A DNA stretch of 64,000 nt, taken from contig CAKOOR010000002.1 of the NCBI GenBank assembly GCA_934098505.1, positions 83,279 to 147,278 of the forward strand, in the 5' to 3' direction. Below the pieces are notes generated by a model, which was given only the letters and a program-made list of their open reading frames with translations, searched no databases and was not told where the DNA came from. Each line of letters opens with the position of its first letter. The first letter of the stretch is position 1. The translations under genes were made by a program, and so were the position numbers. Below, in pieces: positions 1 through 64,000 of this stretch. This DNA is from an uncultured Bacilli bacterium (GTDB taxonomy: Bacteria > Bacillota_I > Bacilli_A > RF39 > UBA660).

Positions 1-477
1 ATTTTTAGCAGAAGAATCAACGCCAATAACCGGAATATGAATAGTTAAAAGAGAAGGAGCATTTTTTTTGGTGGGACCTACATAGGTAATAGAAATATTA
101 TCTATATCATATGAACCATAATTTAAGTCCCATTTTTCCATCGAACCACTGGGGCCGTATGCTATAAAGCTTTTATTAACATATAGATTTTTAATAGTAT
201 CATTTTTAAATTTGAACTGATAACATGAGTTAGTATTTTCTTGATCTTTTTGATTACAATTTTGAATAAATGTTGTTAAATAATTATTATCATCGATTAA
301 GTCGCCTTCAATAACATTAATAAACGAAGCTCTCGTAAGACTATCTGTATTTCTTTTATTACTTAACATACCTTCATTTTTTAAATCTGATAATAAATTG
401 ACAACAAAAATCATGACTATTGATATGAGAACGAGGCTTACCAACACTTCCATTAAAGTCATACCTTTTTTATTCAT
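1..477 (-). CDS. prepilin-type N-terminal cleavage/methylation domain protein (competence/T2SS pseudopilin-like), partial at window edge
   Basis: The minus-strand ORF starts at ATG 477 and reads MNKKGMTLMEVLVSLVLISIVMIF, a class-III signal with G at -1 and E at +5. Its start overlaps the stop of the upstream pseudopilin gene (ATGA-type coupling). Confidence 0.55.
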   Translation of the reverse strand, partial: MNKKGMTLMEVLVSLVLISIVMIFVVNLLSDLKNEGMLSNKRNTDSLTRASFINVIEGDLIDDNNYLTTFIQNCNQKDQENTNSCYQFKFKNDTIKNLYVNKSFIAYGPSGSMEKWDLNYGSYDIDNISITYVGPTKKNAPSLLTIHIPVIGVDSSAKN

Positions 478-479
478 TT

Positions 480-1196
480 TTATTCCTCCGTATGTAATTT
501 GACACTGTTAAAATAACTTTTTGTCACTTGACGATAGCAAATTTCCTTGTCTTTATCTTTACTTTTAACATAGTTGTTAGGACAACTACCATCTTTATCT
601 AAATTTTTGGACTTTTTGTAGTCAATATAAGAATCTTGATACTCAACAATTAAACGATAACCATCACCAGTACCTGATAAAGTTTTTAGATAATAGTAGA
701 TGTTAGTATTTTGAAGATTATATAGATCTTCCATACTAGCATTACCTTGACAAATATTTTTACCAGTTTTACTAATACATTGTTTTAAGTCATTGACATT
801 ATAATAGGTTATATACATATTAGCAATATTTAAGACACTTTGACCACTAGTAGTACTTAATACTTTGCTACTAAAAAGCATTTTTTCTTTTTCTATTGAA
901 CCTTCAATTGTTAACTTTGCTGCATCATATAAAAAACTATTATCAGGACGCAAAAGAACTATTTTACGATTAGCATCGACTAAATATGTTTTTATATAAT
1001 TACTGATATCTAAAGAATTAAGATAATCTTCAATTAAATAAGTACGATAAAGATAAGAAGTATCATCAAACATAGCTCTTCTTTTTTCGCTTAATAAAAC
1101 ACGAGAAAATGTAATATAAATAGTTAATAAAATAGTTGTTAATATTGTCATAACCATGATAGTTTCTACAAACATAAATCCTTTTTTATTCTTCAT
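480..1196 (-). CDS. prepilin-type N-terminal cleavage/methylation domain protein (minor pseudopilin-like)
   Basis: MKNKKGFMFVETIMVMTIL shows a G|FxxxE prepilin motif followed by a hydrophobic helix. It lies in tandem with a second pseudopilin gene. Confidence 0.6.
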   Translation of the reverse strand: MKNKKGFMFVETIMVMTILTTILLTIYITFSRVLLSEKRRAMFDDTSYLYRTYLIEDYLNSLDISNYIKTYLVDANRKIVLLRPDNSFLYDAAKLTIEGSIEKEKMLFSSKVLSTTSGQSVLNIANMYITYYNVNDLKQCISKTGKNICQGNASMEDLYNLQNTNIYYYLKTLSGTGDGYRLIVEYQDSYIDYKKSKNLDKDGSCPNNYVKSKDKDKEICYRQVTKSYFNSVKLHTEE

Positions 1197-1331
1197 AAAT
1201 CGTCCTTATCTTCTATCAATAGAATAGCATATTTTTAGTAAAAAAAAAAGTAAGTATACATATCTAAGTTAACAATAAGTGTTTTTTTCTTTAATGTATG
1301 TTATTATAATATAAGAAAGGATAGAGGAGTT

Positions 1332-2300
1332 GTGAAAAAAAGTAGTAAAATTGTAATTATAGTCCTAATAATTATAGTAACATTTAGTTTAGGAACTGGT
1401 GGTGGCTATTTACTATTTAAAAACAGGTATGAAAGTAGTAAAAACAATACTTTAGAAAATGATAATAATAATCCAGAAAATAAACAAGATAATTATAATA
1501 ATAGTAAAGATGATAGTACTATTAAAGAAGAAAATATAAGTACGACTGATAATACTGTACAGAAATTATATAATAGGAAAACTAATTTTCATACTACTAG
1601 TAAAGTTACTTATGATACATTAAGTGACCAGTTGAAATTAAGTGTTGATTTAGATGGATTAATGAAAAAAAGCTTTAGTAATTTAGACTATAAAGACATA
1701 TGCGCTAAGTTAAAAAATAGTGGTAATGCAATTATGCAAAATGCATATCAATACTGTTTAAGTGTAGAAGCAAAATATGAAGGTTATGCCGATTTAGTTA
1801 CTTATTATGACTTAGAAGAAGTTAGAAATAATAATATAAAATATTTTAATGAAAGTAACAAGTTACCTAAAACATATGGTTATGTAAATACAGTTTCATT
1901 AGAAGTAGAGAGTCAATGCGGACAAGTAATTCTTCAAGAAAAAGATAATTATTATTTAAGTTATGATTCGCAGTGTGGTTATGGTGGTTTAAATCCTATA
2001 ACCAAAAGAACTTTATTAAAAGCGGTAAAATATGGTGATGAGTTATACATTTATGATAAATTTATTGTTGGCACTTTAAATAATTCAGAAAATAATTATG
2101 TTAATTATGACTTTTATACAGATGATAGTGTTTCTAATAAGGTAACTAGTTATAAATTTAAAGAAACTGATGATGGTAATTATAATATAGAAGTTAATGA
2201 TATATTAAAATATATGAAAACTTTTAAACATACTTATAAATTAAATAGTAATAATGAATATTATTGGGTATCTAGTGAACCTGTTAGTAATATTAATTAA
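1332..2300 (+). CDS. hypothetical membrane-anchored N/D/S-rich protein
   Basis: GTG start, an N-terminal TM helix, then a low-complexity secreted region. No recognisable motif. Confidence 0.45.
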   Translation: MKKSSKIVIIVLIIIVTFSLGTGGGYLLFKNRYESSKNNTLENDNNNPENKQDNYNNSKDDSTIKEENISTTDNTVQKLYNRKTNFHTTSKVTYDTLSDQLKLSVDLDGLMKKSFSNLDYKDICAKLKNSGNAIMQNAYQYCLSVEAKYEGYADLVTYYDLEEVRNNNIKYFNESNKLPKTYGYVNTVSLEVESQCGQVILQEKDNYYLSYDSQCGYGGLNPITKRTLLKAVKYGDELYIYDKFIVGTLNNSENNYVNYDFYTDDSVSNKVTSYKFKETDDGNYNIEVNDILKYMKTFKHTYKLNSNNEYYWVSSEPVSNIN

Positions 2301-2354
2301 TTGAAAAATATCTATTCCCAGTGAGTAGATATTTTATTTTTTCTAATATAGTTG

Positions 2355-4868
2355 TTATAATTTTTTACTTTCTTTGTTAATTAGAGATTTTCTTAACCAA
2401 TCAAAAGGAATAACGCTTAGGGATATCAAAATAACAAATAACAGTTCTTTTACTGTAAGACCGTAAGTTCTAAATAGGTCGCCACCAAAATAGATTAAGT
2501 AAAGTTGAACAATCATAATGCCCGTAAAAATGAAAATAAATGGTTTATTTTTGGTAATGTTAGCTAGAATATTTAAACGGGTGGTTCTGGCATTTAGGGC
2601 ATTAAATAAAGCTGAAAAAATAAAGATAGCAAAGTAAGCAGTGTATAGATAACGGTAGTCACTAGAGTAACGGATAAAGTTATAAATAAAATTAGATTTT
2701 AAAAAGAAGATGCCTAAAAAAGAAGTATAAAGACCGGTAAACAATATTTCTTTGAACATATAACTATTAATTATCGGGATTGCCTTGGTCTTAGGAGGTT
2801 CTAACATATATTCTAAAAGAGGTGGCTCACTTGCAAAAGCAATACCTGCTAAAGTATCCATAATCATATTTATCCAAAGCATTTGAATTACGGTAACAGG
2901 AGTAGTTATATCAAATATAGGACCTAAAATAGCCATCAACATTGCGCAAATATTAACGGTTAATTGAAATATAATAAATTTACGAATGCTTTTAAAGATA
3001 GTTCGACCAAAAAGAATAGCTTTAGTTATCGATTTAATATTATCATCTAAGATAATTATGTCACTAGCTTCTTTCGCTACTTCGGTGCCAGAACCCATTG
3101 CAAAACCTACGTCAGCAGTCTTTAAAGCCCCAGCGTCATTAATGCCATCACCTGTCATACCGACTATTAAATCCATATTTTGAAGGATTTTAACCATTCG
3201 ACTTTTATCTTTTGGTAAAGAGCGCGCTATTACTTTAATGCGACTATAAAGAGTACTTATTTCTTCATCAGATAAATTATTAAATTCTTTGCTAGTTAAG
3301 GCTAAATCATTTTTACCAGTTATAATGCCTGTTTCTTTGGCAATGGAAGTAGCGGTATCAATGTTATCGCCAGTTATCATTATGACATTTATACCTGCTT
3401 GATGTAAAATATTAATTGAGGGAACGGTTGTTGAACGAACTGTATCTTTAATAATTAGGTAGCCAAGATAAGCGGGAAAATTACTATGTTTATCTTGGCA
3501 AGTCAAAAAAATTATACGAGAACCAGTCTTAGCTTCGTTATCAATATTTTTACTTATTATTTCTTTATTATGAAGGACTTGACGATTACCATTATTATCT
3601 AAATAATATAGACACTTGTCTAATAAAACTTCTTTAGCACCTTTATAATAAGTTATTCCATTATCAAGAGTTACAGAACTATATTTATCTTTACTATCAA
3701 AAAGTTTTTTGGAAATAATTTGCTGTTGTGAAGCAGGTTTTTTAATATATTTTAAAATGGCTTTATCAGTCTGATTGCCACCTGTAATTTCGTTATCACT
3801 GTTATAAAATGAAGAATTATTATAATAAAGATTGTTAGCAATTTCCATTTGTAATTTAGGAGAAAGGGTATTTAAATTAGTTATTTTGCGATTTAAAGGA
3901 GTAATAAAACTTGTTACTTTAAGATTACCTTCAGTTAAGGTACCGGTTTTATCAGTTAATAGACAGTTTATATTGCCACTGGTTTCAATACCTATAAGTT
4001 TTCTAACTAGAACATTATCTTTTAACATTCTTTTCATATTAGATGACAAAACTAGAGTAACCATAAGAGGAAGGCCTTCAGGAACGGTAACTACGATTAC
4101 AGTCATGCTTAAAGTTAGAGAATAAAGAATATTATTAAGACTAAAATTTTTAGTAGTTAAAAGATAAACTAAGGCGACTATTATGGCGCCAACATATCCA
4201 AAGATACTAATGATTTTAGCTAAATGTGTAAGACGTGATTTGAGGGGACTGATTGTTGGGGGAATTTGGATATCCTTAGCTAGTCCGCCAATCAAAGTGT
4301 TATCACCAACCTTATCGACTTTCATTTTAGCTTCACCTTCATAACAAATAGTGGAAGAATAAACGTACTGTCCACGCGTTTTTTCTTTATCTTTGGTTTC
4401 ACCGTTGATACTGGCTTCATTAACTGATATTTTTCCATCGACAATATAACCGTCAGCTGGAATACTATTACCACTAGAAATTAAAACAATATCTCCAACT
4501 ACAACTTCGGTTACGCTTATCGTTTCAAGTTTACCATTTCGTAAGACATTGCATTTCTTTTTACTAGCTTCTTCCTCTAAGCGATTAAAGGCTTCTTCAC
4601 TACCATACTCAGCAAAAGAGCCAATCGTAGAAGCTAATATTATAGCAATCAAAATGCCAATAGTTTCAAACCAATCATTATTCTTAAATAAAAAAACAAT
4701 CTTAAACACTAAGACAATAATAAGAATTTTAATAATCGGATCACCTAGTGACTCTAAAATTAGGGAAAATAAGGTCTTCTTCTTTACTTTTGTTAAAGTA
4801 TTACTTCCATATTTATTACGATTTTGAATAACTTCTTTATTTGTTAATCCGTTCATACATGCACCCAT
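2355..4868 (-). CDS. cation-transporting P-type ATPase, P2-type (Ca2+-ATPase/YloB-like)
   Basis: The DKTGTLT phosphorylation motif, PEGLP in TM4, the MITGDN and GDGINDAGALKTADVGFAMG hinge motifs, 837 aa. Confidence 0.85.
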   Translation of the reverse strand: MGACMNGLTNKEVIQNRNKYGSNTLTKVKKKTLFSLILESLGDPIIKILIIVLVFKIVFLFKNNDWFETIGILIAIILASTIGSFAEYGSEEAFNRLEEEASKKKCNVLRNGKLETISVTEVVVGDIVLISSGNSIPADGYIVDGKISVNEASINGETKDKEKTRGQYVYSSTICYEGEAKMKVDKVGDNTLIGGLAKDIQIPPTISPLKSRLTHLAKIISIFGYVGAIIVALVYLLTTKNFSLNNILYSLTLSMTVIVVTVPEGLPLMVTLVLSSNMKRMLKDNVLVRKLIGIETSGNINCLLTDKTGTLTEGNLKVTSFITPLNRKITNLNTLSPKLQMEIANNLYYNNSSFYNSDNEITGGNQTDKAILKYIKKPASQQQIISKKLFDSKDKYSSVTLDNGITYYKGAKEVLLDKCLYYLDNNGNRQVLHNKEIISKNIDNEAKTGSRIIFLTCQDKHSNFPAYLGYLIIKDTVRSTTVPSINILHQAGINVIMITGDNIDTATSIAKETGIITGKNDLALTSKEFNNLSDEEISTLYSRIKVIARSLPKDKSRMVKILQNMDLIVGMTGDGINDAGALKTADVGFAMGSGTEVAKEASDIIILDDNIKSITKAILFGRTIFKSIRKFIIFQLTVNICAMLMAILGPIFDITTPVTVIQMLWINMIMDTLAGIAFASEPPLLEYMLEPPKTKAIPIINSYMFKEILFTGLYTSFLGIFFLKSNFIYNFIRYSSDYRYLYTAYFAIFIFSALFNALNARTTRLNILANITKNKPFIFIFTGIMIVQLYLIYFGGDLFRTYGLTVKELLFVILISLSVIPFDWLRKSLINKESKKL

Positions 4869-5089
4869 TTAATAGTATGAATTTTCAAACTTAGATATGA
4901 AAAATATTAATATAGTGCTGCATTTATGATTTAAAAATCAAAAATAGTTGTAAAATTAATTGAAAGTAAAAAGCTATTATAAAATCGCTTATGAAAAGGA
5001 TATTATTTCTTCAAATGATAATAAGTAGTAGGGAAGATTTATTAAAAAATTTATAAAATCACTTTCGTTTATAAATTAACTAATTGATA

Positions 5090-5728
5090 TTAAGATAGAA
5101 AATCATTATATTTTTGTTTTATTCTTTTGAAAATATTATTTATAGATAGAGGATTTTCTTCTTTTTGTTTTACTTGAAGCCAACTTGGCAACTGCGTGCT
5201 AGTTATTTTTATGCTTTTTAACAGTTCCTCTAAGGCGTTATAATTATCATTATTAGAATCTTTAGCACAATCCAAAGGAATAGTAACATTTTTACCACTT
5301 TTCTGATGAATTTTTATATTTTCTGTTGATAAAATAACGCCACAAGTATTGGTAGTGTCTACAACTTTTAGAGGCTTGAATTTAAGAAAATCTTTAATAT
5401 TTTCAAGATTGGCAAATAAGCGATTTAAATGATTAGTCGCGTTAAAAATATTAATTTTTAAATCTTCATCGTTACTGATATAAATAAAGCCTTTATCTTT
5501 TTGAACTATTGTTAGCTCTTGCCAATAATGACGATTAGCATCATCATCATAATTTTTGACAAATAAAGATATTTCTTTTTTAGCTAAATTTATTTTTTTA
5601 AAAATAACTATTTCTAGGCCTAAATCATTAGCCAAAAAATTAGCATATTTTTTGTAAATTGTGACTTTAGTTGCTGATAAATTTTTCAAAGTATTATACA
5701 CTTCATATAAGCTTATTTCTTGTTCCAT
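5090..5728 (-). CDS. hypothetical protein
   Basis: Intact 212-aa ORF with coding-like composition. No motif recognised. Confidence 0.4.
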   Translation of the reverse strand: MEQEISLYEVYNTLKNLSATKVTIYKKYANFLANDLGLEIVIFKKINLAKKEISLFVKNYDDDANRHYWQELTIVQKDKGFIYISNDEDLKINIFNATNHLNRLFANLENIKDFLKFKPLKVVDTTNTCGVILSTENIKIHQKSGKNVTIPLDCAKDSNNDNYNALEELLKSIKITSTQLPSWLQVKQKEENPLSINNIFKRIKQKYNDFLS

Positions 5729-5890
5729 ATTGTTCCTTTACATTGTTATTTCATTTATTATACAGTTAAAAATTACCAAAATCATTTATATTAAAGCCAG
5801 ATTATATTAAAAGTACTCTTAAATGCTTTTATAATTTTTACATGTAATAATTATTATCATATCATACCACAAAGGAAATTTGCGGAAAAT

Positions 5891-6382
5891 TTATTTTAAA
5901 TCACTTATGTTTGTTAATTTATTAAAAACTAATTCTTTAGCAGCGTCATAGCTAATTTGCATAGCATAGGCTATTTCGTTAAATAAAAATTGTTCAGCTA
6001 ACTCTTGACAACTTGTATCTTTGTCGCTTAAATGTTTGTGATTACTTTTTCTAATTTCATTTCTTATATAGGTAGTCTTAATTATCTTGATTAGATCTTC
6101 AATAGTTTTTCCTTGTAATAAAACTTTATACTGTTCTTCTAAATTACGTTCATTAATATCTAGGGGTGGTATATTATTAATATTATCTAAAGTACTTGTT
6201 ATTTCTTCAAAAGTTGCTAAAGGTCTTAATAATAGATGCTCTTGCGATACCGGAACACTGACTATTAATGAAGAATCTTCTTTATTTTCTAAAGTATAAT
6301 AATCTTGATTATTTATTTTTTTTAAGTTTTTGATTTTGCAAACTTCTCTTTTATATATAACATAATCATTAATTTTGTACAT
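5891..6382 (-). CDS. CarD/CdnL/TRCF-family RNA-polymerase-binding regulator (YdeB-like)
   Basis: N-terminus MYKINDYVIYK...YYTLE...IVSVPVSQ matches the CarD_TRCF Tudor-like domain (B. subtilis YdeB YYVIRMP...MVPVSQ). Confidence 0.55.
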   Translation of the reverse strand: MYKINDYVIYKREVCKIKNLKKINNQDYYTLENKEDSSLIVSVPVSQEHLLLRPLATFEEITSTLDNINNIPPLDINERNLEEQYKVLLQGKTIEDLIKIIKTTYIRNEIRKSNHKHLSDKDTSCQELAEQFLFNEIAYAMQISYDAAKELVFNKLTNISDLK

Positions 6383-6549
6383 TTTGTAGTTCCTCCATAG
6401 ATTTTACAGTCTTATATTTATTATACCTTTTTTTAAAATTTATTTCTAATTAAATTTACTAATTTAGGGATATTTTCTAATTCTTTGGTCAATATGTATT
6501 TGTTATTTTAAATTTTTTTGATAAAATTAGTTAGGAAAGTAGGGCAGTT

Positions 6550-7455
6550 ATGACAAAGCGAAAAAGTAATAAAAAAGTTAATGCATTAATCTATTTTTGT
6601 TTAGGTCTATTGGTTTTATTAATTGGTTATTTTACAACTAGTTCTGATAATATATCGAGTAATTATGATAATAATTCTAGTAACAATGATAATAGTGAAG
6701 TTTTAGTTTATTTTATTGATGTTGGTCAAGCTGATGCCATATATATTAAGGATGGTAACAGTAATATGATGATTGATGCTGGGAATAATGCGGATGGCAA
6801 GCTTTTAGTTAAGTATTTACAGTCTTTAAATGTCGATGGATTCAAATATATCGTGGGAACTCATGCTCACGAAGATCATATTGGTGGTATGGATGATATT
6901 ATTAACAATTTTAAAATTGATAATTTCTATATGCCAGAAGCCATTAGTACAAGTAAAACCTTTGAAGATGTTTTGGATGCTTTAGATAATAAGAAAGTTA
7001 CTTTTCAGACACCTAAAATAGGAGATAAATTTACTCTAGAAAAAGCAAGTTTTGAAGTTTTAAGTATTGGTACAGATATTAGTGATTTAAATGATACTTC
7101 GCTAGTCTTAAAAATGACTTATAATACTACTTGTGTTTTATTTATGGGCGATGCTTCAAGTAACGTTGAAAAAAACTTGTTAGACAAAGATATTAATTGT
7201 CAAGTTTTGAAAGTTGGTCATCATGGTTCTAGATACTCAAGTAGTGAAGAATTTATTAAAAAAGTTAAACCAACCTATGGAATTATAATGGTAGGTAAGG
7301 ATAATAAATATGGTCATCCAACGAAGAAAGCATTAGATATTTTAGAAAAATATCAAGTTAATATTCATCGAACTGATCAAGAAGGTACTATCTTAATGCA
7401 TTTAAAAGGTCATGATATTTCTTTTGAAAACTTTCAAACAGGAACGAATGGTTAA
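6550..7455 (+). CDS. MBL-fold metallo-hydrolase, ComEC/Rec2 beta-lactamase-like domain, membrane anchored
   Basis: VYFIDVGQADAIYI...THAHEDHIGG (HxHxDH) and GHHGS motifs. N-terminal TM segment. Confidence 0.7.
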   Translation: MTKRKSNKKVNALIYFCLGLLVLLIGYFTTSSDNISSNYDNNSSNNDNSEVLVYFIDVGQADAIYIKDGNSNMMIDAGNNADGKLLVKYLQSLNVDGFKYIVGTHAHEDHIGGMDDIINNFKIDNFYMPEAISTSKTFEDVLDALDNKKVTFQTPKIGDKFTLEKASFEVLSIGTDISDLNDTSLVLKMTYNTTCVLFMGDASSNVEKNLLDKDINCQVLKVGHHGSRYSSSEEFIKKVKPTYGIIMVGKDNKYGHPTKKALDILEKYQVNIHRTDQEGTILMHLKGHDISFENFQTGTNG

Positions 7456-7457
7456 TT

Positions 7458-7688
7458 ATGAAGTATAGTGTTGATGAGATTATTGATAATGTTATTAAAT
7501 TAGAAAATTTAGAAACTAGAGAAATAATTTATTTAAATCAAAGTGATTTGGATTTTAAGGTGTTAGAAAATGATATTTTATTTTATAAAGATGGTAAGTA
7601 TTATAAAGATGAAAAAGTTAAGAATGACCGAATAAAAATGTTAAAAGAGAAATTAGAAAGATTAAAAAATTCACAGTTTAAAGAGTGA
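7458..7688 (+). CDS. small hypothetical protein, translationally coupled to the MBL hydrolase gene
   Basis: Its ATG overlaps the upstream stop (TAATTATG). 76 aa, charged. Confidence 0.35.
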   Translation: MKYSVDEIIDNVIKLENLETREIIYLNQSDLDFKVLENDILFYKDGKYYKDEKVKNDRIKMLKEKLERLKNSQFKE

Positions 7689-7774
7689 GTTTTTTTATTT
7701 TTAATTTAAAATATAATGTGACTAATTGTATCTTATACCATTTTTTGGTAAAATTATAAGTAGTAGGAGAGTTT

Positions 7775-8206
7775 ATGAATGAATTTAAGGCTAAATTAAA
7801 AGAAAATAAAAAGAAGAATGAAATATTAATGTCATATTATGAATCTTTCTTAAGAAAAAAGCATTTAGATCCTTATGTTCTTCGTAAGTATTGTTTTAAC
7901 GTTGCTTTCTTTATCTATATATATTTAACTCAGGATGATGTAATTATTCCTGCAGTTGAAGGATATAAAGCATTAAAGGATTTTCCGTATTATTTTATGA
8001 CAAAATATACTTGGACTTCCCTCCGTAATTATGAAAGTGGTATTTATAGTATTGATTTATTCTATAAATGTCTGTATAAAATGGATATGATAACAAAAGA
8101 TGAATACAAGATTGTTAGTGATTTTCGCAAAAAAGACGTTCCTAAGTTTTTAGCCAAATATCAATTTATGGGACAAGCTTATCTCGATGATTTTATAATT
8201 GATTAA
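7775..8206 (+). CDS. hypothetical protein
   Basis: 143-aa ORF. An RBS-like AGGAG lies upstream. Confidence 0.4.
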   Translation: MNEFKAKLKENKKKNEILMSYYESFLRKKHLDPYVLRKYCFNVAFFIYIYLTQDDVIIPAVEGYKALKDFPYYFMTKYTWTSLRNYESGIYSIDLFYKCLYKMDMITKDEYKIVSDFRKKDVPKFLAKYQFMGQAYLDDFIID

Positions 8207-8277
8207 AAAGTATAATTTCAATGGAATGATTATAAAATATTTAATATCTAAATTAGATAATTAAAGATAGTAAATTT

Positions 8278-8325
8278 AAAAAACTACTAGGTAATTTAAT
8301 AAAGCTTCTTAGTAGTTTTTATTTG
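8278..8325. terminator. bidirectional rho-independent terminator between convergent genes
   Basis: aaactactagg...cttagtagttttt forms a hairpin with T-runs on both sides. Confidence 0.45.
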
Positions 8326-8439
8326 TTTTTATCCATAATATTAATATCTTTTTCTATTCTTTTTAATTTATTAATTATTTCTTGATCAGTAAGATTTAAG
8401 CAAAATAATCAAAAAAATTATATGGACATTTAAAAAAAC

Positions 8440-8961
8440 TCACAAGTCATCTTGTGAATTATTTATTAAACAAGCAATATAAGTAGAATAATTACTAAAT
8501 ATTATATGTTTATTATTAACTTTAAACTCTTTATTACCAAAGATATATAACTTAGGAATATTATCTAAATAAAAATTTAAACCATTAATATCTATATTAT
8601 AAGTAATATTGTTAACTATATAATAAAGTGAATTATTATTATAAATTAAATATTTTTTATCTTTATCTAACAAGTCATTTATGGATAAAACTTTATTTAA
8701 AGTAAGGTTTAATTTTTCAAATAAATAGTTATAGTAAACTATTTCTTTAGGTAAAGCTTGATAATTTAAATAAACATCAATAGGATAATAAATTATTGAA
8801 GATATTAATTTATGGTCTTTTAAGAATTTTTTAAAATCTTTTAGAAATATAGTTTCTTCTATAATATTACCATTACTTATACTAGGAGAAGTAAAAGTAA
8901 TTATTTTATCTTTAATAATTTGAATTTCGTTATCATTAAGATAGATAATTAGTTTAGTCAT
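8440..8961 (-). CDS. hypothetical protein, co-transcribed with spoIIQ-like gene
   Basis: 8-nt overlap with the upstream gene. A hairpin tcacaag-N5-cttgtga plus a T-run follows its stop. Confidence 0.4.
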   Translation of the reverse strand: MTKLIIYLNDNEIQIIKDKIITFTSPSISNGNIIEETIFLKDFKKFLKDHKLISSIIYYPIDVYLNYQALPKEIVYYNYLFEKLNLTLNKVLSINDLLDKDKKYLIYNNNSLYYIVNNITYNIDINGLNFYLDNIPKLYIFGNKEFKVNNKHIIFSNYSTYIACLINNSQDDL

Positions 8962-9616
8962 TATTCATTACTTCAGTATAATCAAGTAAATAAAATTCTT
9001 CTGGATTAAAAACTTCGCCTTTATAGAATACTTCAAAATGAAGGGCATTGCTTGTATCAGTTGTTATTTTATTTTGACCGCTAGTAGCAATTATATCGCC
9101 TTGTTTTACTGTATCGCCAACTTTAACTTTAACTTCACCTAAACTTTGATAAACCGTTGTTAAGTTATTAGTATGTTCAATTTCAACAATATTACCCATT
9201 AAACTATCTTCTTTAATATTTTTAACGGTACCATCTAGTATGGATACAACGTCAAAAGTATTATTAGAAGTATATAAAACACCAGTGTTTTGCATATAAA
9301 TACCTTCATAGTAGATTAGTGCGGCTGCTTGTTCATCATTGGTACCATCTATATTATAATAAGGAATGGTCGCACTGACATCGGTGCTAGTATATGGTCT
9401 TATAATAGTTTTAGATTCGCTGATAGTAGGAGTTATATTAGTATCATCTTGATTATTATTTACTTCACTAGTATTGTCTTTAGGAGTGGGATTAACTACT
9501 GGAACACCTGCGGTTAAAATTTGATACATTTTATAACTACTAAACACGATTGTACATACTAACATTAAGCATATTGTTGGAATAACATATTTTCTTAATC
9601 TTCTTCTCTTTTTCAT
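8954..9616 (-). CDS. spoIIQ: stage II sporulation protein Q-like (M23/LytM domain forespore protein)
   Basis: The C-terminal LytM domain (TVYQSLGEVKVKVGDTVKQGDIIATSGQN...ALHFEVF) closely parallels B. subtilis SpoIIQ (TVYQSLSEVSVEQGDKVKQ...HVHFEI). An N-terminal TM anchor is present. Confidence 0.6.
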   Translation of the reverse strand: MKKRRRLRKYVIPTICLMLVCTIVFSSYKMYQILTAGVPVVNPTPKDNTSEVNNNQDDTNITPTISESKTIIRPYTSTDVSATIPYYNIDGTNDEQAAALIYYEGIYMQNTGVLYTSNNTFDVVSILDGTVKNIKEDSLMGNIVEIEHTNNLTTVYQSLGEVKVKVGDTVKQGDIIATSGQNKITTDTSNALHFEVFYKGEVFNPEEFYLLDYTEVMNND

Positions 9617-9736
9617 AAATTCACCTTTCTATTAAAAAGTGTGAACTAAAAAGATGATTTTATACATTTAATTTACAATTTTTGTTAATTAGAAGAAAAA
9701 GTTCTAATGACTGCGATTAGGACTAGTTGCTTCATT

Positions 9737-9850
9737 CTATTTATTTATTCGCATATGCTCAATTTCTTCAATAGAAAGTCCAGTTATTTTGGATGTGGTT
9801 TCATTATCTAAACCTAGGTTAATGGCATTTTTAATCATTAATTTCTGGTC
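9737..9850 (-). pseudogene. C-terminal remnant of an Rpn/YhgA-like (Transposase_31, PD-(D/E)XK) recombination nuclease
   Basis: The 34-codon fragment ...IKNAINLGLDNETTSKITGLSIEEIEHM matches the C-terminal GL..EQI..TGLSIEEI signature of the intact Rpn gene at 56507-57442. It is preceded by an in-frame stop. Confidence 0.35.
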
Positions 9851-10004
9851 ATTATTTAGATGTAGTTAAAATTACTCTCTCTAATTATATTTATTGGCAA
9901 CAGAAGTCCAATTTCCTTCTTTTTTAAATAAATTTTTTCTAAAGATTACAAATTTCTTTTAATTTTGACTATCCTGACACAATTCTTATAAAACATACTA
10001 TTCT

Positions 10005-10036
10005 GGGAGTGGTGGGTGGGAAGTAATAATAATTTT
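10005..10036 (+). repeat. G-rich dispersed repeat copy A (GGGAGTGGTGGGTGGGAAGTAATAATAATT)
   Basis: One of four ~30-bp near-identical copies in the window. A TATACT -10-like hexamer lies ~50 bp downstream. Confidence 0.7.
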
Positions 10037-10062
10037 ATAAGCCCTAAAAAAAGAATATAAAT

Positions 10063-10974
10063 TTAAATCTTATACTCTTCAATAGTTACCCCTTGGTAAT
10101 AATACTCCAAAATATCTTTATAATTAGAACCTTCTTTAGCCATAGCATTCGCACCATATTGACTCATACCAACACCATGACCATAACCTTTTGTCGTAAA
10201 AATAATATTACCATTTTCCTCAGTAATTGAAAAATCAGTAGATCGAAGACCGAATAATTTACGAATTTCAATACCAGTAAAAGTCTTTTCATTAATAGAT
10301 ATAGTTTCTACACGATTAGAATAGTCATTTGTAATTTTTTTTATATTAAGACGAGTACAATCAATATTTAAAGTAGCGCAAAACTCACTTTTAGATATTT
10401 TTTTAGTCACAAGAAACTTAGTAGTATTTTCATTATCCATAGTAGGCATTATGGTATTTAGGTAAGGTAAGTCTTCATTAAATACACTTAAAGACGTAGT
10501 TGTATAACCGTTACTCATCGCATAAAAGTAGGACTTTATTAACTGATTATCAAAAGTCATTACTTGATTTTTAGTAAGATTAACAGCCTGTTTTATTTTA
10601 TTTAAATATGTATAATAATTCTCTTGCCATTTACTTTGCAATTCTTCCAAAGTACTGTAAGCCTGATCACCAGTCGTCACATAACCCCGAGTATTTTCTT
10701 CATAAAGGGCAAAAGTTCTGCTAGCAACCGCTTGAGATTTTAAAGCTTCGATATCAAAAAGAGCTGGAACTTCTGCGCCAACTACACTTACTAAATACTC
10801 TTCTAAAGGTATTTGCTTTTTTTCATTATTTATTAATAAATCAATATAGATTTCTTGCTTTTTTGAAATTTCATTAGGATTACTTTGATTAGTAGGAGAT
10901 ATCTGCTTAAATAATATAAAAACTGTAATAGGTAAAAGAATTGCGATAATGCTAAGTAAGATTTTATTCTTCAT
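10063..10974 (-). CDS. spoIID: SpoIID/LytB domain protein (stage II sporulation protein D)
   Basis: GYGHGVGMSQYGANAMA is the SpoIID signature. N-terminal TM. Confidence 0.8.
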   Translation of the reverse strand: MKNKILLSIIAILLPITVFILFKQISPTNQSNPNEISKKQEIYIDLLINNEKKQIPLEEYLVSVVGAEVPALFDIEALKSQAVASRTFALYEENTRGYVTTGDQAYSTLEELQSKWQENYYTYLNKIKQAVNLTKNQVMTFDNQLIKSYFYAMSNGYTTTSLSVFNEDLPYLNTIMPTMDNENTTKFLVTKKISKSEFCATLNIDCTRLNIKKITNDYSNRVETISINEKTFTGIEIRKLFGLRSTDFSITEENGNIIFTTKGYGHGVGMSQYGANAMAKEGSNYKDILEYYYQGVTIEEYKI

Positions 10975-11015
10975 AGATTCTCCTTAAATAACGCCTTTTT
11001 AGAAATAAAGGTGTT

Positions 11016-11216
11016 TTAAGACATAAAATCTGTTATAAAATTGGTTATTAAATAACTAGTAGCAATACCAAAGATGATAACTAACATTCTGGCTTCAATA
11101 GGTTTATTCCTTTTCATAAACTTATCAAAATTGATACCACTTAGGGCAACCATACTTAAAAGAAGATTAATTGCATATAACAGAGTTTTATAATTCATTA
11201 TATGATCCTTCTTCAT
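11016..11216 (-). CDS. small hydrophobic protein (uncertain)
   Basis: 66-aa ORF with two hydrophobic segments. It overlaps the rpiB 3' end by 29 nt and may be spurious. Confidence 0.25.
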   Translation of the reverse strand: MKKDHIMNYKTLLYAINLLLSMVALSGINFDKFMKRNKPIEARMLVIIFGIATSYLITNFITDFMS

Positions 11217-11637
11217 AACTTATGATTTTATTGATTCTTCTTACATGACGTTCTTCATTACTTGGTAAAGTATCCAAAAAAGTTTTTATAATTTCTAAAG
11301 CGACGTTTTTTTCTAGTGAGGCCGGAATAGCAATTACATTAGCATGATTATGAATTCTAGCGCTTTTAGCATCATCTAAATTATTAATTCGTGCGCATCT
11401 TATCCCTTTTACCTTATTAGCAGCGATGGATATACCGATGCCAGTACCACAAATTAATATACCTAAGTCTTTTGCTTTATCCATTTTAGTGCAAATATCA
11501 AAGGCAAAGTCTGGATAGTCATCTTCACTAGAGTTAGGAAGAGAAGAACTTATTATTTCATAAGTATTTTCTAAATTTTCTATTAAATGTTTTTTTAATT
11601 CACACCCGCGATGATCGCAAGCAATATATATTTTCAT
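11188..11637 (-). CDS. rpiB: ribose-5-phosphate isomerase B
   Basis: MKIYIACDHRGCELK...GILICGTGIGISIAANKVKGIRCA, RpiB/LacAB family. Confidence 0.85.
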   Translation of the reverse strand: MKIYIACDHRGCELKKHLIENLENTYEIISSSLPNSSEDDYPDFAFDICTKMDKAKDLGILICGTGIGISIAANKVKGIRCARINNLDDAKSARIHNHANVIAIPASLEKNVALEIIKTFLDTLPSNEERHVRRINKIISYEEGSYNEL

Positions 11638-11666
11638 ATTTTTTCTTCTTTCTTTTTTTATATTTT

Positions 11667-12596
11667 TTATTTAAATATATCTTTAATCAACTTATGGTGA
11701 TTTAACAAACTTAATAATTGGAACTCCTGGTAACTTGGGGCAATTGATATATCTTTTAAACTAGGACCATCACTGGTCATCACTATATCTATTTGTAAAT
11801 ATTTATTATCAGGAATAGTATTTTTAATGCGATTAACTAATCTTAAAGTTCGTGGCCATTTCGGAATAGTAAGCCAGAGAAGGGGAGATTTTGTTAAAGG
11901 ATGTTCCTCATAGATATTTTTGGTTAAGTCATAAAATGGGGAGTCAATAAGACCCGTATCTAAATTTATAGAAGCAATAATTTGGTTATTAGCAGTAACT
12001 TCATAATCTTCTTTACTAGTTACTAAATAGGAAAAAATGATATCGTCTTTAAAAGTTATAAAACGAATAAATGATAAATTGTTAGGATTTAATCTATCTA
12101 ATATTTCGTCTTGTTTAATAGCACTTTCTAAAATAGTCATTTTACTTAAATATAAATCATTATAAACATTAGTATAATTTTTTAAATCAATTTTAATTTT
12201 TTTTGTGTCATTTTTTACTTTCAAATCATATTTAGCATATATATAATCTTTATTTTGAATAAAATCATAAAAGTCAGTAATATTATCGCCATTAAGTTCT
12301 AACCATTTGTAATTAAGAAAGGGATAAAATTTTTTATTAAATTTATGGCGAGAGTAAATAATTTCTTTTAAATTAGAATTATTATACATTTTTATTAACT
12401 TTTGATTATATTTATTAGTAAGTAAATTAGTTTTTTCTAGGTCAGTCATTTTATAACATTCAAACAATTGATATTCAAAAAGACTGATATGATGCTTATA
12501 ATGAGATCGAAGATAATCATTAATTATAGTAATGGTTTTGATATTGGTACGACTTGATAATACTTTTGCTACTTTATATATATTTTGATGTGTCAT
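11667..12596 (-). CDS. hypothetical protein
   Basis: 309-aa ORF. No P-loop or other motif recognised. Confidence 0.4.
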   Translation of the reverse strand: MTHQNIYKVAKVLSSRTNIKTITIINDYLRSHYKHHISLFEYQLFECYKMTDLEKTNLLTNKYNQKLIKMYNNSNLKEIIYSRHKFNKKFYPFLNYKWLELNGDNITDFYDFIQNKDYIYAKYDLKVKNDTKKIKIDLKNYTNVYNDLYLSKMTILESAIKQDEILDRLNPNNLSFIRFITFKDDIIFSYLVTSKEDYEVTANNQIIASINLDTGLIDSPFYDLTKNIYEEHPLTKSPLLWLTIPKWPRTLRLVNRIKNTIPDNKYLQIDIVMTSDGPSLKDISIAPSYQEFQLLSLLNHHKLIKDIFK

Positions 12597-12613
12597 TTAA
12601 TCAACTCCATCTT

Positions 12614-12650
12614 TATTATAGCAAAAAAACTGCAATTATGCAGTTTTTGT
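12614..12650 (-). terminator. rho-independent terminator of rpmE
   Basis: The hairpin ctgcaattatgcag is flanked by A7/T5 runs and overlaps the rpmE stop. Confidence 0.6.
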
Positions 12651-12879
12651 TTCGTCGTGATTAAAGCCGTATTTACGGTTGAATTTTTCTACTGAGCCAG
12701 TCTTCTTAGCACGAGCTTGTGAACCTGTATAGAATGGGTGGCAAGCACTACAAACATCACATTGGATACTGTCTTTAGTAGATTTTACTGTAAATGTATT
12801 TCCGCAAGCACAATGTACTTCTACTTCGTGCATTTCTGGATGAATTCCCTTTTTCATGATACTCTCCTTCCGCCATGTT
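12636..12879 (-). CDS. rpmE: 50S ribosomal protein L31 (Zn-binding type A)
   Basis: [19 protein letters not shown]...[13 protein letters not shown]. The RBS GGAGG precedes ATG 12879. The ORF-track start 12887 is an upstream extension. Confidence 0.85.
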
Positions 12880-13065
12880 ATATTCATAACATAGAAATTT
12901 GTTTGTCCTATGTATTATATCATAAGATTTTAGTTTTGCAATTATTAATAAGTTTATTTTTCCTGATTTTCAATAATTTTTTAATATTTAAATTAAATGA
13001 GCATTTACTATTTTCCATAAACTTAATGGTTATTAAAACATTTTATATTCTAAATAGCAAAAGTT

Positions 13066-13590
13066 TTATTTGATTTTTATTTTAAGATTGGCTAAGATTT
13101 TTCCAACTAAAAATGATATTTTATCACTATTTTTAGTAGCTATTGATTTACAGATAGCCTTACCACCTACGGTAAAACTAGAAATGAAAGCTGTAAGTAA
13201 AACGGATATAATGCTTAAATTAATATTGGTTGAGTTACTAACTGATATTGCTAAGACAGCGCCAATAGAACCACTGATAATTCCACAAATATCGCCAATA
13301 ACATCATTACATATACTAGAAATTTTACTAGAATTTTTAAGTAAGCCGATAGTTTCTTTACCACCTTTTATTTTTTGAGAAGCAATTGACAAGAAAGTCT
13401 TTTCTTTACTCGTTAAAACTGCTACACCTATCATATCGAAGATAATGCCTATTACAATTATTAAAATTAATATTATAAATAAAAAGATACTATTCAATGA
13501 GTTTGATATAATATTAGAGATAATACTAAATAAGCATGATAGGATAAAAGTTAATAAAAAAACTTTATATATCCAGGCTTTATTATTCAT
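13066..13590 (-). CDS. hypothetical integral membrane protein
   Basis: The AGGAGG RBS precedes MNNKAWIYK. Four or more hydrophobic helices. Confidence 0.5.
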   Translation of the reverse strand: MNNKAWIYKVFLLTFILSCLFSIISNIISNSLNSIFLFIILILIIVIGIIFDMIGVAVLTSKEKTFLSIASQKIKGGKETIGLLKNSSKISSICNDVIGDICGIISGSIGAVLAISVSNSTNINLSIISVLLTAFISSFTVGGKAICKSIATKNSDKISFLVGKILANLKIKIK

Positions 13591-13640
13591 AATTCCTCCT
13601 ATATAAAGTAATATTCTAATTTTTGTATGGTATATCAAAA

Positions 13641-14079
13641 GTTAATTTTACGGCTTGAGGTCGAGTTGAGTTTCTCTAAATATCTTCCACTTGATTACTC
13701 ATTGGCACTTTCGTCTTTAGGATATTTAATTAATATTTAATTCATTAATTACTCGATTGCCACTTAGTCCGCACTTCAATACTCTTAATATAGACAGTCT
13801 AGAGGTTTTCCCTGACATAAGTAACTATACTTATTCGCTTTTGCAAGCATTATTTCAACTTATAGTATTCCTAATACTCACGCACGACATACGTAACTTT
13901 GAAATGACGTAATGAAAGGATGTGGGTTATATGCCATTATAACTTTCCTTAGATTTTAAATCTTATATTCACCCTAACTTGGGCCGATAAAGCAAATATA
14001 AGAAGTGTCGGTAATGTAATTGATGGATTTTTAGCCCCATCTTCATATAGTGTTATGACTAGAATAATGCACCACACAT
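13641..14079 (-). ncRNA. candidate structured leader/ncRNA (~430 nt, ORF-free, GC-richer than surroundings) transcribed from consensus promoter
   Basis: No ORF on either strand. Local GC is elevated. It contains GGGUGAAU and GAUGGGGC segments faintly reminiscent of a c-di-AMP (ydaO) riboswitch. Identity unresolved. Confidence 0.3.
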
Positions 14080-14086
14080 AGCCGAG

Positions 14087-14115
14087 ATTATAACACAAGA
14101 TATTTCGTTTGTCAA
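14087..14115 (-). promoter_or_regulatory. consensus sigma-A promoter (TTGACA-17-TGtTATAAT) reading leftward
   Basis: Minus strand: TTGACA (14115-14110), a 17-bp spacer, then the extended -10 TGTTATAAT (14095-14087). All three elements are perfect matches. Confidence 0.7.
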
Positions 14116-14212
14116 ATTTTGTTTTCTTAGAGTGTAAACAAGAGCGATTTTGACACTTTTTTTGAATTTTATTATAATCTTCTTTTAATTATATGTCTTT
14201 TTAATAAAAATA

Positions 14213-14689
14213 TTATTTGTCAATTAATTTACTTACTAAATTTAACATTTTACTATTATTGTGAACAAATTTATTTGGTTTAAATTTTTTTACCTTTGTT
14301 AAAGCTTCAGCTAATCCTTCAACATCTTGTAAACCAATTATGTATCCTAGTGAATTAAACTTAGCAATGATTTGGGTTTGATGATCATTGATATGCTCTC
14401 CATACTTAGCAAGTCTGGGGATTGCTATTACTTTTTTATTTTTTTCCAGAGCAGAGATAATGTTACCAACACCACCATGGGTAATAATCAAGTCGGCCTT
14501 GTCCATTAAGAAATTAAATTCATCTTGAGGTATTAAATCAAATATTTCCATATTTTGTGAACTATACTTAGTAAAACCAGCTTGAACTATTACTTTATCT
14601 TTTATTAAACCTTGTTTTATTAATTGGTCAATCTTTTCTAGAAGACGGACAAAGGTTTTATCTTGAGTTCCTAAAGTTACTAAAATCAT
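14213..14689 (-). CDS. glycosyltransferase family 28 C-terminal domain protein (Alg13-like, EpsF/Cps14G-type)
   Basis: MILVTLGTQ...ITHGGVGNIISAL. AAGGA RBS. Start trimmed to M13. Confidence 0.65.
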   Translation of the reverse strand: MILVTLGTQDKTFVRLLEKIDQLIKQGLIKDKVIVQAGFTKYSSQNMEIFDLIPQDEFNFLMDKADLIITHGGVGNIISALEKNKKVIAIPRLAKYGEHINDHQTQIIAKFNSLGYIIGLQDVEGLAEALTKVKKFKPNKFVHNNSKMLNLVSKLIDK

Positions 14690-14705
14690 AAGAAATCCTT
14701 TCTTT

Positions 14706-15194
14706 TTAATAAATCCACCCACCATAAATGGCGTTGGGATAAACTTCTAACATGCTTTCCCATTGAACAATAAAATAGTCGGCAAATTTATATATCAACC
14801 GCCCAGCACGAGTAGGGGTAGTACTGTTGGCAATAGTTTCGATAAAAATAACTTTTTTACGGAATAATTTAGCTAAGCAACACATAGGTCCAACATTATG
14901 GGAACCTGTTGTTACAACAACATCCGGTCTTATTTTAATAATTAAATGTAGCGAAATAAAACAATTTAAAAGGAGTTTAAAAGGGTAAACCAACTTAGCT
15001 TTAAAATTAGTATAAGTACCGCTAATTATATAATGAATTCGATTAGGATATTTATTAGCTAGATCAAGGTTATTTTTAGTTTTTTCGGTAACAATTGTAT
15101 AATCATATTTTTTGAATAAGGGGGCAAGCTGCATTAGTTCACTTAAATGACCACCAGTACTAGCAATAAACATTACTTTTTTCTTTGTTTTCAC
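14706..15194 (-). CDS. Alg14-like oligosaccharide biosynthesis membrane protein (EpsE/Cps14F-type partner of Alg13-like GT)
   Basis: The MFIASTGGHLSELMQL motif. Adjacent to the Alg13-like gene. Confidence 0.6.
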   Translation of the reverse strand: MKTKKKVMFIASTGGHLSELMQLAPLFKKYDYTIVTEKTKNNLDLANKYPNRIHYIISGTYTNFKAKLVYPFKLLLNCFISLHLIIKIRPDVVVTTGSHNVGPMCCLAKLFRKKVIFIETIANSTTPTRAGRLIYKFADYFIVQWESMLEVYPNAIYGGWIY

Positions 15195-15343
15195 GTATAA
15201 TCACCTTAAAGCTATTATACTATAAAAGATTCGTTATTAGAAAAAAAGATTTGGAATATTAGAAAATTAAAAGAAAAAAGCTTTACATAAAAGTGAAATT
15301 TTAATTTAATGACAAATATCTAATATTTGAATATATAAACATA

Positions 15344-15940
15344 TTAGTTTTCAATTTTCCAAGTTGAAATAATATTATTAAATAATTTATTAGCAATCTT
15401 TTTATGGTCTTCTTGATTTAAAGTATAATTTTGAGAAGATAATCTTTGTAAAATACTAGATGTATTAATAAAATCTATTTTATATTTACGAGTTAAATCA
15501 TTTAAAAGATAGTTAGATGTTAAGTTAATAGGGCTTATATAGATAATTTGTTTAGAGTTATACTTTCTTAAAAGAATAAATAAGTTTTCTAAATTAGTAT
15601 AAATATTAATTATATTTTCTTTTTCATGAATAAGCTCAAAATCTCCTAAATAAATGATTATAACATTAGAAGAATTTAACTTTTCTTGAATATCATTATA
15701 ATTACTTTTTATTTTATCGACAACATTTTCTATTTCCAAATTTTCTTTATGATAGGTATTAAAAGTTGTAGGTAATAATTTTTCTAGGTCTTTCTGTAAA
15801 AATGGACTAAAATTTTCTTGAATAGTCGTAGTGTCATCATAGATAACAGTTATCTTTATTTCTTGATGATTGTTAGCATTAAAAATAAGGTATGTTAAGA
15901 TGATTGCCCCTAAAGACAAAAAGAATAATTTTACTTTCAT
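15344..15940 (-). CDS. hypothetical secreted/membrane-anchored protein
   Basis: N-terminal signal/TM MKVKLFFLSLGAIILTYLIF. Confidence 0.4.
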   Translation of the reverse strand: MKVKLFFLSLGAIILTYLIFNANNHQEIKITVIYDDTTTIQENFSPFLQKDLEKLLPTTFNTYHKENLEIENVVDKIKSNYNDIQEKLNSSNVIIIYLGDFELIHEKENIINIYTNLENLFILLRKYNSKQIIYISPINLTSNYLLNDLTRKYKIDFINTSSILQRLSSQNYTLNQEDHKKIANKLFNNIISTWKIEN

Positions 15941-15964
15941 AAGACCTCACTTACTTAGTATAAT

Positions 15965-17215
15965 TTATTCTTCTATTCTTATTTTAGCACCTACCTTAGA
16001 TAGTTTTGTTTTAATATTTTCGTAGCCTCGCAATATATGGTCAGCTTGGTTGATGGTAGTTTGACCTTCGGCGATAAGTCCTGCCAAGACTAAAGAAGCT
16101 CCAGCGCGTAAGTCGCTTGCTGTTACTTCACAGCCTATTAAAGAAGATGGACCCGTTATGAAAGCTTTATTATTCGTATTAGCAATATTGGCACCCATTT
16201 TATTTAAATATTCTATATGACCCATTCGATTTTCGTAAATTGTTTCTGTAAAAGTTGATATGCCATTTGCTTGAGTGAGAAGGGTTTGCATAGTTTGACC
16301 TAAGTCAGTTACAAAGCCAGGATAAACTTGCGAGGTTATATTGATAGGTTTTAAATCAGTTTGTTTGGAAATTATAATTGAACTTTCTTCTAAGATATAA
16401 TTTATATTCATATTTTTTAAAGTATCTAACAAACTTTCTAAGTGTTTGGGTTCAATTTTATCAATAACCAAATTATCACCAGCAAGGGCGCCCGCAATTA
16501 TATATGTCCCAGCTTCTATGCGATCAGGAATAGTATATATATTGCCTTTATTTAACTTTTTGACGCCGGTTATAGTAATAGTATCAGTGCCTGCACCTTT
16601 AATTTTAGCTCCCATACTTTTCAAAAAATCAGCGACATTAACGATTTCCGGTTCCCTAGCAGCATTAAAAATTCTAGTTTGGCCATTAGCTTTTACAGCA
16701 GCCAGCATAATATTAATTGTGGCACCAACGGAAGGAAAATCAAAAGTAATATCAGTACCCGTTAATTCTTTAGCATCAATAATATACTTATCGCCTTCAA
16801 TTGTAACTGTAGCTCCCAATTTTTCAAAACCTTTAATATGATAATCAATTGGTCGTTTACCGATTTTACAACCACCAGGAAAATACATTTCTACATGATG
16901 ATATTTAGATAATAAAGAGCCCATAAAATAATAAGAAGCTCTTAATTTTTTGGCTAATGCTTCTTCAATTACTTGATTTTTAACATTGCTAGTATCAATA
17001 CTTAGAAGATTATTTTCATATTTATAATCAGCATTTAAAAGCTTTAGAATTTCCAGTAAAGCTTTGGTATCTGTTATATCAGGAACATTGTCAATTATTA
17101 CATCATCATCACAAAGAATAGCTGCTGGTATTAAAGCGACTACACTGTTTTTAGCACCACTTATTTCAATGGTACCACTTAATTTATTGGGTCCTTCGAT
17201 TATTAATTTGGTCAT
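15965..17215 (-). CDS. murA: UDP-N-acetylglucosamine 1-carboxyvinyltransferase
   Basis: MTKLIIEGPNKLSGTIEISGAKNSVVALIPAAIL and full-length EPSP-synthase-fold similarity. Confidence 0.9.
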   Translation of the reverse strand: MTKLIIEGPNKLSGTIEISGAKNSVVALIPAAILCDDDVIIDNVPDITDTKALLEILKLLNADYKYENNLLSIDTSNVKNQVIEEALAKKLRASYYFMGSLLSKYHHVEMYFPGGCKIGKRPIDYHIKGFEKLGATVTIEGDKYIIDAKELTGTDITFDFPSVGATINIMLAAVKANGQTRIFNAAREPEIVNVADFLKSMGAKIKGAGTDTITITGVKKLNKGNIYTIPDRIEAGTYIIAGALAGDNLVIDKIEPKHLESLLDTLKNMNINYILEESSIIISKQTDLKPINITSQVYPGFVTDLGQTMQTLLTQANGISTFTETIYENRMGHIEYLNKMGANIANTNNKAFITGPSSLIGCEVTASDLRAGASLVLAGLIAEGQTTINQADHILRGYENIKTKLSKVGAKIRIEE

Positions 17216-17391
17216 ATATAATACACCCCATCTAACTATAATTAACTATATCTAATTTACTACATTAAGTCAAACAAAAAAACATCTATAAAACTATATT
17301 ATAGAAATTTTTCTATTATTCTTAATTTTAGTATTTATTAAACTTAATTTGATTTATTGACATTTTACCTAAACTCTAATTACTAATAAAT

Positions 17392-17883
17392 TTAATTATA
17401 TTTTAAAAGAACTTCCTTAATATACGACTTGTATTCAATATTTGATTTATCATTATTTTCATCAATTAAACATAAAGGTGGATACATTACGCACCAAAAG
17501 TTTTCACCAAGACCGTGACCTAAAGTTATTACTAAAGAATTATAATAACCGGCAGGATATTTAATGCCTTTATAGGTTTTAGAAGGAAAAAAGTTATTAC
17601 CATAAGAAATATTATAGGGAACTTGATAATGATTTAAAATAGTACGAAAAGTAGACATATTATTTTTTATATAACTATCAATGTCAGTATTTTTATTAAT
17701 ATACGGCAAAATTTGTTTCATTAAGTCTTCTTTAATCCTCGTCTTAGTTAATTGATCTTGCAAATTATTAGAATTAGCTATTATACGAAAACGAATAGAG
17801 TCATCGGGAATTATTATTTCTTCTTTATTACTATTTAAGTAGAATAAAGCAATAATGGTTAAAACAACTATAATCTTTTTTAT
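17392..17883 (-). CDS. spoIIR: stage II sporulation protein R, apparent ATA (non-ATG) start or start-codon lesion
   Basis: IPDDSIRFRIIANSN and YPAGYYNSLVITLGHGLGENFWCVMYPPLCL match B. subtilis SpoIIR. The signal peptide (I)KKIIVVLTIIALFYL is encoded only if translation begins at ATA 17883. There is no in-frame ATG/GTG/TTG before the stop at 17892. Confidence 0.6.
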   Translation of the reverse strand: MKKIIVVLTIIALFYLNSNKEEIIIPDDSIRFRIIANSNNLQDQLTKTRIKEDLMKQILPYINKNTDIDSYIKNNMSTFRTILNHYQVPYNISYGNNFFPSKTYKGIKYPAGYYNSLVITLGHGLGENFWCVMYPPLCLIDENNDKSNIEYKSYIKEVLLKYN

Positions 17884-17924
17884 AAAAAATCACCCAATTT
17901 AATATTGAGTGACTTTTATTTTTT

Positions 17925-18665
17925 TTATTCATTAATTATGAAAATATATCTATCCTTACCGGCTAAGTCCTTTTTTACTTGAATATAGGCATGTGGATAA
18001 AGATTTCTTGCTAGATTTGTAATATCTTGACTTTGAGTACAACCAATTTCAAAGGCTATTATACTTTTAGGTTCTAAAAATTCTTTACTTCTTTTTAAAA
18101 TTATCTCGTAAAATTCAAGACCGTTATTATGTGCAAATAGGGCATTTTGTGGTTCATATTTAGTTGCTGGATCAACTGGTTCATCATACTTAACATATGG
18201 AGGATTGCTAACTAAAATATTATATTTTTTCTTAATGCTACAATTTTTGATATCTCCAAGAGCAAAATTAACATTGGCATGGTTTAGAACGGCATTTGAA
18301 CTTGCTAATTCAATGGCATCTTTAGAAATATCTAGAGCGTCGACCGTAGTGTTTAATTCTTTAGATAAAGTTATAGCAATGCAACCACTTCCCGTACCGA
18401 TTTCTAAGATTTTAAGAGTAAGGTAATTAGTTTGACTTTTAATTAATTTTAGTAATTCATCGACTAAGCCTTCGGTTTCAAAACGGGGTATTAAAGCTCG
18501 TTCATCAACTTTTATCGAATATCCATAAAAATTAACATTACCAATCAAATATTGAATAGGGTAGTCATTGTTAATTTTTTGGATAATTTCTTCCATGTTA
18601 TTAGGATATAATTTTTTTAATAATTCATAGTCAGTACTAGAAATATATCTTTCTTTTTTTATCAT
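17925..18665 (-). CDS. prmC: release factor glutamine N5-methyltransferase
   Basis: SAM-MTase motifs LEIGTGSGCIAI and VSNPPY. Directly downstream of prfA. Confidence 0.85.
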   Translation of the reverse strand: MIKKERYISSTDYELLKKLYPNNMEEIIQKINNDYPIQYLIGNVNFYGYSIKVDERALIPRFETEGLVDELLKLIKSQTNYLTLKILEIGTGSGCIAITLSKELNTTVDALDISKDAIELASSNAVLNHANVNFALGDIKNCSIKKKYNILVSNPPYVKYDEPVDPATKYEPQNALFAHNNGLEFYEIILKRSKEFLEPKSIIAFEIGCTQSQDITNLARNLYPHAYIQVKKDLAGKDRYIFIINE

Positions 18666-19717
18666 TATTCTCCTGCTAATTTTAATCTTTGATCTTCAGT
18701 AATTAAAGCCTCAATTATTGGATCTAAATTGCCTTCCATTACACGATCTAATTCCATAATTGAAAAATTAATACGATGATCGGTAACACGATTTTGCGGA
18801 TAGTTGTAAGTTCTAATCTTTTCACTACGATCGCCAGTACCGATTTTTTTACGTGATTCGCCAACTTGTTGCTCTTTTTCAGCTAAGGCAGCGTCGTGTA
18901 ATTTGGCTGCTAACATTTTCATAGCTTTTTCTTTATTCTTTAATTGTGAACGTTCTACTTGACAAGTAACAATGGTATTAGTAGGAATATGAGTAATTCT
19001 AACAGCTGAGTTAGAGGTATTTACTGATTGCCCACCAGCGCCACTAGAATGGTAAACATCAATTTTTAAGTCAGTTTCCTTAATTTCGACATCATTAACA
19101 TTTACTTCGGGCATAACTAATACAGTAGCAGTTGAAGTATGAACACGACCACCAGCTTCAGTTACCGGTACTCTTTGAACACGGTGAGAACCACTTTCAA
19201 ATTTTAATTTTGAATAGACATTTTCGCCTTTAATCATAAATTCAATTTGTGAGTATCCACCAGCAGATCCTTCTATTTCGTGAAGAACCTCAATTTTCCA
19301 ATTATTTTTTTCGGCATATCTTGTGTACATACGGTATAAATCACCAGCGAAAATATTGGCCTCATCGCCACCAGCAGCCCCTCTTATTTCCATGATAATA
19401 TTTTTATCATCGTTAGGATCTTTAGGTATTAATAGTAATTGTAATTCTTTTTCTAACTTTTCCTTATTAGCAGTGGCAGTAGCAATTTCTTCTTCGGCTA
19501 AATCTTTTAAGTCAGGATCGTTTAACATTTCTTTAGCTTCAATAATGGTTTCATCGCATTTTTGATATTCATTATATTTTAATACTATTTCTTCCAGATC
19601 TGCTTTTTCTTTAGATAATTTTCTTAATTTATTATAATCTTGTAAAACATCTTCGTGAGTTAATTCTTCTATTAACTCTTGATATTTAGCTGTAATATTT
19701 TGTAATCTTTCTATCAT
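18665..19717 (-). CDS. prfA: peptide chain release factor 1
   Basis: GGQ motif (SSGAGGQSVNT), RF1-type tripeptide PVT, N-terminus MIERLQNITAKYQEL. Confidence 0.85.
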   Translation of the reverse strand: MIERLQNITAKYQELIEELTHEDVLQDYNKLRKLSKEKADLEEIVLKYNEYQKCDETIIEAKEMLNDPDLKDLAEEEIATATANKEKLEKELQLLLIPKDPNDDKNIIMEIRGAAGGDEANIFAGDLYRMYTRYAEKNNWKIEVLHEIEGSAGGYSQIEFMIKGENVYSKLKFESGSHRVQRVPVTEAGGRVHTSTATVLVMPEVNVNDVEIKETDLKIDVYHSSGAGGQSVNTSNSAVRITHIPTNTIVTCQVERSQLKNKEKAMKMLAAKLHDAALAEKEQQVGESRKKIGTGDRSEKIRTYNYPQNRVTDHRINFSIMELDRVMEGNLDPIIEALITEDQRLKLAGE

Positions 19718-19836
19718 AAAAAGGTTTCCTTTCTCGTTAATTATATAAAAATAGAAGAAAAAAAGCAATTATTTTAAACATTGCCATTCTCTTTAATAAT
19801 TTAACCTCATATAAATGAAATTATTGAAAGTTGATA

Positions 19837-20277
19837 TTAATCTAAATTACTATTTTCTTCATCTGAATCATCATTTACAACTACTAAATCTTGTAAATCA
19901 TCGTCATCATCGTCAGTTGGTTCATCTTCATCATAGTAAATATTGTCGTTATCTTCTTCAATTTCTTCTTCTTCATCTTCAAGACTACCATCGATATCTT
20001 CTTCTTCATCTTCAATAATAATCTTAGCTTGGTGACGACTTCTTAAATCCCAAAAGCCTTTTTCTAACATAATGAAACGGTGATCAGTAGATAATACTTG
20101 GAAAAAGTCAGCAATTTTAGCTTCATATTCCTCATTTGATAGTCCCAATAAATCACATATTTGCTTAAAAAGGTCGGTAATTTTTACTTTTTCGCCTGAT
20201 GATTCTAATATCATATAGGCTATATCATCATAACTTTTTGATTCTAATTCTTCTTTGGATAAATCGGTAATTTTCAT
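19837..20277 (-). CDS. rpoE: DNA-directed RNA polymerase delta subunit
   Basis: A HARE-HTH N-domain (FWDLRSRH) followed by a poly-D/E acidic tail. Confidence 0.75.
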   Translation of the reverse strand: MKITDLSKEELESKSYDDIAYMILESSGEKVKITDLFKQICDLLGLSNEEYEAKIADFFQVLSTDHRFIMLEKGFWDLRSRHQAKIIIEDEEEDIDGSLEDEEEEIEEDNDNIYYDEDEPTDDDDDDLQDLVVVNDDSDEENSNLD

Positions 20278-20288
20278 ATTTATTCCTC

Positions 20289-22037
20289 CTACATTTTTTC
20301 AGGTATTTCAATACCTAGTATATTCAATAGTTTAATATTATTCTCATAAATTATTTTTGTCAATATTAACCATGATTCTCTCGTTAATTTATTTTCTTCA
20401 ATTAACACTTTATTGCTGGAATAGAAATTATTATAAAGATTTGTAACTTTATATAAATAATCAGCAATATCACTTAATGACTTAGTGCTAAAAGCTTTAT
20501 TAATTATACTTCTTAAAGTCATAGTGGTAAGAATTATTTCTCTTTCAATATCAGTTGAAATTTGATTATAGTTTTCATAAGAAATATTATTTTCTTGGGC
20601 TTTATCTAGTAATGATTTCATTCTGATTGTTGAATAAAGAAGGTAAGGTCCAGTTTTTCCTTGTAAATCACTAAATTTTACAGGATCAAAGTTGTAATCT
20701 TTACCACGGAATGGAATAAGATCAGCATATTTTACAGTAGCAATGCCAACTATTTCGGCAATTTTGTTTCTTTCTTCCCCGGTAATACTAGGCATTATTT
20801 TGCGTTCACATTCAGTAGTAACCATATTTAGTAAATCTTCTAAACGCATAACACCGCCATCACGGGTTTTAAATGGTTTACCATCACTACCATTCATGGT
20901 ACCAAAAGGAATATATTCTAATTTAGTATTTTCTTTAACTATCTTAGCTTTACGAACGGCTCTAAAAACTTGTTCAAAATGAAGGGACTGACGAGCATCG
21001 GCTAAATACCAAATTTCATCAGGATGCCATTTTTTCATACGTTCCCAAATGCAAGCCATATCCGTAGTTTGATAAGAGGCAGAACCATTACTTTTTTCTA
21101 GAATTACTGGTGGTACTTCATGGTCATCATTTTCCTCATTAACATAAATTACTTTAGCACCATTTGATTCTTCTACTAAACCTAATGAATTAAGATATGA
21201 GGTCATCTCCGGAATATATTTACTACCATCTGATTCGCCTTCCCAAATATCAAAAGTTGTATTAAGACGGTCGTATGTTTTTTTTATATCTTCCTTAGAA
21301 ATACGCATAATAGCATTCCATAAGGCCATTAACCCTTTTTTGCTTTCTTGAAAATCCACGGTCATTTGACGAGCTTCTTCTAAATAAGCTTCATCTTCTT
21401 TAGCTTTAGTACTAGCTAGAGGATATATTTCTATTAGATCGTTATTCGTAATGGGTAGATCTTCTGGATATTTTCCTTGATAATTTTCATCAAAGTATGG
21501 CAATTCGGGATATCTATGTTTAATTTCTGTCATAACAAGACCAATTGGTCGGCCAAAATCACCTAGGTGAGCGTCGCTGTAAGTTTTATTACCTAACGCG
21601 GTTGCTAATCTCTTTAAAGCCTCACCGATATTAGCAGAACGCAAATGACCAACATGTAAAGCTTTGGCAACATTAGCTCCACCATAATCGAAAAAAATAG
21701 TCTTTTTATTATCGGTATAATAATTCCAATTGATATCTTTATTTAAACGATTAAAATAATCAACTAAAGCTGTCTTTTTAAAAGAAAAATTGATAAAACC
21801 AGGACCGGCAATATTGACATTATTATATCGGCCGTCCTTATTTAAGGCTTCAACAATAACATTTGCAATTTCGTGAGGATGTTTATGCAGTTTACCTGCT
21901 AAAGGCATAACTCCATTATACTGATAGTCACCAAGTTCTTTTCTTACTGAAGGACTTAATACAACACTTTCAATATCAAAGCCACAATTTTTAATTAAAT
22001 TAAGCCAATAGACTTGTTCTTCTTCAATAAAACTCAT
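20289..22037 (-). CDS. argS: arginine--tRNA ligase
   Basis: IAGPGFINF in the N-domain, the HVGH motif, 582 aa. Confidence 0.8.
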   Translation of the reverse strand: MSFIEEEQVYWLNLIKNCGFDIESVVLSPSVRKELGDYQYNGVMPLAGKLHKHPHEIANVIVEALNKDGRYNNVNIAGPGFINFSFKKTALVDYFNRLNKDINWNYYTDNKKTIFFDYGGANVAKALHVGHLRSANIGEALKRLATALGNKTYSDAHLGDFGRPIGLVMTEIKHRYPELPYFDENYQGKYPEDLPITNNDLIEIYPLASTKAKEDEAYLEEARQMTVDFQESKKGLMALWNAIMRISKEDIKKTYDRLNTTFDIWEGESDGSKYIPEMTSYLNSLGLVEESNGAKVIYVNEENDDHEVPPVILEKSNGSASYQTTDMACIWERMKKWHPDEIWYLADARQSLHFEQVFRAVRKAKIVKENTKLEYIPFGTMNGSDGKPFKTRDGGVMRLEDLLNMVTTECERKIMPSITGEERNKIAEIVGIATVKYADLIPFRGKDYNFDPVKFSDLQGKTGPYLLYSTIRMKSLLDKAQENNISYENYNQISTDIEREIILTTMTLRSIINKAFSTKSLSDIADYLYKVTNLYNNFYSSNKVLIEENKLTRESWLILTKIIYENNIKLLNILGIEIPEKM

Positions 22038-22167
22038 AATTCTAATACCTTTCTTATTTAACTAAGCAATATAATAACCTATGAAAACTGCTTTTCTTAC
22101 GGATAATAATTCATAAACTATTATTTGTTTAGGTAATTTAATTAGTCTACACTAAAATTGTCTAATC

Positions 22168-22527
22168 TTAATTAAAACTTATTTCAAGTTTAGTAAATTG
22201 GTCGTCACTTTCCAACTGGTAATATAACTCTAATTTATCATTTTGTATACTAAATTCTGCACTATCGACAATTATATCAACATAAGCATCTAATTCTTTT
22301 AAAAGGTATTTGCAGTTATGTTTACCATCTTTGTTAATTGTTAATTCCAACTGAGATTCTTTGTTATCTCTAACTAAGATTAATGATTCATCGTTAATAG
22401 TAATAGTATTTAAAACATCTTCAAGTGTAAATTCGTATTTATTATCATTTCTTACATAATTTAATGACTCTTTTTCTAAATATAAGTCATTATTTTTATA
22501 TAATTTTAAACTTAGGAAATTATTCAA
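22168..22527 (-). CDS. DUF1934/YwiB-like protein upstream of argS
   Basis: It occupies the conserved ywiB-argS position in Firmicutes. 119 aa. Confidence 0.45.
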   Translation of the reverse strand: MNNFLSLKLYKNNDLYLEKESLNYVRNDNKYEFTLEDVLNTITINDESLILVRDNKESQLELTINKDGKHNCKYLLKELDAYVDIIVDSAEFSIQNDKLELYYQLESDDQFTKLEISFN

Positions 22528-22627
22528 AAAACATTACCTCCGTTTTTTTCTAAAACATTATAACATAGGTCTTTTAAAATAACTACATAAATTAAATATT
22601 TTTTTACATAATAAAAAGGGTGAGGAT

Positions 22628-24580
22628 ATGAAGTTTATTAAAAAGACTATAAAACTTGGGATAATCTTCAGTATTTTAGGTATTTTAGGCATTATTGGGT
22701 TATACGTTTGTGCTTATTTTTCACCAGTATTGGATATTAAAAGTACAGGACAGTATTACATCTATGATAATGATAATTTCTTAGTTTTTCAAGGAAGTGG
22801 AAATTCGAAGTGGGTTGATTTAAGTGATGTATCGCCTGATTTTATAGATGCTATTATCAGTACAGAAGATAAAAATTTTTATAAACACAATGGTTTTGAT
22901 TATTTAAGAATTATGAAGACCTTATTTCTAAATGTCAAAAAAGGTACAATAGTAGGAGGGGCTTCGACCATCTCGCAACAATATGTTAAAAATTTATTTT
23001 TAGATTTTGATAAAACTTGGGAGCGAAAATTAGAGGAAGCTTGGTTAACGCTGAAACTAGAAGTACATTATTCAAAAGATGATATTTTGGAAGGTTATAT
23101 TAATACAATTAATTTTGGTCAAGGTAATTATGGGATTGAGAATGCAGCGAGTTTTTATTTTAACAAGCATGCCAAGGATTTAACTTTAGAAGAAAGTATT
23201 ATTTTATCGGGTATACCTAAGGGTCCTAGCTATTATAATCCTTTAAGTAATTATGATAATGCCATTAAAAGAGCCAAAGTTGTTGCTACAGCAATGGTTA
23301 ATAACAAGAAAATAGACGAAACAACCAAGGATAATCTTTTTAAAGAAAAGTTAGAAATATATGGTAAAAGAACAGAAAATAATTCCAATACGATTATGTA
23401 TTATCAAGATTTAGTTATGAAAGAATTAGAAGGAATTAGTAGCATACCAACTTCATTAATAGATACCGGTGGTTTAAAAATTTATACTTCATTTAATAAA
23501 GATATTCAAATGTCTTTAGAAAACAGTATCAATAAAAACATTACAGATGAAGAATTACAAGTTGCTAGTATTGTAATAGACCCTAAAACAGGAAATATTA
23601 TGGCTTTGACCGGTGGAAAAGATTATACTAAAAGTCAATATAACAGGGCATCAACTATGAAAAGGCAAGTAGGAAGTACCATGAAACCGTTACTTTATTA
23701 TGCTGCGTTAGAAAATGGTATGACATCGTCTTCGACCTTTTTAAGTCAAGAAACAACTTTTGTTTTTTCACAAAATGATACTTATTCTCCGCAAAACTTT
23801 AATCAAAAATATGCTAATAAAGAAATTACCATGGCGGCAGCTTTAAGTTATAGTGATAATATTTATGCAGTAAAAACGCACCTATTTTTAGGTACTGATA
23901 CCTTAGTCAATATTTCGCATAGGATGGGAATTAAAGAAGATTTACCTAGTATTGCTTCACTTCCTTTAGGTACAGTTGAATTATCCATGTTAGATTTTGC
24001 TAATGCTTACACAACTTTGGCAAGTGGGGGATATAAAAAAGACTTAACTTTCATTCGAAAAGTTACAGATATAAATGGTAATATTTTATACGAAAAAAAA
24101 GATAATAGTACGCAAGTTCTAAATTCTAGTTATACTTATATTTTAAATAATTTACTGACTGCTACTTATGATAGTGCATTCCGCGATTATAACAATCCGA
24201 CAATTATTAGCCTAGCTTCTAAAATCAGTAGAAAATATGCAATGAAAACAGGTACTACTAATACTGATTGCTGGATGATAGGGTATAATCCTGACGTTTT
24301 AATGTTAGTATGGAATGGTTATGATGATAATAGGGAATTAAAGGTTTCTAACAGTATAATTGGTAAAAATATCTGGGTGGATACTGTTGAAGAGTATCTT
24401 AAAGACAAGGAAGATAGTTGGTATGAAAAACCAGATAATGTAGTGGGTATTCCAAGAGATGCTGTTACTGGTAAAGATGTTACTGACGTTAATAAATCTT
24501 TTGTTTATTACTATGTTAAAGGTAGTGAGATTGTTGTTAGTAATGATAATGGCGATAGCAAAGAAAAATTAGAAAATTAA
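22628..24580 (+). CDS. class A penicillin-binding protein (transglycosylase/transpeptidase)
   Basis: The GT51 motifs GGASTISQQYVKN and EEAWLTLKLE, and the STMKP SxxK motif. N-terminal TM. Confidence 0.8.
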   Translation: MKFIKKTIKLGIIFSILGILGIIGLYVCAYFSPVLDIKSTGQYYIYDNDNFLVFQGSGNSKWVDLSDVSPDFIDAIISTEDKNFYKHNGFDYLRIMKTLFLNVKKGTIVGGASTISQQYVKNLFLDFDKTWERKLEEAWLTLKLEVHYSKDDILEGYINTINFGQGNYGIENAASFYFNKHAKDLTLEESIILSGIPKGPSYYNPLSNYDNAIKRAKVVATAMVNNKKIDETTKDNLFKEKLEIYGKRTENNSNTIMYYQDLVMKELEGISSIPTSLIDTGGLKIYTSFNKDIQMSLENSINKNITDEELQVASIVIDPKTGNIMALTGGKDYTKSQYNRASTMKRQVGSTMKPLLYYAALENGMTSSSTFLSQETTFVFSQNDTYSPQNFNQKYANKEITMAAALSYSDNIYAVKTHLFLGTDTLVNISHRMGIKEDLPSIASLPLGTVELSMLDFANAYTTLASGGYKKDLTFIRKVTDINGNILYEKKDNSTQVLNSSYTYILNNLLTATYDSAFRDYNNPTIISLASKISRKYAMKTGTTNTDCWMIGYNPDVLMLVWNGYDDNRELKVSNSIIGKNIWVDTVEEYLKDKEDSWYEKPDNVVGIPRDAVTGKDVTDVNKSFVYYYVKGSEIVVSNDNGDSKEKLEN

Positions 24581-24587
24581 GTTACTT

Positions 24588-24626
24588 TATTTTGGCTTCA
24601 CTATTAAATGAATAAGTGAAGTTTTT
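24588..24626 (+). terminator. rho-independent terminator after PBP gene
   Basis: The hairpin cttcact-N13-gtgaag followed by TTTTTT. Confidence 0.55.
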
Positions 24627-24829
24627 TAGTTTGAATACCTTAAATTCCAATAATTATTTTAGGCAGTGTTTAAACTTTTCTCAGATAGAGTAAATAAATT
24701 TAGAAAAAATAAAAAGTATAGCATAAACTACACTTATATTTAATAATTATTAAAAATTGTTTTTTTGCGGTTATTTTTAGTTAAATAATTATTTTTAATT
24801 AGTACTTTTTTTATTTACGTAATTAAATT

Positions 24830-26245
24830 TTAGTCAATATCAATGGTAATTTTACAACCATTTTCTTTATTTTCAAATGAGTAATCAACTTTGAAACCTT
24901 GTAATTTCAAATTATTAATAACATCTTCAATATCTTTTTTAGCAATATCTAAATCTTCTTTATGGGTTGAAGGTGTATCATTTGTTAGGTTACCTAAAAG
25001 ACTCATAGGGTCAAATAATTCATCATCTTCTTGTTTATTTAAGTTACTATTTAAGTTTGAATTAATTTGTTCTTGATTATTTTTAATTGGTGTAAAAAAT
25101 TTATTATTTGGATTTAAATTACTAATTGATGAGTTATCAAAACTATTAGCAAATGAATTAGAACTAGTAAAATTAGAATAGCTGTCTGGTTCTGGTAAAG
25201 GTTCATTATCTGAACTTGCACTTAGATTAAGATCTGGTTCTAAAACTTCTAAATCCTTCTTTACCGGAGTTGGTTCTTCTGGCTGATCAAAGTTAAAAGA
25301 GAAATAACCTTTGTTACCAACATTTTGTTTAGCTTGGTCTTCAGGCGCTAGAGGTTCTAAAGTTTCAAAGAAAGTAGTTTTATTTGGTACTTCATAAGGA
25401 TTAGTTAAAACGTCGCTATTATTAGAAATTGGTTCTTGTAAAGGATCAATTATTTCGACATTAGGTTTCTCTAAAATTTTTCCACCATTATTTTCGGTAT
25501 CATCTGGGTTTTCGCTATAATCTTTTAAAATATCATCAGTTGGTTGTAATTTATTAGGATTTTTATTGATGTCAAAAGAATTATTTTTAATAGTATCTGC
25601 ATTAAAACTTAAATCAACTAAAGGAATATCAGTTTTATTTTCTTCTTCTTTTAGTTTTTTTAACTCTTGGTCTAATTGACGAACAGTAAGACGCTCAGTA
25701 ATTATTCGGTTTAACCATTCTTTTTCCTTTTCAGCATCATTTAAAACTAATAGACTTCTAGCGTGTCTTTCACTAATCTTGCCTTCAAGTAAAGCTTGTT
25801 GAACACTTTCGTCTAAGTTTAAAAGACGTAATTTATTAGCAACTGAACTTTGGGAAATTCCCATTTTTTGGGCTAATTGTTCTTGAGTATAACCTTTATC
25901 CAAAAGATTTTTATAACTTCGGGCTTCTTCAATTGGGGTTAAATTTCTTCTTTGAATATTTTCAACAAGGGCTATTTCAGCAGAGGAATTATCATCAATA
26001 TTGGAAATTACAGCAGGAACTGTAGTAAGACCAGCCATGATTGAGGCCTTATAACGTCTTTCACCAGCAATTATTTCATATTTACTTCCTAATTTTCTTA
26101 AAACAAGAGGTTGAATTATACCGTGTTCTTTAATTGAAGAAGCTAATTCTTTTAGACCTTGCTCATCAAAGGCTAATCGTGGTTGGAAACGATTAGGTAT
26201 AATATCATCAACACTTACTTGTAAAACATTATCTTCCATTTTCAT
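24830..26245 (-). CDS. noc: nucleoid occlusion protein Noc-type ParB homologue with ~250-aa low-complexity insertion
   Basis: It is directly downstream of rsmG, the canonical noc position. PNRFQPR, GISQSSVANKLRLL and ISERHAR follow the Noc pattern (PNRFQPR/GQSTIANKLRLL/ITERHAR), not the Spo0J pattern (PNPYQPR/SRPHIANHLRLL). There is a long N/S/P-rich disordered region before the C-terminal domain. Confidence 0.7.
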   Translation of the reverse strand: MKMEDNVLQVSVDDIIPNRFQPRLAFDEQGLKELASSIKEHGIIQPLVLRKLGSKYEIIAGERRYKASIMAGLTTVPAVISNIDDNSSAEIALVENIQRRNLTPIEEARSYKNLLDKGYTQEQLAQKMGISQSSVANKLRLLNLDESVQQALLEGKISERHARSLLVLNDAEKEKEWLNRIITERLTVRQLDQELKKLKEEENKTDIPLVDLSFNADTIKNNSFDINKNPNKLQPTDDILKDYSENPDDTENNGGKILEKPNVEIIDPLQEPISNNSDVLTNPYEVPNKTTFFETLEPLAPEDQAKQNVGNKGYFSFNFDQPEEPTPVKKDLEVLEPDLNLSASSDNEPLPEPDSYSNFTSSNSFANSFDNSSISNLNPNNKFFTPIKNNQEQINSNLNSNLNKQEDDELFDPMSLLGNLTNDTPSTHKEDLDIAKKDIEDVINNLKLQGFKVDYSFENKENGCKITIDID

Positions 26246-26293
26246 ATTTTTTGTGGCCCCTTTACTATTATAGTCTATATTTATCATACATTA

Positions 26294-27016
26294 TTATTGA
26301 CGTTTTTGCAACTTAATTTGTGCGTCCTTTTTGATTGTATTATAACTACGAGGATATTTTTTATTGGTTATTTTTTCTTTATTTATAGTGATAATTACAC
26401 GGTTCATATCTGTTTTAGGAAGAGTAAATTCAGTAATTTTAGTTACTTTAGAATTTAATTTTTGTAAAATATTTTGGGCATCATTCAATTCTTCTTGATA
26501 ATTTGCTTTCATGGCAATAAAATTACCACCAACCTTAAGATAAGGAATAGCAAGTTCACTTAAAATACTAAGATCAGCAACAGCGCGAGAAGTTACAATA
26601 TCATAATATTCTCGACGATTTTGAACAAAAACTTCGGCTCTATCATAAATAATTTCCACATCTATACTTAATTTTTCAGATAGTTCTTTTAAAAAGGCTA
26701 TTTTTTTATTGTTAGAATCTAGGAGTGTTATTTTTAAATTAGGATAACAAATTTTTAAAACCATTCCGGGAAAACCAGCGCCAGTACCAATATCTAATAA
26801 AGTTGTAACTTTGTTTAAATCAACATTTTTTACAATAGTTAGGGAATCATAAAAGTGTTTTAAGTAGACATCAGTTATCGTTTTAATAGCGGTAAGATTG
26901 GTATGTTCATTATATTCTAATAAAAATTTAGCATAATTATCTAAATCTGCAATTTGATTATCATTTAAACTAATTCCTAGTTTATTTACTTCTAATAAGA
27001 AGTCATCTTTAGTCAT
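26294..27016 (-). CDS. rsmG: 16S rRNA (guanine527-N7)-methyltransferase
   Basis: The GidB family motif LLDIGTGAGFPG. Start trimmed to MTKDDFLL, overlapping the mnmG stop. Confidence 0.85.
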   Translation of the reverse strand: MTKDDFLLEVNKLGISLNDNQIADLDNYAKFLLEYNEHTNLTAIKTITDVYLKHFYDSLTIVKNVDLNKVTTLLDIGTGAGFPGMVLKICYPNLKITLLDSNNKKIAFLKELSEKLSIDVEIIYDRAEVFVQNRREYYDIVTSRAVADLSILSELAIPYLKVGGNFIAMKANYQEELNDAQNILQKLNSKVTKITEFTLPKTDMNRVIITINKEKITNKKYPRSYNTIKKDAQIKLQKRQ

Positions 27017-28889
27017 GGCGATTATATTCCTTTCGTAAATAAATGGATAAAATTGAAATATCAGCAGGATTAACACCACTAATTCGCATTGCTTGAGCAA
27101 TAGTTTTAGGGGCTACTTTCTTTAATTTTTGACGAGCCTCACTAGCCAAATTAACAACTTTATCATAATCTAAATCACTAGGGATTTCTTTACTTTCTAG
27201 TTTTAGCATTTTTTCTACTTCTTTATAAGTTTTAGCGATATATCCTTCATATTTAGTACTAATTTCGACTTGTTCTTTAACAGCATCGTTATAATTTATA
27301 TCAGTTAATTTTGATAAAAATGCCAAGTTTATTTCGGGGCGCTTTAATAAATCGTAAAAACTCATTGAATAATTAGGTACTGGAATATTATTTTCCAGAA
27401 AAATAGTTTTTACTTCTTCGTTTAATTTTAATTTAGTATTTTTTAAAAATGTGGTTAAAGCCTCGATATCTTTTTGTTTAGTGATAAAATTATAATATTG
27501 CTCTTTAGTAATGGAATTTACTTGATTAGCAAGGGGACGAAGACGCAAATCAGCGTTATCATGTCTTAAAATTAGTCGAAATTCAGCACGAGAAGTAAGC
27601 ATTCTATAAGGTTCGTTAGTTCCTTTTGTTACTAAATCGTCAATTAATACGCCGATATAAGCCTCATTTCTTTTTAAAATCAAAGGGTCTTGTTGTTCTA
27701 ATTTTAAAGCGGCATTAATACCAGCCACAATGCCTTGACCGGCTGCTTCTTCATAACCACTCGTGCCATTTATCTGACCAGCGGTAAAAATTCCATCTAT
27801 TACTTTGGATTCTAAAGAAGGTTTGATTTGTAAAGGATTAATCGCATCATATTCGATGGCATAGGCATATTTTGAAATTACAGCATTCTCAAGACCAGGT
27901 AGGGAATGAACCATTTGCTCTTGAATATCATGAGGCATTGAAGTAGAAAAACCTTGTAAATACCAATCATCATAATATAAAGATTCTGGTTCTAAGAATA
28001 ATTGATGACGATCTTTATCGTGGAAACGAACTACTTTGTCTTCAATAGAAGGACAATATCTAGGTCCAACACCTTCGACATAACCACCGTACATACTTGA
28101 TTTGTCTAAATTATCTTTGATTATTTTCTTGGTTTCGATGGTAGTATATAAAAGATAACATTTTTGTTGTTTATTTATATCATAGGTTGCAGGGTAATCA
28201 TTAGAGAAGGTCCAATATGTATTATCACCACATTCAGGATGCATTTTAGAAAAATCAATAGATGAGGCTTTAATTCTTTGCGGAGTTCCGGTCTTTAATC
28301 TTTGAATTTGAAACCCATATTTTTTCATATTGGTACTTAGATATTCACTGCGTCTTTCACCATGAGGGCCACCATTATGTTTTTCAGCCCCGCATAAAAT
28401 GCTACCTCTTAAGTAAGTACCGGTCGTTAATATCAAGGCTTGACATTTAATGATTTCGCCAGTTTCTAAAATAACCCCTTTAATTTTATTATCTTCGATA
28501 ACTAAGTCTTCTACCATGCCTTCGATTATATCAAGATTAGGAGTATTTTTTAGTTCTCTTAGCATCTCTTTAGGATAGGTTACTTTATCGGCCTGCGCAC
28601 GTAAACTACGAACGGCAGGTCCTTTGCCACTATTTAACATTTTAATTTGAAAGTGAGTTCGATCTGCCACGCGTCCCATTAAGCCACCTAAAGCATCTAT
28701 TTCGCGAACAATAATACCTTTAGCCGTTCCGCCAATGGAAGGATTGCAAGGCATATCAGCGATATTTTTTAAATTCATGGTGATTAAGGCAGTTTTATGT
28801 CCTTTGAAAGCGGCTATATGAGAAGCTTCGCAACCAGCATGACCACCACCAACAACAATTATTTCATATTCTTTTTCCATAAAATTCAT
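27009..28889 (-). CDS. mnmG: tRNA uridine 5-carboxymethylaminomethyl modification enzyme MnmG
   Basis: The FAD motif IVVGGGHAGCEA. 626 aa. Confidence 0.9.
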   Translation of the reverse strand: MNFMEKEYEIIVVGGGHAGCEASHIAAFKGHKTALITMNLKNIADMPCNPSIGGTAKGIIVREIDALGGLMGRVADRTHFQIKMLNSGKGPAVRSLRAQADKVTYPKEMLRELKNTPNLDIIEGMVEDLVIEDNKIKGVILETGEIIKCQALILTTGTYLRGSILCGAEKHNGGPHGERRSEYLSTNMKKYGFQIQRLKTGTPQRIKASSIDFSKMHPECGDNTYWTFSNDYPATYDINKQQKCYLLYTTIETKKIIKDNLDKSSMYGGYVEGVGPRYCPSIEDKVVRFHDKDRHQLFLEPESLYYDDWYLQGFSTSMPHDIQEQMVHSLPGLENAVISKYAYAIEYDAINPLQIKPSLESKVIDGIFTAGQINGTSGYEEAAGQGIVAGINAALKLEQQDPLILKRNEAYIGVLIDDLVTKGTNEPYRMLTSRAEFRLILRHDNADLRLRPLANQVNSITKEQYYNFITKQKDIEALTTFLKNTKLKLNEEVKTIFLENNIPVPNYSMSFYDLLKRPEINLAFLSKLTDINYNDAVKEQVEISTKYEGYIAKTYKEVEKMLKLESKEIPSDLDYDKVVNLASEARQKLKKVAPKTIAQAMRISGVNPADISILSIYLRKEYNRHD

Positions 28890-30248
28890 CTACTTTCCTA
28901 AACAGAAATTACTAAATAATTCATCTAATAATTCATCTTTATAAGTTGCCCCAATAATTTCACCTAAAGTATCCCAACAAGCACGAATATCGATTTCTAA
29001 CATATCAACAGAATAACCATTTGCGATATTTTCTAAAGCGGAATTTAAATAGTTTAGAGCAATTTCAATAAGGGCTTTATGACGAGCATTGGTAATATAT
29101 GTTGCATCATTAGTACTAATTTTTTCTAAATTAAAGAGGGTAGTTATCATTTCTTTTAACTCTTTAATACCGGTTGTTGTTAAAGTATTACCATAAATAA
29201 CATTGTTATATTTAGAGATTTCTAAATCTATTTTAGAAGGTAAGTCATTTTTATTGATAAAAATAATATAATTTTTATCTTTAACAAGTTCTAATAGTTC
29301 TAAATCATCAGGAGTTAATTTTTCATTATTATTCAAAACTAAGATTATTAAGTCAGCAGTGTTAATGATTTTTTTACTTTTATCAACACCTATTTTTTCT
29401 ACAACATTAGCAGTTTTTCGGATACCGGCAGTATCTAAAAAATTTATTTTAATACCATTAATGATGGTTTCGCCTTCGACAATATCTCGTGTGGTTCCAG
29501 CAATATCTGTAACGATAGCCTTATCTTCTTCTAAAAAGGCATTTAAAAGACTAGATTTACCAACATTAGGGCGACCAATCATACAAATATTAATACCATC
29601 TTTGATAATTTTAGCGTCATTAGAGTTTTTTAATAGTTCTTCTAGTTTACTTTTAATAGGGAGCAACTTTTCTTTTAACTTTTGTAAAGTTATGTCCTCG
29701 GCATCTTCATATTCAGGATAGTCAATATTTACTTCGATATTAGCAATTAAATTCATGATATCTTTTCTAATTTCGGTAATTAAATTTTTTAAGGAACCGG
29801 TTAATTGATTCATGGATAGTCTTAAAGATTTATCGGTTGAAGAGTTGATAACATCTTCGATAGCCTCGGCTTCAGTTAAATCAATACGCCCATTTAAGAA
29901 GGCTCTTTTAGTAAATTCTCCCGGTTGGGCAAGACGAGCCCCATTTACAAGACACAATTCTAAAACTTTATTAGTAGAGGCAATCCCCCCGTGTGTATTA
30001 ATTTCAACTATATCTTCCATCGTATAAGTTTTAGGAGCCCGCATTACTGATACTAAAACCTCATCTATAGTACTTCCGTTTTTATCTACAATATAGCCAT
30101 GATTAATGGTATGACTGGCTACGGTTTTTAGATCTTTACCTTTAAAAATTTTACTTACAATATCTAAGGCGTTTTGACCGCTTAATCTTATAATTGAAAT
30201 AGCACCGATGCCACGGGCTGTTGATATAGCAACAATTGTATCTTCCAT
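28890..30248 (-). CDS. mnmE: tRNA modification GTPase MnmE
   Basis: The G-domain GRPNVGKSSLLN and the C-terminal CLGK. Confidence 0.9.
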   Translation of the reverse strand: MEDTIVAISTARGIGAISIIRLSGQNALDIVSKIFKGKDLKTVASHTINHGYIVDKNGSTIDEVLVSVMRAPKTYTMEDIVEINTHGGIASTNKVLELCLVNGARLAQPGEFTKRAFLNGRIDLTEAEAIEDVINSSTDKSLRLSMNQLTGSLKNLITEIRKDIMNLIANIEVNIDYPEYEDAEDITLQKLKEKLLPIKSKLEELLKNSNDAKIIKDGINICMIGRPNVGKSSLLNAFLEEDKAIVTDIAGTTRDIVEGETIINGIKINFLDTAGIRKTANVVEKIGVDKSKKIINTADLIILVLNNNEKLTPDDLELLELVKDKNYIIFINKNDLPSKIDLEISKYNNVIYGNTLTTTGIKELKEMITTLFNLEKISTNDATYITNARHKALIEIALNYLNSALENIANGYSVDMLEIDIRACWDTLGEIIGATYKDELLDELFSNFCLGK

Positions 30249-30410
30249 AAATATCCCTCTTTCTTAAATTTTTTCTGACTGCTTAAATGATATCACAATT
30301 TTTTCTAATTTTATATTAAATATTTAGAATAAATTGTATTATAACATAAAGATTAAATGATAGATAATTTTTCTAAATGGTAATTTACTTAAAGTATGAA
30401 AAAAGAAGAA

Positions 30411-30920
30411 CTAGTCTTCCTTCTTTTCAATAAACTTAATTACAATATGACGATTAGGTTCTTCACCAACAGAAACAGTTGATATTTCTTTTTCATCTTT
30501 TAGGGCATTGTGGATAATACGGCGTTCATAAGAATTCATATTATCAAGTTCAACAGCATTTTTACTCTTTTTAACATCACTGGCGATTTTTTTAGCCAGA
30601 CGAATTAAATTTTCTTCTCTTTGTTCTTGATAATTGTTAACATTTAAAACCACATTAGGATAAATTTTTAATTGTTGATAAGTATGTTTACACACTATCA
30701 TTTGTAAGGCTTTAAGAGTACGACCATCTTTACCAATTAAAATCGCATTATTATTTGAATCCATATTGATAATAATTTGGTCATTGTGAAACTTTGCTGA
30801 TATTTTTACTTCTAAATGCATATTGGTTAATAACTCATCTAAATAATTAATAACAAAAGCGGATATTTCTTCTAAGTTGTTAACAGAGTTATCTACAGTA
30901 TTTTTTACTTCTTCTTCCAT
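30411..30920 (-). CDS. jag: RNA-binding protein KhpB/Jag (KH + R3H)
   Basis: The R3H motif region, positioned after yidC. Confidence 0.7.
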   Translation of the reverse strand: MEEEVKNTVDNSVNNLEEISAFVINYLDELLTNMHLEVKISAKFHNDQIIINMDSNNNAILIGKDGRTLKALQMIVCKHTYQQLKIYPNVVLNVNNYQEQREENLIRLAKKIASDVKKSKNAVELDNMNSYERRIIHNALKDEKEISTVSVGEEPNRHIVIKFIEKKED

Positions 30921-30921
30921 A

Positions 30922-31866
30922 TTATCTTGCTTCCTTTATTTTCTTCATAACAAAATTTTGAACGATACCAAAGACATTATTAACAATCCAGTAAAGGGCT
31001 AAGGCTGTTGGTAGTGAAAGTGATGCCATTAAAATCATAAACATCATGATATAAGTCATAGTCTTAGTTTGGCGCATCATATCAGAATTGCCGTCTTGAG
31101 GTTGGCTAGCCATGGCTTGTTTAAATGAGAAGAATGTACTTAACGCAATAATAACAAGTAAAATTAGATAAATGTAATTACCACTAGCAAGGGCTTTACT
31201 TGGAGTCATTCCTAAATTCATATTCCATAGTGTACCTTCGAAAATAGCAGGAACTCTATTGATTGCTTCTAAAAAGGCAAATAACAAAGGTAATTGAATT
31301 AATGATGTTAGGCAACTACTAGCCGGATTGATGTTATATTTACGATAGATTAGCATCATTTCTTGTGATTTTTGCATCATTGCTTCATTATCAGTACGGT
31401 TAGCATATTTTTGTTCTAACTTATTTAATTCTTTACTAGCTTTTTTCATGTTTTCTGATTGAGCCATGGTATTTTTAGTTAGAGGAATTAAAATAATACG
31501 AATTAATAAACTGATAATAATTACTGATAAACCATAATTGTTAACAAATTCTCCTAATTTTAGGATTAACCATGCAAGAGGTTTAACAAAAATACTTTCC
31601 CATAAACTTTGATACTTGATATCTGTCGGTTTAAAATTTTCACATGAAGGTAAATCTTCTAACTTAGTTGTTAATTTATCATCATATTTATTATAAACAG
31701 CAAGTAAATCGTCGGTAGTAGGCTTACATAAAATGTTGGAAGTTAATGTTTGACCGGTGGTTTCATTAATAACTTGTCTTTTGTCATCGTCTTTAACATA
31801 TTTTGTACAACCTACTGTGAGGAAAACCATAAGGGTTAGTATTCCAACTTTAATTTTTTTGTTCAT
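30922..31866 (-). CDS. yidC: membrane protein insertase YidC/SpoIIIJ (lipoprotein)
   Basis: The lipobox LTVGC and the 60-kDa inner-membrane-protein core. Confidence 0.85.
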   Translation of the reverse strand: MNKKIKVGILTLMVFLTVGCTKYVKDDDKRQVINETTGQTLTSNILCKPTTDDLLAVYNKYDDKLTTKLEDLPSCENFKPTDIKYQSLWESIFVKPLAWLILKLGEFVNNYGLSVIIISLLIRIILIPLTKNTMAQSENMKKASKELNKLEQKYANRTDNEAMMQKSQEMMLIYRKYNINPASSCLTSLIQLPLLFAFLEAINRVPAIFEGTLWNMNLGMTPSKALASGNYIYLILLVIIALSTFFSFKQAMASQPQDGNSDMMRQTKTMTYIMMFMILMASLSLPTALALYWIVNNVFGIVQNFVMKKIKEAR

Positions 31867-32189
31867 TTAATCTCCTTTATTAAACTTGTAAAATTAGATT
31901 CCAGTTCTTGAAAGGAAACATTTTTACAAGTGTTCTTTATCATTATAATATATTTAGCTGAATTTTTGAATTCTTTTTTATAGTTATCCACAAGGAAACG
32001 TACTTGTCTTTTTATTTTGTTTCTTTCCACAGCAGTACCATAACTTTTTTTTACGGCAATACCAAACTGTGGATAACTTTGGGGATAACTTTTTAGATAG
32101 ATTGTAAATAATTTATTAGTAACAAATTTTTTGTTGTGAATAATTTCTTGAAAATCATTGTTGGCTTTAACCATTTCTATTCTTTTCAT
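31863..32189 (-). CDS. rnpA: ribonuclease P protein component
   Basis: FGIAVKKSYGTAVERNKIKRQVR. Confidence 0.85.
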   Translation of the reverse strand: MKRIEMVKANNDFQEIIHNKKFVTNKLFTIYLKSYPQSYPQFGIAVKKSYGTAVERNKIKRQVRFLVDNYKKEFKNSAKYIIMIKNTCKNVSFQELESNFTSLIKEIK

Positions 32190-32225
32190 ACTAACTCCTT
32201 AAGGAAAAAACCACTAGGTAGTGGT

Positions 32226-32348
32226 TTACTTACATAATACTTTACGTCCTTTTTTTCTTCTTGATTTAAGAATATTGCTTTCTTTTCTAGCAAAGAAACC
32301 ATGTTTTTTAGCTTTTTTGCGTTGATTTGGTTGATAAGTTCTTTTCAT
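32226..32348 (-). CDS. rpmH: 50S ribosomal protein L34
   Basis: [40 protein letters not shown]. Missed by the ORF track because it is short. A TTGACA-18-TATAAT promoter lies at 32409-32380 on the minus strand. Confidence 0.85.
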
Positions 32349-32417
32349 TTTGACACCTCCACATCTAATTAGCAAAGTTATTATAATAAAATTTTTAGGA
32401 TATTGTCAAGGTTTTAA

Positions 32418-32450
32418 TGATTATTATTACTTCCCAACCCACCCACCCTT
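32418..32450 (-). repeat. G-rich dispersed repeat copy B, abutting rpmH -35
   Basis: The minus strand reads AAGGGTGGGTGGGTTGGGAAGTAATAATAATCA. It ends 8 bp upstream of the rpmH TTGACA. Confidence 0.7.
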
Positions 32451-32520
32451 AAAGGGATGTTTTTAAAGAATAGTTTATGATTTTAGTTTTATGTTTTAGA
32501 AATTTTATATTTTGATAAAT

Positions 32521-33056
32521 TGTGGATAAGTGTGGATAACTTTTCTTTTATTATTATTATTATATATATATTCATCATCATAATACTGTGGATATGTGGA
32601 TAACTTTTAAAAAAATCCCGAAAGTACGCCAATAAAATGACCGTTTTGAGGTGTTGATAACTTTTGAGTTATCAACAGTTGGGGTGTGGATAACTGTGTT
32701 TTGAGGTGTTGATAACTCCAAAAATAGTCAAAAATCGACCAAAATTTACCTAAAAAAAGTGTCAAGTTTTAGTGTCAAGTAAGAAGTTATCCACAGTTTT
32801 GCCTAAAAATAGTGCATTTATGGGAAGTTATCCACAGGCGTGAGCCCTTATAAACACTGGGCTCAAATGAGTTATCCACATTATCAACAGGTACTACCAC
32901 CCAAGTTATCCACATGTTGATAACAAAAAAAGCCCTAAACTGTGGATAACTCAAAAATTTCCCAGACTTCTGGGAAAAAAACTGTGGATAAACTGTTGAT
33001 AAGTTGTTGATAACCTGTGGACAAAACTGTGGATAACTTTACTAGGGGTGTTGATA
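32521..33056. other. oriC: cluster of >=20 DnaA boxes (TTATCCACA/TTATCAACA) with AT-rich (TTA)n/(TA)n tract
   Basis: Perfect or one-mismatch boxes, in both orientations, at 32521, 32531, 32587, 32595, 32652, 32669, 32686, 32707, 32787, 32828, 32872, 32881, 32906, 32915, 32941, 32973, 32984, 32995, 33007, 33018 and 33048. An AT tract lies at 32546-32582. Confidence 0.9.
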
Positions 33057-33134
33057 ACTTTAAATCGGTAAAAAAGTACGAAAGTTCTTTACTAAAGTTT
33101 TAGGATGTTATAAAATAGGTGTTGATTATTGGTT

Positions 33135-34508
33135 ATGAGTGGGGTGATAATTTTGAAATCCGAGGAATTATGGGATAAATTTCTTTCTGTAATGCAAGAA
33201 AAAATGAATCCTATTTCCTTTAATACATGGTTTAAACCGTTAAAATTGCAAGAACTTAATACTAAAGATAACAAAATTATCATTCAAGTACCTATGGGTG
33301 TGCATAAAACGACTTTGGAAACCAGTTGGCATCAAGTAATTGAAGAAACTTTACAAGAGTTAACTGGTAATACTTTTGAACTATTGTATGTTTTAGAAGA
33401 TTTACAAACTGCTAAAGATAAACCTTTAGATAAGGTAAAAGCTAAAAAAAATAATGATGAAGTATTTGTAACGAACTTAAAGAAAGAGTTTACATTTGAT
33501 AATTTTGTAACTGGAGATACAAATAAATTTGCGAAGACAGCTGCGATAGCGGTGGCGGAGGCTCCGGGAAAAATATATAATCCTTTATTTATGTATGGTA
33601 AAAGTGGGGTAGGTAAGACTCATTTAATGCATGCGATAGGTAATTACATAACTGAACATTCGGACTTGAAGGTTTTATACACAACAAGTGATAGTTTTAA
33701 GGATGATTATACTAATATTGCTGGAGGGACGAATGATAATTCTTTTGAAAGAGCTGAATATTTCAAAAATAAGTATCGTGATGTTGATGTTTTGCTTATT
33801 GATGATATTCAGTTTTTAGTTGGAGCTGAAAAGACCCAACAAGGTTTTTTTCATACATTTAATGAATTACATGATAAAAATAAACAAATAATAATTACAT
33901 CAGATCGTTCACCAGAGGATTTAAAGCTTTTGGAGGAACGTTTAAGAAGTCGTTTTACATGGGGTCTTCCGGTTGATATTTATCCACCTGATTATGAACT
34001 TCGATGTCGGATAATTAGGGATAAGATAAGATACTTGAATTTATCCACAATGATGAATGATGATGTTATTAACTATATTGCTAATTCGTGTGATACCGAT
34101 GTAAGGGAAATAGAAGGAGCGATTAATAGATTACAAGCCTATACAGCTGTCTATGCGCCACCTAATATTACTTTAGAATTTGCAATGGAAGCCTTAGGTG
34201 ACTATGTAAATAACAATATATATTCAATTAGTAATATAACTGTTGTACAAAAAGCCGTTGCAGATTATTATGGGATAACAGTTGAAGCCTTAAAAGGAAA
34301 GAAGAAATCAAAGAATATAGCTTATCCAAGAATGCTTGGAATGTATATGGCTCGTATTATGACAAATGAGTCATTCCCAAGAATAGGTTTAGAGTTTGGT
34401 GGTCGTGATCATTCTACCGTTATTCATGCTTGCGATAAAATAGAAGAAGATTTAAAGGATAATAAACAATTACAAGAGATTATTAATGAAATAAAAACAA
34501 AAATTTAA
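33135..34508 (+). CDS. dnaA: chromosomal replication initiator protein DnaA
   Basis: The AAA+ Walker A GKSGVGKTHL and the C-terminal DnaA signature. The start is ambiguous: TTG 33129, ATG 33135, or TTG 33153 with a GGGGTG RBS. Confidence 0.9.
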   Translation: MSGVIILKSEELWDKFLSVMQEKMNPISFNTWFKPLKLQELNTKDNKIIIQVPMGVHKTTLETSWHQVIEETLQELTGNTFELLYVLEDLQTAKDKPLDKVKAKKNNDEVFVTNLKKEFTFDNFVTGDTNKFAKTAAIAVAEAPGKIYNPLFMYGKSGVGKTHLMHAIGNYITEHSDLKVLYTTSDSFKDDYTNIAGGTNDNSFERAEYFKNKYRDVDVLLIDDIQFLVGAEKTQQGFFHTFNELHDKNKQIIITSDRSPEDLKLLEERLRSRFTWGLPVDIYPPDYELRCRIIRDKIRYLNLSTMMNDDVINYIANSCDTDVREIEGAINRLQAYTAVYAPPNITLEFAMEALGDYVNNNIYSISNITVVQKAVADYYGITVEALKGKKKSKNIAYPRMLGMYMARIMTNESFPRIGLEFGGRDHSTVIHACDKIEEDLKDNKQLQEIINEIKTKI

Positions 34509-34534
34509 TATTTATAAAGAAAGAGAGAAAGTAT

Positions 34535-35653
34535 ATGAAATTTACAATTGATAAAAATATAATTTTAGAAAATTTAATGAATGTTGCTAGAGCAATATCT
34601 ACTAAAAATGTTATTCCTGTTTTAAATGGAATTAAATTTGAAATGACTGAGGAAGGTCTTTATTTAACAGCCAGTGATAGTGAACTTACAATTAAATCAT
34701 TTATTGAAAAGAAAGATATTAAAAATGTTGAGGCTTTAGGAAATATTATTATTCAAAGTAAATTTATTGTTGATATTATTAGAAAAATGCCTAGTGATAT
34801 TATTGATTTTGAAGTAGTAGATGGGTTAAAAATCAAACTAACTAGTGGTTCTAGTGAATGTAGTTTGAATTGTTTAGATTCAAGTGAGTATCCACAAATC
34901 GATTTAGAAGAACATAAGACTCCTATCTATATTAATAGTATGTTATTTAAAAGCATTGTTAGTCAAACGGCTTTTGCTATTTCAACTCAGGAATTAAGAC
35001 CACTTCTTACTGGTTTGAATTTTAAAATTACTGGTGATATTTTAGAATGTATTGCAACGGATTCATACCGTTTAGCTAAAAAGACAGTTACTTTAACAGG
35101 TGCTAGTGATAATGATGTTAATATGGTAATACCAGGAAAAAATGTTTTAGAACTTGATAAAATTATTAATGACGATGTTGATATGGAATTACATGTATTC
35201 AGTAATAAAGTGTTATTTAAATATAAAAATATTATTTTCCAAAGTAATTTACTTGCAGGTAATTATCCTAATACTAATAACTTAATTCCTACTAATTTTG
35301 AATACATGATGAGTACAAACTTAAATGATTTTTATAATGCTATTGATCGTGCTTCTTTAGTAACTCAAAGTAAAGATAAAAACATTGTTAAGATGACATT
35401 GTCTGGTAAAAAGCTAATTATTAATTCTTATGCTAGTGAAATTGGTAAGGTAGAAGAAACAATTGATGTTGAATGCAATGTTGAAAATGACATTTCTATT
35501 TCCTTTAGTGCTAAATATATGTTAGAGGCTTTAAAGACTTTTAAGGATGAAAAGATTATGATTTTATTAAATGGGGATATTAAACCTATTGTTGTTAAAT
35601 CAACAGAAGATGAAACTTTAATTCAATTAATTTTACCTATTAAGACTTATTAG
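34535..35653 (+). CDS. dnaN: DNA polymerase III beta sliding clamp
   Basis: Three-domain clamp, 372 aa, directly after dnaA. Confidence 0.9.
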   Translation: MKFTIDKNIILENLMNVARAISTKNVIPVLNGIKFEMTEEGLYLTASDSELTIKSFIEKKDIKNVEALGNIIIQSKFIVDIIRKMPSDIIDFEVVDGLKIKLTSGSSECSLNCLDSSEYPQIDLEEHKTPIYINSMLFKSIVSQTAFAISTQELRPLLTGLNFKITGDILECIATDSYRLAKKTVTLTGASDNDVNMVIPGKNVLELDKIINDDVDMELHVFSNKVLFKYKNIIFQSNLLAGNYPNTNNLIPTNFEYMMSTNLNDFYNAIDRASLVTQSKDKNIVKMTLSGKKLIINSYASEIGKVEETIDVECNVENDISISFSAKYMLEALKTFKDEKIMILLNGDIKPIVVKSTEDETLIQLILPIKTY

Positions 35654-35958
35654 GATATAGATGCAATTTATTTAGAAAATAAGCTAGAAAATATTAAATT
35701 TAGAAGGTTATTGAAAAAAATTTAAGTAGTAGAAATATGAAATATAAGATGGCTATGGAATTATTTTAAATTTTCCATTACATAATAATGAATAGAGGGC
35801 TGAAGAAATTTGGCTCTTTTTGATTTTAGAAAAACTATAAAAAGTTAGCTAAAAATGCAGTTTGGAAATAAAAATCAAGCTAAATTTAGTTCTATAAATA
35901 TAACTAATTTCAGGTAATAGTTATGAATTTTAGTTAAAAATTTACCTTTTTTTACCAA

Positions 35959-35988
35959 TTCGACAAAATTTGACAAAATTCGACAAAG
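35959..35988 (+). promoter_or_regulatory. three tandem 10-bp direct repeats AATT(C/T)GACAA upstream of comK-like gene, followed by extended -10 TGcTATACT
   Basis: ttcgacaaaa / tttgacaaaa / ttcgacaaag at 10-bp phase. TGCTATACT lies at 35994-36002. Confidence 0.5.
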
Positions 35989-36036
35989 GGACTTGCTATA
36001 CTATGGTACAATTCATTAAAAAAAGGGGGAAATTTT

Positions 36037-36501
36037 ATGGAAGAATTATATTCAATTAATGAAGATACATTATTTTTAGAAGGAGTTGTAGATGATAGGG
36101 GTAAAGTTTTAACTAAAATTTATGAACAAGATAAAGTGTTGAAACTTTATGATACACCAACAAACATTATAAGATACGGTTGTGAATACTTTGGCTCGAC
36201 TTTAGAAGGGCGTCAAAAAGGGTCGATGAGTTTATTGGGAATTAAACATAAAGTTCCGGTAATGGTTGAAGGAAGTATGGAATTAATATTCTTTCCAATG
36301 TGTTCACCAAGAATAAGAGATTGTTCGTGGGTATGTTTTAATAATATTGTAAGCTATAAAAGAAGTGGATATGATACAGAGGTATTATTTAAAAATGGTC
36401 AAAAAATAACTTTAAATATTTCTTATGGAATATTTGAAAATCAATATATGCGTGCTACTAAATTAAAAATGGTTAATACCCTAAGAAAATTGGCAAAATA
36501 A
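36037..36501 (+). CDS. comK: competence transcription factor ComK-like
   Basis: CEYFGSTLEGRQKGS...HKVPVMV, IFFPMCSPRIRDCSWV and ISYGIFENQYMRAT align with B. subtilis ComK. Confidence 0.7.
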   Translation: MEELYSINEDTLFLEGVVDDRGKVLTKIYEQDKVLKLYDTPTNIIRYGCEYFGSTLEGRQKGSMSLLGIKHKVPVMVEGSMELIFFPMCSPRIRDCSWVCFNNIVSYKRSGYDTEVLFKNGQKITLNISYGIFENQYMRATKLKMVNTLRKLAK

Positions 36502-36606
36502 AGAAAATTGGCTGTAAAATAAGCAAAATTTATGATATAATTTAAGTAGGTATATGGGTACTAATATACCTATTATTTTACTATAAGTTAGAAAGAGGCA
36601 CTTTAA

Positions 36607-37701
36607 ATGCGAATAGTCAATCTAAAGTTACTTAATTTTAGAAACTATAATCATTTAACCTTATCGTTTTCGCCAAGTATTAATGTTATATATGGTAAAA
36701 ATGGTAGTGGTAAGACTAATTTAATTGAAGCAATATATGTCTTAGGTTTAACAAAGTCTTTCCGATCTACTACGGATAAAGTATTAGTAACGAAAGATAA
36801 AAACTTAACAAAAATATCGGGGGTAGTTTTTGATAACATAAATAAAGAATATCAACTTACTATTTCTGGTGATGGCAAGGTTGCAAAAATAGATAGTCAT
36901 CGGCAAAATAAGTTAAGTGATTATATAGCTAAGGTAAATATTGTATTATTTCATCCCGATAGCTTAAAAGTAATTAAGGATTCACCTGGTGTAAGAAGAG
37001 ATAATCTCAATATTGATATGTCGCAGTTTGATAATGAATTTGTTAATTTACTTAATGATTATGAAAAAGTATTGAAGCAGAGAAATGCTTATCTTAAAGT
37101 AATGTATGCTAATGCGAATAAATCGCAAGTCTATTTAGATATATTAACAGATAAATTAGTAGATTATGGTTTAAAGATTTATGAAAAAAGAGCTAATTTT
37201 ATTGAACAAATTAATAAATATATAGGTAATTTCTATAGTAAAATAAGTGGTGTTGGTACTTTAAAAATTAAATACCAGTCAGAATTAAAGGATAAAAATC
37301 AGGAAAAGTTAAAGAAAATGTATAATGGTCTTAAAAATAAGGATATGCTTCTTGGTAATACAACTTTAGGTGTTCATAAAGATGATTATGCATTTTGTTT
37401 TGAAAGTGAATCTTTAAAAGATTATGCTTCGCAAGGCCAACAAAAAAATGCCATTATTGCTTATAAACTTTCTTTAATAGAATTGTTTAAAAATGAGCGA
37501 AATATTAAACCTATTTTGATATTAGATGATTTGTTTAGCGAGTTAGATAATGAAAAAATTAATAATATTTTAGAAGTAATTGATAAAGATTTACAAATAT
37601 TTATTACTGTTACTGATTTAAATAAATTACCAAATGATATAAAAAATAAAAATAATAAAATTTTTGATTGTGCTTTTGGTAAAATAAGGGAGGATATATG
37701 A
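36607..37701 (+). CDS. recF: DNA replication and repair protein RecF
   Basis: [14 protein letters not shown] and [14 protein letters not shown]. Confidence 0.9.
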
Positions 37702-39626
37702 GAGAATTAGGACATGAAGATTATAATGATAATGATATTCAAGTTTTAGAAGGATTAGAAGCTGTTCGCAAACGACCTGGTATGTATATCGGTACAACTG
37801 GTGAGGCTGGACTTCATCATTTAGTTTGGGAAATTGTTGATAATGCTGTCGATGAGGCTTTAGCTGGATATTGTGATGATATCGAAGTAATCGTTGAAAA
37901 AGGCAACATAATTACGGTTCGCGATGACGGTCGTGGAATTCCAACTGGTATGAATAAAAAAACAGGTTTATCCACAGTTGAAACTATTTTTACAGTATTA
38001 CATGCAGGTGGTAAATTTGGCGGTGGTGGATATAAAGTATCTGGTGGTTTGCACGGAGTAGGTGCTTCCGTTGTTAATGCTTTATCCACATGGCTTGAAG
38101 TTACTATTTATCGTGATGGACATATTTATTATCAAAAGTTTGAAAACGGCGGTCATTCAGTAGAACCTTTAAAAATTATAGGTGAATGTGATGCTAACCG
38201 TACAGGTTCAACGGTAAGATTTAAAGCAGATCCAGAAATATTTAGAGAAACGACTGTTTATAGTTATGCTATTTTGGCAAAGCGATTACAGGAAATTGCT
38301 TTCTTAAATAAGGGTTTAAGAATTATTCTTATGGATGATAGAGAAGATAATAAAAAAGATGAATTCTTATATCAAGGTGGAATTATTGAGTTTGTTAAAA
38401 TGTTAAATAAAAATAAAACACCTATACATGATGATGTAATTTATGTTGAAGGAAGAGAAGACAACATTTTAATTGAAGTAGCTATGCAATATAATGATGG
38501 TTATAATGAGGCTTTATATTCTTATACCAATAATATTCATACCCATGAAGGTGGAACTCATGAAGATGGTGTTAAGAGAGCTTTAACGAGAATTATTAAT
38601 AATTATGCTCGCAACAATAAAATGTTAAGTGAAAAGGCTGATCCTTTGACTGGTGATGATGTTCGTGAAGGTTTAACAATGATAATTTCTTGTAAACATC
38701 CAGATCCTCAGTTTGAAGGTCAGACTAAGACTAAACTAGGTAATATGGAAGTTCGTAAGATTGCTGATGATGTATTTAGTAATGGTTTTGAAAGATATTT
38801 AATGGAAAATCCGGAGATAGCTAAGAAGATTGTTGAAAAATCATTAACAGCATCTCGTGCAAGAATGGCTGCTAAGAAAGCTAGAGAATTACAAAGACAA
38901 ACCAAAGGTGGTTTAGATTTATCTAACCAATGGGGAAAATTAACTGATTGTACGAGTAAAAATCCTAGTGAATGTGAAATATTTATTGTTGAGGGAGATT
39001 CAGCCGGTGGTTCTGCTATCGGTGGTAGAAATTCTAAGACGCAAGCTGTTTTACCTTTAAGAGGAAAGATTTTAAATGTAGAAAAGGCAAGATTAGATAG
39101 AGCTCTTTCTAATGAAGAAATTAGAAGTATGATTACTGCTTTTGGTACTGGTATTGGTGAAGATTTTGATATTTCTAAATTAAGATATGATAAAATCATT
39201 ATTATGACTGATGCCGATGTCGATGGTGACCATATTAGAATTTTACTTTTGACTTTATTTTATCGTTTCTTTAGACCTTTGGTTGAAACTGGACATATTT
39301 ATATAGCTCAACCTCCTTTATATAAAGTATCGTGGGGTAAAAATTTCCATTATGTTCTAACTGATGCTGAACGCGATGAGTTTTTAAAGACTTTACCTGC
39401 AAATGTTAAATTTGATGTTGCTCGTAATAAGGGACTTGGTGAAATGGATCCCGAAGAACTATGTTCAACAACAATGGATATTAACAATAGAACACTAATT
39501 CAAGTTAAATTAGATGAAGCGATGGAAGCTGATGGTATTTTCAGTCTATTAATGGGTGAAGAAGTAGAACCAAGAAGAAAGTTTATTGAAGAAAATGCTC
39601 ATTTTGCTTCAAATTTAGATTATTAG
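37698..39626 (+). CDS. gyrB: DNA gyrase subunit B
   Basis: The GHKL ATPase, Toprim EGDSAGG, and [12 protein letters not shown]. Confidence 0.95.
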
Positions 39627-39636
39627 GAGGTATATC

Positions 39637-42111
39637 ATGGATAATAGAGAATCAAAAAATGTAGTTAATGTAATGAAAGATTCCTTCATTAACTATGCAA
39701 TGGATGTAATTATTGCTCGTGCATTACCAGATTTGAGAGATGGTTTAAAACCAGTACATCGTCGTATTTTATACACAATGTATGAAGATGGTTTAACTCC
39801 TGATAAAGCATTCCGCAAGAGTGCTACAACAGTAGGAGCCGTTTTAGGTAAATACCATCCACATGGTGATACATCAGTTTATGATGCGATGGTAAGAATG
39901 GCTCAAGACTTTAGTTATCGTCATCCATTAGTTGATGGTCATGGTAACTTTGGTTCAGTTGATGGATATGGTGCTGCTGCTTATCGTTATACAGAGGCTA
40001 GGTTATCAAAAATTTCTTTAGAATTATTAAGAGATATCAACAAGAATACAGTAGACTTCGTTCCTAACTTTGATCAAACTAAGAAAGAACCCGTAGTAAT
40101 TCCTAGTAGATTTCCAAACATTTTAGTAAATGGTACCATGGGTATTGCTGTCGGTATGGCAACAAATATTCCTCCTCATAATTTAGGAGAAGTAATTGAT
40201 GGCTGTGTTGCTTATATTGATGATAATAATATTACTGTTGAAGGGTTGATGAAGCATATCAAAGGTCCGGATTTTCCAACAGGGGCAGCTATTTTAGGTA
40301 ACAGAGGTATTAAACAAGCTTATGAAACTGGCCGTGGGACAATTACTATTAGAGCTCATGCAGAAATCGTAGAGCACAATGGTAAACAACAGATCGTATT
40401 TACAGATATTCCTTACCAAGTAACTAAGATGGAACTTCAGAAGAGAATTGCAGAATTAGTAAGAGATAAGGTACTTGAAGGAATTACTGATTTACATGAT
40501 GAATCAACATTAACAGAAATTAAGTTGGTAGTACATTTAAAGAAAGAAGCTAATGCTAATGTAGTATTGAATAATTTATATAAACATACCTCTTTACAAA
40601 CTACTTATGGTATTATATTCTTGATGTTAGATCAAGGTTTACCAAAGACTTTAAATTTAAAAGAAATTATTAGTAAATATATTGATTATCAAAGAGAAGT
40701 TATTTATAGAAGAACTAAATATGACTTGGAAAAAGCCGAAAAGCGTGTTCATATTTTAGAAGGATATAAGATAGCTTTAGATAATTTAGATGCAGTTATT
40801 AACATAATTAGAAATGCTAAAGATGATGATACTGCTAAACATGAATTAATGACTAGATTTAATTTGGATGATGTTCAAGCTGAATCTATATTAGAATTAA
40901 AGTTAAGAAGATTAACTGGCTTAGAACGCAGCAAGATTGAAGAAGAATTGAATGATCTATTAAAATTAATTGATGAATTAAAAGGCATTTTAGCCAGTGA
41001 TGCGAAGATTTATGACATTATTAAACAAGAATTACTTGAAATTAAAGCTAAATATGCTGATGAACGTCGTACAGAGATTGATATGACTGCTATTGATTAT
41101 ATTGATGATGAAGCATTAATTCCTGAAGAGAATATAGTTGTAGCATTAACTAATAAAGGCTATATTAAGAGAACTACTAGTGATACATTTAAGTCACAAA
41201 ATCGTGGAGGTGTTGGTGTTAAGGGTATGACTACGAATGAAGAAGACTTTGTAGAGCATTTAGTAGATTTATCAACACACGATTATCTATTGTTCTTTAC
41301 TAATAAGGGTAAAGTTTATCGATTAAAAGGTTATGAAATTCCACAATTCGGTCGTCAATCAAAAGGTTTGCCAATAATCAACTTATTGCAAATAGATAAA
41401 GATGAACGAATAAGCAGCGTTATTAAAATTTCTGCGAATGATGATAAAAAATACTTGCTATTTGTAACAAAAAGTGGTATAATTAAGAAGACGATTTTAA
41501 CCCAATTTGAAAATATACGTCAAAACGGAAAAATTGCTATTACGTTGAAGGAAAATGATGAATTAATAGCTGTTAAAAAGACTAGTGGCGAAGATATGGT
41601 ATTAATTGGTTCAAGTGAAGGGCGTATGGTTAAGTTTACCGAAGACGAGATCAGAGATATGGGACGTACTGCTAGCGGTGTTAAAGGTATTGATTTAGAA
41701 AATGACGCAATAGTAGTTGGTGCTGAAGTGGTAAATAATGATGATAATATTTTACTAATAACTGAAAATGGCTATGGTAAACAAACGAAGGTTGCAGACT
41801 TTAGACAAACAAGAAGGGGATCCAAAGGAGTTAAAGCGTTAAATATAACTGATAAGAATGGTAAAATAGCAGACTTTAAGGTTATAGGCGATGCTAATGA
41901 TGTAATAATAGTAACTAATTCTGGTATGATAATGAGAATGCCAATTAGTCAGATAAGTGTATTAGGTAGAATTACTCAAGGTGTTAGATTGATAAATTTG
42001 AAAGATGGTCAAAAAGTATCAACAATAACTTTGATTAAATCCGACGAACAATCAGAAGAAGATGGAACAACTGCTGGAATTAATGAAGAGGCAACACCAG
42101 AAAATGAGTAA
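39637..42111 (+). CDS. gyrA: DNA gyrase subunit A
   Basis: The active-site region AAMRYTE (here AAYRYTE) and the GyrA-box C-terminal beta-pinwheel repeats. Confidence 0.95.
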
Positions 42112-42122
42112 TGAAATTTATA

Positions 42123-42722
42123 TGTTTCACGTGAAACGTATAAACAAGTAATAAGTAAAATATAAAAACAATGTTTCACGTGAAACATTGTTTTTTTTGC
42201 ATAATTTTTTAATGTTTCACGTGAAACATTGACTGTTGATAAAATTTTATGGTTATTTGTTTTAAATAAAAGTTATTTTCAATGATATTTAGAATTAATT
42301 TTTTTAAATACTATTTAAAATTTATATGTTTCACGTGAAACATATAAAAAATGTTGATATTTATTATTTAAATAATAATAGGATAATAAAACTTTACAAC
42401 ATTATTTATATTAAAAAACTAATGTTTCACGTGAAACATTGTTATTAACAAGCATATTTGTATGATTAACGTTAAGCTGATTCAATGGCTTATTAAATAA
42501 TTAATAATCTTGCAATAAATATTTAATGCTTTTTGTTTAAAGTATTTTATACATTAAATTAATTTGGCAGCTAAAATTTATTTATATAAATAAATTATTT
42601 TTTGATTTAAGAAATAAATTTTAATTTAATCATTATTTTAATGTTTCACGTGAAACATTAAAATTTTGTTCATAATAAATAATTGCTAATTAATTATTTT
42701 TTATGATGTTTCACGTGAAACA
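42123..42722. repeat. array of seven parS centromere palindromes (TGTTTCACGTGAAACA)
   Basis: Six perfect 16-bp parS copies at 42172, 42213, 42327, 42423, 42642 and 42707, and a 15/16 copy at 42123. The flanks extend each palindrome to 18-26 bp. Confidence 0.85.
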
Positions 42723-42840
42723 TCATAAAAAAGTTATAAACAGTTTTGCTTGATAAAATATTTTTTATATTGAAGTAGTTATTTATAAAGGAAGGTTAAA
42801 ATTTTTGTTGTATCTTTGGAATTTTTATGGTAATATTAAG

Positions 42841-42919
42841 AGGTGCAATAAGTACATAGGAACTTGGTCAGGGTAGGAATACAGCAGCCATAACTATCAA
42901 TGCTTATGTGCACTTTTTT
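42841..42919 (+). ncRNA. ffs: small SRP RNA (4.5S/ffs)
   Basis: UUGGUCAGGGUAGGAAUACAGCAGCC contains the domain-IV GGUCAGG ... AGCAGCC motifs around a GUA[GGAA]UAC tetraloop stem. The 5'/3' ends pair (gtgcaataag/cttatgtgcac). A T7 terminator and an extended -10 TGgTAATAT lie at 42828-42836. Confidence 0.65.
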
Positions 42920-42932
42920 TATGGAGTTTAAT

Positions 42933-43349
42933 ATGGAACAATACTTTGAATTACTATATAAATTGGCCTTAAAAGCCTTTAGAAACGGCGATATTCCAGT
43001 GGCAGCCATTTTAATTAAAAATGATAAGATCGTTGCTACAGGTTACAATAATAGGCATAAAAAAGGATATGTTTTAGGCCATGCCGAGGTAAATGCTATT
43101 ATCAAAGCTGAGAAGAAACTAAAAGATTTTAGATTAGATGGATACACTATGATTACTACATTAAAACCATGTAAGATGTGCCAAGCCGTAATTGAGGCTT
43201 CAAGAGTATCTAAAGTTTATTACATTTTGGAAGGTAAAGATGATAAAAGTTATCCACAAGCAAATTATGTAAAATTAGATAAAATAGATCAAAAATTTAT
43301 TAAAAATTATTTTGATTTATTTAATGAATTCTTTCAAAATATAAGATAA
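42933..43349 (+). CDS. tadA: tRNA-specific adenosine deaminase
   Basis: HAEVNAI...PCKMC zinc-deaminase motifs. GGAG RBS. The ORF-track start 42900 would overlap the SRP RNA. Confidence 0.75.
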   Translation: MEQYFELLYKLALKAFRNGDIPVAAILIKNDKIVATGYNNRHKKGYVLGHAEVNAIIKAEKKLKDFRLDGYTMITTLKPCKMCQAVIEASRVSKVYYILEGKDDKSYPQANYVKLDKIDQKFIKNYFDLFNEFFQNIR

Positions 43350-43389
43350 ATAAATTCAGTTATGGTATAATAAGGAGCAAGGAGTTTTT

Positions 43390-45030
43390 ATGGATTATCA
43401 AGTATTATATAGAAAATATAGACCTCATGATTTTGATTCTTTGGTAGGTCAGGAATATACGAAAAAATTATTAAAAAATAGCGTTATAAATAATAAGTTT
43501 GCTCATGCCTATATATTTACCGGGCCTAGAGGTACAGGTAAAACAAGTAGTGCTAAAATATTTGCTAAAGCTATTAATTGTTTACATCAGGTTGACGGAA
43601 ATCCATGCAATAAGTGTCAAAATTGTGTAAACTTTGAGAGCAGTCCGGATATAATTGAATTAGATGCTGCTTCTAATAATGGCGTAGATGATATAAGAGA
43701 GATAATAAATAATGTAAGACTAGCACCAAGTAGCATGAAAATTAAGGTTTATATTATTGACGAATTTCATATGTTATCCACAAGTGCTTTTAACGCATTA
43801 TTATTAACTTTAGAAGAGCCACCAAAAGATGTTGTATTTATTTTGGCAACTACTGATATTCAAAGTGTTCCGATAACTGTTTTATCCAGATGTCAAAGAT
43901 TTGATTTTAAACCAATTTCTATTCAAGATATTGAAGATAGATTGAAATATGTTTGTACTGAAGAAAAATTAAATGTTACGGATGAAGCTATTAAAGAAAT
44001 AGCAATGATGTCAAATGGTGGATTGAGAGATGCTTTAAGTATTTTAGATCAAGTAGCAAGTAATGGAGAAGAGATTACTGTTCAAGATGTAATTGCTAAT
44101 TTTGGAGGAGTATCAAATAAAAAGATAAATCAACTATTAGATTATTATGAAGCTAATAGTGTAAGTGAATTAATAGATTATATTAATGAGATTAAAAATG
44201 ATGGTATTGATATAAAAATTTTAATTGATAAATTGGTAACAAGAATTAAAAATGTATTAATAGATATTAAATTAGATAATTATAATGGGAAACTAGATTT
44301 TGATAATTTATATAACTTAGTTTTTGAATTAAATAAATTATTGACTAGTGAGAGAAATGGTGCTAATTATTATGATTTATTAGAAATTATATTTTTAAAG
44401 TATATAAATTATTTCCCGGGAAATAATTTTGTGGATAAAAAAACGACAAAGTTATCTGATCGTGAAAAAGAGTCAGCTGTAATCCAAAATGCGGAAGAAA
44501 GTCCAATAGTATCAGTACCTGCAGCAGAGCAACCAATTATTTCCCAAAAAAATCAATCTCAAGAAAAAAATAAAAATATTGACTTTGATGTAGATATTAG
44601 AATAAATAATACTTTTGTTAATGCTAAAAAAGAATTTTTAAATAATATAAAAAGCAAGTGGAATGATTTTGTTATCTATGAAAGTAATGCTAATAAAGCT
44701 ATGCTATCTTATTTAGCTGATACTAATATTGTTGCAGCTTCGAATAAATATGCGATATTGACTAATAATTTAGATATTACTAATGATTTAATTAATCAAA
44801 ATATTAAAACATTAGAAAAAGATTTTAATTTATTTTTTAATGGTAATTATTGTTTAGCGGCTATATCGCCAAAAAAATGGGAACAAGAACGAAATAAATA
44901 CATAAATAATATCAAAAATGGATATAAATATGAGATAATAGATAATGATATAATTATTAAAGAAGATAAAAGTGAATTAGAAAAGATTGCTAAGGAAATC
45001 TTTGGCAATAATTATAAGAAAGTAGAATAA
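43390..45030 (+). CDS. dnaX: DNA polymerase III subunits gamma/tau
   Basis: GPRGTGKTS Walker A and the Zn module CNKCQNC. Confidence 0.9.
   Translation: MDYQVLYRKYRPHDFDSLVGQEYTKKLLKNSVINNKFAHAYIFTGPRGTGKTSSAKIFAKAINCLHQVDGNPCNKCQNCVNFESSPDIIELDAASNNGVDDIREIINNVRLAPSSMKIKVYIIDEFHMLSTSAFNALLLTLEEPPKDVVFILATTDIQSVPITVLSRCQRFDFKPISIQDIEDRLKYVCTEEKLNVTDEAIKEIAMMSNGGLRDALSILDQVASNGEEITVQDVIANFGGVSNKKINQLLDYYEANSVSELIDYINEIKNDGIDIKILIDKLVTRIKNVLIDIKLDNYNGKLDFDNLYNLVFELNKLLTSERNGANYYDLLEIIFLKYINYFPGNNFVDKKTTKLSDREKESAVIQNAEESPIVSVPAAEQPIISQKNQSQEKNKNIDFDVDIRINNTFVNAKKEFLNNIKSKWNDFVIYESNANKAMLSYLADTNIVAASNKYAILTNNLDITNDLINQNIKTLEKDFNLFFNGNYCLAAISPKKWEQERNKYINNIKNGYKYEIIDNDIIIKEDKSELEKIAKEIFGNNYKKVE
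44406..44441. repeat. 36-bp module: Noc-binding-site palindrome TTATTTCCCGGGAAATAA + DnaA box TGTGGATAA, inside dnaX
   Basis: AAATTATTTCCCGGGAAATAATTTTGTGGATAAAAA is identical to the 46850-46885 copy. Confidence 0.7.
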
Positions 45031-45043
45031 GGAGATTTTTATT

Positions 45044-45337
45044 ATGAATATGCAAAATTTAATGGCTCAAGCTCAAAGAATGCAAAGAGATATTATGAAA
45101 AAGAAAGAAGAAGTAGAAAAGAAAACTTTTATTGGTTCTAGTGATTTAGTTACTGTTACTGTAAATGGTAAGAAAGAATTACAAAAGGTAGAATTTTCTT
45201 CTAATGTTGCTGCTGATGATTTAGAAATTTTACAAGACATGGTTGTTATTGCTACAAATAAAGCAATGGAACAAGTTGATGCTGCTATGGAAAGCGCAAT
45301 GGGACAATATGGTAGCATGTTTAATGGTTTATTCTAA
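45044..45337 (+). CDS. ybaB: nucleoid-associated protein YbaB/EbfC
   Basis: 97 aa, at the conserved dnaX-ybaB-recR position. Confidence 0.8.
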   Translation: MNMQNLMAQAQRMQRDIMKKKEEVEKKTFIGSSDLVTVTVNGKKELQKVEFSSNVAADDLEILQDMVVIATNKAMEQVDAAMESAMGQYGSMFNGLF

Positions 45338-45939
45338 TGATCTATCCAAAAGTATTGATGGATTTAATTGAATATTTTAGGAAGTTGCCAGGTATTGGTG
45401 AAAAAAGTGCGGAGCGTATGGCTTTAGCACTTTTAGACATTAATACAGAGGATGTTAGTGCGTTTGCTGATGCGATGTGCAATGCCAAATTGAAATTACA
45501 TCCGTGTTCTATATGTGGTTGTTTAACTGAGTTAGAAGTATGTCAAATATGTTCGAGTGAAGCTAGAGATAACGATGTAATTTGTGTGCTAGAAGACTAT
45601 AAAGGTGTTTTTGCTTTTGAAAAAACTGGGAAATTTAATGGAAAATATCATGTATTAAACGGTTTAATTTCTCCTATCGAAGATATTGGCCCTGAAGATA
45701 TAAATATTTATGGATTAATTGAGCGGATTAAATATATGCCTGAAGTAGAACTTATTATAGCTTTAAAACCATCTATTGAAGGAGAAACAACTACTTTGTA
45801 TTTAAAAAAGATTTTAGAAAAATATTCTAATGTAAAAATATCACGTTTATCGTACGGTATCCCAATGGGAGTAGATATTGATTATTTAGATGAATTGACA
45901 TTACTAAATGCGTTAAGTGAAAGAAAGAATATTACATAA
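45337..45939 (+). CDS. recR: recombination protein RecR
   Basis: The HhH motif, the C4 zinc finger CSICG...CQIC, and Toprim. Confidence 0.9.
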   Translation: MIYPKVLMDLIEYFRKLPGIGEKSAERMALALLDINTEDVSAFADAMCNAKLKLHPCSICGCLTELEVCQICSSEARDNDVICVLEDYKGVFAFEKTGKFNGKYHVLNGLISPIEDIGPEDINIYGLIERIKYMPEVELIIALKPSIEGETTTLYLKKILEKYSNVKISRLSYGIPMGVDIDYLDELTLLNALSERKNIT

Positions 45940-45965
45940 AGTTAAGCTAAACATCATATATTGGA

Positions 45966-46163
45966 GTGGTGATATATATGCATAACTTTGTTAAAATATT
46001 AAAAAAATTAATTTTTTCTTTTTTATTATTATTTGGATTAAATACTATGCTAAAATATATAGGGATAATTATTCCTATTAATTATATTAATTTATTAGTA
46101 ACTTACTTTTTAGGTGGATTTGGAATAATATCTTTAATAATAATTAAATTTTTTATAATATAG
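45966..46163 (+). CDS. bofA: sigma-K processing inhibitor BofA-like membrane protein
   Basis: IPINYINLLVTYFLGGFGIISLIIIKFFII resembles the BofA C-terminus (HVPINF...GIAALVIIKQFII). The position after recR matches the B. subtilis recR-yaaL-bofA order. Confidence 0.55.
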   Translation: MVIYMHNFVKILKKLIFSFLLLFGLNTMLKYIGIIIPINYINLLVTYFLGGFGIISLIIIKFFII

Positions 46164-46180
46164 TAGTATGGAGATGAAGT

Positions 46181-46999
46181 ATGAGTAGTTTAAAAATGAT
46201 ACAAAATTTAATTAATAAATATGAGACTGGAAGACTATCTCATGCTTTTTTAGTTGAAACAAATAATATAGATCTATGTTTAAATGATATTAAATTATTT
46301 GTAAAATATATTAATTGTTCACATAAATATAATGAGAATTGCAATGAATGTAATTTGTGCAAGCTAATAGATTTGAATAATTTACCAAGTTTAACTATTA
46401 TTGAACCAGATGGTATGAGTATTAAGAAAAATCAATTGCAAGAATTGCAAGATAAATATAGTATGAAACCTGTATATTCAAAATATAATACTTATATTAT
46501 TTTAAATGCTGAATTGATGAACGCTTCATCTGCTAATAGTATACTTAAATTTTTAGAAGAACCAACTGACCATATAATTGGATTTTTAATAACTACTAAT
46601 AAAGAAAAAATGCTAGATACAATAATTAGTAGATGTCAAAATGTAAAGTTTATTTATAAGGATACAAATGAAAATAATGAAAATATTAAATTAATCGCAA
46701 CAGAGTATTTAGATCAAATAGAAAATGATAATTCATTTTTAATAAATAAAACATTGATTTTGAGTACATTGACAACTAGATATGATATAAATAATTTGTT
46801 TATTGAAATTTTGTATCAATTAATGAAAAAAATTAGAGAAAATTATTTCCCGGGAAATAATTTTGTGGATAAAAATCTAAATAAATATAATATGCAAATT
46901 GAAATCGTTCGAAAAGTTTTAATCATGATTAAACAAAATGTTAATTTAGAATTATTATTAGATTACTTTGTTATAGAGATGAGGAAATTAAATGAATGA
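46181..46999 (+). CDS. holB: DNA polymerase III delta' subunit
   Basis: AAA+-like with a cysteine module CNECNLCK. Positioned before yaaT. Confidence 0.7.
   Translation: MSSLKMIQNLINKYETGRLSHAFLVETNNIDLCLNDIKLFVKYINCSHKYNENCNECNLCKLIDLNNLPSLTIIEPDGMSIKKNQLQELQDKYSMKPVYSKYNTYIILNAELMNASSANSILKFLEEPTDHIIGFLITTNKEKMLDTIISRCQNVKFIYKDTNENNENIKLIATEYLDQIENDNSFLINKTLILSTLTTRYDINNLFIEILYQLMKKIRENYFPGNNFVDKNLNKYNMQIEIVRKVLIMIKQNVNLELLLDYFVIEMRKLNE
46850..46885. repeat. second copy of 36-bp NBS+DnaA-box module, inside holB
   Basis: Identical 36 bp. It encodes YFPGNNFVDK in the same frame as in dnaX. Confidence 0.7.
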
Positions 47000-47780
47000 A
47001 ATTTATAAAGTTTTAATTGAAAATAAAAAAAGTATTAATGCCTTGTCTAATTTTGGGAAATATTTAATTGGTGATTATGTCGTAGTTAAGACTAATAGAG
47101 GCGAACAATATGGCAGAATTGATAGTATAATCAATAATGGTAGCGATGAAATAAATGATATATATATAATAAGGAAAGCAAATAATAAAGATTATAATAA
47201 TTATTTGAAGAATTTACGTCAAAGTGAAGAAATGCTTAGGTTTGCTAAACATGAAGCTAATCGCTTAAAATTGACGATGAATTTTATAAGTGCTGACTTA
47301 ACTTTAGATAATAAGCATTTATTATATTATTTCGTAGCTGATGAAAGAGTTGATTTTAGAGAATTGGCTAAAGATATTGCTGGTAAGTATAGACTACGAG
47401 TTGAATTAAGACAAATTGGAGCTAGAGATAAGGCTAAATTAATTGATGGTCTTGGGCCTTGTGGTAGACGTTTATGTTGTACAAGTTTCTTAGATAAGTT
47501 AGATTCTATTAGTATGAATATGGCTAAGAATCAAGGTATTGCTCTAAATCCTTCTAAAATAAATGGTGTTTGTGGTCGTTTAATGTGTTGTTTAACTTAT
47601 GAAAATGATAATTATACTGAATGTCATAAGCAGTTACCTGGGATTGGCAAAATAGTAGAAACAGAATATGGCACTGGAAAAGTTGTTAATGAAGATGTAT
47701 TAAATTTAAAATATACAGTCAACGTTAATAATGAGTTAAAAGAAATTAAGGTAATAAATGATGAAAATAGAATTAAATGA
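46992..47780 (+). CDS. ricT: PSP1 domain protein RicT/YaaT
   Basis: GPCGRRLCCTSFL and GVCGRLMCCLTYE, the PSP1 C-terminal motifs. Confidence 0.8.
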   Translation: MNEIYKVLIENKKSINALSNFGKYLIGDYVVVKTNRGEQYGRIDSIINNGSDEINDIYIIRKANNKDYNNYLKNLRQSEEMLRFAKHEANRLKLTMNFISADLTLDNKHLLYYFVADERVDFRELAKDIAGKYRLRVELRQIGARDKAKLIDGLGPCGRRLCCTSFLDKLDSISMNMAKNQGIALNPSKINGVCGRLMCCLTYENDNYTECHKQLPGIGKIVETEYGTGKVVNEDVLNLKYTVNVNNELKEIKVINDENRIK

Positions 47781-48465
47781 TTTATATGACTATGGTATGA
47801 AAATATATCAAGCAAAAAACTTATTTAAGTTTTCTATAGATAGTATTCTTTTGGCCGAGTTTGTAGATATTAGATGGAATAGTAATTTAATTGTAGATTT
47901 TTGTACTGGTAATGCTGCTGTTCCTTTAATCTTGTCTACTAAGTATAAAAGTCAAATAATTGGTTTTGAAATACAAAAGCAAGTTTCAACACTTGCTTAC
48001 AATTCTGTTTTGTTAAATAATTTAGAAAATCAAATTAAGATAATTAATGATAATTTAAGTACAGCTTTAGAGTATATTTTACCAGAAACGGTGGATGCTA
48101 TTACATGTAATCCTCCATATTTTAAAATTAATGAAGGATCATATTTAAATGATGATGAAGGTAAAAGAATTGCTCGCCACGAAATTGCTACTAATTTGGA
48201 ACAGATTATTATGACAGCTAAATATTTATTAAAAAATAGAGCACCTATATATTTGGTTCATCGTCCAGAAAGATTAATCGAAATAATAAACATTTTAAAT
48301 AAATATAAATTTAGTATAAAAAAAATACAATTAGTTTATTCTAGTTTTGATAAGCCGGCTGTTATGGTTTTAATAAAAGCTACAAAAAATGGCGCAGATG
48401 GGGTTATAATTAATCAGCCATTAAATATTGCAAATAGAAATACTTATAAAAATATTTTTAGATAG
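47758..48465 (+). CDS. class I SAM-dependent methyltransferase, YabB/TrmN6-like
   Basis: The NPPYF motif. At the yabB position. Confidence 0.65.
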   Translation: MMKIELNDLYDYGMKIYQAKNLFKFSIDSILLAEFVDIRWNSNLIVDFCTGNAAVPLILSTKYKSQIIGFEIQKQVSTLAYNSVLLNNLENQIKIINDNLSTALEYILPETVDAITCNPPYFKINEGSYLNDDEGKRIARHEIATNLEQIIMTAKYLLKNRAPIYLVHRPERLIEIINILNKYKFSIKKIQLVYSSFDKPAVMVLIKATKNGADGVIINQPLNIANRNTYKNIFR

Positions 48466-48477
48466 GAAGTAATAAAA

Positions 48478-49029
48478 ATGAAATTAATTGTTGGATTAGG
48501 AAATCCTGGTAAGGAATATGAAAATACAAGACATAACATTGGTTTTATGGTACTAAATTATTTTTCGGGAAATAATTTGTGGAAAGAAAAATTTAACGGT
48601 ATGTATTGTCAACAAAATGTAAAGGGAGAAAAAGTTATATTTTTAAAGCCACTTACTTATATGAATTTATCTGGTAGTTGTGTAATTAAATATGTTAAGT
48701 ATTTTGATATTAAAATAGATGACATTTTAATAATTCAAGATGACTTAGATTTACCTTATATGCAGTATCGCTTAAAATATGATAGTTCAGCAGGTGGTCA
48801 CAATGGAATTAAATCAATTATTAATAATTTAGGAACGCAAAAAATACCAAGATTAAAAATAGGTATAGCTCATGATCGTAGTATAGATACTAAGGATTAT
48901 GTGCTGGGACATTTTAATAAAGAAGATTTAATTTTGTTTGAAGAAAAAACTAAAATATTCAATAATATTATAAATGATTTTATTTCCCAAGATATTAATT
49001 ATTGTATGGCAAATTATAATAGAAAATAG
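48478..49029 (+). CDS. pth: peptidyl-tRNA hydrolase
   Basis: MKLIVGLGNPGKEYENTRHNIGF and AGGHNGIKS. Confidence 0.9.
   Translation: MKLIVGLGNPGKEYENTRHNIGFMVLNYFSGNNLWKEKFNGMYCQQNVKGEKVIFLKPLTYMNLSGSCVIKYVKYFDIKIDDILIIQDDLDLPYMQYRLKYDSSAGGHNGIKSIINNLGTQKIPRLKIGIAHDRSIDTKDYVLGHFNKEDLILFEEKTKIFNNIINDFISQDINYCMANYNRK
48555..48590. repeat. degenerate third copy of NBS-like module inside pth
   Basis: AAATTATTTTTCGGGAAATAATTTGTGGAAAGAAAA, in-frame as NYFSGNNLWKEK. Confidence 0.45.
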
Positions 49030-49042
49030 ATAGGTAATTGTT

Positions 49043-52000
49043 ATGGACTTTTTAAATAATTATTTTAAATATCAAAATAAGATTGAAATAGTTGGTTTAA
49101 CTTCTGAGTTGAACATTTTTTGCATACTTAATTATTTTCAAAAAATAAATAAAAGTATTTTGGTTTTAACTAATACTTTATATGAGGCTAATAAGTACTT
49201 TGATTCTATATCAACTTTCACAGATGATTGTTTATTATTTCCAATGGATGATTTTGTAGCTTCTGTAGCTTTAGCAATATCTCCAGAGCTAAAAATTAAA
49301 AGACTAGAAACTATTAATATTTTGAAAGAAAATAATCATAAAATAATTGTTACTAATTTAATGGGATTTTTGAGATATCTTCCAGATCATAAAACGGCAA
49401 GTAAATTAGAATTTAAGTTAGAAACAGGAATGTCTATTAATCGAGATAAAATTTTAGAAGTTTTAGATTCTTTTGGCTATAAACGAGATACATTGGTAAC
49501 ATCAACAGGTGAGTATGCCGTTAGAGGTTATGTTATTGATTTGTTTTTAATAGAACAAGAACACCCTATAAGAATTGAATTCTTTGGTAATGAAATTGAA
49601 TCTATTCGTTTTTTTGATGAAAATACGCAGATGTCAATTAAAGAAGTAAAGGAAATAATTTGTCTTCCTTATCAAGAAATTGCCACTTCAACAAAAAGTT
49701 CAATTCTCGATTATTTAGATACACCGACAGTATTTGAAATTGACAAAGAAGATATAGACTTAGGATATGAAAAATTATCTGAGGAAATTTTAGCATATAA
49801 AAAAGAAAATAATATTGATAAAGATTTAATGTTTAGATTAGAAGATATTAATATAAAGAATGTTATATACCTTAATAAATTTGTAATTAATAGAAGTTGT
49901 GCTATTGTTTATCAAAGTAATACTTTAGATAACTTTAATTCTAACTTTCAATTATTACGAGAATTTGTAAATAAAAAATTAACAGATAAAAAGACAGTTA
50001 TTTTTTGCTTGTCTAGAAAAGCTGAGATTGATTTTATTAAAGAAATGTTTCATGTAACTAGAGTAGTTGATGAAGAACATTTATTTATAGAAAAAGTTAA
50101 TATTTTAAACAAGAAAATTAATAATGGTTTTGAATTTGATAAATTTGTGGTTATTGGTGAATACGATATTGAGAAAATAAACACCAGAGAAATTAAATAT
50201 AAGAATAGTTATAAAATTGGTAAAAAGATAAGGGGTTTTGATCAATTACAAGTTGGAGATTATGTTGTTCACACTATTCATGGTATTGGACAATACCAAG
50301 GAGTTATTTCATTAACCAAAAATGGTGTAGTGAAAGATTATTTACAAATTATATACGCTGATAATGATAAAATTTATGTTCCAGTTGAAAAGATTAGTAC
50401 TATTTTTAAATATTCATCAAAAGATGGAGTTGCTCCTGTTTTAAGCAAATTAAATGGGACGGCTTGGGCAAAGACTAAAAAGGCTTTACAGAAGAAGATT
50501 CACGATATTTCATTGGAACTTATTAAATTATATGCTGCTCGTAGTAAAGTCACAGGACCAGTTTTTATAGATGATCCAATGGATGTAATGTTTGATGCTG
50601 ATTTTAAATATGAACCAACAATTGATCAGCAAAAAGCTTTTTTTGATGTAAAAAAAGACTTAGAAAATAAAGTACCAATGGATCGCTTATTGTGTGGTGA
50701 TGTTGGTTTCGGTAAAACAGAAGTGGCTTTCCGAGCTATGTTTATGACTGCGATTAATGGTTTCCAAGTAGCTTATTTGTGTCCAACAACTATATTAAGT
50801 AATCAACAATATGAAAATGCTTTACAAAGATTTAAGAACTTCCCAGTAGAAATTGCTTTATTAAACCGATTTACAACTAAAAAAGAAGCTGAACGGATTA
50901 TTGCTGGTTTAAAAAATGGAACAATCGATATTGTTTTTGGTACCCATCGTTTGTTGAGTGATGATGTTGGTTATAAAAATTTAGGTTTATTAGTAGTTGA
51001 TGAAGAACAAAGATTTGGTGTAACACATAAAGAAAAAATCAAAAAGTATAAGAATGATGTTAATGTGTTAACTTTATCAGCAACACCAATTCCAAGAACT
51101 TTAAAGATGGCTATGTCTGGTTTACGAGATTTATCAATAATTGATACAGCGCCGGTAAATAGATATCCAGTTCAAACTTATGTTATAAAAGAACAAGATA
51201 TGGTGGTTAAAGATGCTATTTATAAAGAATTAGGACGTAATGGTCAAATTTTTGTTTTGTATAATCGAATTGATAGTATTGAAAGTAAGAAAAATGAATT
51301 ACAACGTTTAGTACCAGAAGCAAGAATAGTAATTGCCCATGGTCGGATGAATAAATCTCAAATGGAAGATGTAATGCAAGATTTTATTGATCATAAATAT
51401 GATATTTTATTGTGTACTACGATTATTGAAACAGGAATCGATATAGCAAATGCTAATACATTAATAATTTATGATGCTGATCGTTTTGGCTTAAGTCAGT
51501 TGTATCAGATTAGAGGGCGGGTTGGTAGAAGTTCTAAAATTGCTTATGCTTACCTTATGTATAGTAAAGATAAAATGCTAAATGAAATTGCTGTTAAACG
51601 ATTAGAGGCTATTAAAGAATTTACAGAATTAGGAAGCGGCTACCGAATTGCCATGCGAGATTTGTCGTTGCGCGGTGCTGGTGATATTTTAGGAAGCGAC
51701 CAAGCGGGATTTGTCGATGCAGTTGGCTTAGATTTATATATGAAAATGGTTGATGATGAAGTTAAACGACTTAATGGTGAAGAACCAGTAGAGGATAAAT
51801 CGAATAATTCTTTAATTGATGTTGATACCCATATTAGTGATTCTTATGTATCTGATGAATCATTAAAAATTGAAATCCATCAAAAAATTAATAAAATTGA
51901 TAGTTTTGATAAATTAATAGAAATTCAAAAAGAATTAGAAGATCGTTTTGGTAAAATTAATGATCAAATTAAAGTATATATGTATGAAGAATGGTTTGAA

Positions 52001-52279
52001 AAATTAGCCTTGTCTTTAAATATAGAAAGAGTTGTTCAAAATAATAAAATTGTTGAATTAGAAATACCAGCATCACTTACTAAGACGCTTAAATTTGATA
52101 AATTGTTTATGCAGATTTATAATATTTGTCCAAAAGTACAATTTAGATCAATGCTTAATAATGTTTATATAACTTTACCTATAGCTAATTTACCTAAGCA
52201 TTTTGTTTATTATTTAGTTGATATTTTAAACTTGATAAAAGACGAAGTAAATAAAGAAGAAGAGATTAACGATAATTAA
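49043..52279 (+). CDS. mfd: transcription-repair coupling factor
   Basis: 1078 aa. A CarD-like RID, a DEAD/DEAH helicase (GDVGFGKTEV, DEEQRFGV), and a TRG motif. Confidence 0.9.
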   Translation: MDFLNNYFKYQNKIEIVGLTSELNIFCILNYFQKINKSILVLTNTLYEANKYFDSISTFTDDCLLFPMDDFVASVALAISPELKIKRLETINILKENNHKIIVTNLMGFLRYLPDHKTASKLEFKLETGMSINRDKILEVLDSFGYKRDTLVTSTGEYAVRGYVIDLFLIEQEHPIRIEFFGNEIESIRFFDENTQMSIKEVKEIICLPYQEIATSTKSSILDYLDTPTVFEIDKEDIDLGYEKLSEEILAYKKENNIDKDLMFRLEDINIKNVIYLNKFVINRSCAIVYQSNTLDNFNSNFQLLREFVNKKLTDKKTVIFCLSRKAEIDFIKEMFHVTRVVDEEHLFIEKVNILNKKINNGFEFDKFVVIGEYDIEKINTREIKYKNSYKIGKKIRGFDQLQVGDYVVHTIHGIGQYQGVISLTKNGVVKDYLQIIYADNDKIYVPVEKISTIFKYSSKDGVAPVLSKLNGTAWAKTKKALQKKIHDISLELIKLYAARSKVTGPVFIDDPMDVMFDADFKYEPTIDQQKAFFDVKKDLENKVPMDRLLCGDVGFGKTEVAFRAMFMTAINGFQVAYLCPTTILSNQQYENALQRFKNFPVEIALLNRFTTKKEAERIIAGLKNGTIDIVFGTHRLLSDDVGYKNLGLLVVDEEQRFGVTHKEKIKKYKNDVNVLTLSATPIPRTLKMAMSGLRDLSIIDTAPVNRYPVQTYVIKEQDMVVKDAIYKELGRNGQIFVLYNRIDSIESKKNELQRLVPEARIVIAHGRMNKSQMEDVMQDFIDHKYDILLCTTIIETGIDIANANTLIIYDADRFGLSQLYQIRGRVGRSSKIAYAYLMYSKDKMLNEIAVKRLEAIKEFTELGSGYRIAMRDLSLRGAGDILGSDQAGFVDAVGLDLYMKMVDDEVKRLNGEEPVEDKSNNSLIDVDTHISDSYVSDESLKIEIHQKINKIDSFDKLIEIQKELEDRFGKINDQIKVYMYEEWFEKLALSLNIERVVQNNKIVELEIPASLTKTLKFDKLFMQIYNICPKVQFRSMLNNVYITLPIANLPKHFVYYLVDILNLIKDEVNKEEEINDN

Positions 52280-52469
52280 ATTTGTTAAAAGATTTTATTG
52301 TAGTGATTATAAATGTCGATATTGAATGTATAAATTTATGAGAGTAATTTCTTGTAAAAAGATTATATTTGATATAGACATTTTTTTACATATTAGAAAC
52401 TTTATTGCATAACTTTTGTGTATCTTTTTAATTTTTATGGTAAAATTAAATCATAATAGGAGGTAAGAT

Positions 52470-54809
52470 ATGGCTAATAGAATGGTTCTTAATGAAACTT
52501 CTTATTTTGGCTGGAATGCTAGAGAAAATTTAGTATCAGAAATCAAAAAAAGAAATTTCAAAAGAATATTAGTTGTAAGTGATGAAAATTTAGTTAAATG
52601 TGGGGTAACTGGTAAAGTAACTGAATTGTTGGATAATGCTAAGATAAAGTATAGTGTCTTCGATAAAGTTAAACCTAATCCAACAATTAGTAATTGTCAT
52701 GATGGGATAAGGGCTGCTAAGAAATTTCATGCTGATAGTTTAATTGCTGTTGGTGGTGGAAGTGTTATTGATACGGCTAAATGTATTGGTATCGTCATTA
52801 ATAATAGAGAATTTTATGATATAAATTCTTTAGAAGGTGTTGCAGATACTAAGAATAAGTCGTTACCTATAATTGCTTTACCAACAACCGCTGGTACGGC
52901 GGCAGAGGTAACAATTAATTATGTAATTACAGATGAAATTGGGAAAGTTAAAAGAGTTTGTGTAGATACAAATGACATTCCTGTTTTAGCAATAATTGAT
53001 ACAGAATTAATGAGTAAAATGCCTAAAATGACGGCTGCTGCCACAGGGTTAGATGCACTAACTCATGCGATGGAAGGATATATTACGAAGGCTCATTGGG
53101 AAATTCCCGATATGTTCCATTTACAAAGTATGGGAATGACTTATAAAAATTTAGTAAAGTCCGTTAATAAAGAACGAGATGCTCAAGAACAAATGGCAAT
53201 GAGTGAATATATTGCGGGTATGGGATTTTCTAATGTCGGACTTGGGATTGTTCATTCCATGGCTCACCAATTAGGGGCAACTTATGATATTGCTCATGGT
53301 ATTGCTTGTAGTTTATTTTTACCATATGTTTTAGAGTGGAATGGAGAAGTTGCTTATGATAGATATCGTAAGATGGCAGAAAGTTTTGGTTTAACAACAA
53401 CTGGCAAAACTGATAAACAATGTGTAGAACTTGTTGTTAGAGCAGTTCGTGATTTAGAAAAGACTTTAAAAGTACCAATGACTTTAAAAGAATTAAATGT
53501 AAGTCCAGATAGTTTTGAAGAAATGGCTGCTAAGGCTTTAATTGATCCTTGTACGGGTGGTAATCCACGAGAAGTTACAAAGGAAGATATTATTGAACTA
53601 TTTAATAGAGCTTATGAAGGAAAAGGAGTTAGTAAAAACATGAGAACTAAAGTTGGTTATAGTGAAAATGTAGATGCTTATACAAGTGGTGTTGAAACTG
53701 CTAAAATGGCTAATAAAATAGAGAATCCACAAGTTGGTTTATTATTTACCAGTTGTGTTCAAGATCAAAAAGAAATCATGAAAGGTATTAAGAGTGTCTT
53801 AAAAGATATAGACATTGTTGGTTGTACTTCTAGTGCTGCTATATGTACTCAAGATGGTTATTTAAATAAACCTACTGGTTATTCTGGGATGATGTTATTA
53901 GGTGGTGGTGCTAAGGTTGTTGCCGCTGGTTCGCCAAAGACTAATGATGATGCTAGAAGTATTGGTCGTAAATTAGCAACTAAGGCTGTTAAAGAGGCTA
54001 ATTGTATTGAAAAACCAAGTTATGTATTTGTAAGTGCTTCACCAAAAGAAGAAGAAGAATACTTAAAAGGTATTGCTGATGTAATTGGTGATGTTCCAGT
54101 ATTTGGTGGTAGTGCTGCTGATAATACAGTTGAAGGTAAATGGAGTTTACTATATAATGGTGAGGCTTTTGCTGATGGTTGTGTTATGGCTTTAATTTAT
54201 GCTGATACTGAGATTAAAAACTTGTATACAGGTAATTATATAGAAACTAATGACGCTGGTTTAATTACCGAAGTTAAAGATAAAAGAACATTAGTATCTA
54301 TTAATGGAAAACCTGCATTAGATGTTTATGCTGATTGGACTGGTAAAAAGATAGAAGACATGATGGGTAATAATTTATTAACAGAAACAATCTTCAATCC
54401 ACTTGGAGTAAAAGATCAAATTGGTAATGTTACGGCTGTTAGACATCCGATGTTTGCTAATGTTGATAAATCAATGAATATTGGGGCTAATTTAGAAGAA
54501 AATACGGCTATTATTCATTTAACTAATACCCCAGAAGGTATGTTAGATAGTAATGCTTGTGTAGTTAAGAAATTAAATGATTTAATGGATAATACACCAG
54601 AAAGTTATTTCCTTGTTCACTGTGGTGGTCGTCGTTTAGGACTTCAATTAACTAATATGGAAGATAAAATTTATCCAGCTATTAAGAAGGCAATTCCTAA
54701 AAAAGAATTCTTAATGGTATTTACCTTTGGTGAATATGGTAGATGTGAACATTCTAGTAATATTGTTGGTGGTTTATCTCTATCATTTACTGGATTTGGA
54801 AAGGAATAA
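52470..54809 (+). CDS. iron-containing alcohol dehydrogenase fused to an uncharacterised ~390-aa C-terminal domain (possibly FIST-like sensor fold)
   Basis: The N-terminal half carries Fe-ADH motifs (GGGSVIDTAK, the His cluster HAMEGY...HSMAHQLG). The C-terminal half has no ALDH or ADH motifs and ends FTFGEYG...HSSN. Confidence 0.6.
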   Translation: MANRMVLNETSYFGWNARENLVSEIKKRNFKRILVVSDENLVKCGVTGKVTELLDNAKIKYSVFDKVKPNPTISNCHDGIRAAKKFHADSLIAVGGGSVIDTAKCIGIVINNREFYDINSLEGVADTKNKSLPIIALPTTAGTAAEVTINYVITDEIGKVKRVCVDTNDIPVLAIIDTELMSKMPKMTAAATGLDALTHAMEGYITKAHWEIPDMFHLQSMGMTYKNLVKSVNKERDAQEQMAMSEYIAGMGFSNVGLGIVHSMAHQLGATYDIAHGIACSLFLPYVLEWNGEVAYDRYRKMAESFGLTTTGKTDKQCVELVVRAVRDLEKTLKVPMTLKELNVSPDSFEEMAAKALIDPCTGGNPREVTKEDIIELFNRAYEGKGVSKNMRTKVGYSENVDAYTSGVETAKMANKIENPQVGLLFTSCVQDQKEIMKGIKSVLKDIDIVGCTSSAAICTQDGYLNKPTGYSGMMLLGGGAKVVAAGSPKTNDDARSIGRKLATKAVKEANCIEKPSYVFVSASPKEEEEYLKGIADVIGDVPVFGGSAADNTVEGKWSLLYNGEAFADGCVMALIYADTEIKNLYTGNYIETNDAGLITEVKDKRTLVSINGKPALDVYADWTGKKIEDMMGNNLLTETIFNPLGVKDQIGNVTAVRHPMFANVDKSMNIGANLEENTAIIHLTNTPEGMLDSNACVVKKLNDLMDNTPESYFLVHCGGRRLGLQLTNMEDKIYPAIKKAIPKKEFLMVFTFGEYGRCEHSSNIVGGLSLSFTGFGKE

Positions 54810-54812
54810 AAA

Positions 54813-56249
54813 ATGGCAAAGAATTTAATTGGGGCAAGTTGGTGTGATGCGAGTAACGGGGAAGTAATTGAGATTACTAACCCTGCTACTAATGCACTAA
54901 TCGATACAGTACCAAAAAGTACAAAAGAAGACTGCGACAAGGCAGTTGAAGCGGCTTTTGAGGCACAAAAAGAATGGGCTAAAGTGCCTTTACATGAAAG
55001 AGCAAGTCGTTTAATGAAGTTTGTTTCTTTAGTAGAAAGAGATAAAGATAGTTTAGCAAAATTATTATGCGAAGAAACTGGTAAACCAATTAGTGAAGCA
55101 ATAGGAGAAATTGCCAATGTTGCTATTGGGATTCCAGCATTCTGTGAAAGAGCAAAACATGAATATGGAAAAGTAATTCCTTATGGTCAAGAAAAAGGTA
55201 ATGAGGCTACTTTACAATATACAGTACAGGCTCCTTTAGGAGTAGTTGTTGCGGTAATTCCGTTTAATTTCCCTAGTGACTTATTCTGTCAAAAAGTTCC
55301 TGCAGCTTTATTAATGGGAAATAGTGTTATTTTAAAACCAAGTGCTCATAATCCTTTAACTTTAACTAAGTATGTGGAGTTATTAATTGAGGCTGGTATT
55401 CCTGGGGGAGCAATTAATTTAATCAATGGCGCTGGTGGCGAGGCTGTTCAAAATTTAGCTGAGAATTCTAAAGTGGCGTTAGTAAGTCTTACTGGTTCTA
55501 CTTTGGCTGGAGCGGAAACAATGGCTAAATGTGCTAAAAATATTACTCATGTTATGTTAGAATTGGGAGGAAATGATGCTTTCATTCTTCATAAAGATGG
55601 TGATGTTGATTTAGCAGTTAAAGAAACTATCTGGGGTCGTCTATATAATACTGGTCAAGTTTGCTGTGCTTCTAAGCGTTTCTTAGTTCATAAAGATGTT
55701 TTAGACGAATTTGTTAATAAATTAACAGAAACTTTCAAAGGCATTAAGGTTTGTATGCCTAGTAATCCTAATGCTAAAATTGGTTGTTTAATTAGTGAAG
55801 ATGCTGCTAAAAAGGTAGAAGAACAAGTTAATTCTACTGTTGAATTGGGCGCTAAGGTTGTTTATGGTGGTCGTCGTAAAGGGGCTTTCTATGAACCAAC
55901 TATTTTAACTGATGTTACCCGTGATATGCCTGTTGCTAAAGATATGGAGATCTTTGGACCTGTTGTTTCTATTATTAGTTATGATACTATTGAAGAAGCA
56001 ATCGAGATTGCTAATCAATCAAGTTTTGGTTTATGTGGATGTATTATTTCTAAAGATCAAAAAGTATGTCAAAAAGTTGCTAATGAACTTGAATGCGGTG
56101 GGGTAATTATTAATGGTGCTTCTTTCTTCCGTTCATTTGAAATGCCATTTGGTGGCTGGAAACATTCTGGTTATGGTAATGAAGGCGTTGCTAGTACTCT
56201 TCATGAAATGAGTAGAACTAAAACTGTTATTTTAAAAAATATACTTTAA
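54813..56249 (+). CDS. NAD(P)-dependent aldehyde dehydrogenase
   Basis: ELGGNDAF, the catalytic Cys in GQVCCASKR, 478 aa. Confidence 0.85.
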   Translation: MAKNLIGASWCDASNGEVIEITNPATNALIDTVPKSTKEDCDKAVEAAFEAQKEWAKVPLHERASRLMKFVSLVERDKDSLAKLLCEETGKPISEAIGEIANVAIGIPAFCERAKHEYGKVIPYGQEKGNEATLQYTVQAPLGVVVAVIPFNFPSDLFCQKVPAALLMGNSVILKPSAHNPLTLTKYVELLIEAGIPGGAINLINGAGGEAVQNLAENSKVALVSLTGSTLAGAETMAKCAKNITHVMLELGGNDAFILHKDGDVDLAVKETIWGRLYNTGQVCCASKRFLVHKDVLDEFVNKLTETFKGIKVCMPSNPNAKIGCLISEDAAKKVEEQVNSTVELGAKVVYGGRRKGAFYEPTILTDVTRDMPVAKDMEIFGPVVSIISYDTIEEAIEIANQSSFGLCGCIISKDQKVCQKVANELECGGVIINGASFFRSFEMPFGGWKHSGYGNEGVASTLHEMSRTKTVILKNIL

Positions 56250-56271
56250 AAATATGAAGATATTATTGTTT

Positions 56272-56298
56272 GTTAAGACGATAATGTCTTTTTTATTT
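56272..56298 (+). terminator. rho-independent terminator after ALDH
   Basis: aagacgataatgtctt followed by TTTTTT. Confidence 0.6.
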
Positions 56299-56506
56299 TG
56301 CTTTAATATTTACAAAAATGTCAAATTATCGTCAAATTTTATAAAAAAATGTAATTTTTAGTAAAAATTTTAAAAAAAAAGAAGGAAATTAGACTTCACT
56401 TACCAATATATATAATTAGGAGGGTAAATAATATCCTTCTTAAGAAAAGGAGGTGAATTTATGAGAAATTTTGCCAAAAACAATATGGAAAAGGAAGTGA
56501 TGATCA

Positions 56507-57442
56507 ATGAAAAGCAAGAAAGAAATAGAAAGAACTTTAAAAGAAAATAAAGGCGCCGATTTTGTTTTACCTATGACTTGGGATGTAATGTTCGAGCAAA
56601 TGTTCATTTCTGAAGAAGCCATGCCTTTACTTGAATGTATTATTTCAATATTTGGCAATGTCGATATTAAAGATGTTAAGGGTAAAGTTAGGTTACTACC
56701 AAATGAATTAAAACAAACATCGGCAAAAGATACGAGAAGTAAAAGTGATATAATTGCTGATTATTTTAAAGATGAAAAAAATATTGATAAGTATATTGTG
56801 GAAATGAATTCATCAAAAAAGATGCCTTGGCGTAATGTTTTCTATGCTTATATAGTAGCAGGCGGTGGTATTTCTATTAATGATGATAAATATGTTAAGG
56901 CTTACGACACTATCTTAATTGATTTTAACACATTTGCTGATGATGAAAATGATTTGGTAGAAATGATTACTATGCGTTACAAAACTGGTAAAATCTTTGA
57001 TGATAGTACTAAAATATTCGAAGTAAATATGGCAAAAGCAAAAGATACGAGTTATAATTATGTCGATAAACAAGAAGAACAAGTAGCCATAATTAGTAGA
57101 ATGTTTATGACTACCAGTTCACTTGAATTGGATAAGGAGTCAGATAAACTTATGAGTAAAAAAGATACGGAAAAATTAGTTAGTCGTGCCAAGGAATTAT
57201 CGAGTGATGATGGTTATATTAGACTTTTTGATAAAGAAGAAAATTATAAGGAGCTGATTCGTAATACCGAGTTAGCAGAAGCTCGTGAGGAAGGAAAGTT
57301 AGAAGGCATGAAATTAGGCTCTAAAGAAGCAAAAATAGATGTTGCTAAAAGTCTTATTAAAATAGGATTAACCAATGAGCAAATTGTCGAAGCCACAAAG
57401 ATTTCAATTGAAGAAATCAATATATTAAGAAAAGAAGTTTAA
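56507..57442 (+). CDS. Rpn/YhgA-like recombination-promoting nuclease / putative transposase (Transposase_31, PD-(D/E)XK)
   Basis: C-terminal AEAREEGKLEGMKLG...IKIGLTNEQIVEATKISIEEINIL, the signature tail of this family. 311 aa. Confidence 0.6.
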   Translation: MKSKKEIERTLKENKGADFVLPMTWDVMFEQMFISEEAMPLLECIISIFGNVDIKDVKGKVRLLPNELKQTSAKDTRSKSDIIADYFKDEKNIDKYIVEMNSSKKMPWRNVFYAYIVAGGGISINDDKYVKAYDTILIDFNTFADDENDLVEMITMRYKTGKIFDDSTKIFEVNMAKAKDTSYNYVDKQEEQVAIISRMFMTTSSLELDKESDKLMSKKDTEKLVSRAKELSSDDGYIRLFDKEENYKELIRNTELAEAREEGKLEGMKLGSKEAKIDVAKSLIKIGLTNEQIVEATKISIEEINILRKEV

Positions 57443-57589
57443 AGTAATAAATATTATTATAGAAAATATTTTAATTGAAAAGTGTAGTCATGTGGCTATG
57501 CTTTTTATAAATATTTATAATATGTACTAAAAAATAAAAAAATATAGTGCTAGTCATTATATCTAAAGCGATTATGACATCTATATTTT

Positions 57590-57770
57590 TAGTTTAGGCG
57601 TATGGCCTGGTAGGTTATCTGTTTCCAATCTAAATTAGATTACGATTAATCGTTGCCGCTTTTATAAATGTCCGTAGGCATTTATCCTAAGTTCATAGCA
57701 TTTAGCAGGAATCTGGCCGAACCCCGTCAAGGAAAAAGAAACAGACGGCGAGGAAGCCCTAAAATTATAT
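57590..57770. ncRNA. candidate structured ncRNA (GC-rich ~180-nt island without ORF; 6S-like size)
   Basis: Its GC content is well above the flanking intergenic DNA. The 5' CUGUUUCC and 3' GGAAAAAGAAACAG segments could pair. No motif confirms an identity. Confidence 0.25.
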
Positions 57771-57849
57771 TGATAACTGGTATCTTTAATTTTAAAGTAG
57801 ATAATTGTTTTTTATTGAAAATAATTGGTAAAAAAATTAAATAATTATA

Positions 57850-58281
57850 TTACACAATTTTAATTAAATCCAAATCTGTTTGTTTATTTTCTACAAGAAC
57901 ATTAAGATTGCTAATTATCCAATTGGGAGATCTTAATTCGTCTTTCATTTTTAGTATTTCTTCATAGCTAAACCATTTTACATCTAATATTTCTGACTTA
58001 TTTATATTTATATTTTCTTCTAATAATTTTGTTGAAAAGAGTATGCCTATCCAAATACCGTTTTCTAAAATTTTGTTGCAAACTTTTAGAACCCCAGTTA
58101 GTTCAACTTTACATCCTGTTTCTTCAAAAATTTCCCTTTTAGCTCCATCAAAAATACTTTCCTTTGGTTCGAGATGACCTGCGGGAATATTCCATTTTCC
58201 ACGACATATTTCTTTAGCTTCTTGTACTAGTAAAAATTTGCCATCTTTTTCTATAAAACCGCCAACAATAATTGAGTTCAT
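57850..58281 (-). CDS. NUDIX hydrolase
   Basis: The Nudix box GHLEPKESIFDGAKREIFEETG. Confidence 0.8.
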   Translation of the reverse strand: MNSIIVGGFIEKDGKFLLVQEAKEICRGKWNIPAGHLEPKESIFDGAKREIFEETGCKVELTGVLKVCNKILENGIWIGILFSTKLLEENININKSEILDVKWFSYEEILKMKDELRSPNWIISNLNVLVENKQTDLDLIKIV

Positions 58282-58284
58282 ATA

Positions 58285-59514
58285 TTAATTTCCTTTCCTA
58301 ATTGTGTGTTTAATTTTCTTTAAAATATTAAACAAGGTATTAACAGGACTTAAAGATAATTCATAAGCACCAAGAAGTTCTTCGACATAGCCGCCGAAGC
58401 CTTTTTTAAATTCGTAAACACCACGGTCTTTACCATTAGGATTAAATACATCTTGAATACCAAAGAAGTTATATCTCTTATAATTATGGTCTGCAGCATA
58501 TTTAATTATTTCCCATTGTAGGCGATATTGACCACAAAACTGCATATACTCGGCATAAGAACCACTAAATAAATAAATGATTTCATCACCATATAATATG
58601 AACATAGCAGCTGATAAAGGAATAATTTCGCCTTTTTCTTGCCTTAAATTTTTCGCCTCTTGTATCTTTTTATTATTATTTTCAATATCTTTTTTCATGA
58701 CTTCTTTTTTCTTTAAGTTAGAATTAGAATCAGATAACTCTTCTAATTTAGAAGTCATTTCTTTATTAGAATCTTCTAATTTTTGAATATAATTCTTTAG
58801 ATTAATTTCACATATTTTAAAAGTTACATCATCTTTAAAACAATCATACATTTCTTCATAATATTTTAAAGATTTATCGGAAAATGATCTACGATCACAA
58901 GTATCACTGGTAATAGTTTTAAATTCTTTTAATTCATCTTTAGATAGTGTTCTAATATTTAAATCATATTTAGTTAAAGTTTTATTAATATTATTACGAG
59001 TACTACTACGAAAATCATTAAATAATTCTTTACTAGTTTTACCATTAATATCAAGACAATAAGTCCATTTAACTTGGCTACTTTGGGAATCTTTATAACC
59101 TAAAGTGTGTAGATAATCTATAATATCTCGGTTATCAAATTCATCAGTAATTTCCGCTTCCATATTACGAGAAACAGCAGGTATATAAGGGTCAATTATT
59201 AATTTTAAGCCATTTCTTTCTTTTAGAAAGTTCTTAACACCATCAGTCATAAATCTAAGTAATTCTTTATTATGATAATCAAGAATAAAGCCTTTATAAG
59301 CCTCATATGTTATTTTACCTAAGAATTTTTGTGGGGTTTCGGCGATAAGACTGGCTGCAATAACTTTGCTATTTTCTTTAACTCCTACTAAATAAACCTT
59401 TGTTCCATCACATTCTAATTTCTTTTTCATCATTACAGTTTGAAAGAAATTTTTATTATTTTGTGTATCGACAAAATTTTGAAATTCCTGTTCTGTTAGT
59501 TCTGTAAATTTCAT
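58285..59514 (-). CDS. FemAB-family peptidoglycan aminoacyltransferase
   Basis: The N-terminus MKFTELTEQEFQNFVD...FFQTV parallels S. aureus FemA (MKFTNLTAKEFGAF...FTQTV). A central coiled-coil insertion is present. Confidence 0.65.
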   Translation of the reverse strand: MKFTELTEQEFQNFVDTQNNKNFFQTVMMKKKLECDGTKVYLVGVKENSKVIAASLIAETPQKFLGKITYEAYKGFILDYHNKELLRFMTDGVKNFLKERNGLKLIIDPYIPAVSRNMEAEITDEFDNRDIIDYLHTLGYKDSQSSQVKWTYCLDINGKTSKELFNDFRSSTRNNINKTLTKYDLNIRTLSKDELKEFKTITSDTCDRRSFSDKSLKYYEEMYDCFKDDVTFKICEINLKNYIQKLEDSNKEMTSKLEELSDSNSNLKKKEVMKKDIENNNKKIQEAKNLRQEKGEIIPLSAAMFILYGDEIIYLFSGSYAEYMQFCGQYRLQWEIIKYAADHNYKRYNFFGIQDVFNPNGKDRGVYEFKKGFGGYVEELLGAYELSLSPVNTLFNILKKIKHTIRKGN

Positions 59515-59597
59515 TGTATCACCCATTTATAAGTATAAACTAAAATTATAATATTTAATAGTTAAAAAGAAATAAATCTAATAAAAAGATACTTTTT

Positions 59598-59630
59598 AGG
59601 GAGTGGCGGGTGGGAAGAAATAATAAGATT
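59598..59630 (+). repeat. G-rich dispersed repeat copy C, overlapping the -35 region upstream of the AbrB/SpoVT-family gene
   Basis: AGGGAGTGGCGGGTGGGAAGAAATAATAAGATT. An extended -10 TGTTATAAA lies at 59647-59655. Confidence 0.7.
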
Positions 59631-59693
59631 ATAAATAAAAAAATAATGTTATAAATTTTAAAAAAAAGACAATAATAAACTTAGAGGTAAGAT

Positions 59694-60161
59694 ATGAACG
59701 GACAAATAAAAAGAATTGATGAATTAGGACGCATTGTAATTCCTAAAGATATAAGAAAAAGGCTTTCCATTAAGACTAATGATACTCTGGAAATAGGGAT
59801 GGATGGCGATAAAATAGTTTTAAACAAAAGAATAGCTATCAAAGAGTATAATGATTATGTTAAGACTTTACTAACTATTTTAACTAATTATAGTGGGATT
59901 AAGTTTTTAGCGACTAATCGGGAAGATATTATTTTTAATAATACGGATATAGTTGGTTTTGAGGTTAAGAAGTATATTAATATGTCTTTATATGAAATGG
60001 ATAAGGTTAAGGATGAGATATGTAGTGGTTGTGATATAAGACCGGTTATTATTGATAGTAATGTGGAAGGGATTATTTTAGTTATAAATAGTGAATGTAA
60101 TAAAGAAATTGGGAAAATTATTAATATTTTAGTTACTTCTAAACTTGATATTTCATGTTAA
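59694..60161 (+). CDS. AbrB/SpoVT-family transcriptional regulator (SpoVT-like: swapped-hairpin N-domain + C-terminal domain)
   Basis: IKRIDELGRIVIPKDIRKRLSIKTNDTLEI is the AbrB-N domain. 155 aa with a C-domain resembling SpoVT. It is upstream of metG, like abrB in B. subtilis. Confidence 0.6.
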   Translation: MNGQIKRIDELGRIVIPKDIRKRLSIKTNDTLEIGMDGDKIVLNKRIAIKEYNDYVKTLLTILTNYSGIKFLATNREDIIFNNTDIVGFEVKKYINMSLYEMDKVKDEICSGCDIRPVIIDSNVEGIILVINSECNKEIGKIINILVTSKLDISC

Positions 60162-60194
60162 GAATTATATACTCGTATTATGACAGGAGATTTT

Positions 60195-61196
60195 ATGGAT
60201 AATACGGGTTTTATTTTGACTTTTTTAAGGGATTTAGAGTGGGAAATGAAGAAAATTGGTTTAAGGTCGGCTATTTCTTTAAAGATTTTAAAAAAGGATA
60301 TGTTTTTAGAAGATGGTAATACTTTAGGGGTAATGTTTGTTTCGGGCATACCTACTTATATATTAACATCTCAAGGGCGTATTAAGATTTTAGATGAGGC
60401 TTTTCGAGGGAAGAATATTGATTTAGATAAGAAGAATAATTATATTAATATGTTCTTTCAAAGATATGATTGTAGGCTTGCTCTTAATTTAAAGGGCTCA
60501 AGTATTTATAGTATAAAAAGGGTTCCTATGGTTGATAGGGAGTTAGATGATATTAGCTTAGTTAGAAATTTTGATAAGAAAGAAGAAAGTAGAAAAAGGT
60601 TATCTTTAGTAGCGGGTATTAATTTTAATGAGCAGGAAAGGTTAAAGATGGGATTGGAAGTTAAAAGGTTTGTAATGTATGAACTTGAATTTTTAAGGGG
60701 AACATATAATTCTCATGATGGTTTTTTAGGTATTGATAGTTATTATAAATCAGGTAAATTATGTGAGGATATGGACGCTAATAAGGTTTATTTATGTGAA
60801 GATGATATAATTAATATTGGTAATTTAGTAGAAATGGCAATTGTTTATGTAGGCTTGCCTAGTACGAGTATTAGGGGTAATATAAGAGATTTTTGCTATA
60901 CTTTATTATCGGGGTTGCAGTTATATCTTGATGATTTTAATATCTTAGCAACTAAAAAAGATTTGTATAAGAGGCAACTAGATAAGTATCTGGCTTATTT
61001 TACTTTGGAGCCAAAAGAAGAAAGAGGTCTGGATTTTATTTACGATTATAATAAGACCTTCTTAAATGGAGTTGGGGTTTTAGAGATTGTTAAAGATGAC
61101 CAAGTGCTTTATGGGATTAGTGATGATGGAAATATTAAGATTGATAAGTATAATGGATTGAGTTTGGAAAGAAAATTTGGTAAGAGGTGTGATTAA
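60195..61196 (+). CDS. hypothetical protein (G-rich codon bias)
   Basis: An ACAGGAG RBS. No homologue recognised. Unusually frequent GGG/AGG codons. Confidence 0.4.
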   Translation: MDNTGFILTFLRDLEWEMKKIGLRSAISLKILKKDMFLEDGNTLGVMFVSGIPTYILTSQGRIKILDEAFRGKNIDLDKKNNYINMFFQRYDCRLALNLKGSSIYSIKRVPMVDRELDDISLVRNFDKKEESRKRLSLVAGINFNEQERLKMGLEVKRFVMYELEFLRGTYNSHDGFLGIDSYYKSGKLCEDMDANKVYLCEDDIINIGNLVEMAIVYVGLPSTSIRGNIRDFCYTLLSGLQLYLDDFNILATKKDLYKRQLDKYLAYFTLEPKEERGLDFIYDYNKTFLNGVGVLEIVKDDQVLYGISDDGNIKIDKYNGLSLERKFGKRCD

Positions 61197-61273
61197 TGGT
61201 AGCGAGAGTATTTTAGTAGACAATTTTATTGGTTGTATCAAGATATAATTAGATACACAATAGCAAAAATTTG

Positions 61274-61312
61274 AGCGAGGCTAGGTGAAATTTGGCTTCG
61301 CTCATTTTAAGT
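61274..61312 (+). terminator. rho-independent terminator
   Basis: The hairpin tgagcgaggc-N13-gcttcgctca followed by TTTT. Confidence 0.55.
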
Positions 61313-61526
61313 GTCAAAGAAAATTTATCGTAGTGCCAATTTTTGTATTTTGTAATATACAATCATATTGCAATAGTAAATTAAAAGTAACGCATTTGTA
61401 GATAACTAAATAATATTTTAGCAAAGATTAGAAAAGTTTAGTAGAAGTGCATTTAGTGTAGACTTTAAATTAATTGTATGCTATTTTAGTAGCACAAGTA
61501 GCAATTGATTATGATTATACAGCGTT

Positions 61527-62285
61527 ATGGAGGTTTTTAAAATGATGAATGATTTACTAAAATTAAAAGAAGAAATAGAAATGGCGCGTAAATATGTTCC
61601 TTTAATTTTGAGCGATGATTGTGATGCGTGTATTGTAAGTGATGAGGAAGGGAAAACTGATGAGGAAGGGAAAACGCTTTTAGAATATGCGAATATGGAA
61701 AGTACAAGTGAAATTGTTAGGCAATGTGAAGACCTTATGAAAGAAGCCGTAGTATTGTTTGGCAGAAATAATATTCCTTACGATATAATTGGGCTTACAT
61801 CATATGCGGGGGTTTTGTGTACGCCTGAACTAGTTGAACTTTTAAAAAATAAATTAGAAGTATTAGCGAATGAAGATGAATTTGCTTATTTCAATCAGAT
61901 TATACTTAATAGTATCGGTACTAATATATCTTTAAAATATGTTCCTGTAGAATTTAGTATTGGTCCTTACGAAAGTGGTATTTTTACGCGTAATAAAGAC
62001 TTTTTATGCTTAAGTGATTATTTAGGTCAAGATTATGCACCAAAGGTTAAGGAGATAACTGATATTCAAAATTTGGTTGAAAAAAGAATTTTGGGGATTG
62101 TTGATTTTGAAAAATTCAGAACGGAAATTAGAAGTTTAGATTATGAATTTGGTGTTTGGAATGATGGTGTTATTAAAGATTATGGTAATGATTATGCAAA
62201 GGCTTTGAAAAATGGGTTATTTGATACAAGACTTGAGATTATAGCGGATTTTAGACCATTGGAGTTAAAGAGAAAAATGAATTAA
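61527..62285 (+). CDS. hypothetical protein with internal 15-bp tandem duplication (DEEGKTDEEGKT)
   Basis: The ORF is intact. It carries the tandem repeat gaggaagggaaaact/gaggaagggaaaacg. Confidence 0.4.
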   Translation: MEVFKMMNDLLKLKEEIEMARKYVPLILSDDCDACIVSDEEGKTDEEGKTLLEYANMESTSEIVRQCEDLMKEAVVLFGRNNIPYDIIGLTSYAGVLCTPELVELLKNKLEVLANEDEFAYFNQIILNSIGTNISLKYVPVEFSIGPYESGIFTRNKDFLCLSDYLGQDYAPKVKEITDIQNLVEKRILGIVDFEKFRTEIRSLDYEFGVWNDGVIKDYGNDYAKALKNGLFDTRLEIIADFRPLELKRKMN

Positions 62286-62300
62286 AATATTAGCCTATCT

Positions 62301-62332
62301 ATGGAGTGGTGGGTGGGAAGTAATCAATAATT
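62301..62332 (+). repeat. G-rich dispersed repeat copy D upstream of metG T-box promoter
   Basis: ATGGAGTGGTGGGTGGGAAGTAATCAATAATT. TGcTATACT lies at 62375-62383. Confidence 0.7.
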
Positions 62333-62394
62333 CATATAGATAAATAAAAAATAAGTAACAAATAAAAGAAAATGTGCTATACTATGAGTAATTA

Positions 62395-62628
62395 ACAAGG
62401 AACAAATGGGTACCTAAGCGTCTTCGAAAAGAGAGCCTTTTAGTTGGTGAAAGATAGGCAAGATTAATAGGGAGTATGGATTTGGGAGTTAAATCGTTTA
62501 ATCGCGTTAAGATAAGAGTGTATGTTAAGTCATAAAATAAGGTGGTACCGCGGTAATTCGTCCTTATATTTATGGCTTTTTTATATTCTTAGGGATTAAA
62601 TGATAAAGGTAAGAAAGGTATGATAATT
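62395..62628 (+). promoter_or_regulatory. T-box riboswitch leader (Met-specific presumed) for metG
   Basis: The T-box sequence AAGGTGGTACCGCGG at 62540-62554, a GA/K-turn motif, and a T-run at 62576. Confidence 0.7.
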
Positions 62629-64000
62629 ATGGAAAAGAAGAGATTTTATATTAGTACAGCTATTGCTTATACTTCAGGTAAACCACATATTGGTAATACT
62701 TACGAGATTGTTTTAGCCGATGCGATAGCAAGATTTAAAAGATTAGAAGGATACGATGTTTATTTTCAAACAGGTACTGATGAACATGGGGAGAAAATAG
62801 AGTTAAAAGCCAAGGAAGCAGGTATTACTCCTCAAGAATTTGTAGATAATGTATCAGGAGAAATTAAAAATATTTGGGATACAATGAATACCAGTTATGA
62901 TAAGTTTGTAAGAACTACCGATAAACATCATGAAGAAGTAGTCCAAAGAATATTTAAGAAAATGTATGATAAAGGGGATATTTATAAGGGTGAATATAGT
63001 GGTCTATATTGTACACCTTGTGAATCTTTCTGGACGGAAAGTCAGTTAGTTGATGGTAAATGCCCTGATTGTGGTAGAGATGTTGAAGAGAAAAAAGAAG
63101 AAGCATACTTTTTTAAATTATCTAAATATCAAGATAAGTTAATTGAATATATTGAATCCCATCCAGATTTTATTCTTCCAGCTGCGCGTAAAAATGAAAT
63201 GATTAATAATTTTATTAAACCTGGTTTACAAGATTTATGTGTTTCGCGTTCAACTTTTAGCTGGGGAATTCCGGTAACTTTTGATCCTAAACATGTTGTT
63301 TATGTATGGCTTGATGCTTTAACTAACTATATTACTAATATTGGTTATGATATTGATGGTGGTAATGAAGATTTTAAGAAATGGTGGCCAGCTGACTTAC
63401 ATTTAATTGGTAAAGATATTATTAGATTTCATACTATTTATTGGCCTTGTTTCTTAATGAGTTTAGATTTACCATTACCAAAACGAGTATTTGGACACCC
63501 TTGGTTAATCATGGCTGATGGCAAGATGAGTAAGTCAAAAGGAAATGTTGTTTATGCTGATGATTTAGTTAAAAAATATGGTGTGGATGCAGTTAGATAT
63601 TATTTTTTACATGAAATACCTTTTAGTGCGGATGGGGTATATAGTGAAGATTTATTAGTCGAAAGAATTAATAGTGATTTAGTAAATATTTTAGGTAATT
63701 TAGTTAATCGTACTGTTAGTATGGCTTATAAATACTTTGATGGGGTTATAAGTAATCCTTGTGTTAGAGAAAGTATTGATGATGAACTAATTAATATGAG
63801 TGAAAATCTTTATAATAATGTTAAGATTAAAATGGATAGTTTACATATTGGGGAGGCTATTGATGAAATATTTAATGTTTTAAAAAGATGTAATAAATAT
63901 ATTGATGAGACAACTCCTTGGGTTTTAGCGAAAGATGAGGCAAAGAAAGATAGATTGGCGACAGTTTTATATAACTTGTTAGAAAGTATTAGAGTTTGTA
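62629..64000 (+). CDS. metG: methionine--tRNA ligase (partial, continues past window)
   Basis: MEKKRFYISTAIAYTSGKPHIGNTYE (HIGH motif) and the Zn knuckle CTPCE...CPDCG. Confidence 0.85.
   Translation, partial: MEKKRFYISTAIAYTSGKPHIGNTYEIVLADAIARFKRLEGYDVYFQTGTDEHGEKIELKAKEAGITPQEFVDNVSGEIKNIWDTMNTSYDKFVRTTDKHHEEVVQRIFKKMYDKGDIYKGEYSGLYCTPCESFWTESQLVDGKCPDCGRDVEEKKEEAYFFKLSKYQDKLIEYIESHPDFILPAARKNEMINNFIKPGLQDLCVSRSTFSWGIPVTFDPKHVVYVWLDALTNYITNIGYDIDGGNEDFKKWWPADLHLIGKDIIRFHTIYWPCFLMSLDLPLPKRVFGHPWLIMADGKMSKSKGNVVYADDLVKKYGVDAVRYYFLHEIPFSADGVYSEDLLVERINSDLVNILGNLVNRTVSMAYKYFDGVISNPCVRESIDDELINMSENLYNNVKIKMDSLHIGEAIDEIFNVLKRCNKYIDETTPWVLAKDEAKKDRLATVLYNLLESIRVC

What the first reader, a model, noticed from the sequence alone, without database searches (positions are those of the whole stretch)
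44406..48590. Identical 36-bp Noc-binding-palindrome + DnaA-box module embedded in-frame in dnaX and holB, with a degenerate copy in pth
AAATTATTTCCCGGGAAATAATTTTGTGGATAAAAA occurs identically at 44406 (dnaX) and 46850 (holB), and with 6 changes at 48555 (pth). Its core TTATTTCCCGGGAAATAA is an 18-bp perfect palindrome matching the Noc-binding site consensus ATTTCCCGGGAAAT. The adjacent TGTGGATAA is a perfect DnaA box. All three copies are read in the same frame (N-Y-F-P/S-G-N-N...) in otherwise unrelated or divergent protein regions. A shared DNA-level element is therefore far more likely than protein homology.
Basis: partly seen in the sequence, partly recalled or inferred. Interest (0 to 1): 0.75.

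Follow-up and report, generated by a model that had tools for sequence, protein, structure and literature searches.

The report
Noc-site plus DnaA-box inside genes
A 36-base stretch repeated exactly inside two replication genes is not a shared protein motif but two abutting protein-binding DNA sites, a Noc-type palindrome and a DnaA box, that selection keeps in place next to the replication origin across a large group of uncultured gut bacteria.

Summary
It consists of a 24-bp perfect palindrome whose core is the published Noc-binding site (NBS), a consensus DnaA box (TGTGGATAA), and AAA. The pth copy is a decayed NBS that is perfect in sister strains and species.

Comparison with 80 related species and 120 metagenome contigs shows selection on the DNA rather than the peptide:
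- The palindrome in dnaX is read as NYFPGNN in some lineages and IISREII in others.
- It is the longest invariant run in dnaX across the genus.
- It uses rare codons.

The window encodes a ParB/Noc paralogue with NBS-specifying residues (Q, K, N, R). This paralogue belongs to a large subfamily that lacks Noc's membrane-targeting helix.

In this clade, NBS sites are concentrated around oriC, beside or interleaved with parS arrays; the window has seven parS sites 1.7 kb upstream. Perfect DnaA boxes abut NBS sites in nine independent contexts against 0.07 expected, including repeated NBS–DnaA box–parS modules.

This is a new variant of a known kind. No binding has been measured; it is inferred.

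The parts
44406..44429 (.). 24-bp perfect palindrome AAATTATTTCCCGGGAAATAATTT in dnaX (codons for N-Y-F-P-G-N-N-F, residues 340-347). Its central 14/16 bp is the canonical NBS.
   Evidence: It lies within the longest invariant run (36 nt) in dnaX among 5 genus-level genomes. The clade-wide flank consensus extends the site to 22-24 bp.
44430..44438 (-). Perfect DnaA box (TTATCCACA on the minus strand, TGTGGATAA on the plus strand) directly abutting the palindrome.
   Evidence: It is invariant in 6 species although GTG makes up only 4.4% of Val codons. Conservation ends 2 nt after the box.
46840..46863 (.). Identical 24-bp NBS palindrome in holB (HolB residues 221-228).
   Evidence: The 36-nt window is the most conserved window of holB. 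In L003 and L008 an F>S change hits the single spacer base and leaves the 22-bp palindrome and the box intact.
46864..46872 (-). Second perfect DnaA box, in the same position and orientation relative to the palindrome.
48555..48578 (.). Decayed NBS in pth. One half-site is mutated CC>TT (ATTTTTCGGGAAAT), and there is no DnaA box.
   Evidence: The same position is a perfect NBS in another strain of the same species (L002) and in L003-L008.
44535..44545 (.). Relic half-NBS AATTATTTCCC in the dnaX linker (P-I-I-S-Q-K, residue 382). It aligns with a full NBS read as IISREII in other lineages.
42123..42722 (.). Array of seven parS sites (six perfect TGTTTCACGTGAAACA, one with 1 mismatch) in the gyrA-tadA spacer, 1.7 kb upstream of the first NBS.
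   Evidence: 69 of the 80 related loci hold at least one parS-like site (up to 1 mismatch) and 53 hold three or more, nearly all in the 2 kb upstream of dnaX.
24830..26287 (-). ParB/Noc-family gene directly downstream of rsmG and the presumed NBS-binding protein. Its true start is probably M15 at 26245.
   Evidence: nucleoid_noc 271.6 bits, cut-off 315. (best PDB match is Noc; residues Q/K/N/R at positions 173/179/184/201). (a subfamily without the N-terminal helix).
31984..33057 (.). oriC DnaA-box cluster upstream of dnaA (33129-34508). It places the NBS sites 11-15 kb from the origin on the right arm.
   Evidence: about 30 boxes with 0-1 mismatch. (GC-skew switch).

Best explanation
The 36-mer is a composite protein-binding DNA site overprinted on coding sequence.

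What is shown:
- A 24-bp palindrome carries the canonical Noc-binding-site core and is directly followed by a consensus DnaA box.
- Both are conserved at the DNA level, independently of the peptide they encode.
- They sit 11-15 kb from oriC, just downstream of a seven-copy parS array.
- In this clade such palindromes are concentrated around oriC.
- The window encodes a ParB/Noc paralogue with the NBS-specifying residues.

What is inferred:
- This paralogue nucleates on the palindromes and, like ParB and Noc, closes into a CTP-dependent clamp. It then spreads over the origin-proximal DNA beside the ParB-parS complex.
- DnaA occupies the abutting box, so that Noc-like clamp loading and DnaA binding influence each other. 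Possible modes are titration, a roadblock, or release of DnaA near the origin.

The sites lie in dnaX, holB and pth because those genes happen to occupy the required chromosomal position. They offer poorly constrained protein segments (the DnaX post-domain-III linker, the HolB C-terminal domain, a Pth loop) that tolerate NYFPGNN or IISREII. The two copies are identical because both match the same two optimal motifs at the same spacing, with occasional gene conversion not excluded.
For: DNA-level selection:
- The dnaX NBS is read in frame c (NYFPGNN) in some lineages and in frame a (IISREII) in others, at several alignment columns. 40 of 79 DnaX genes carry one to three copies.
- The ybaB copies use the third frame.
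- The module is the longest invariant run in dnaX and the most conserved window in holB, and conservation stops 2 nt after the box.
- The module is built from rare codons: TTC 16%, CCG 8%, GTG 4.4%.
- An F>S substitution in L003 and L008 spares both motifs.

Identity as an NBS:
- It matches the published NBS exactly.
- There are 214 perfect cores in 80 species' dnaX loci against 0.004 expected, and 79 of 80 loci carry at least one.

Cognate protein:
- The best solved homologue is Noc, with Q173, K179 and R201.
- Published work shows that Q173 and R201 plus a single Lys at 179 or 184 suffice for NBS specificity (PMC7383237).
- The 150 closest cluster representatives are almost all QK(N/S/T)R.

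Origin-proximal clustering:
- Site density peaks in the parS array and in the 1-6 kb downstream of it.
- An unbiased metagenome scan for the 22-mer gave 98 loci on the oriC-right side, 10 on the oriC-left side, 7 at polA-fpg and 5 short unassigned loci, out of 120.
- No other NBS with 2 or fewer mismatches occurs in about 74 kb around this oriC.

DnaA box:
- A perfect box abuts the NBS in 9 independent flank clusters against 0.07 expected. At more distant offsets the count is 2 against 0.17 expected.
- Repeated NBS-DnaA box-parS modules occur in L091, L096, L136, L156 and L129.

Precedents:
- S. aureus Noc restrains replication initiation.
- Caulobacter DnaA binds boxes inside the parS centromere.
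Against: - No binding data exist for this uncultured organism.
- The protein lacks K184, lacks the N-terminal amphipathic helix that defines Noc's mechanism, and scores below the NCBIfam Noc cut-off. What it does after binding is therefore open.
- At the dnaX and holB positions the box is perfect only within the genus. L006 has the one-mismatch form TGTTGATAA in both genes, and L007 has two-mismatch and one-mismatch forms. Most NBS sites in the clade have no adjacent box.
- The parallel G/T state of both copies in L006 could reflect gene conversion rather than independent selection.
- The whole-genome distribution of NBS sites in this species was not available.
- No canonical ParB gene was found in the 74 kb examined.
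Confidence: 0.6

Rival explanations
1. The palindrome is a real NBS, but the adjacent DnaA box in dnaX and holB has no function. It arose once, was copied with the NBS from one gene to the other by a short gene-conversion tract, and persists by hitch-hiking or weak peptide constraint (F-V-D-K).
For: The box weakens in the sister genus (L006 TGTTGATAA in both genes; L007 TGCTGATAA and TGTAGATAA). The same G>T state in both L006 copies looks like concerted evolution. Most NBS sites in the clade lack a box. The pth copy has none.
Against: GTG makes up 4.4% of Val codons yet is kept in 12 of 12 genus-level copies. The flanking codons diverge freely right after the box. The F>S change spares the box. 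L006's TGTTGATAA is the one-mismatch variant that is abundant in this genome's own oriC. Boxes abut NBS sites in 9 independent contexts against 0.07 expected, including intergenic arrays where no codon constraint exists.
Confidence: 0.25
2. Protein-level conservation: NYFPGNNFVDK is a functional peptide shared by the paralogous clamp-loader subunits DnaX and HolB.
For: DnaX and HolB are paralogues (29% identity over the AAA+ domain). The peptide is read in the same frame in all three genes.
Against: The peptide lies off the paralogous register: the offset is 119 residues against 16-18 in the aligned domain. It also lies outside the regions alignable to solved structures. Pth is unrelated. Other lineages encode IISREII or FPGK from the same DNA. 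The palindrome is equally common in intergenic DNA (98 of 221 sites).
Confidence: 0.02
3. A small mobile palindromic repeat that inserts in frame into genes, like Rickettsia palindromic elements or REP/MITE-type repeats.
For: The sequence is palindromic, occurs in multiple copies and lies in frame within unrelated genes.
Against: It is only 24 bp long, with no flanking shared sequence or target duplication. The copies sit at orthologous positions across genera. The pth copy adds no length. The copies are confined to the origin region rather than dispersed. The sequence equals a known protein-binding site.
Confidence: 0.03
4. RNA-level function: the palindrome forms an mRNA hairpin that regulates translation. 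One candidate role is dnaX frameshifting to make a gamma-like product, since an A7 run follows at 44437-44443.
For: The site lies at the domain III/linker boundary where E. coli makes gamma. A run of seven A follows the box.
Against: The hairpin is weak (-6.9 and -9.2 kcal/mol, z about -1). The A run is not conserved even within the genus. The hairpin would lie upstream of the slippery run, not downstream. The same palindrome occurs in intergenic arrays and in many genes. Rfam finds nothing there.
Confidence: 0.02
5. The palindrome is recognised by some other factor, such as a different transcription factor or a restriction-modification system acting on CCCGGG, and not by the Noc-like protein.
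For: CCCGGG is a common restriction site. The CC>TT decay in pth resembles deamination of methylated cytosines. Binding by the Noc-like protein has not been tested.
Against: Conservation extends 12 bp on each side of the centre, far beyond a 6-bp restriction site. The 16-bp core equals the NBS exactly. A protein with the matching specificity residues is encoded in the window and throughout the clade.
Confidence: 0.05

Closest known systems
Noc-NBS nucleoid occlusion system of Bacillus subtilis and Staphylococcus aureus
   Same: The 14/16-bp palindromic core is identical. The binding protein is a ParB paralogue with Q173, K179 and R201 and with the CTP-binding motifs (FQPR, GERR, ENLQR). Its gene lies next to rsmG. 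As in those species, sites can lie inside genes.
   Different: - The site is conserved over 22-24 bp rather than 16.
- Sites are few and packed around oriC and parS, rather than about 40-70 sites spread over the origin-proximal half to two-thirds of the chromosome.
- The protein lacks the N-terminal membrane-targeting helix and K184. It carries a long low-complexity insert and scores below the NCBIfam Noc cut-off.
ParB-parS chromosomal centromeres (origin-proximal parS clusters)
   Same: Both are origin-proximal clusters of a 16-bp-core palindrome bound by a ParB-family CTPase. Here the NBS sites physically share the locus with a parS array.
   Different: The sequence differs at the two specificity positions of each half-site (NBS rather than parS). 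The protein has Q173/R201 where ParB proteins have R173/G201.
DnaA boxes in the Caulobacter parS centromere (Mera et al. 2014, as reviewed in PMC6399470), and oriC-proximal DnaA-box clusters of B. subtilis (PMC3245932)
   Same: Consensus DnaA boxes lie outside oriC, in or beside the centromere region. This links the initiator to the segregation machinery or to control of initiation.
   Different: Here single boxes abut a Noc-type palindrome within 0-1 nt of its edge, sometimes sandwiched between an NBS and a parS, and in this window they lie inside coding sequence.
S. aureus Noc as a negative regulator of replication initiation (PMC5540599)
   Same: A Noc-family protein is functionally linked to DnaA and origin firing by an unknown mechanism.
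   Different: That link is genetic. No NBS-DnaA box juxtaposition was reported there, and S. aureus Noc has the canonical architecture.

Membership tests
Noc-binding site (NBS) | Palindromic core ATTTCCCGGGAAAT (16 bp: TATTTCCCGGGAAATA) | tested here: met
   Exact matches at 44411 and 46845. The pth copy has 2 mismatches. The reference sequence comes from PMC7383237.
Noc-binding site (NBS) | A cognate Noc-type ParB paralogue with NBS-specifying residues is encoded in the genome | tested here: met
   Gene 24830-26287(-) has Q/K/N/R at positions 173/179/184/201. One Lys at 179 or 184 suffices for specificity.
Noc-binding site (NBS) | Occupied by Noc in vivo or in vitro, with spreading over several kb | not testable with these tools
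   The organism is uncultured and there are no ChIP or binding data.
Noc-binding site (NBS) | [quoted passage not shown] | tested here: inconclusive
   In this clade 108 of 120 sampled sites lie next to oriC. There are only 3 sites in 74 kb here. The whole genome was not available, so weaker scattered sites cannot be excluded.
Noc protein (nucleoid occlusion factor) | ParB-like N-terminal CTP-binding domain and HTH domain with Q173/K179/K184/R201 | tested here: met
   E = 1e-56 to Noc 7ng0. The FQPR, GERR and ENIQR motifs are present, and 3 of the 4 specificity residues match.
Noc protein (nucleoid occlusion factor) | N-terminal amphipathic membrane-targeting helix (alpha1, alpha2 and loop, about 25 residues before beta1) | tested here: not met
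   The alignment to Noc starts at query residue 18-20 against Noc residue 25-27. Clade homologues start 2-5 residues before beta1. 143 of 146 parsed representatives have only 14-21 residues before the PNRFQPR motif. The feature is defined in PMC8429893.
Noc protein (nucleoid occlusion factor) | Score above the curated NCBIfam TIGR04285 cut-off | tested here: not met
   271.6 bits against a cut-off of 315.
Noc protein (nucleoid occlusion factor) | Gene adjacent to rsmG (gidB) near oriC, and paralogous to a separate ParB | tested here: inconclusive
   The gene is adjacent to rsmG. A related locus, L125, has rsmG-noc-soj-spo0J with an R...G ParB. No second ParB was found in the 74 kb examined for this species.
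DnaA box | 9-mer TTATCCACA | tested here: met
   Perfect at 44430-44438 and 46864-46872.
DnaA box | Conservation beyond what coding constraint explains | tested here: met
   Invariant in 12 of 12 genus-level copies with the rare GTG codon. Adjacency to an NBS recurs in 9 independent contexts against 0.07 expected. The box weakens to 1-2 mismatches in the sister genus.
DnaA box | Bound by DnaA | not testable with these tools
   No binding data.
In-frame mobile palindromic repeats (RPE/REP-like) | Element with shared flanks or insertion scars, dispersed across the genome, with presence/absence relative to orthologues | tested here: not met
   Identity ends at the motif edges. The copies occupy orthologous positions and are confined to the origin region.

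The most novel reading that the evidence does not exclude
In this large clade of uncultured gut Bacilli, the helix-less QKNR Noc paralogue is not a membrane-tethering nucleoid-occlusion factor. It would instead be a second, origin-specific ParB-type CTP clamp. Its loading sites (NBS) are physically wired to DnaA boxes and parS sites, as tripartite NBS-DnaA box-parS modules or, in this genome, as NBS-DnaA box sites overprinted on dnaX and holB. The composite locus would couple replication initiation to origin segregation. That would give a sequence-level handle on the unexplained Noc-DnaA link seen in S. aureus.
Probability: 0.3. Interest if true: 0.8.

Novelty: new variant of a known kind. Interest (0 to 1): 0.65.

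Why it matters
Noc is understood as a membrane-tethering division inhibitor whose sites are scattered over much of the chromosome. How S. aureus Noc restrains DnaA is unknown.

This analysis shows four things:
- A large Noc-like subfamily keeps NBS specificity but lacks the membrane helix.
- Its sites are packed at the origin, together with parS.
- DnaA boxes abut those sites far more often than chance allows.
- The sites are maintained inside essential genes by overprinting in alternative reading frames.

Together this gives directly testable composite sites (24-mer plus box, and NBS-box-parS) for biochemical study of Noc/ParB/DnaA interplay. It is also a clear natural example of a protein-coding sequence shaped by a DNA-binding-site constraint.

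Tried and rejected
- **Protein homology between DnaX and HolB.** BLASTP shows the peptide is an isolated island off the paralogous register. PDB alignments stop well before it.
- **RNA structure or frameshift signal.** The hairpins are weak, Rfam finds only an SRP RNA elsewhere, and the A7 run is not conserved.
- **Longer duplication or gene conversion.** No other exact repeat lies between the genes. A short conversion tract cannot be excluded.
- **Search for a second ParB-family gene.** tblastn of the Noc-like N-terminal part against the window and 80 related loci found only the gene itself. Extending the left end of the window by 10 kb found none. The right-end look-up returned only 2-kb contigs.
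- **The search for homologous proteins on DnaX.** It returned only relatives at 89% identity or above and gave no gradient. The gradient came from the genome-contig scan instead.
- **Taxonomy look-up of 'Mycoplasma sp. CAG:956'.** This failed on the name syntax.
- **Whole-genome mapping of NBS sites relative to ori and ter.** The metagenome 22-mer scan served as a proxy.


Full report
**Observation.** The 36-mer AAATTATTTCCCGGGAAATAATTTTGTGGATAAAAA occurs exactly at 44406-44441 and at 46840-46875. No shuffle of the window gave a match. It is the only exact repeat of 20 nt or more in 43000-49100. NCBIfam confirms the hosts as dnaX (43390-45030), holB (46181-46999) and pth (48478-49029). The perfect palindrome is 24 bp, not 18. 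It is followed directly by TGTGGATAA, the reverse complement of the perfect DnaA box, and then by AAA. The whole 36-nt identity is therefore 24 + 9 + 3 nt. The pth copy (48555) has CC>TT in one half-site, a 1-nt deletion and no DnaA box. All three copies are read in the same codon phase.

**Setting.** The window spans oriC, a dense DnaA-box cluster at about 31984-33057 upstream of dnaA, with a GC-skew switch there. The gene order to the right of oriC is dnaA-dnaN-(ComK-like)-recF-gyrB-gyrA-[spacer]-tadA-dnaX-ybaB-recR-bofA-holB-ricT-methyltransferase-pth-mfd. The gyrA-tadA spacer holds seven parS sites, six of them perfect. It also holds an SRP RNA. The organism is an uncultured gut member of Bacilli close to 'Mycoplasma sp. 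CAG:956'.

**DNA-level or protein-level conservation.** I fetched dnaX plus or minus 10 kb from 80 species with DnaX identity from 97% down to 39%.
- 79 of the 80 loci hold at least one perfect 14-nt NBS core. The total is 214 against 0.004 expected.
- In coding DNA the palindrome is read in all three frames. In dnaX it is NYFPGNN in some lineages and IISREII in others. It sits at several alignment columns of the variable segment after domain III, and 40 of 79 DnaX genes have one to three copies.
- In ybaB it is read as FPGK. It also recurs in the methyltransferase gene, in holB, pth, recF and mfd, and 98 of 221 sites lie in intergenic DNA.
- Among five genus-level genomes the module is the longest invariant run of dnaX (36 nt against 23 for the next longest). 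It is also the most conserved 36-nt window of holB, and divergence resumes 2 nt after the box.
- It is built from rare codons: TTC 16%, CCG 8%, GTG 4.4%.
- In L003 and L008 a Phe>Ser change hits the one base between the 22-nt palindrome and the box and spares both motifs.
- DnaX and HolB align only in the AAA+ domain (29% identity, register offset 16-18). The shared peptide has an offset of 119 and lies beyond the regions alignable to solved clamp-loader structures.

**Site turnover.**
- The pth site is a perfect NBS in another strain of the same species (L002) and in L003-L008. The window strain carries a recent CC>TT decay.
- A conserved half-site, AATTATTTCCC at 44535, aligns with a full IISREII-frame NBS of other lineages.
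- L007 has lost the holB site, both NBS and box, and has sites at the holB-ricT junction. L006 has those junction sites and also keeps the holB one.

**What binds it.** ATTTCCCGGGAAAT is the published 14-bp NBS. The gene at 24830-26287(-), directly after rsmG, is a ParB/Noc-family protein.
- Its best solved homologues are Noc proteins (196 bits, against 173 for Spo0J).
- The alignments give Q, K, N and R at positions 173, 179, 184 and 201. Noc has QKKR and ParB has R..G.
- Jalal et al. showed that Q173 and R201 switch specificity to the NBS and that one Lys at 179 or 184 is enough. Binding of this protein to the palindromes is therefore a well-founded inference, but it has not been measured.

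The protein is not a canonical Noc.
- It scores below the NCBIfam Noc cut-off.
- It lacks the roughly 25-residue N-terminal extension with the amphipathic membrane helix that defines Noc's mechanism.
- The 150 best 50%-identity cluster representatives of its N-terminal part are nearly all QK(N/S/T)R, never K184. Of the 146 that could be parsed, 143 have only 14-21 residues before the PNRFQPR motif. Their lengths range from 227 to 821 residues.

This is a large and distinct subfamily. A related contig (L125) has rsmG-noc-soj-spo0J with a normal R...G ParB. For this species no ParB was seen in 74 kb. The parS arrays imply that one exists elsewhere.

**Distribution.**
- In the 80 species loci, NBS density peaks in the parS array (the 2 kb upstream of dnaX), in the dnaX linker, and 3-6 kb downstream. 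It is near zero in most other bins, with minor peaks at about -7 kb (the recF sites) and +8 to +10 kb (mfd).
- The clade consensus extends the site to 22-24 bp: core plus A, A, T, T, T.
- An unbiased scan of metagenome contigs for the 22-mer returned 120 loci. Of these, 98 carry dnaA..mfd genes, 10 carry rnpA..noc genes, 7 lie at the polA-fpg junction, and 5 are short and unassigned.
- In this species there is no further NBS with 2 or fewer mismatches, and no further parS, in about 74 kb.

This differs from the B. subtilis and S. aureus pattern of tens of sites spread over the origin-proximal half or more of the chromosome.

**The DnaA box.**
- It is perfect in all 12 genus-level copies. In L006 it is TGTTGATAA in both genes, a one-mismatch variant that is abundant in this genome's oriC. 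In L007 it is weaker still.
- After clustering flanks and using a position-specific background, perfect boxes sit 3-5 nt after the 14-nt core in 9 independent contexts against 0.07 expected. At offsets 6-35 the count is 2 against 0.17 expected.
- In several contigs the gyrA-tadA spacer is built of repeated NBS-DnaA box-parS units, for example AAATTATTTCCCGGGAAATAATT-TTATCCACA-A-TGTTTCACGTGAAACA.

The juxtaposition is therefore a recurrent feature of the clade, and it also occurs where no codon constraint can act. I take this as moderate support that the box is functional. The alternative, hitch-hiking or gene conversion at these two particular sites, remains plausible.

**Mechanism (inferred).** The Noc-like protein nucleates on the palindromes and, by analogy with ParB and Noc, forms CTP-dependent clamps that spread over the origin-proximal DNA next to ParB-parS. 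DnaA bound at the abutting box would be positioned to be displaced by clamp loading, to block it, or to cooperate with it. Precedents are S. aureus Noc restraining initiation, Caulobacter DnaA binding boxes in the parS centromere, and oriC-proximal DnaA-box clusters acting with Spo0J in B. subtilis. Without the membrane helix, classical nucleoid occlusion by membrane tethering is doubtful.

**Verdict.** The finding is a new variant of a known kind (NBS/Noc). It leads to a broader pattern that, as far as my literature searches show, has not been described. That pattern combines origin-restricted NBS clusters joined to parS and DnaA boxes, a helix-less Noc subfamily, and binding sites overprinted on essential genes in alternative frames.

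Noticed in passing
window 42123-42722: Array of seven parS sites (six perfect TGTTTCACGTGAAACA, each within ATGTTTCACGTGAAACAT) in the gyrA-tadA spacer. Most related species have similar arrays of 3-9 sites at the same place.
   Followed up: yes
window 42834-42929 (+): Bacterial small SRP RNA (RF00169, 60 bits) between the parS array and tadA. It overlaps the first ATG of the mechanical tadA ORF (42900), so tadA probably starts at 42933.
   Followed up: partly
window 24830-26287 (-): The Noc-like protein belongs to a large subfamily (at least 150 clusters at 50% identity) with Q-K-N-R specificity residues and no N-terminal membrane helix. Members carry a variable low-complexity insert before the C-terminal domain and range from 227 to 821 aa. 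The true start here is probably M15 (26245).
   Followed up: yes
L091 350/621/1025; L096 239/655/1060/1333/1753; L136 557; L156 448/844; L129 (5 copies): Repeated tripartite modules in which an NBS palindrome, a DnaA box and a parS site abut one another within 0-1 nt, in the gyrA-tadA spacer of other members of the clade.
   Followed up: partly
window 44535-44545: Half-NBS AATTATTTCCC in the dnaX linker (PIISQK), conserved in the genus. It appears to be the relic of a second NBS that other lineages read as IISREII.
   Followed up: partly
window 37968, 38082 (gyrB), 43250 (tadA), 43774 (dnaX): Further perfect DnaA boxes inside coding sequence (Leu-Ser-Thr codons TTA TCC ACA). Among species they toggle between TTATCCACA and the oriC-type variant TTATCAACA. 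Eight perfect boxes lie outside oriC in the window, where roughly one is expected by my own estimate from base composition.
   Followed up: partly
window 48564-48565 versus L002 12380: Within-species polymorphism. The pth NBS is perfect in one strain and CC>TT in the window strain and in L001. These are two adjacent C>T transitions inside CCCGGG, which could reflect deamination of methylated cytosine.
   Followed up: no
window 36037-36501 (+): A ComK-family ORF (PF06338) sits between dnaN and recF. It is conserved at that position across the clade, which is an unusual occupant of the dnaN-recF gap.
   Followed up: no
L088, L120, L137, L169, L170, L176: The polA-fpg (mutM) junction is a recurrent NBS location in the clade outside the dnaA..mfd block. 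In one case it lies on the same 71-kb contig as the dnaX region.
   Followed up: partly
window 52470-54809 (+): A 779-aa protein that combines iron-type alcohol dehydrogenase domains with FIST/FIST_C sensor domains (Pfam hits listed). It is followed by an aldehyde dehydrogenase.
   Followed up: no

Follow-up and report, generated by a model that had tools for sequence, protein, structure and literature searches.

The mfd to spoVT-like interval of an uncultured Bacilli bacterium: a clade-fixed ADH/FIST/ALDH module beside a hypervariable slot, with FIST as a probable dehydrogenase partner

Background

In Escherichia coli, FucO (lactaldehyde reductase / propanediol oxidoreductase) and AldA (lactaldehyde/glycolaldehyde dehydrogenase) act at the lactaldehyde/glycolaldehyde branch point. 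NosP, an NO/haem sensor of Proteobacteria, has the FIST_N + FIST_C architecture; it is a stand-alone protein of ~390 AA that lacks an output domain and acts on a partner encoded by a neighbouring gene (PMC12570481). The FIST domain of FBXO22, which has a threefold pseudo-symmetric fold (bioRxiv 10.1101/2024.06.03.596960), serves protein recognition in a eukaryotic E3 ligase. No paper connecting FIST with dehydrogenases was found in the literature searched. The Rpn (YhgA-like) nucleases have been described as carrying an intragenic antitoxin, RpnS (PMC5350276, PMC10400941).

Layout of the interval

The interval considered here, 52280-59690 of a 64,000-nt stretch of DNA (the window), runs from mfd to a spoVT-like gene. 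Its left part, 52470-56249, is a conserved module, and its right part, 56258-59526, a true variable slot. The features are as follows, the last of them lying elsewhere in the window:

49043..52279, +, mfd (transcription-repair coupling factor), conserved left flank; Pfam UvrB_inter, CarD_TRCF_RID, DEAD, Helicase_C, TRCF
52470-54809, +, ADH::FIST fusion ORF, 779 AA; Pfam Fe-ADH, ADH_Fe_C, FIST_N, FIST_C
52470..53615, +, FucO-type iron alcohol dehydrogenase (ADH) half, residues 1-382; Pfam Fe-ADH + ADH_Fe_C
53616..53639, +, fusion junction, former stop codon and former spacer; from comparison with split relative L006
53640..54809, +, FIST_N + FIST_C half, residues 391-779; Pfam FIST 96 bits, FIST_C 58 bits
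54813..56249, +, NAD-dependent aldehyde dehydrogenase (ALDH), AldA / lactaldehyde-DH-like; Pfam Aldedh 5e-148
56258..57504, +, strain-specific segment: Rpn-family gene, the upstream region belonging to it, and hairpins 3' of it
56507..57442, +, divergent Rpn-family gene (recombination-promoting nuclease / toxin-antitoxin-type), 311 AA; TIGR01784
57505..57833, -, relic of a diversity-generating retroelement (DGR); homology to avd-flanking DNA of sister genomes
57850..58281, -, NUDIX hydrolase, variable cargo; Pfam NUDIX 5e-21
58285..59526, -, FemAB-family peptidyltransferase, variable cargo; Pfam FemAB 7e-99
59600..59617, +, G-rich motif copy, conserved right flank; same motif 5' of the spoVT-like gene in relatives
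59694..60161, +, AbrB-family, SpoVT-like regulator, conserved right flank; Pfam MazE_antitoxin/AbrB N-terminal domain
9737..9972, -, second rpn copy, internally deleted: upstream region and 33-AA C-terminal ORF

Domain searches bore out the gene calls that a first-pass annotation had made from the letters alone -- an iron-containing ADH as the N-terminal half of the 779-AA protein, a separate ALDH next to it, and Rpn-type, NUDIX and FemAB genes -- and turned its tentative "FIST-like" C-terminal half into a complete FIST_N + FIST_C pair. The right-flank gene, which it had named spoVT, is indeed AbrB/SpoVT-like, but scores only 50.4 bits against the SpoVT equivalog TIGR02851 (cut-off 235.9); in relatives this gene is 67-99% identical. 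At the other end, mfd is 77-96% identical in relatives and the fusion gene lies immediately downstream of it. The repeat copies reported for the G-rich motif GGAGTGGYGGGTGGGAAG are there (three, at 10006, 59600 and 62303, with 0 expected in shuffles). The copy at 59600, at which the first pass let the block end, does not mark the edge of an element; the motif is found 5' of the spoVT-like gene in L001, L012, L013, L094 and L095 whatever the cargo.

The ADH::FIST fusion and its junction

In the fusion protein, residues 11-178 match Fe-ADH (E 1e-46), 190-382 ADH_Fe_C (4e-57), 421-614 FIST_N (3e-27) and 616-758 FIST_C (1e-15). The ADH half has the GGGS NAD motif and the D194/H198/H262/H276 metal-ligand pattern and scores 537.8 bits against the NCBIfam lactaldehyde reductase NF007911 (cut-off 537); a stand-alone ADH homologue lies above both lactaldehyde-reductase cut-offs. 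The junction reads gcttatGAA-ggaaaaggagttagtaaaaac-ATG, against gcttatTAA-tataaaaaggaggttatttaa-ATG in the split relative L006, and this alignment traces the fusion to the loss of a single stop codon, TAA having become GAA; the spacer has not changed in length. The former stop is now E383, the 21-nt former intergenic spacer encodes the rest of the linker E-GKGVSKN, and AAAGGAG still lies inside the junction, 5' of the ATG at 53640. In other fused relatives the former stop position is E, Y or D. Mutation of the ADH stop codon in the clade ancestor turned the spacer into a linker and gave one ADH::FIST polypeptide. A search of 5.8 billion proteins found the fusion confined to this clade (3 clusters). 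The AF2 model of the full-length fusion, in which the FIST half failed, is uninformative on docking.

The FIST half is 66-72% identical to stand-alone FIST proteins of ~390 AA, and behind it stands a large stand-alone family with 3608 matches at identities up to 72%; the representative clusters matching it number 87 at E<1e-30, 631 at 1e-10 and 1692 at 1e-3. Modelled alone by AF2 (pLDDT 96.8), it resembles the FBXO22 FIST domain more closely than any other solved structure (E 2e-11, TM about 0.5).

The cassette across species

The ALDH gene starts 3 nt past the fusion stop, and its product has the catalytic motifs ELGG and GQVCC. Among NCBIfam models it scores highest against lactaldehyde DH and PRK10090, though it falls below every equivalog cut-off. 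Family models are the sole basis for the predicted substrates of the cassette, of the lactaldehyde or glycolaldehyde type.

The cassette census covered 80 species loci, of which 76 have sufficient downstream DNA to judge FIST-ALDH adjacency; in 74 of these the ALDH gene is directly 3' of FIST. An Fe-ADH gene lies 5' of FIST in 38 of the 80 loci. The order ADH, FIST, ALDH is found in 29 and its fused form, ADH::FIST followed by ALDH, in 7, and in most gut Bacilli the three are separate, closely spaced genes. A second type of cassette, with FIST, ALDH and an SDR gene, accounts for 20 loci, and 18 have FIST and ALDH without a neighbouring ADH or SDR, although 4 of these have too little upstream DNA for this to be decided. 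No further recurrent neighbour besides ADH, ALDH and SDR was found in the 80 loci, and no regulator or transporter. More distant FIST members still have a dehydrogenase gene beside them, in different orders: FIST before Fe-ADH (41% identity), Fe-ADH before FIST (47%) and FIST before ALDH (49%).

The cassette adjoins mfd in only 7 of the 80 loci, lying at other genomic sites in other genera, so its placement beside mfd is clade-specific. Within the clade, mfd, ADH::FIST and ALDH follow one another at the same site in 11/11 relatives (L001-L004, L012-L018; 82-99% identity).

The variable slot

Between the ALDH and the spoVT-like gene, the contents vary from relative to relative. The slot is empty in L016 and L017, holds a DGR in L001, L018 and L094, NUDIX and FemAB genes in L012 and L014, and other genes in L004. 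NUDIX is present in L012 and L014 and missing from L013, L016, L017 and L001; FemAB is present in L012-L014 and missing from L016, L017 and L001, and an 81-bp 5' fragment of it remains in L094. Even L012 and L014, relatives at 99% identity, lack segment 56258..57504, which sits where sister genomes have the DGR core.

The Rpn gene in this segment had no match in any of 91 screened loci and, among the relatives fetched, belongs to this strain only. Its 311-AA product matches TIGR01784 end to end, at 41.8 bits (cut-off 52.1), and has no Pfam match; 21/21 tested members of its family, which includes 206 lineage-specific homologues, also match TIGR01784 end to end. Within the family, the C-terminal helix contains a 4-AA repeat whose copy number differs between members by 0-4, and an AAGGAG-N12-ATG at Met216 is a candidate internal start. 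The gene is multicopy. A truncated C-terminal copy elsewhere in the window was rightly noted in the first pass as a second remnant near 9.7-10.0 kb: the rpn upstream region 56328-56419 recurs inverted at 9881-9972 (92 nt, 80%), and the 33-AA ORF MIKNAINLGLDNETTSKITGLSIEEIEHMRINK at 9737-9838 (-) matches P0539 and P0541, two members of the family, at their C-terminal tail.

The GC-rich ORF-free "island" of the earlier reading is also real, at 57580-57760 (40.9% GC against 12-19% in neighbouring non-coding DNA), and homology identifies it as the remnant of a DGR still whole in sister genomes. The relic, 57505..57833, is 87-90% identical to L001 17381-17722, L018 12719-13060 and L094 2248-2589, all adjoining avd-RT; it is the counterpart of the DNA immediately 5' of avd there, and the homology to DGR-bearing relatives has its left edge at 57505. 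It keeps both conserved ends of the template/variable repeat (TR/VR), at 57707-57727 and 57746-57759; the L001 TR contains GGGCTTCCTCGCCG and ACGGGGTTCGGCCAGATTCC. The region gave no Rfam match and no folding signal. The history of the slot is thus a layered one. Its ancestral content probably included a DGR and NUDIX + FemAB; in this strain the DGR core would have been lost, with an Rpn-family gene now in its place and a 330-nt DGR relic left behind. The order of DGR loss and Rpn gain rests on parsimony.

Weighing the alternatives

Taken as a whole, the interval is probably best read as two unrelated parts, a clade-fixed ADH/FIST/ALDH metabolic module and a hypervariable slot, with FIST as a predicted dehydrogenase partner. 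The first-pass annotation had instead seen one 7.4-kb accessory block of higher GC. The slot is indeed variable and accessory, but the left 3.8 kb is common to all clade relatives recovered (L001-L004, L012-L018), a finding that the first pass had itself named as an argument against accessory status. That a single recent acquisition brought in the whole block as a genomic island seems very improbable, for all that the block holds an Rpn-family gene, a DGR relic and dispersed repeats, that the cassette occupies other sites in other genera, and that fusion and ALDH do exceed the gene mean of 27.9% GC (32.7% and 35.3%). This extra GC lies wholly in codon positions 1 and 2; GC3 is host-like (15.5% and 17.1%; window mean 18.0%) and so no mark of an island. 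This, together with the shared site in every clade relative examined, down to 82% identity, argues that the left part was not recently acquired. The window also has no tRNA, integrase or flanking direct repeats to go with an island, the G-rich motif is part of the conserved flank, and the right part records several layered events.

As to function, both the fusion and the almost universal placement of ALDH next to FIST suggest a FIST protein that works in physical contact with the dehydrogenases, most likely as their ligand-binding partner. Contact with Fe-ADH cannot account for everything, given the 18 FIST + ALDH loci with neither ADH nor SDR adjacent and the 20 with an SDR reductase. The pseudo-threefold fold may bind a small molecule, be it a metabolite, a metal or a redox cofactor, and through contact FIST may tune the split of a reactive hydroxy-aldehyde (e.g. 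lactaldehyde or glycolaldehyde) between reduction to the diol and oxidation to the acid. A less probable reading, still to be taken seriously, makes FIST itself an enzyme or cofactor-handling component of the pathway, which makes, isomerises or hydrates the aldehyde oxidised by ALDH and reduced by ADH or SDR, or loads or repairs a metal or cofactor; on this view, two enzymes would simply have been fused to allow channelling. FIST is about as conserved across genera as the flanking enzymes (66-72% identity against 71-75% for ADH), and the dehydrogenase-linked subfamily is dense in invariant Cys, His, Arg and Glu, including C67, R273, H274, H332, C333, R336, E370 and H376, a pattern no less suited to a protein with a catalytic or cofactor-binding role than to a regulator. 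FIST has no output or DNA-binding domain and always lies within a metabolic operon. Past FBXO22, the structural search next picks out Toblerone-fold cyclic amide hydrolases and chorismatases, both pseudo-threefold enzymes, but the similarity is weak (TM 0.35-0.39, rmsd about 11 A); H274, C333, E143/E144 and E370 are family-wide, being found also in FIST proteins without a dehydrogenase neighbour; and all characterised FIST proteins, NosP (PMC12570481) and FBXO22, bind or sense. Another reading, in which the FIST half acts like NosP as a haem-based NO/haem sensor and switches the dehydrogenase on or off under nitrosative or redox stress in the gut, is unlikely. NosP is the sole characterised bacterial FIST protein, and its NCBIfam model matches across the whole FIST half (E 1e-21), but at 77 bits against a cut-off of 450. 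Haem synthesis is usually missing in small-genome gut Bacilli, which we count against such a sensor. NosP does offer the precedent of a stand-alone sensor controlling a neighbour-encoded partner, but the usual neighbours in NosP operons, a histidine kinase and a c-di-GMP response regulator (PMC12570481), do not recur beside the cassette.

Comparison with known systems

The candidate nuclease of the slot resembles the Rpn systems in its end-to-end TIGR01784 match, variable 4-AA repeat and multicopy state; it differs in falling below the NCBIfam cut-off, in having no Pfam match, and in its candidate start, Met216, which lies 47 residues before the repeats rather than the 8-20 described. The DGR relic matches the avd-proximal flank of intact DGRs and has the TR/VR unit ends, but it is not a working element, the window having neither RT nor Avd, nor a target gene or complete TR. 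The FIST half shares its two-domain architecture with NosP, far below that model's cut-off, and the partners of the cassette protein are dehydrogenases rather than a histidine kinase; the FBXO22 FIST domain (8ua6, 8s7e) is its best structural match, at about 11% sequence identity. The nearest enzymes are those of E. coli: the FucO equivalog models are matched over their full length by the ADH half and the split homologues, though in 20 loci an SDR takes the place of the Fe-ADH, and the cassette ALDH is nearest to the lactaldehyde-DH and PRK10090 models, below their cut-offs. Here one operon encodes both enzymes, and FIST either lies between the two or is joined to the ADH -- a conserved and previously undescribed three-part module of FucO-type ADH, FIST and AldA-like ALDH.

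The gene block between mfd and the spoVT-like gene

The window has a GC content of 28% and contains dnaA, dnaN, gyrB and gyrA along with the OLE and SRP RNAs. The nearest public genomes are MAGs of uncultured gut Bacilli, obtained from Hadza samples, in which the fusion protein discussed below is 99% identical, and 'Mycoplasma sp. CAG:956' carries it at 97% identity. All of the genes listed for this block in the first-pass annotation were found where it placed them, and the second Rpn remnant that it reported at 9.7-10.0 kb is real. The label 'spoVT' could not be kept: the gene misses the TIGR02851 equivalog cut-off (50.4 vs 235.9 bits), with a clear match for the AbrB-type N-terminal domain only, and is called spoVT-like here. 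The main features of the block are:

52470-54809, gene for the 779-aa ADH::FIST fusion protein
54813-56249, ALDH gene
56258-57504, segment with the Rpn-like gene
from the ALDH gene to the spoVT-like gene, variable slot (Rpn-like gene, 'GC island', NUDIX, FemAB)

The whole block had been taken as accessory, a description that suits the layered contents of its right part but not the fusion and ALDH genes. These two lie at the same site, directly 3' of mfd, in 11 of 11 clade relatives (loci L001-L004 and L012-L018, 82-99% identity). Their GC excess is confined to codon positions 1 and 2; GC at position 3 is 15.5% for the fusion and 17.1% for ALDH against a window mean of 18.0%, and the corresponding z-scores of the block genes, -0.8 to +1.4, are not those of a recent island of atypical composition. 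The cassette lies away from mfd in the other 73 species loci, so the mfd-adjacent position is a clade trait. The fusion and ALDH genes are thus not accessory, whereas the Rpn-like gene, the relic of a diversity-generating retroelement (DGR) described below, NUDIX and FemAB are each missing at the same site in some close relatives.

Domains of the fusion protein and identity of the dehydrogenases

Residues 11-382 of the fusion match Fe-ADH and ADH_Fe_C (158.8 and 193.6 bits vs Pfam cut-offs of 31.3 and 27). This half carries the NAD-binding GGGS motif, as GGGSVIDTAK, and the metal-ligand pattern D194, H198, H262, H276 with FucO-like spacing; the residue roles are presumed from E. coli FucO. It lies just above the cut-off of the NCBIfam lactaldehyde reductase model NF007911 (537.8 vs 537 bits) and below that of TIGR02638 (509.4 vs 523.15); the separate ADH of the split relative L006 exceeds both cut-offs (557.9 and 529.8 bits). 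The C-terminal half had tentatively been guessed to be FIST-like, and this was correct, since residues 421-758 match Pfam FIST_N and FIST_C at E 3e-27 and 1e-15 (96.3 and 58.2 bits vs cut-offs of 23.2 and 28.5); this half is not ALDH-like.

The ALDH gene starts 3 nt past the fusion stop. Its product matches Pfam Aldedh at 493.8 bits, with LELGGN and GQVCCA present and the catalytic Cys and Glu intact. The nearest models, lactaldehyde dehydrogenase NF040648 (409.5 bits vs a cut-off of 650) and PRK10090 (377.8 vs 500), are both matched below cut-off. Because ALDH falls under its model cut-offs and the fused ADH passes only one of two, lactaldehyde or glycolaldehyde as the cassette substrate is a lead from model scores, not a result.

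Origin of the fusion

In split relatives the junction reads ...gcttatTAA, then 21 nt containing AAGGAGG, then ATG; in the window it reads ...gcttatGAA, then 21 nt (ggaaaaggagttagtaaaaac), then ATG. With TAA replaced by GAA and the spacer still 21 nt long, the stop codon has been lost and the spacer is read as a linker. The former stop position holds E, Y or D in the other fused relatives, and the more distant of these have Leu at the former start Met, a pattern which indicates that one old fusion event took place in the ancestor of the clade. A sequencing artefact was considered as the cause of the fusion and rejected, the open junction being identical in 11 independent assemblies. From the AAAGGAG-ATG kept in the window, we infer that a free FIST protein may also be translated.

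The 36 nt just 5' of the fusion gene (52414-52449) are 86% identical to 42804-42839, which overlaps the SRP RNA gene at its start and has the sequence TTTTGTGTATCTTTTTAATTTTTATGGTAAAATTAA; the two may represent a shared promoter type. A promoter/terminator scan of this AT-rich window was uninformative, with 43 promoter-like sites vs 40.6 expected.

Distribution of the cassette

A whole-protein search gave full-length fusions in only three 90% clusters (92, 87 and 82% identity), plus fragments. The FIST half alone matched thousands of stand-alone FIST proteins of 389-392 aa at 66-72% identity, and in an exhaustive profile-free search with it the number of representative clusters was 87 at E<1e-30, 631 at E<1e-10 and 1692 at E<1e-3. 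In loci L005 and L006, Fe-ADH (381 aa), FIST (392 aa) and ALDH (478 aa) are encoded by consecutive genes; in L010 the order is FIST, ALDH, SDR. A scan of species-representative genomes with a query alignment of 12 sequences found more than 550 stretches that encode a FIST relative, and the best 80 of these were classified by script; as these are the closest relatives, at no less than 50% identity, the census holds for this FIST subfamily only. Of the 76 loci that extend far enough to show the next gene, 74 have ALDH directly 3' of FIST. Separate ADH, FIST and ALDH genes are found in 29 loci, the fused ADH::FIST with ALDH in 7, FIST, ALDH and SDR in 20, and FIST and ALDH with neither ADH nor SDR adjoining in 18 (in 4 of which the upstream DNA is too short).

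Among more distant members the link persists with altered gene orders: FIST precedes Fe-ADH at 41% identity, Fe-ADH precedes FIST at 47%, and FIST precedes ALDH at 49%; those at 35-37% identity have no dehydrogenase neighbor. The 852-aa FIST protein P0372, a candidate FIST::ALDH fusion, was rejected as such and consists of FIST_N and a peptidoglycan-binding domain.

Gene order thus ties a large, highly conserved FIST subfamily to alcohol and aldehyde dehydrogenases in nearly all of the 80 loci, and the natural fusion in one clade ties them a second time. This points to a definite partner of FIST that can be tested and to a candidate chemistry, that of lactaldehyde or glycolaldehyde from fucose, rhamnose or diol metabolism, in hosts that are abundant and mostly uncultured gut Bacilli.

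The variable slot

The slot between ALDH and the spoVT-like gene is empty in L016 and L017, and holds NUDIX and FemAB in L012 and L014, FemAB alone in L013, a DGR in L001, L018 and L094, and other genes in L004. In alignment with L012 and L014, window positions 56258 to about 57845 stand in place of a 140-bp intergenic region. A 21-mer metagenome scan found the 'GC island' of the slot in two related gut contigs. A structured RNA in the island was considered and rejected: Rfam gave no match at the gathering threshold or at E up to 10, and neither strand folded better than shuffled sequence (z +0.68 and -0.53).

Window positions 57505-57833 are 87-90% identical to the DNA just 5' of avd in L001, L018 and L094/L095. 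The intact DGRs in the slot of sister genomes lie at:

L001, 13895-17722
L018, about 10969-13060
L094, 360-2589

Their layout is a DUF6273-type target with a variable repeat (VR), a template repeat (TR), RT and bAvd. The L001 element is a bona fide DGR, with the VR-containing target gene followed by TR, RT and Avd; core mismatches of its TR-VR alignment fall at TR adenines, and the whole alignment has 21 mismatches at A and 10 at T, those at T, G and C lying mainly in the flanks. The window has no RT, Avd or TR/VR pair with adenine-specific differences, all of which are present in L001. The minus strand of the island retains two conserved repeat ends, GGGCTTCCTCGCCG and ACGGGGTTCGGCCAGATTCC, the rest being flank, and it is these DGR repeat ends that account for its GC content. 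As L094 also has an 81-bp FemAB fragment, the slot probably once held both a DGR and NUDIX-FemAB. The DGR core would then have been lost in the window, with the Rpn segment now in its place; this order of events is one that we infer.

In the sister DGRs, the flank upstream of avd recurs 3' of RT as partial copies in inverted orientation, which hence bracket avd-RT. Three unrelated high-GC soil metagenome contigs (L092, L093, L096) have exact 22-25-nt matches to a DGR repeat end (GGCCGAACCCCGT...), which would be explained if those too lie in DGR repeat ends; this suggests that the nucleotide sequence at the end of the template/variable repeat may be conserved across phyla.

The Rpn-like gene matches TIGR01784 from end to end but below cut-off (41.8 vs 52.1 bits), and 21 of 21 relatives also match that model, with a best E of 9e-14; there is no Pfam match, Transposase_31 included, and a sequence search of solved structures gave none. 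Its family has 206 lineage-specific members (76-96% identity). Members are 303, 307, 311 or 315 aa long and have 0-4 four-residue units (GKLE, GMKL, GVKQ and similar) in the C-terminal helix. Such strain-to-strain variation in 4-aa repeat number is reported as the hallmark of the Rpn/RpnS toxin-antitoxin defence genes (PMC10400941). An internal AAGGAG-N12-ATG, a candidate start for a small RpnS antitoxin, occurs at invariant Met216, 47 residues ahead of the repeats vs the 8-20 reported. As to PD-(D/E)XK catalytic residues, D81 is invariant, E99 nearly so, and M100-N101 invariant; these might represent a D...ExK/Q-type motif in which N replaces K/Q. The gene has been filed as a divergent member of the Rpn family with a putative nuclease motif.

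The truncated rpn copy (9737-9838, minus strand, and 9881-9972) retains only the upstream region and the last 33 codons, and its tail resembles the paralogue type of homologs P0539 and P0541, unlike the intact copy. It could encode a stand-alone RpnS-like small protein, comparable to the small genes that lie 3' of certain rpn genes in E. coli (PMC10400941).

Taken as a whole, the slot is a compact case in which a DGR, an Rpn defence gene and accessory genes for cell-wall or housekeeping functions replace each other at one site, and this rest of the block consists of ordinary accessory genes whose history can be read.

Other repeats and RNAs in the window

The G-rich motif GGAGTGGYGGGTGGGAAG is present in three copies vs none expected, with a conserved AT-rich tail:

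10006-10023, plus strand, G-rich motif
59600-59617, plus strand, G-rich motif
62303-62320, plus strand, G-rich motif

The copy 5' of the spoVT-like gene is kept in relatives; placement relative to genes is inconsistent among the copies. A 36-nt repeat, AAATTATTTCCCGGGAAATAATTTTGTGGATAAAAA, encodes NYFPGNNFVDK and occurs three times:

44406-44441, 36-nt repeat
46840-46875, 36-nt repeat
48555-48590, 36-nt repeat

It is 100% identical within the dnaX-like and holB-like genes and 78% within pth, and is thus shared by two old paralogues and an unrelated gene. The 0.7-kb non-coding DNA from gyrA to the SRP RNA gene has seven copies of the palindrome TTTCACGTGAAA inside longer repeats (42125-42720), which look like putative operator or binding sites in an array. 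The OLE (ornate large extremophilic) RNA, at 13611-14091 on the minus strand, scores 202 bits; its host lineage here is one of small-genome gut Bacilli.

The FIST half and its possible role

An AF2 model of the FIST half, built on an alignment of 62 diverse homologs, has a pLDDT of 96.8. A sequence search of solved structures with this half gave no match; with the model, FBXO22 FIST takes the first four places among PDB matches (E 2e-11 to 2e-8), the best at E 2e-11 with TM about 0.5, and there is no other strong match among solved structures, the next and weaker ones being Toblerone-fold hydrolases and chorismatases. The FIST fold of FBXO22 is threefold pseudo-symmetric (bioRxiv 10.1101/2024.06.03.596960). 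In the full-length fusion model the FIST half reaches a pLDDT of only 30-70 (pTM 0.54), probably owing to the poor alignment obtained from half-length sequences, and the model gives no docking information. Positions conserved family-wide include E143/E144, GGS..D166, H274, C333 and E370, to which the dehydrogenase-linked subfamily adds C67, R273, H332, R336 and H376.

The FIST half would most likely act as a ligand-binding partner of the dehydrogenases, and a serious rival is that FIST is itself enzymatic. A bolder and rather doubtful proposal is that this FIST subfamily serves as the third integral part of a widespread aldehyde-handling module of gut bacteria, and is no signalling sensor. If that is true, the natural ADH::FIST fusion would be a Rosetta-stone clue to the partner of FIST, and the protein may be either a new enzyme that uses the pseudo-threefold FIST fold or the first of the FIST proteins to control metabolic enzymes directly. 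In the literature searched, 'FIST domain' and 'alcohol dehydrogenase' never occur in one paper; nothing relevant turned up for FIST together with lactaldehyde or with aldehyde dehydrogenase, or under the FIST Pfam terms, and there was no FIST-dehydrogenase link.

FIST domains are widespread, and to our knowledge their sole characterised roles are those in NosP, which senses NO/haem, and in FBXO22, where the domain recognises substrates of a human E3 ligase. Judged from its sequence, the FIST half is not a NosP orthologue. It scores 77.1 bits against NCBIfam NF041558, with a cut-off of 450, and the NosP operon has a histidine kinase or c-di-GMP response regulator, whereas clustering of all flanking ORFs in the 80 cassette loci gives ADH, ALDH and SDR as the only recurrent neighbors.
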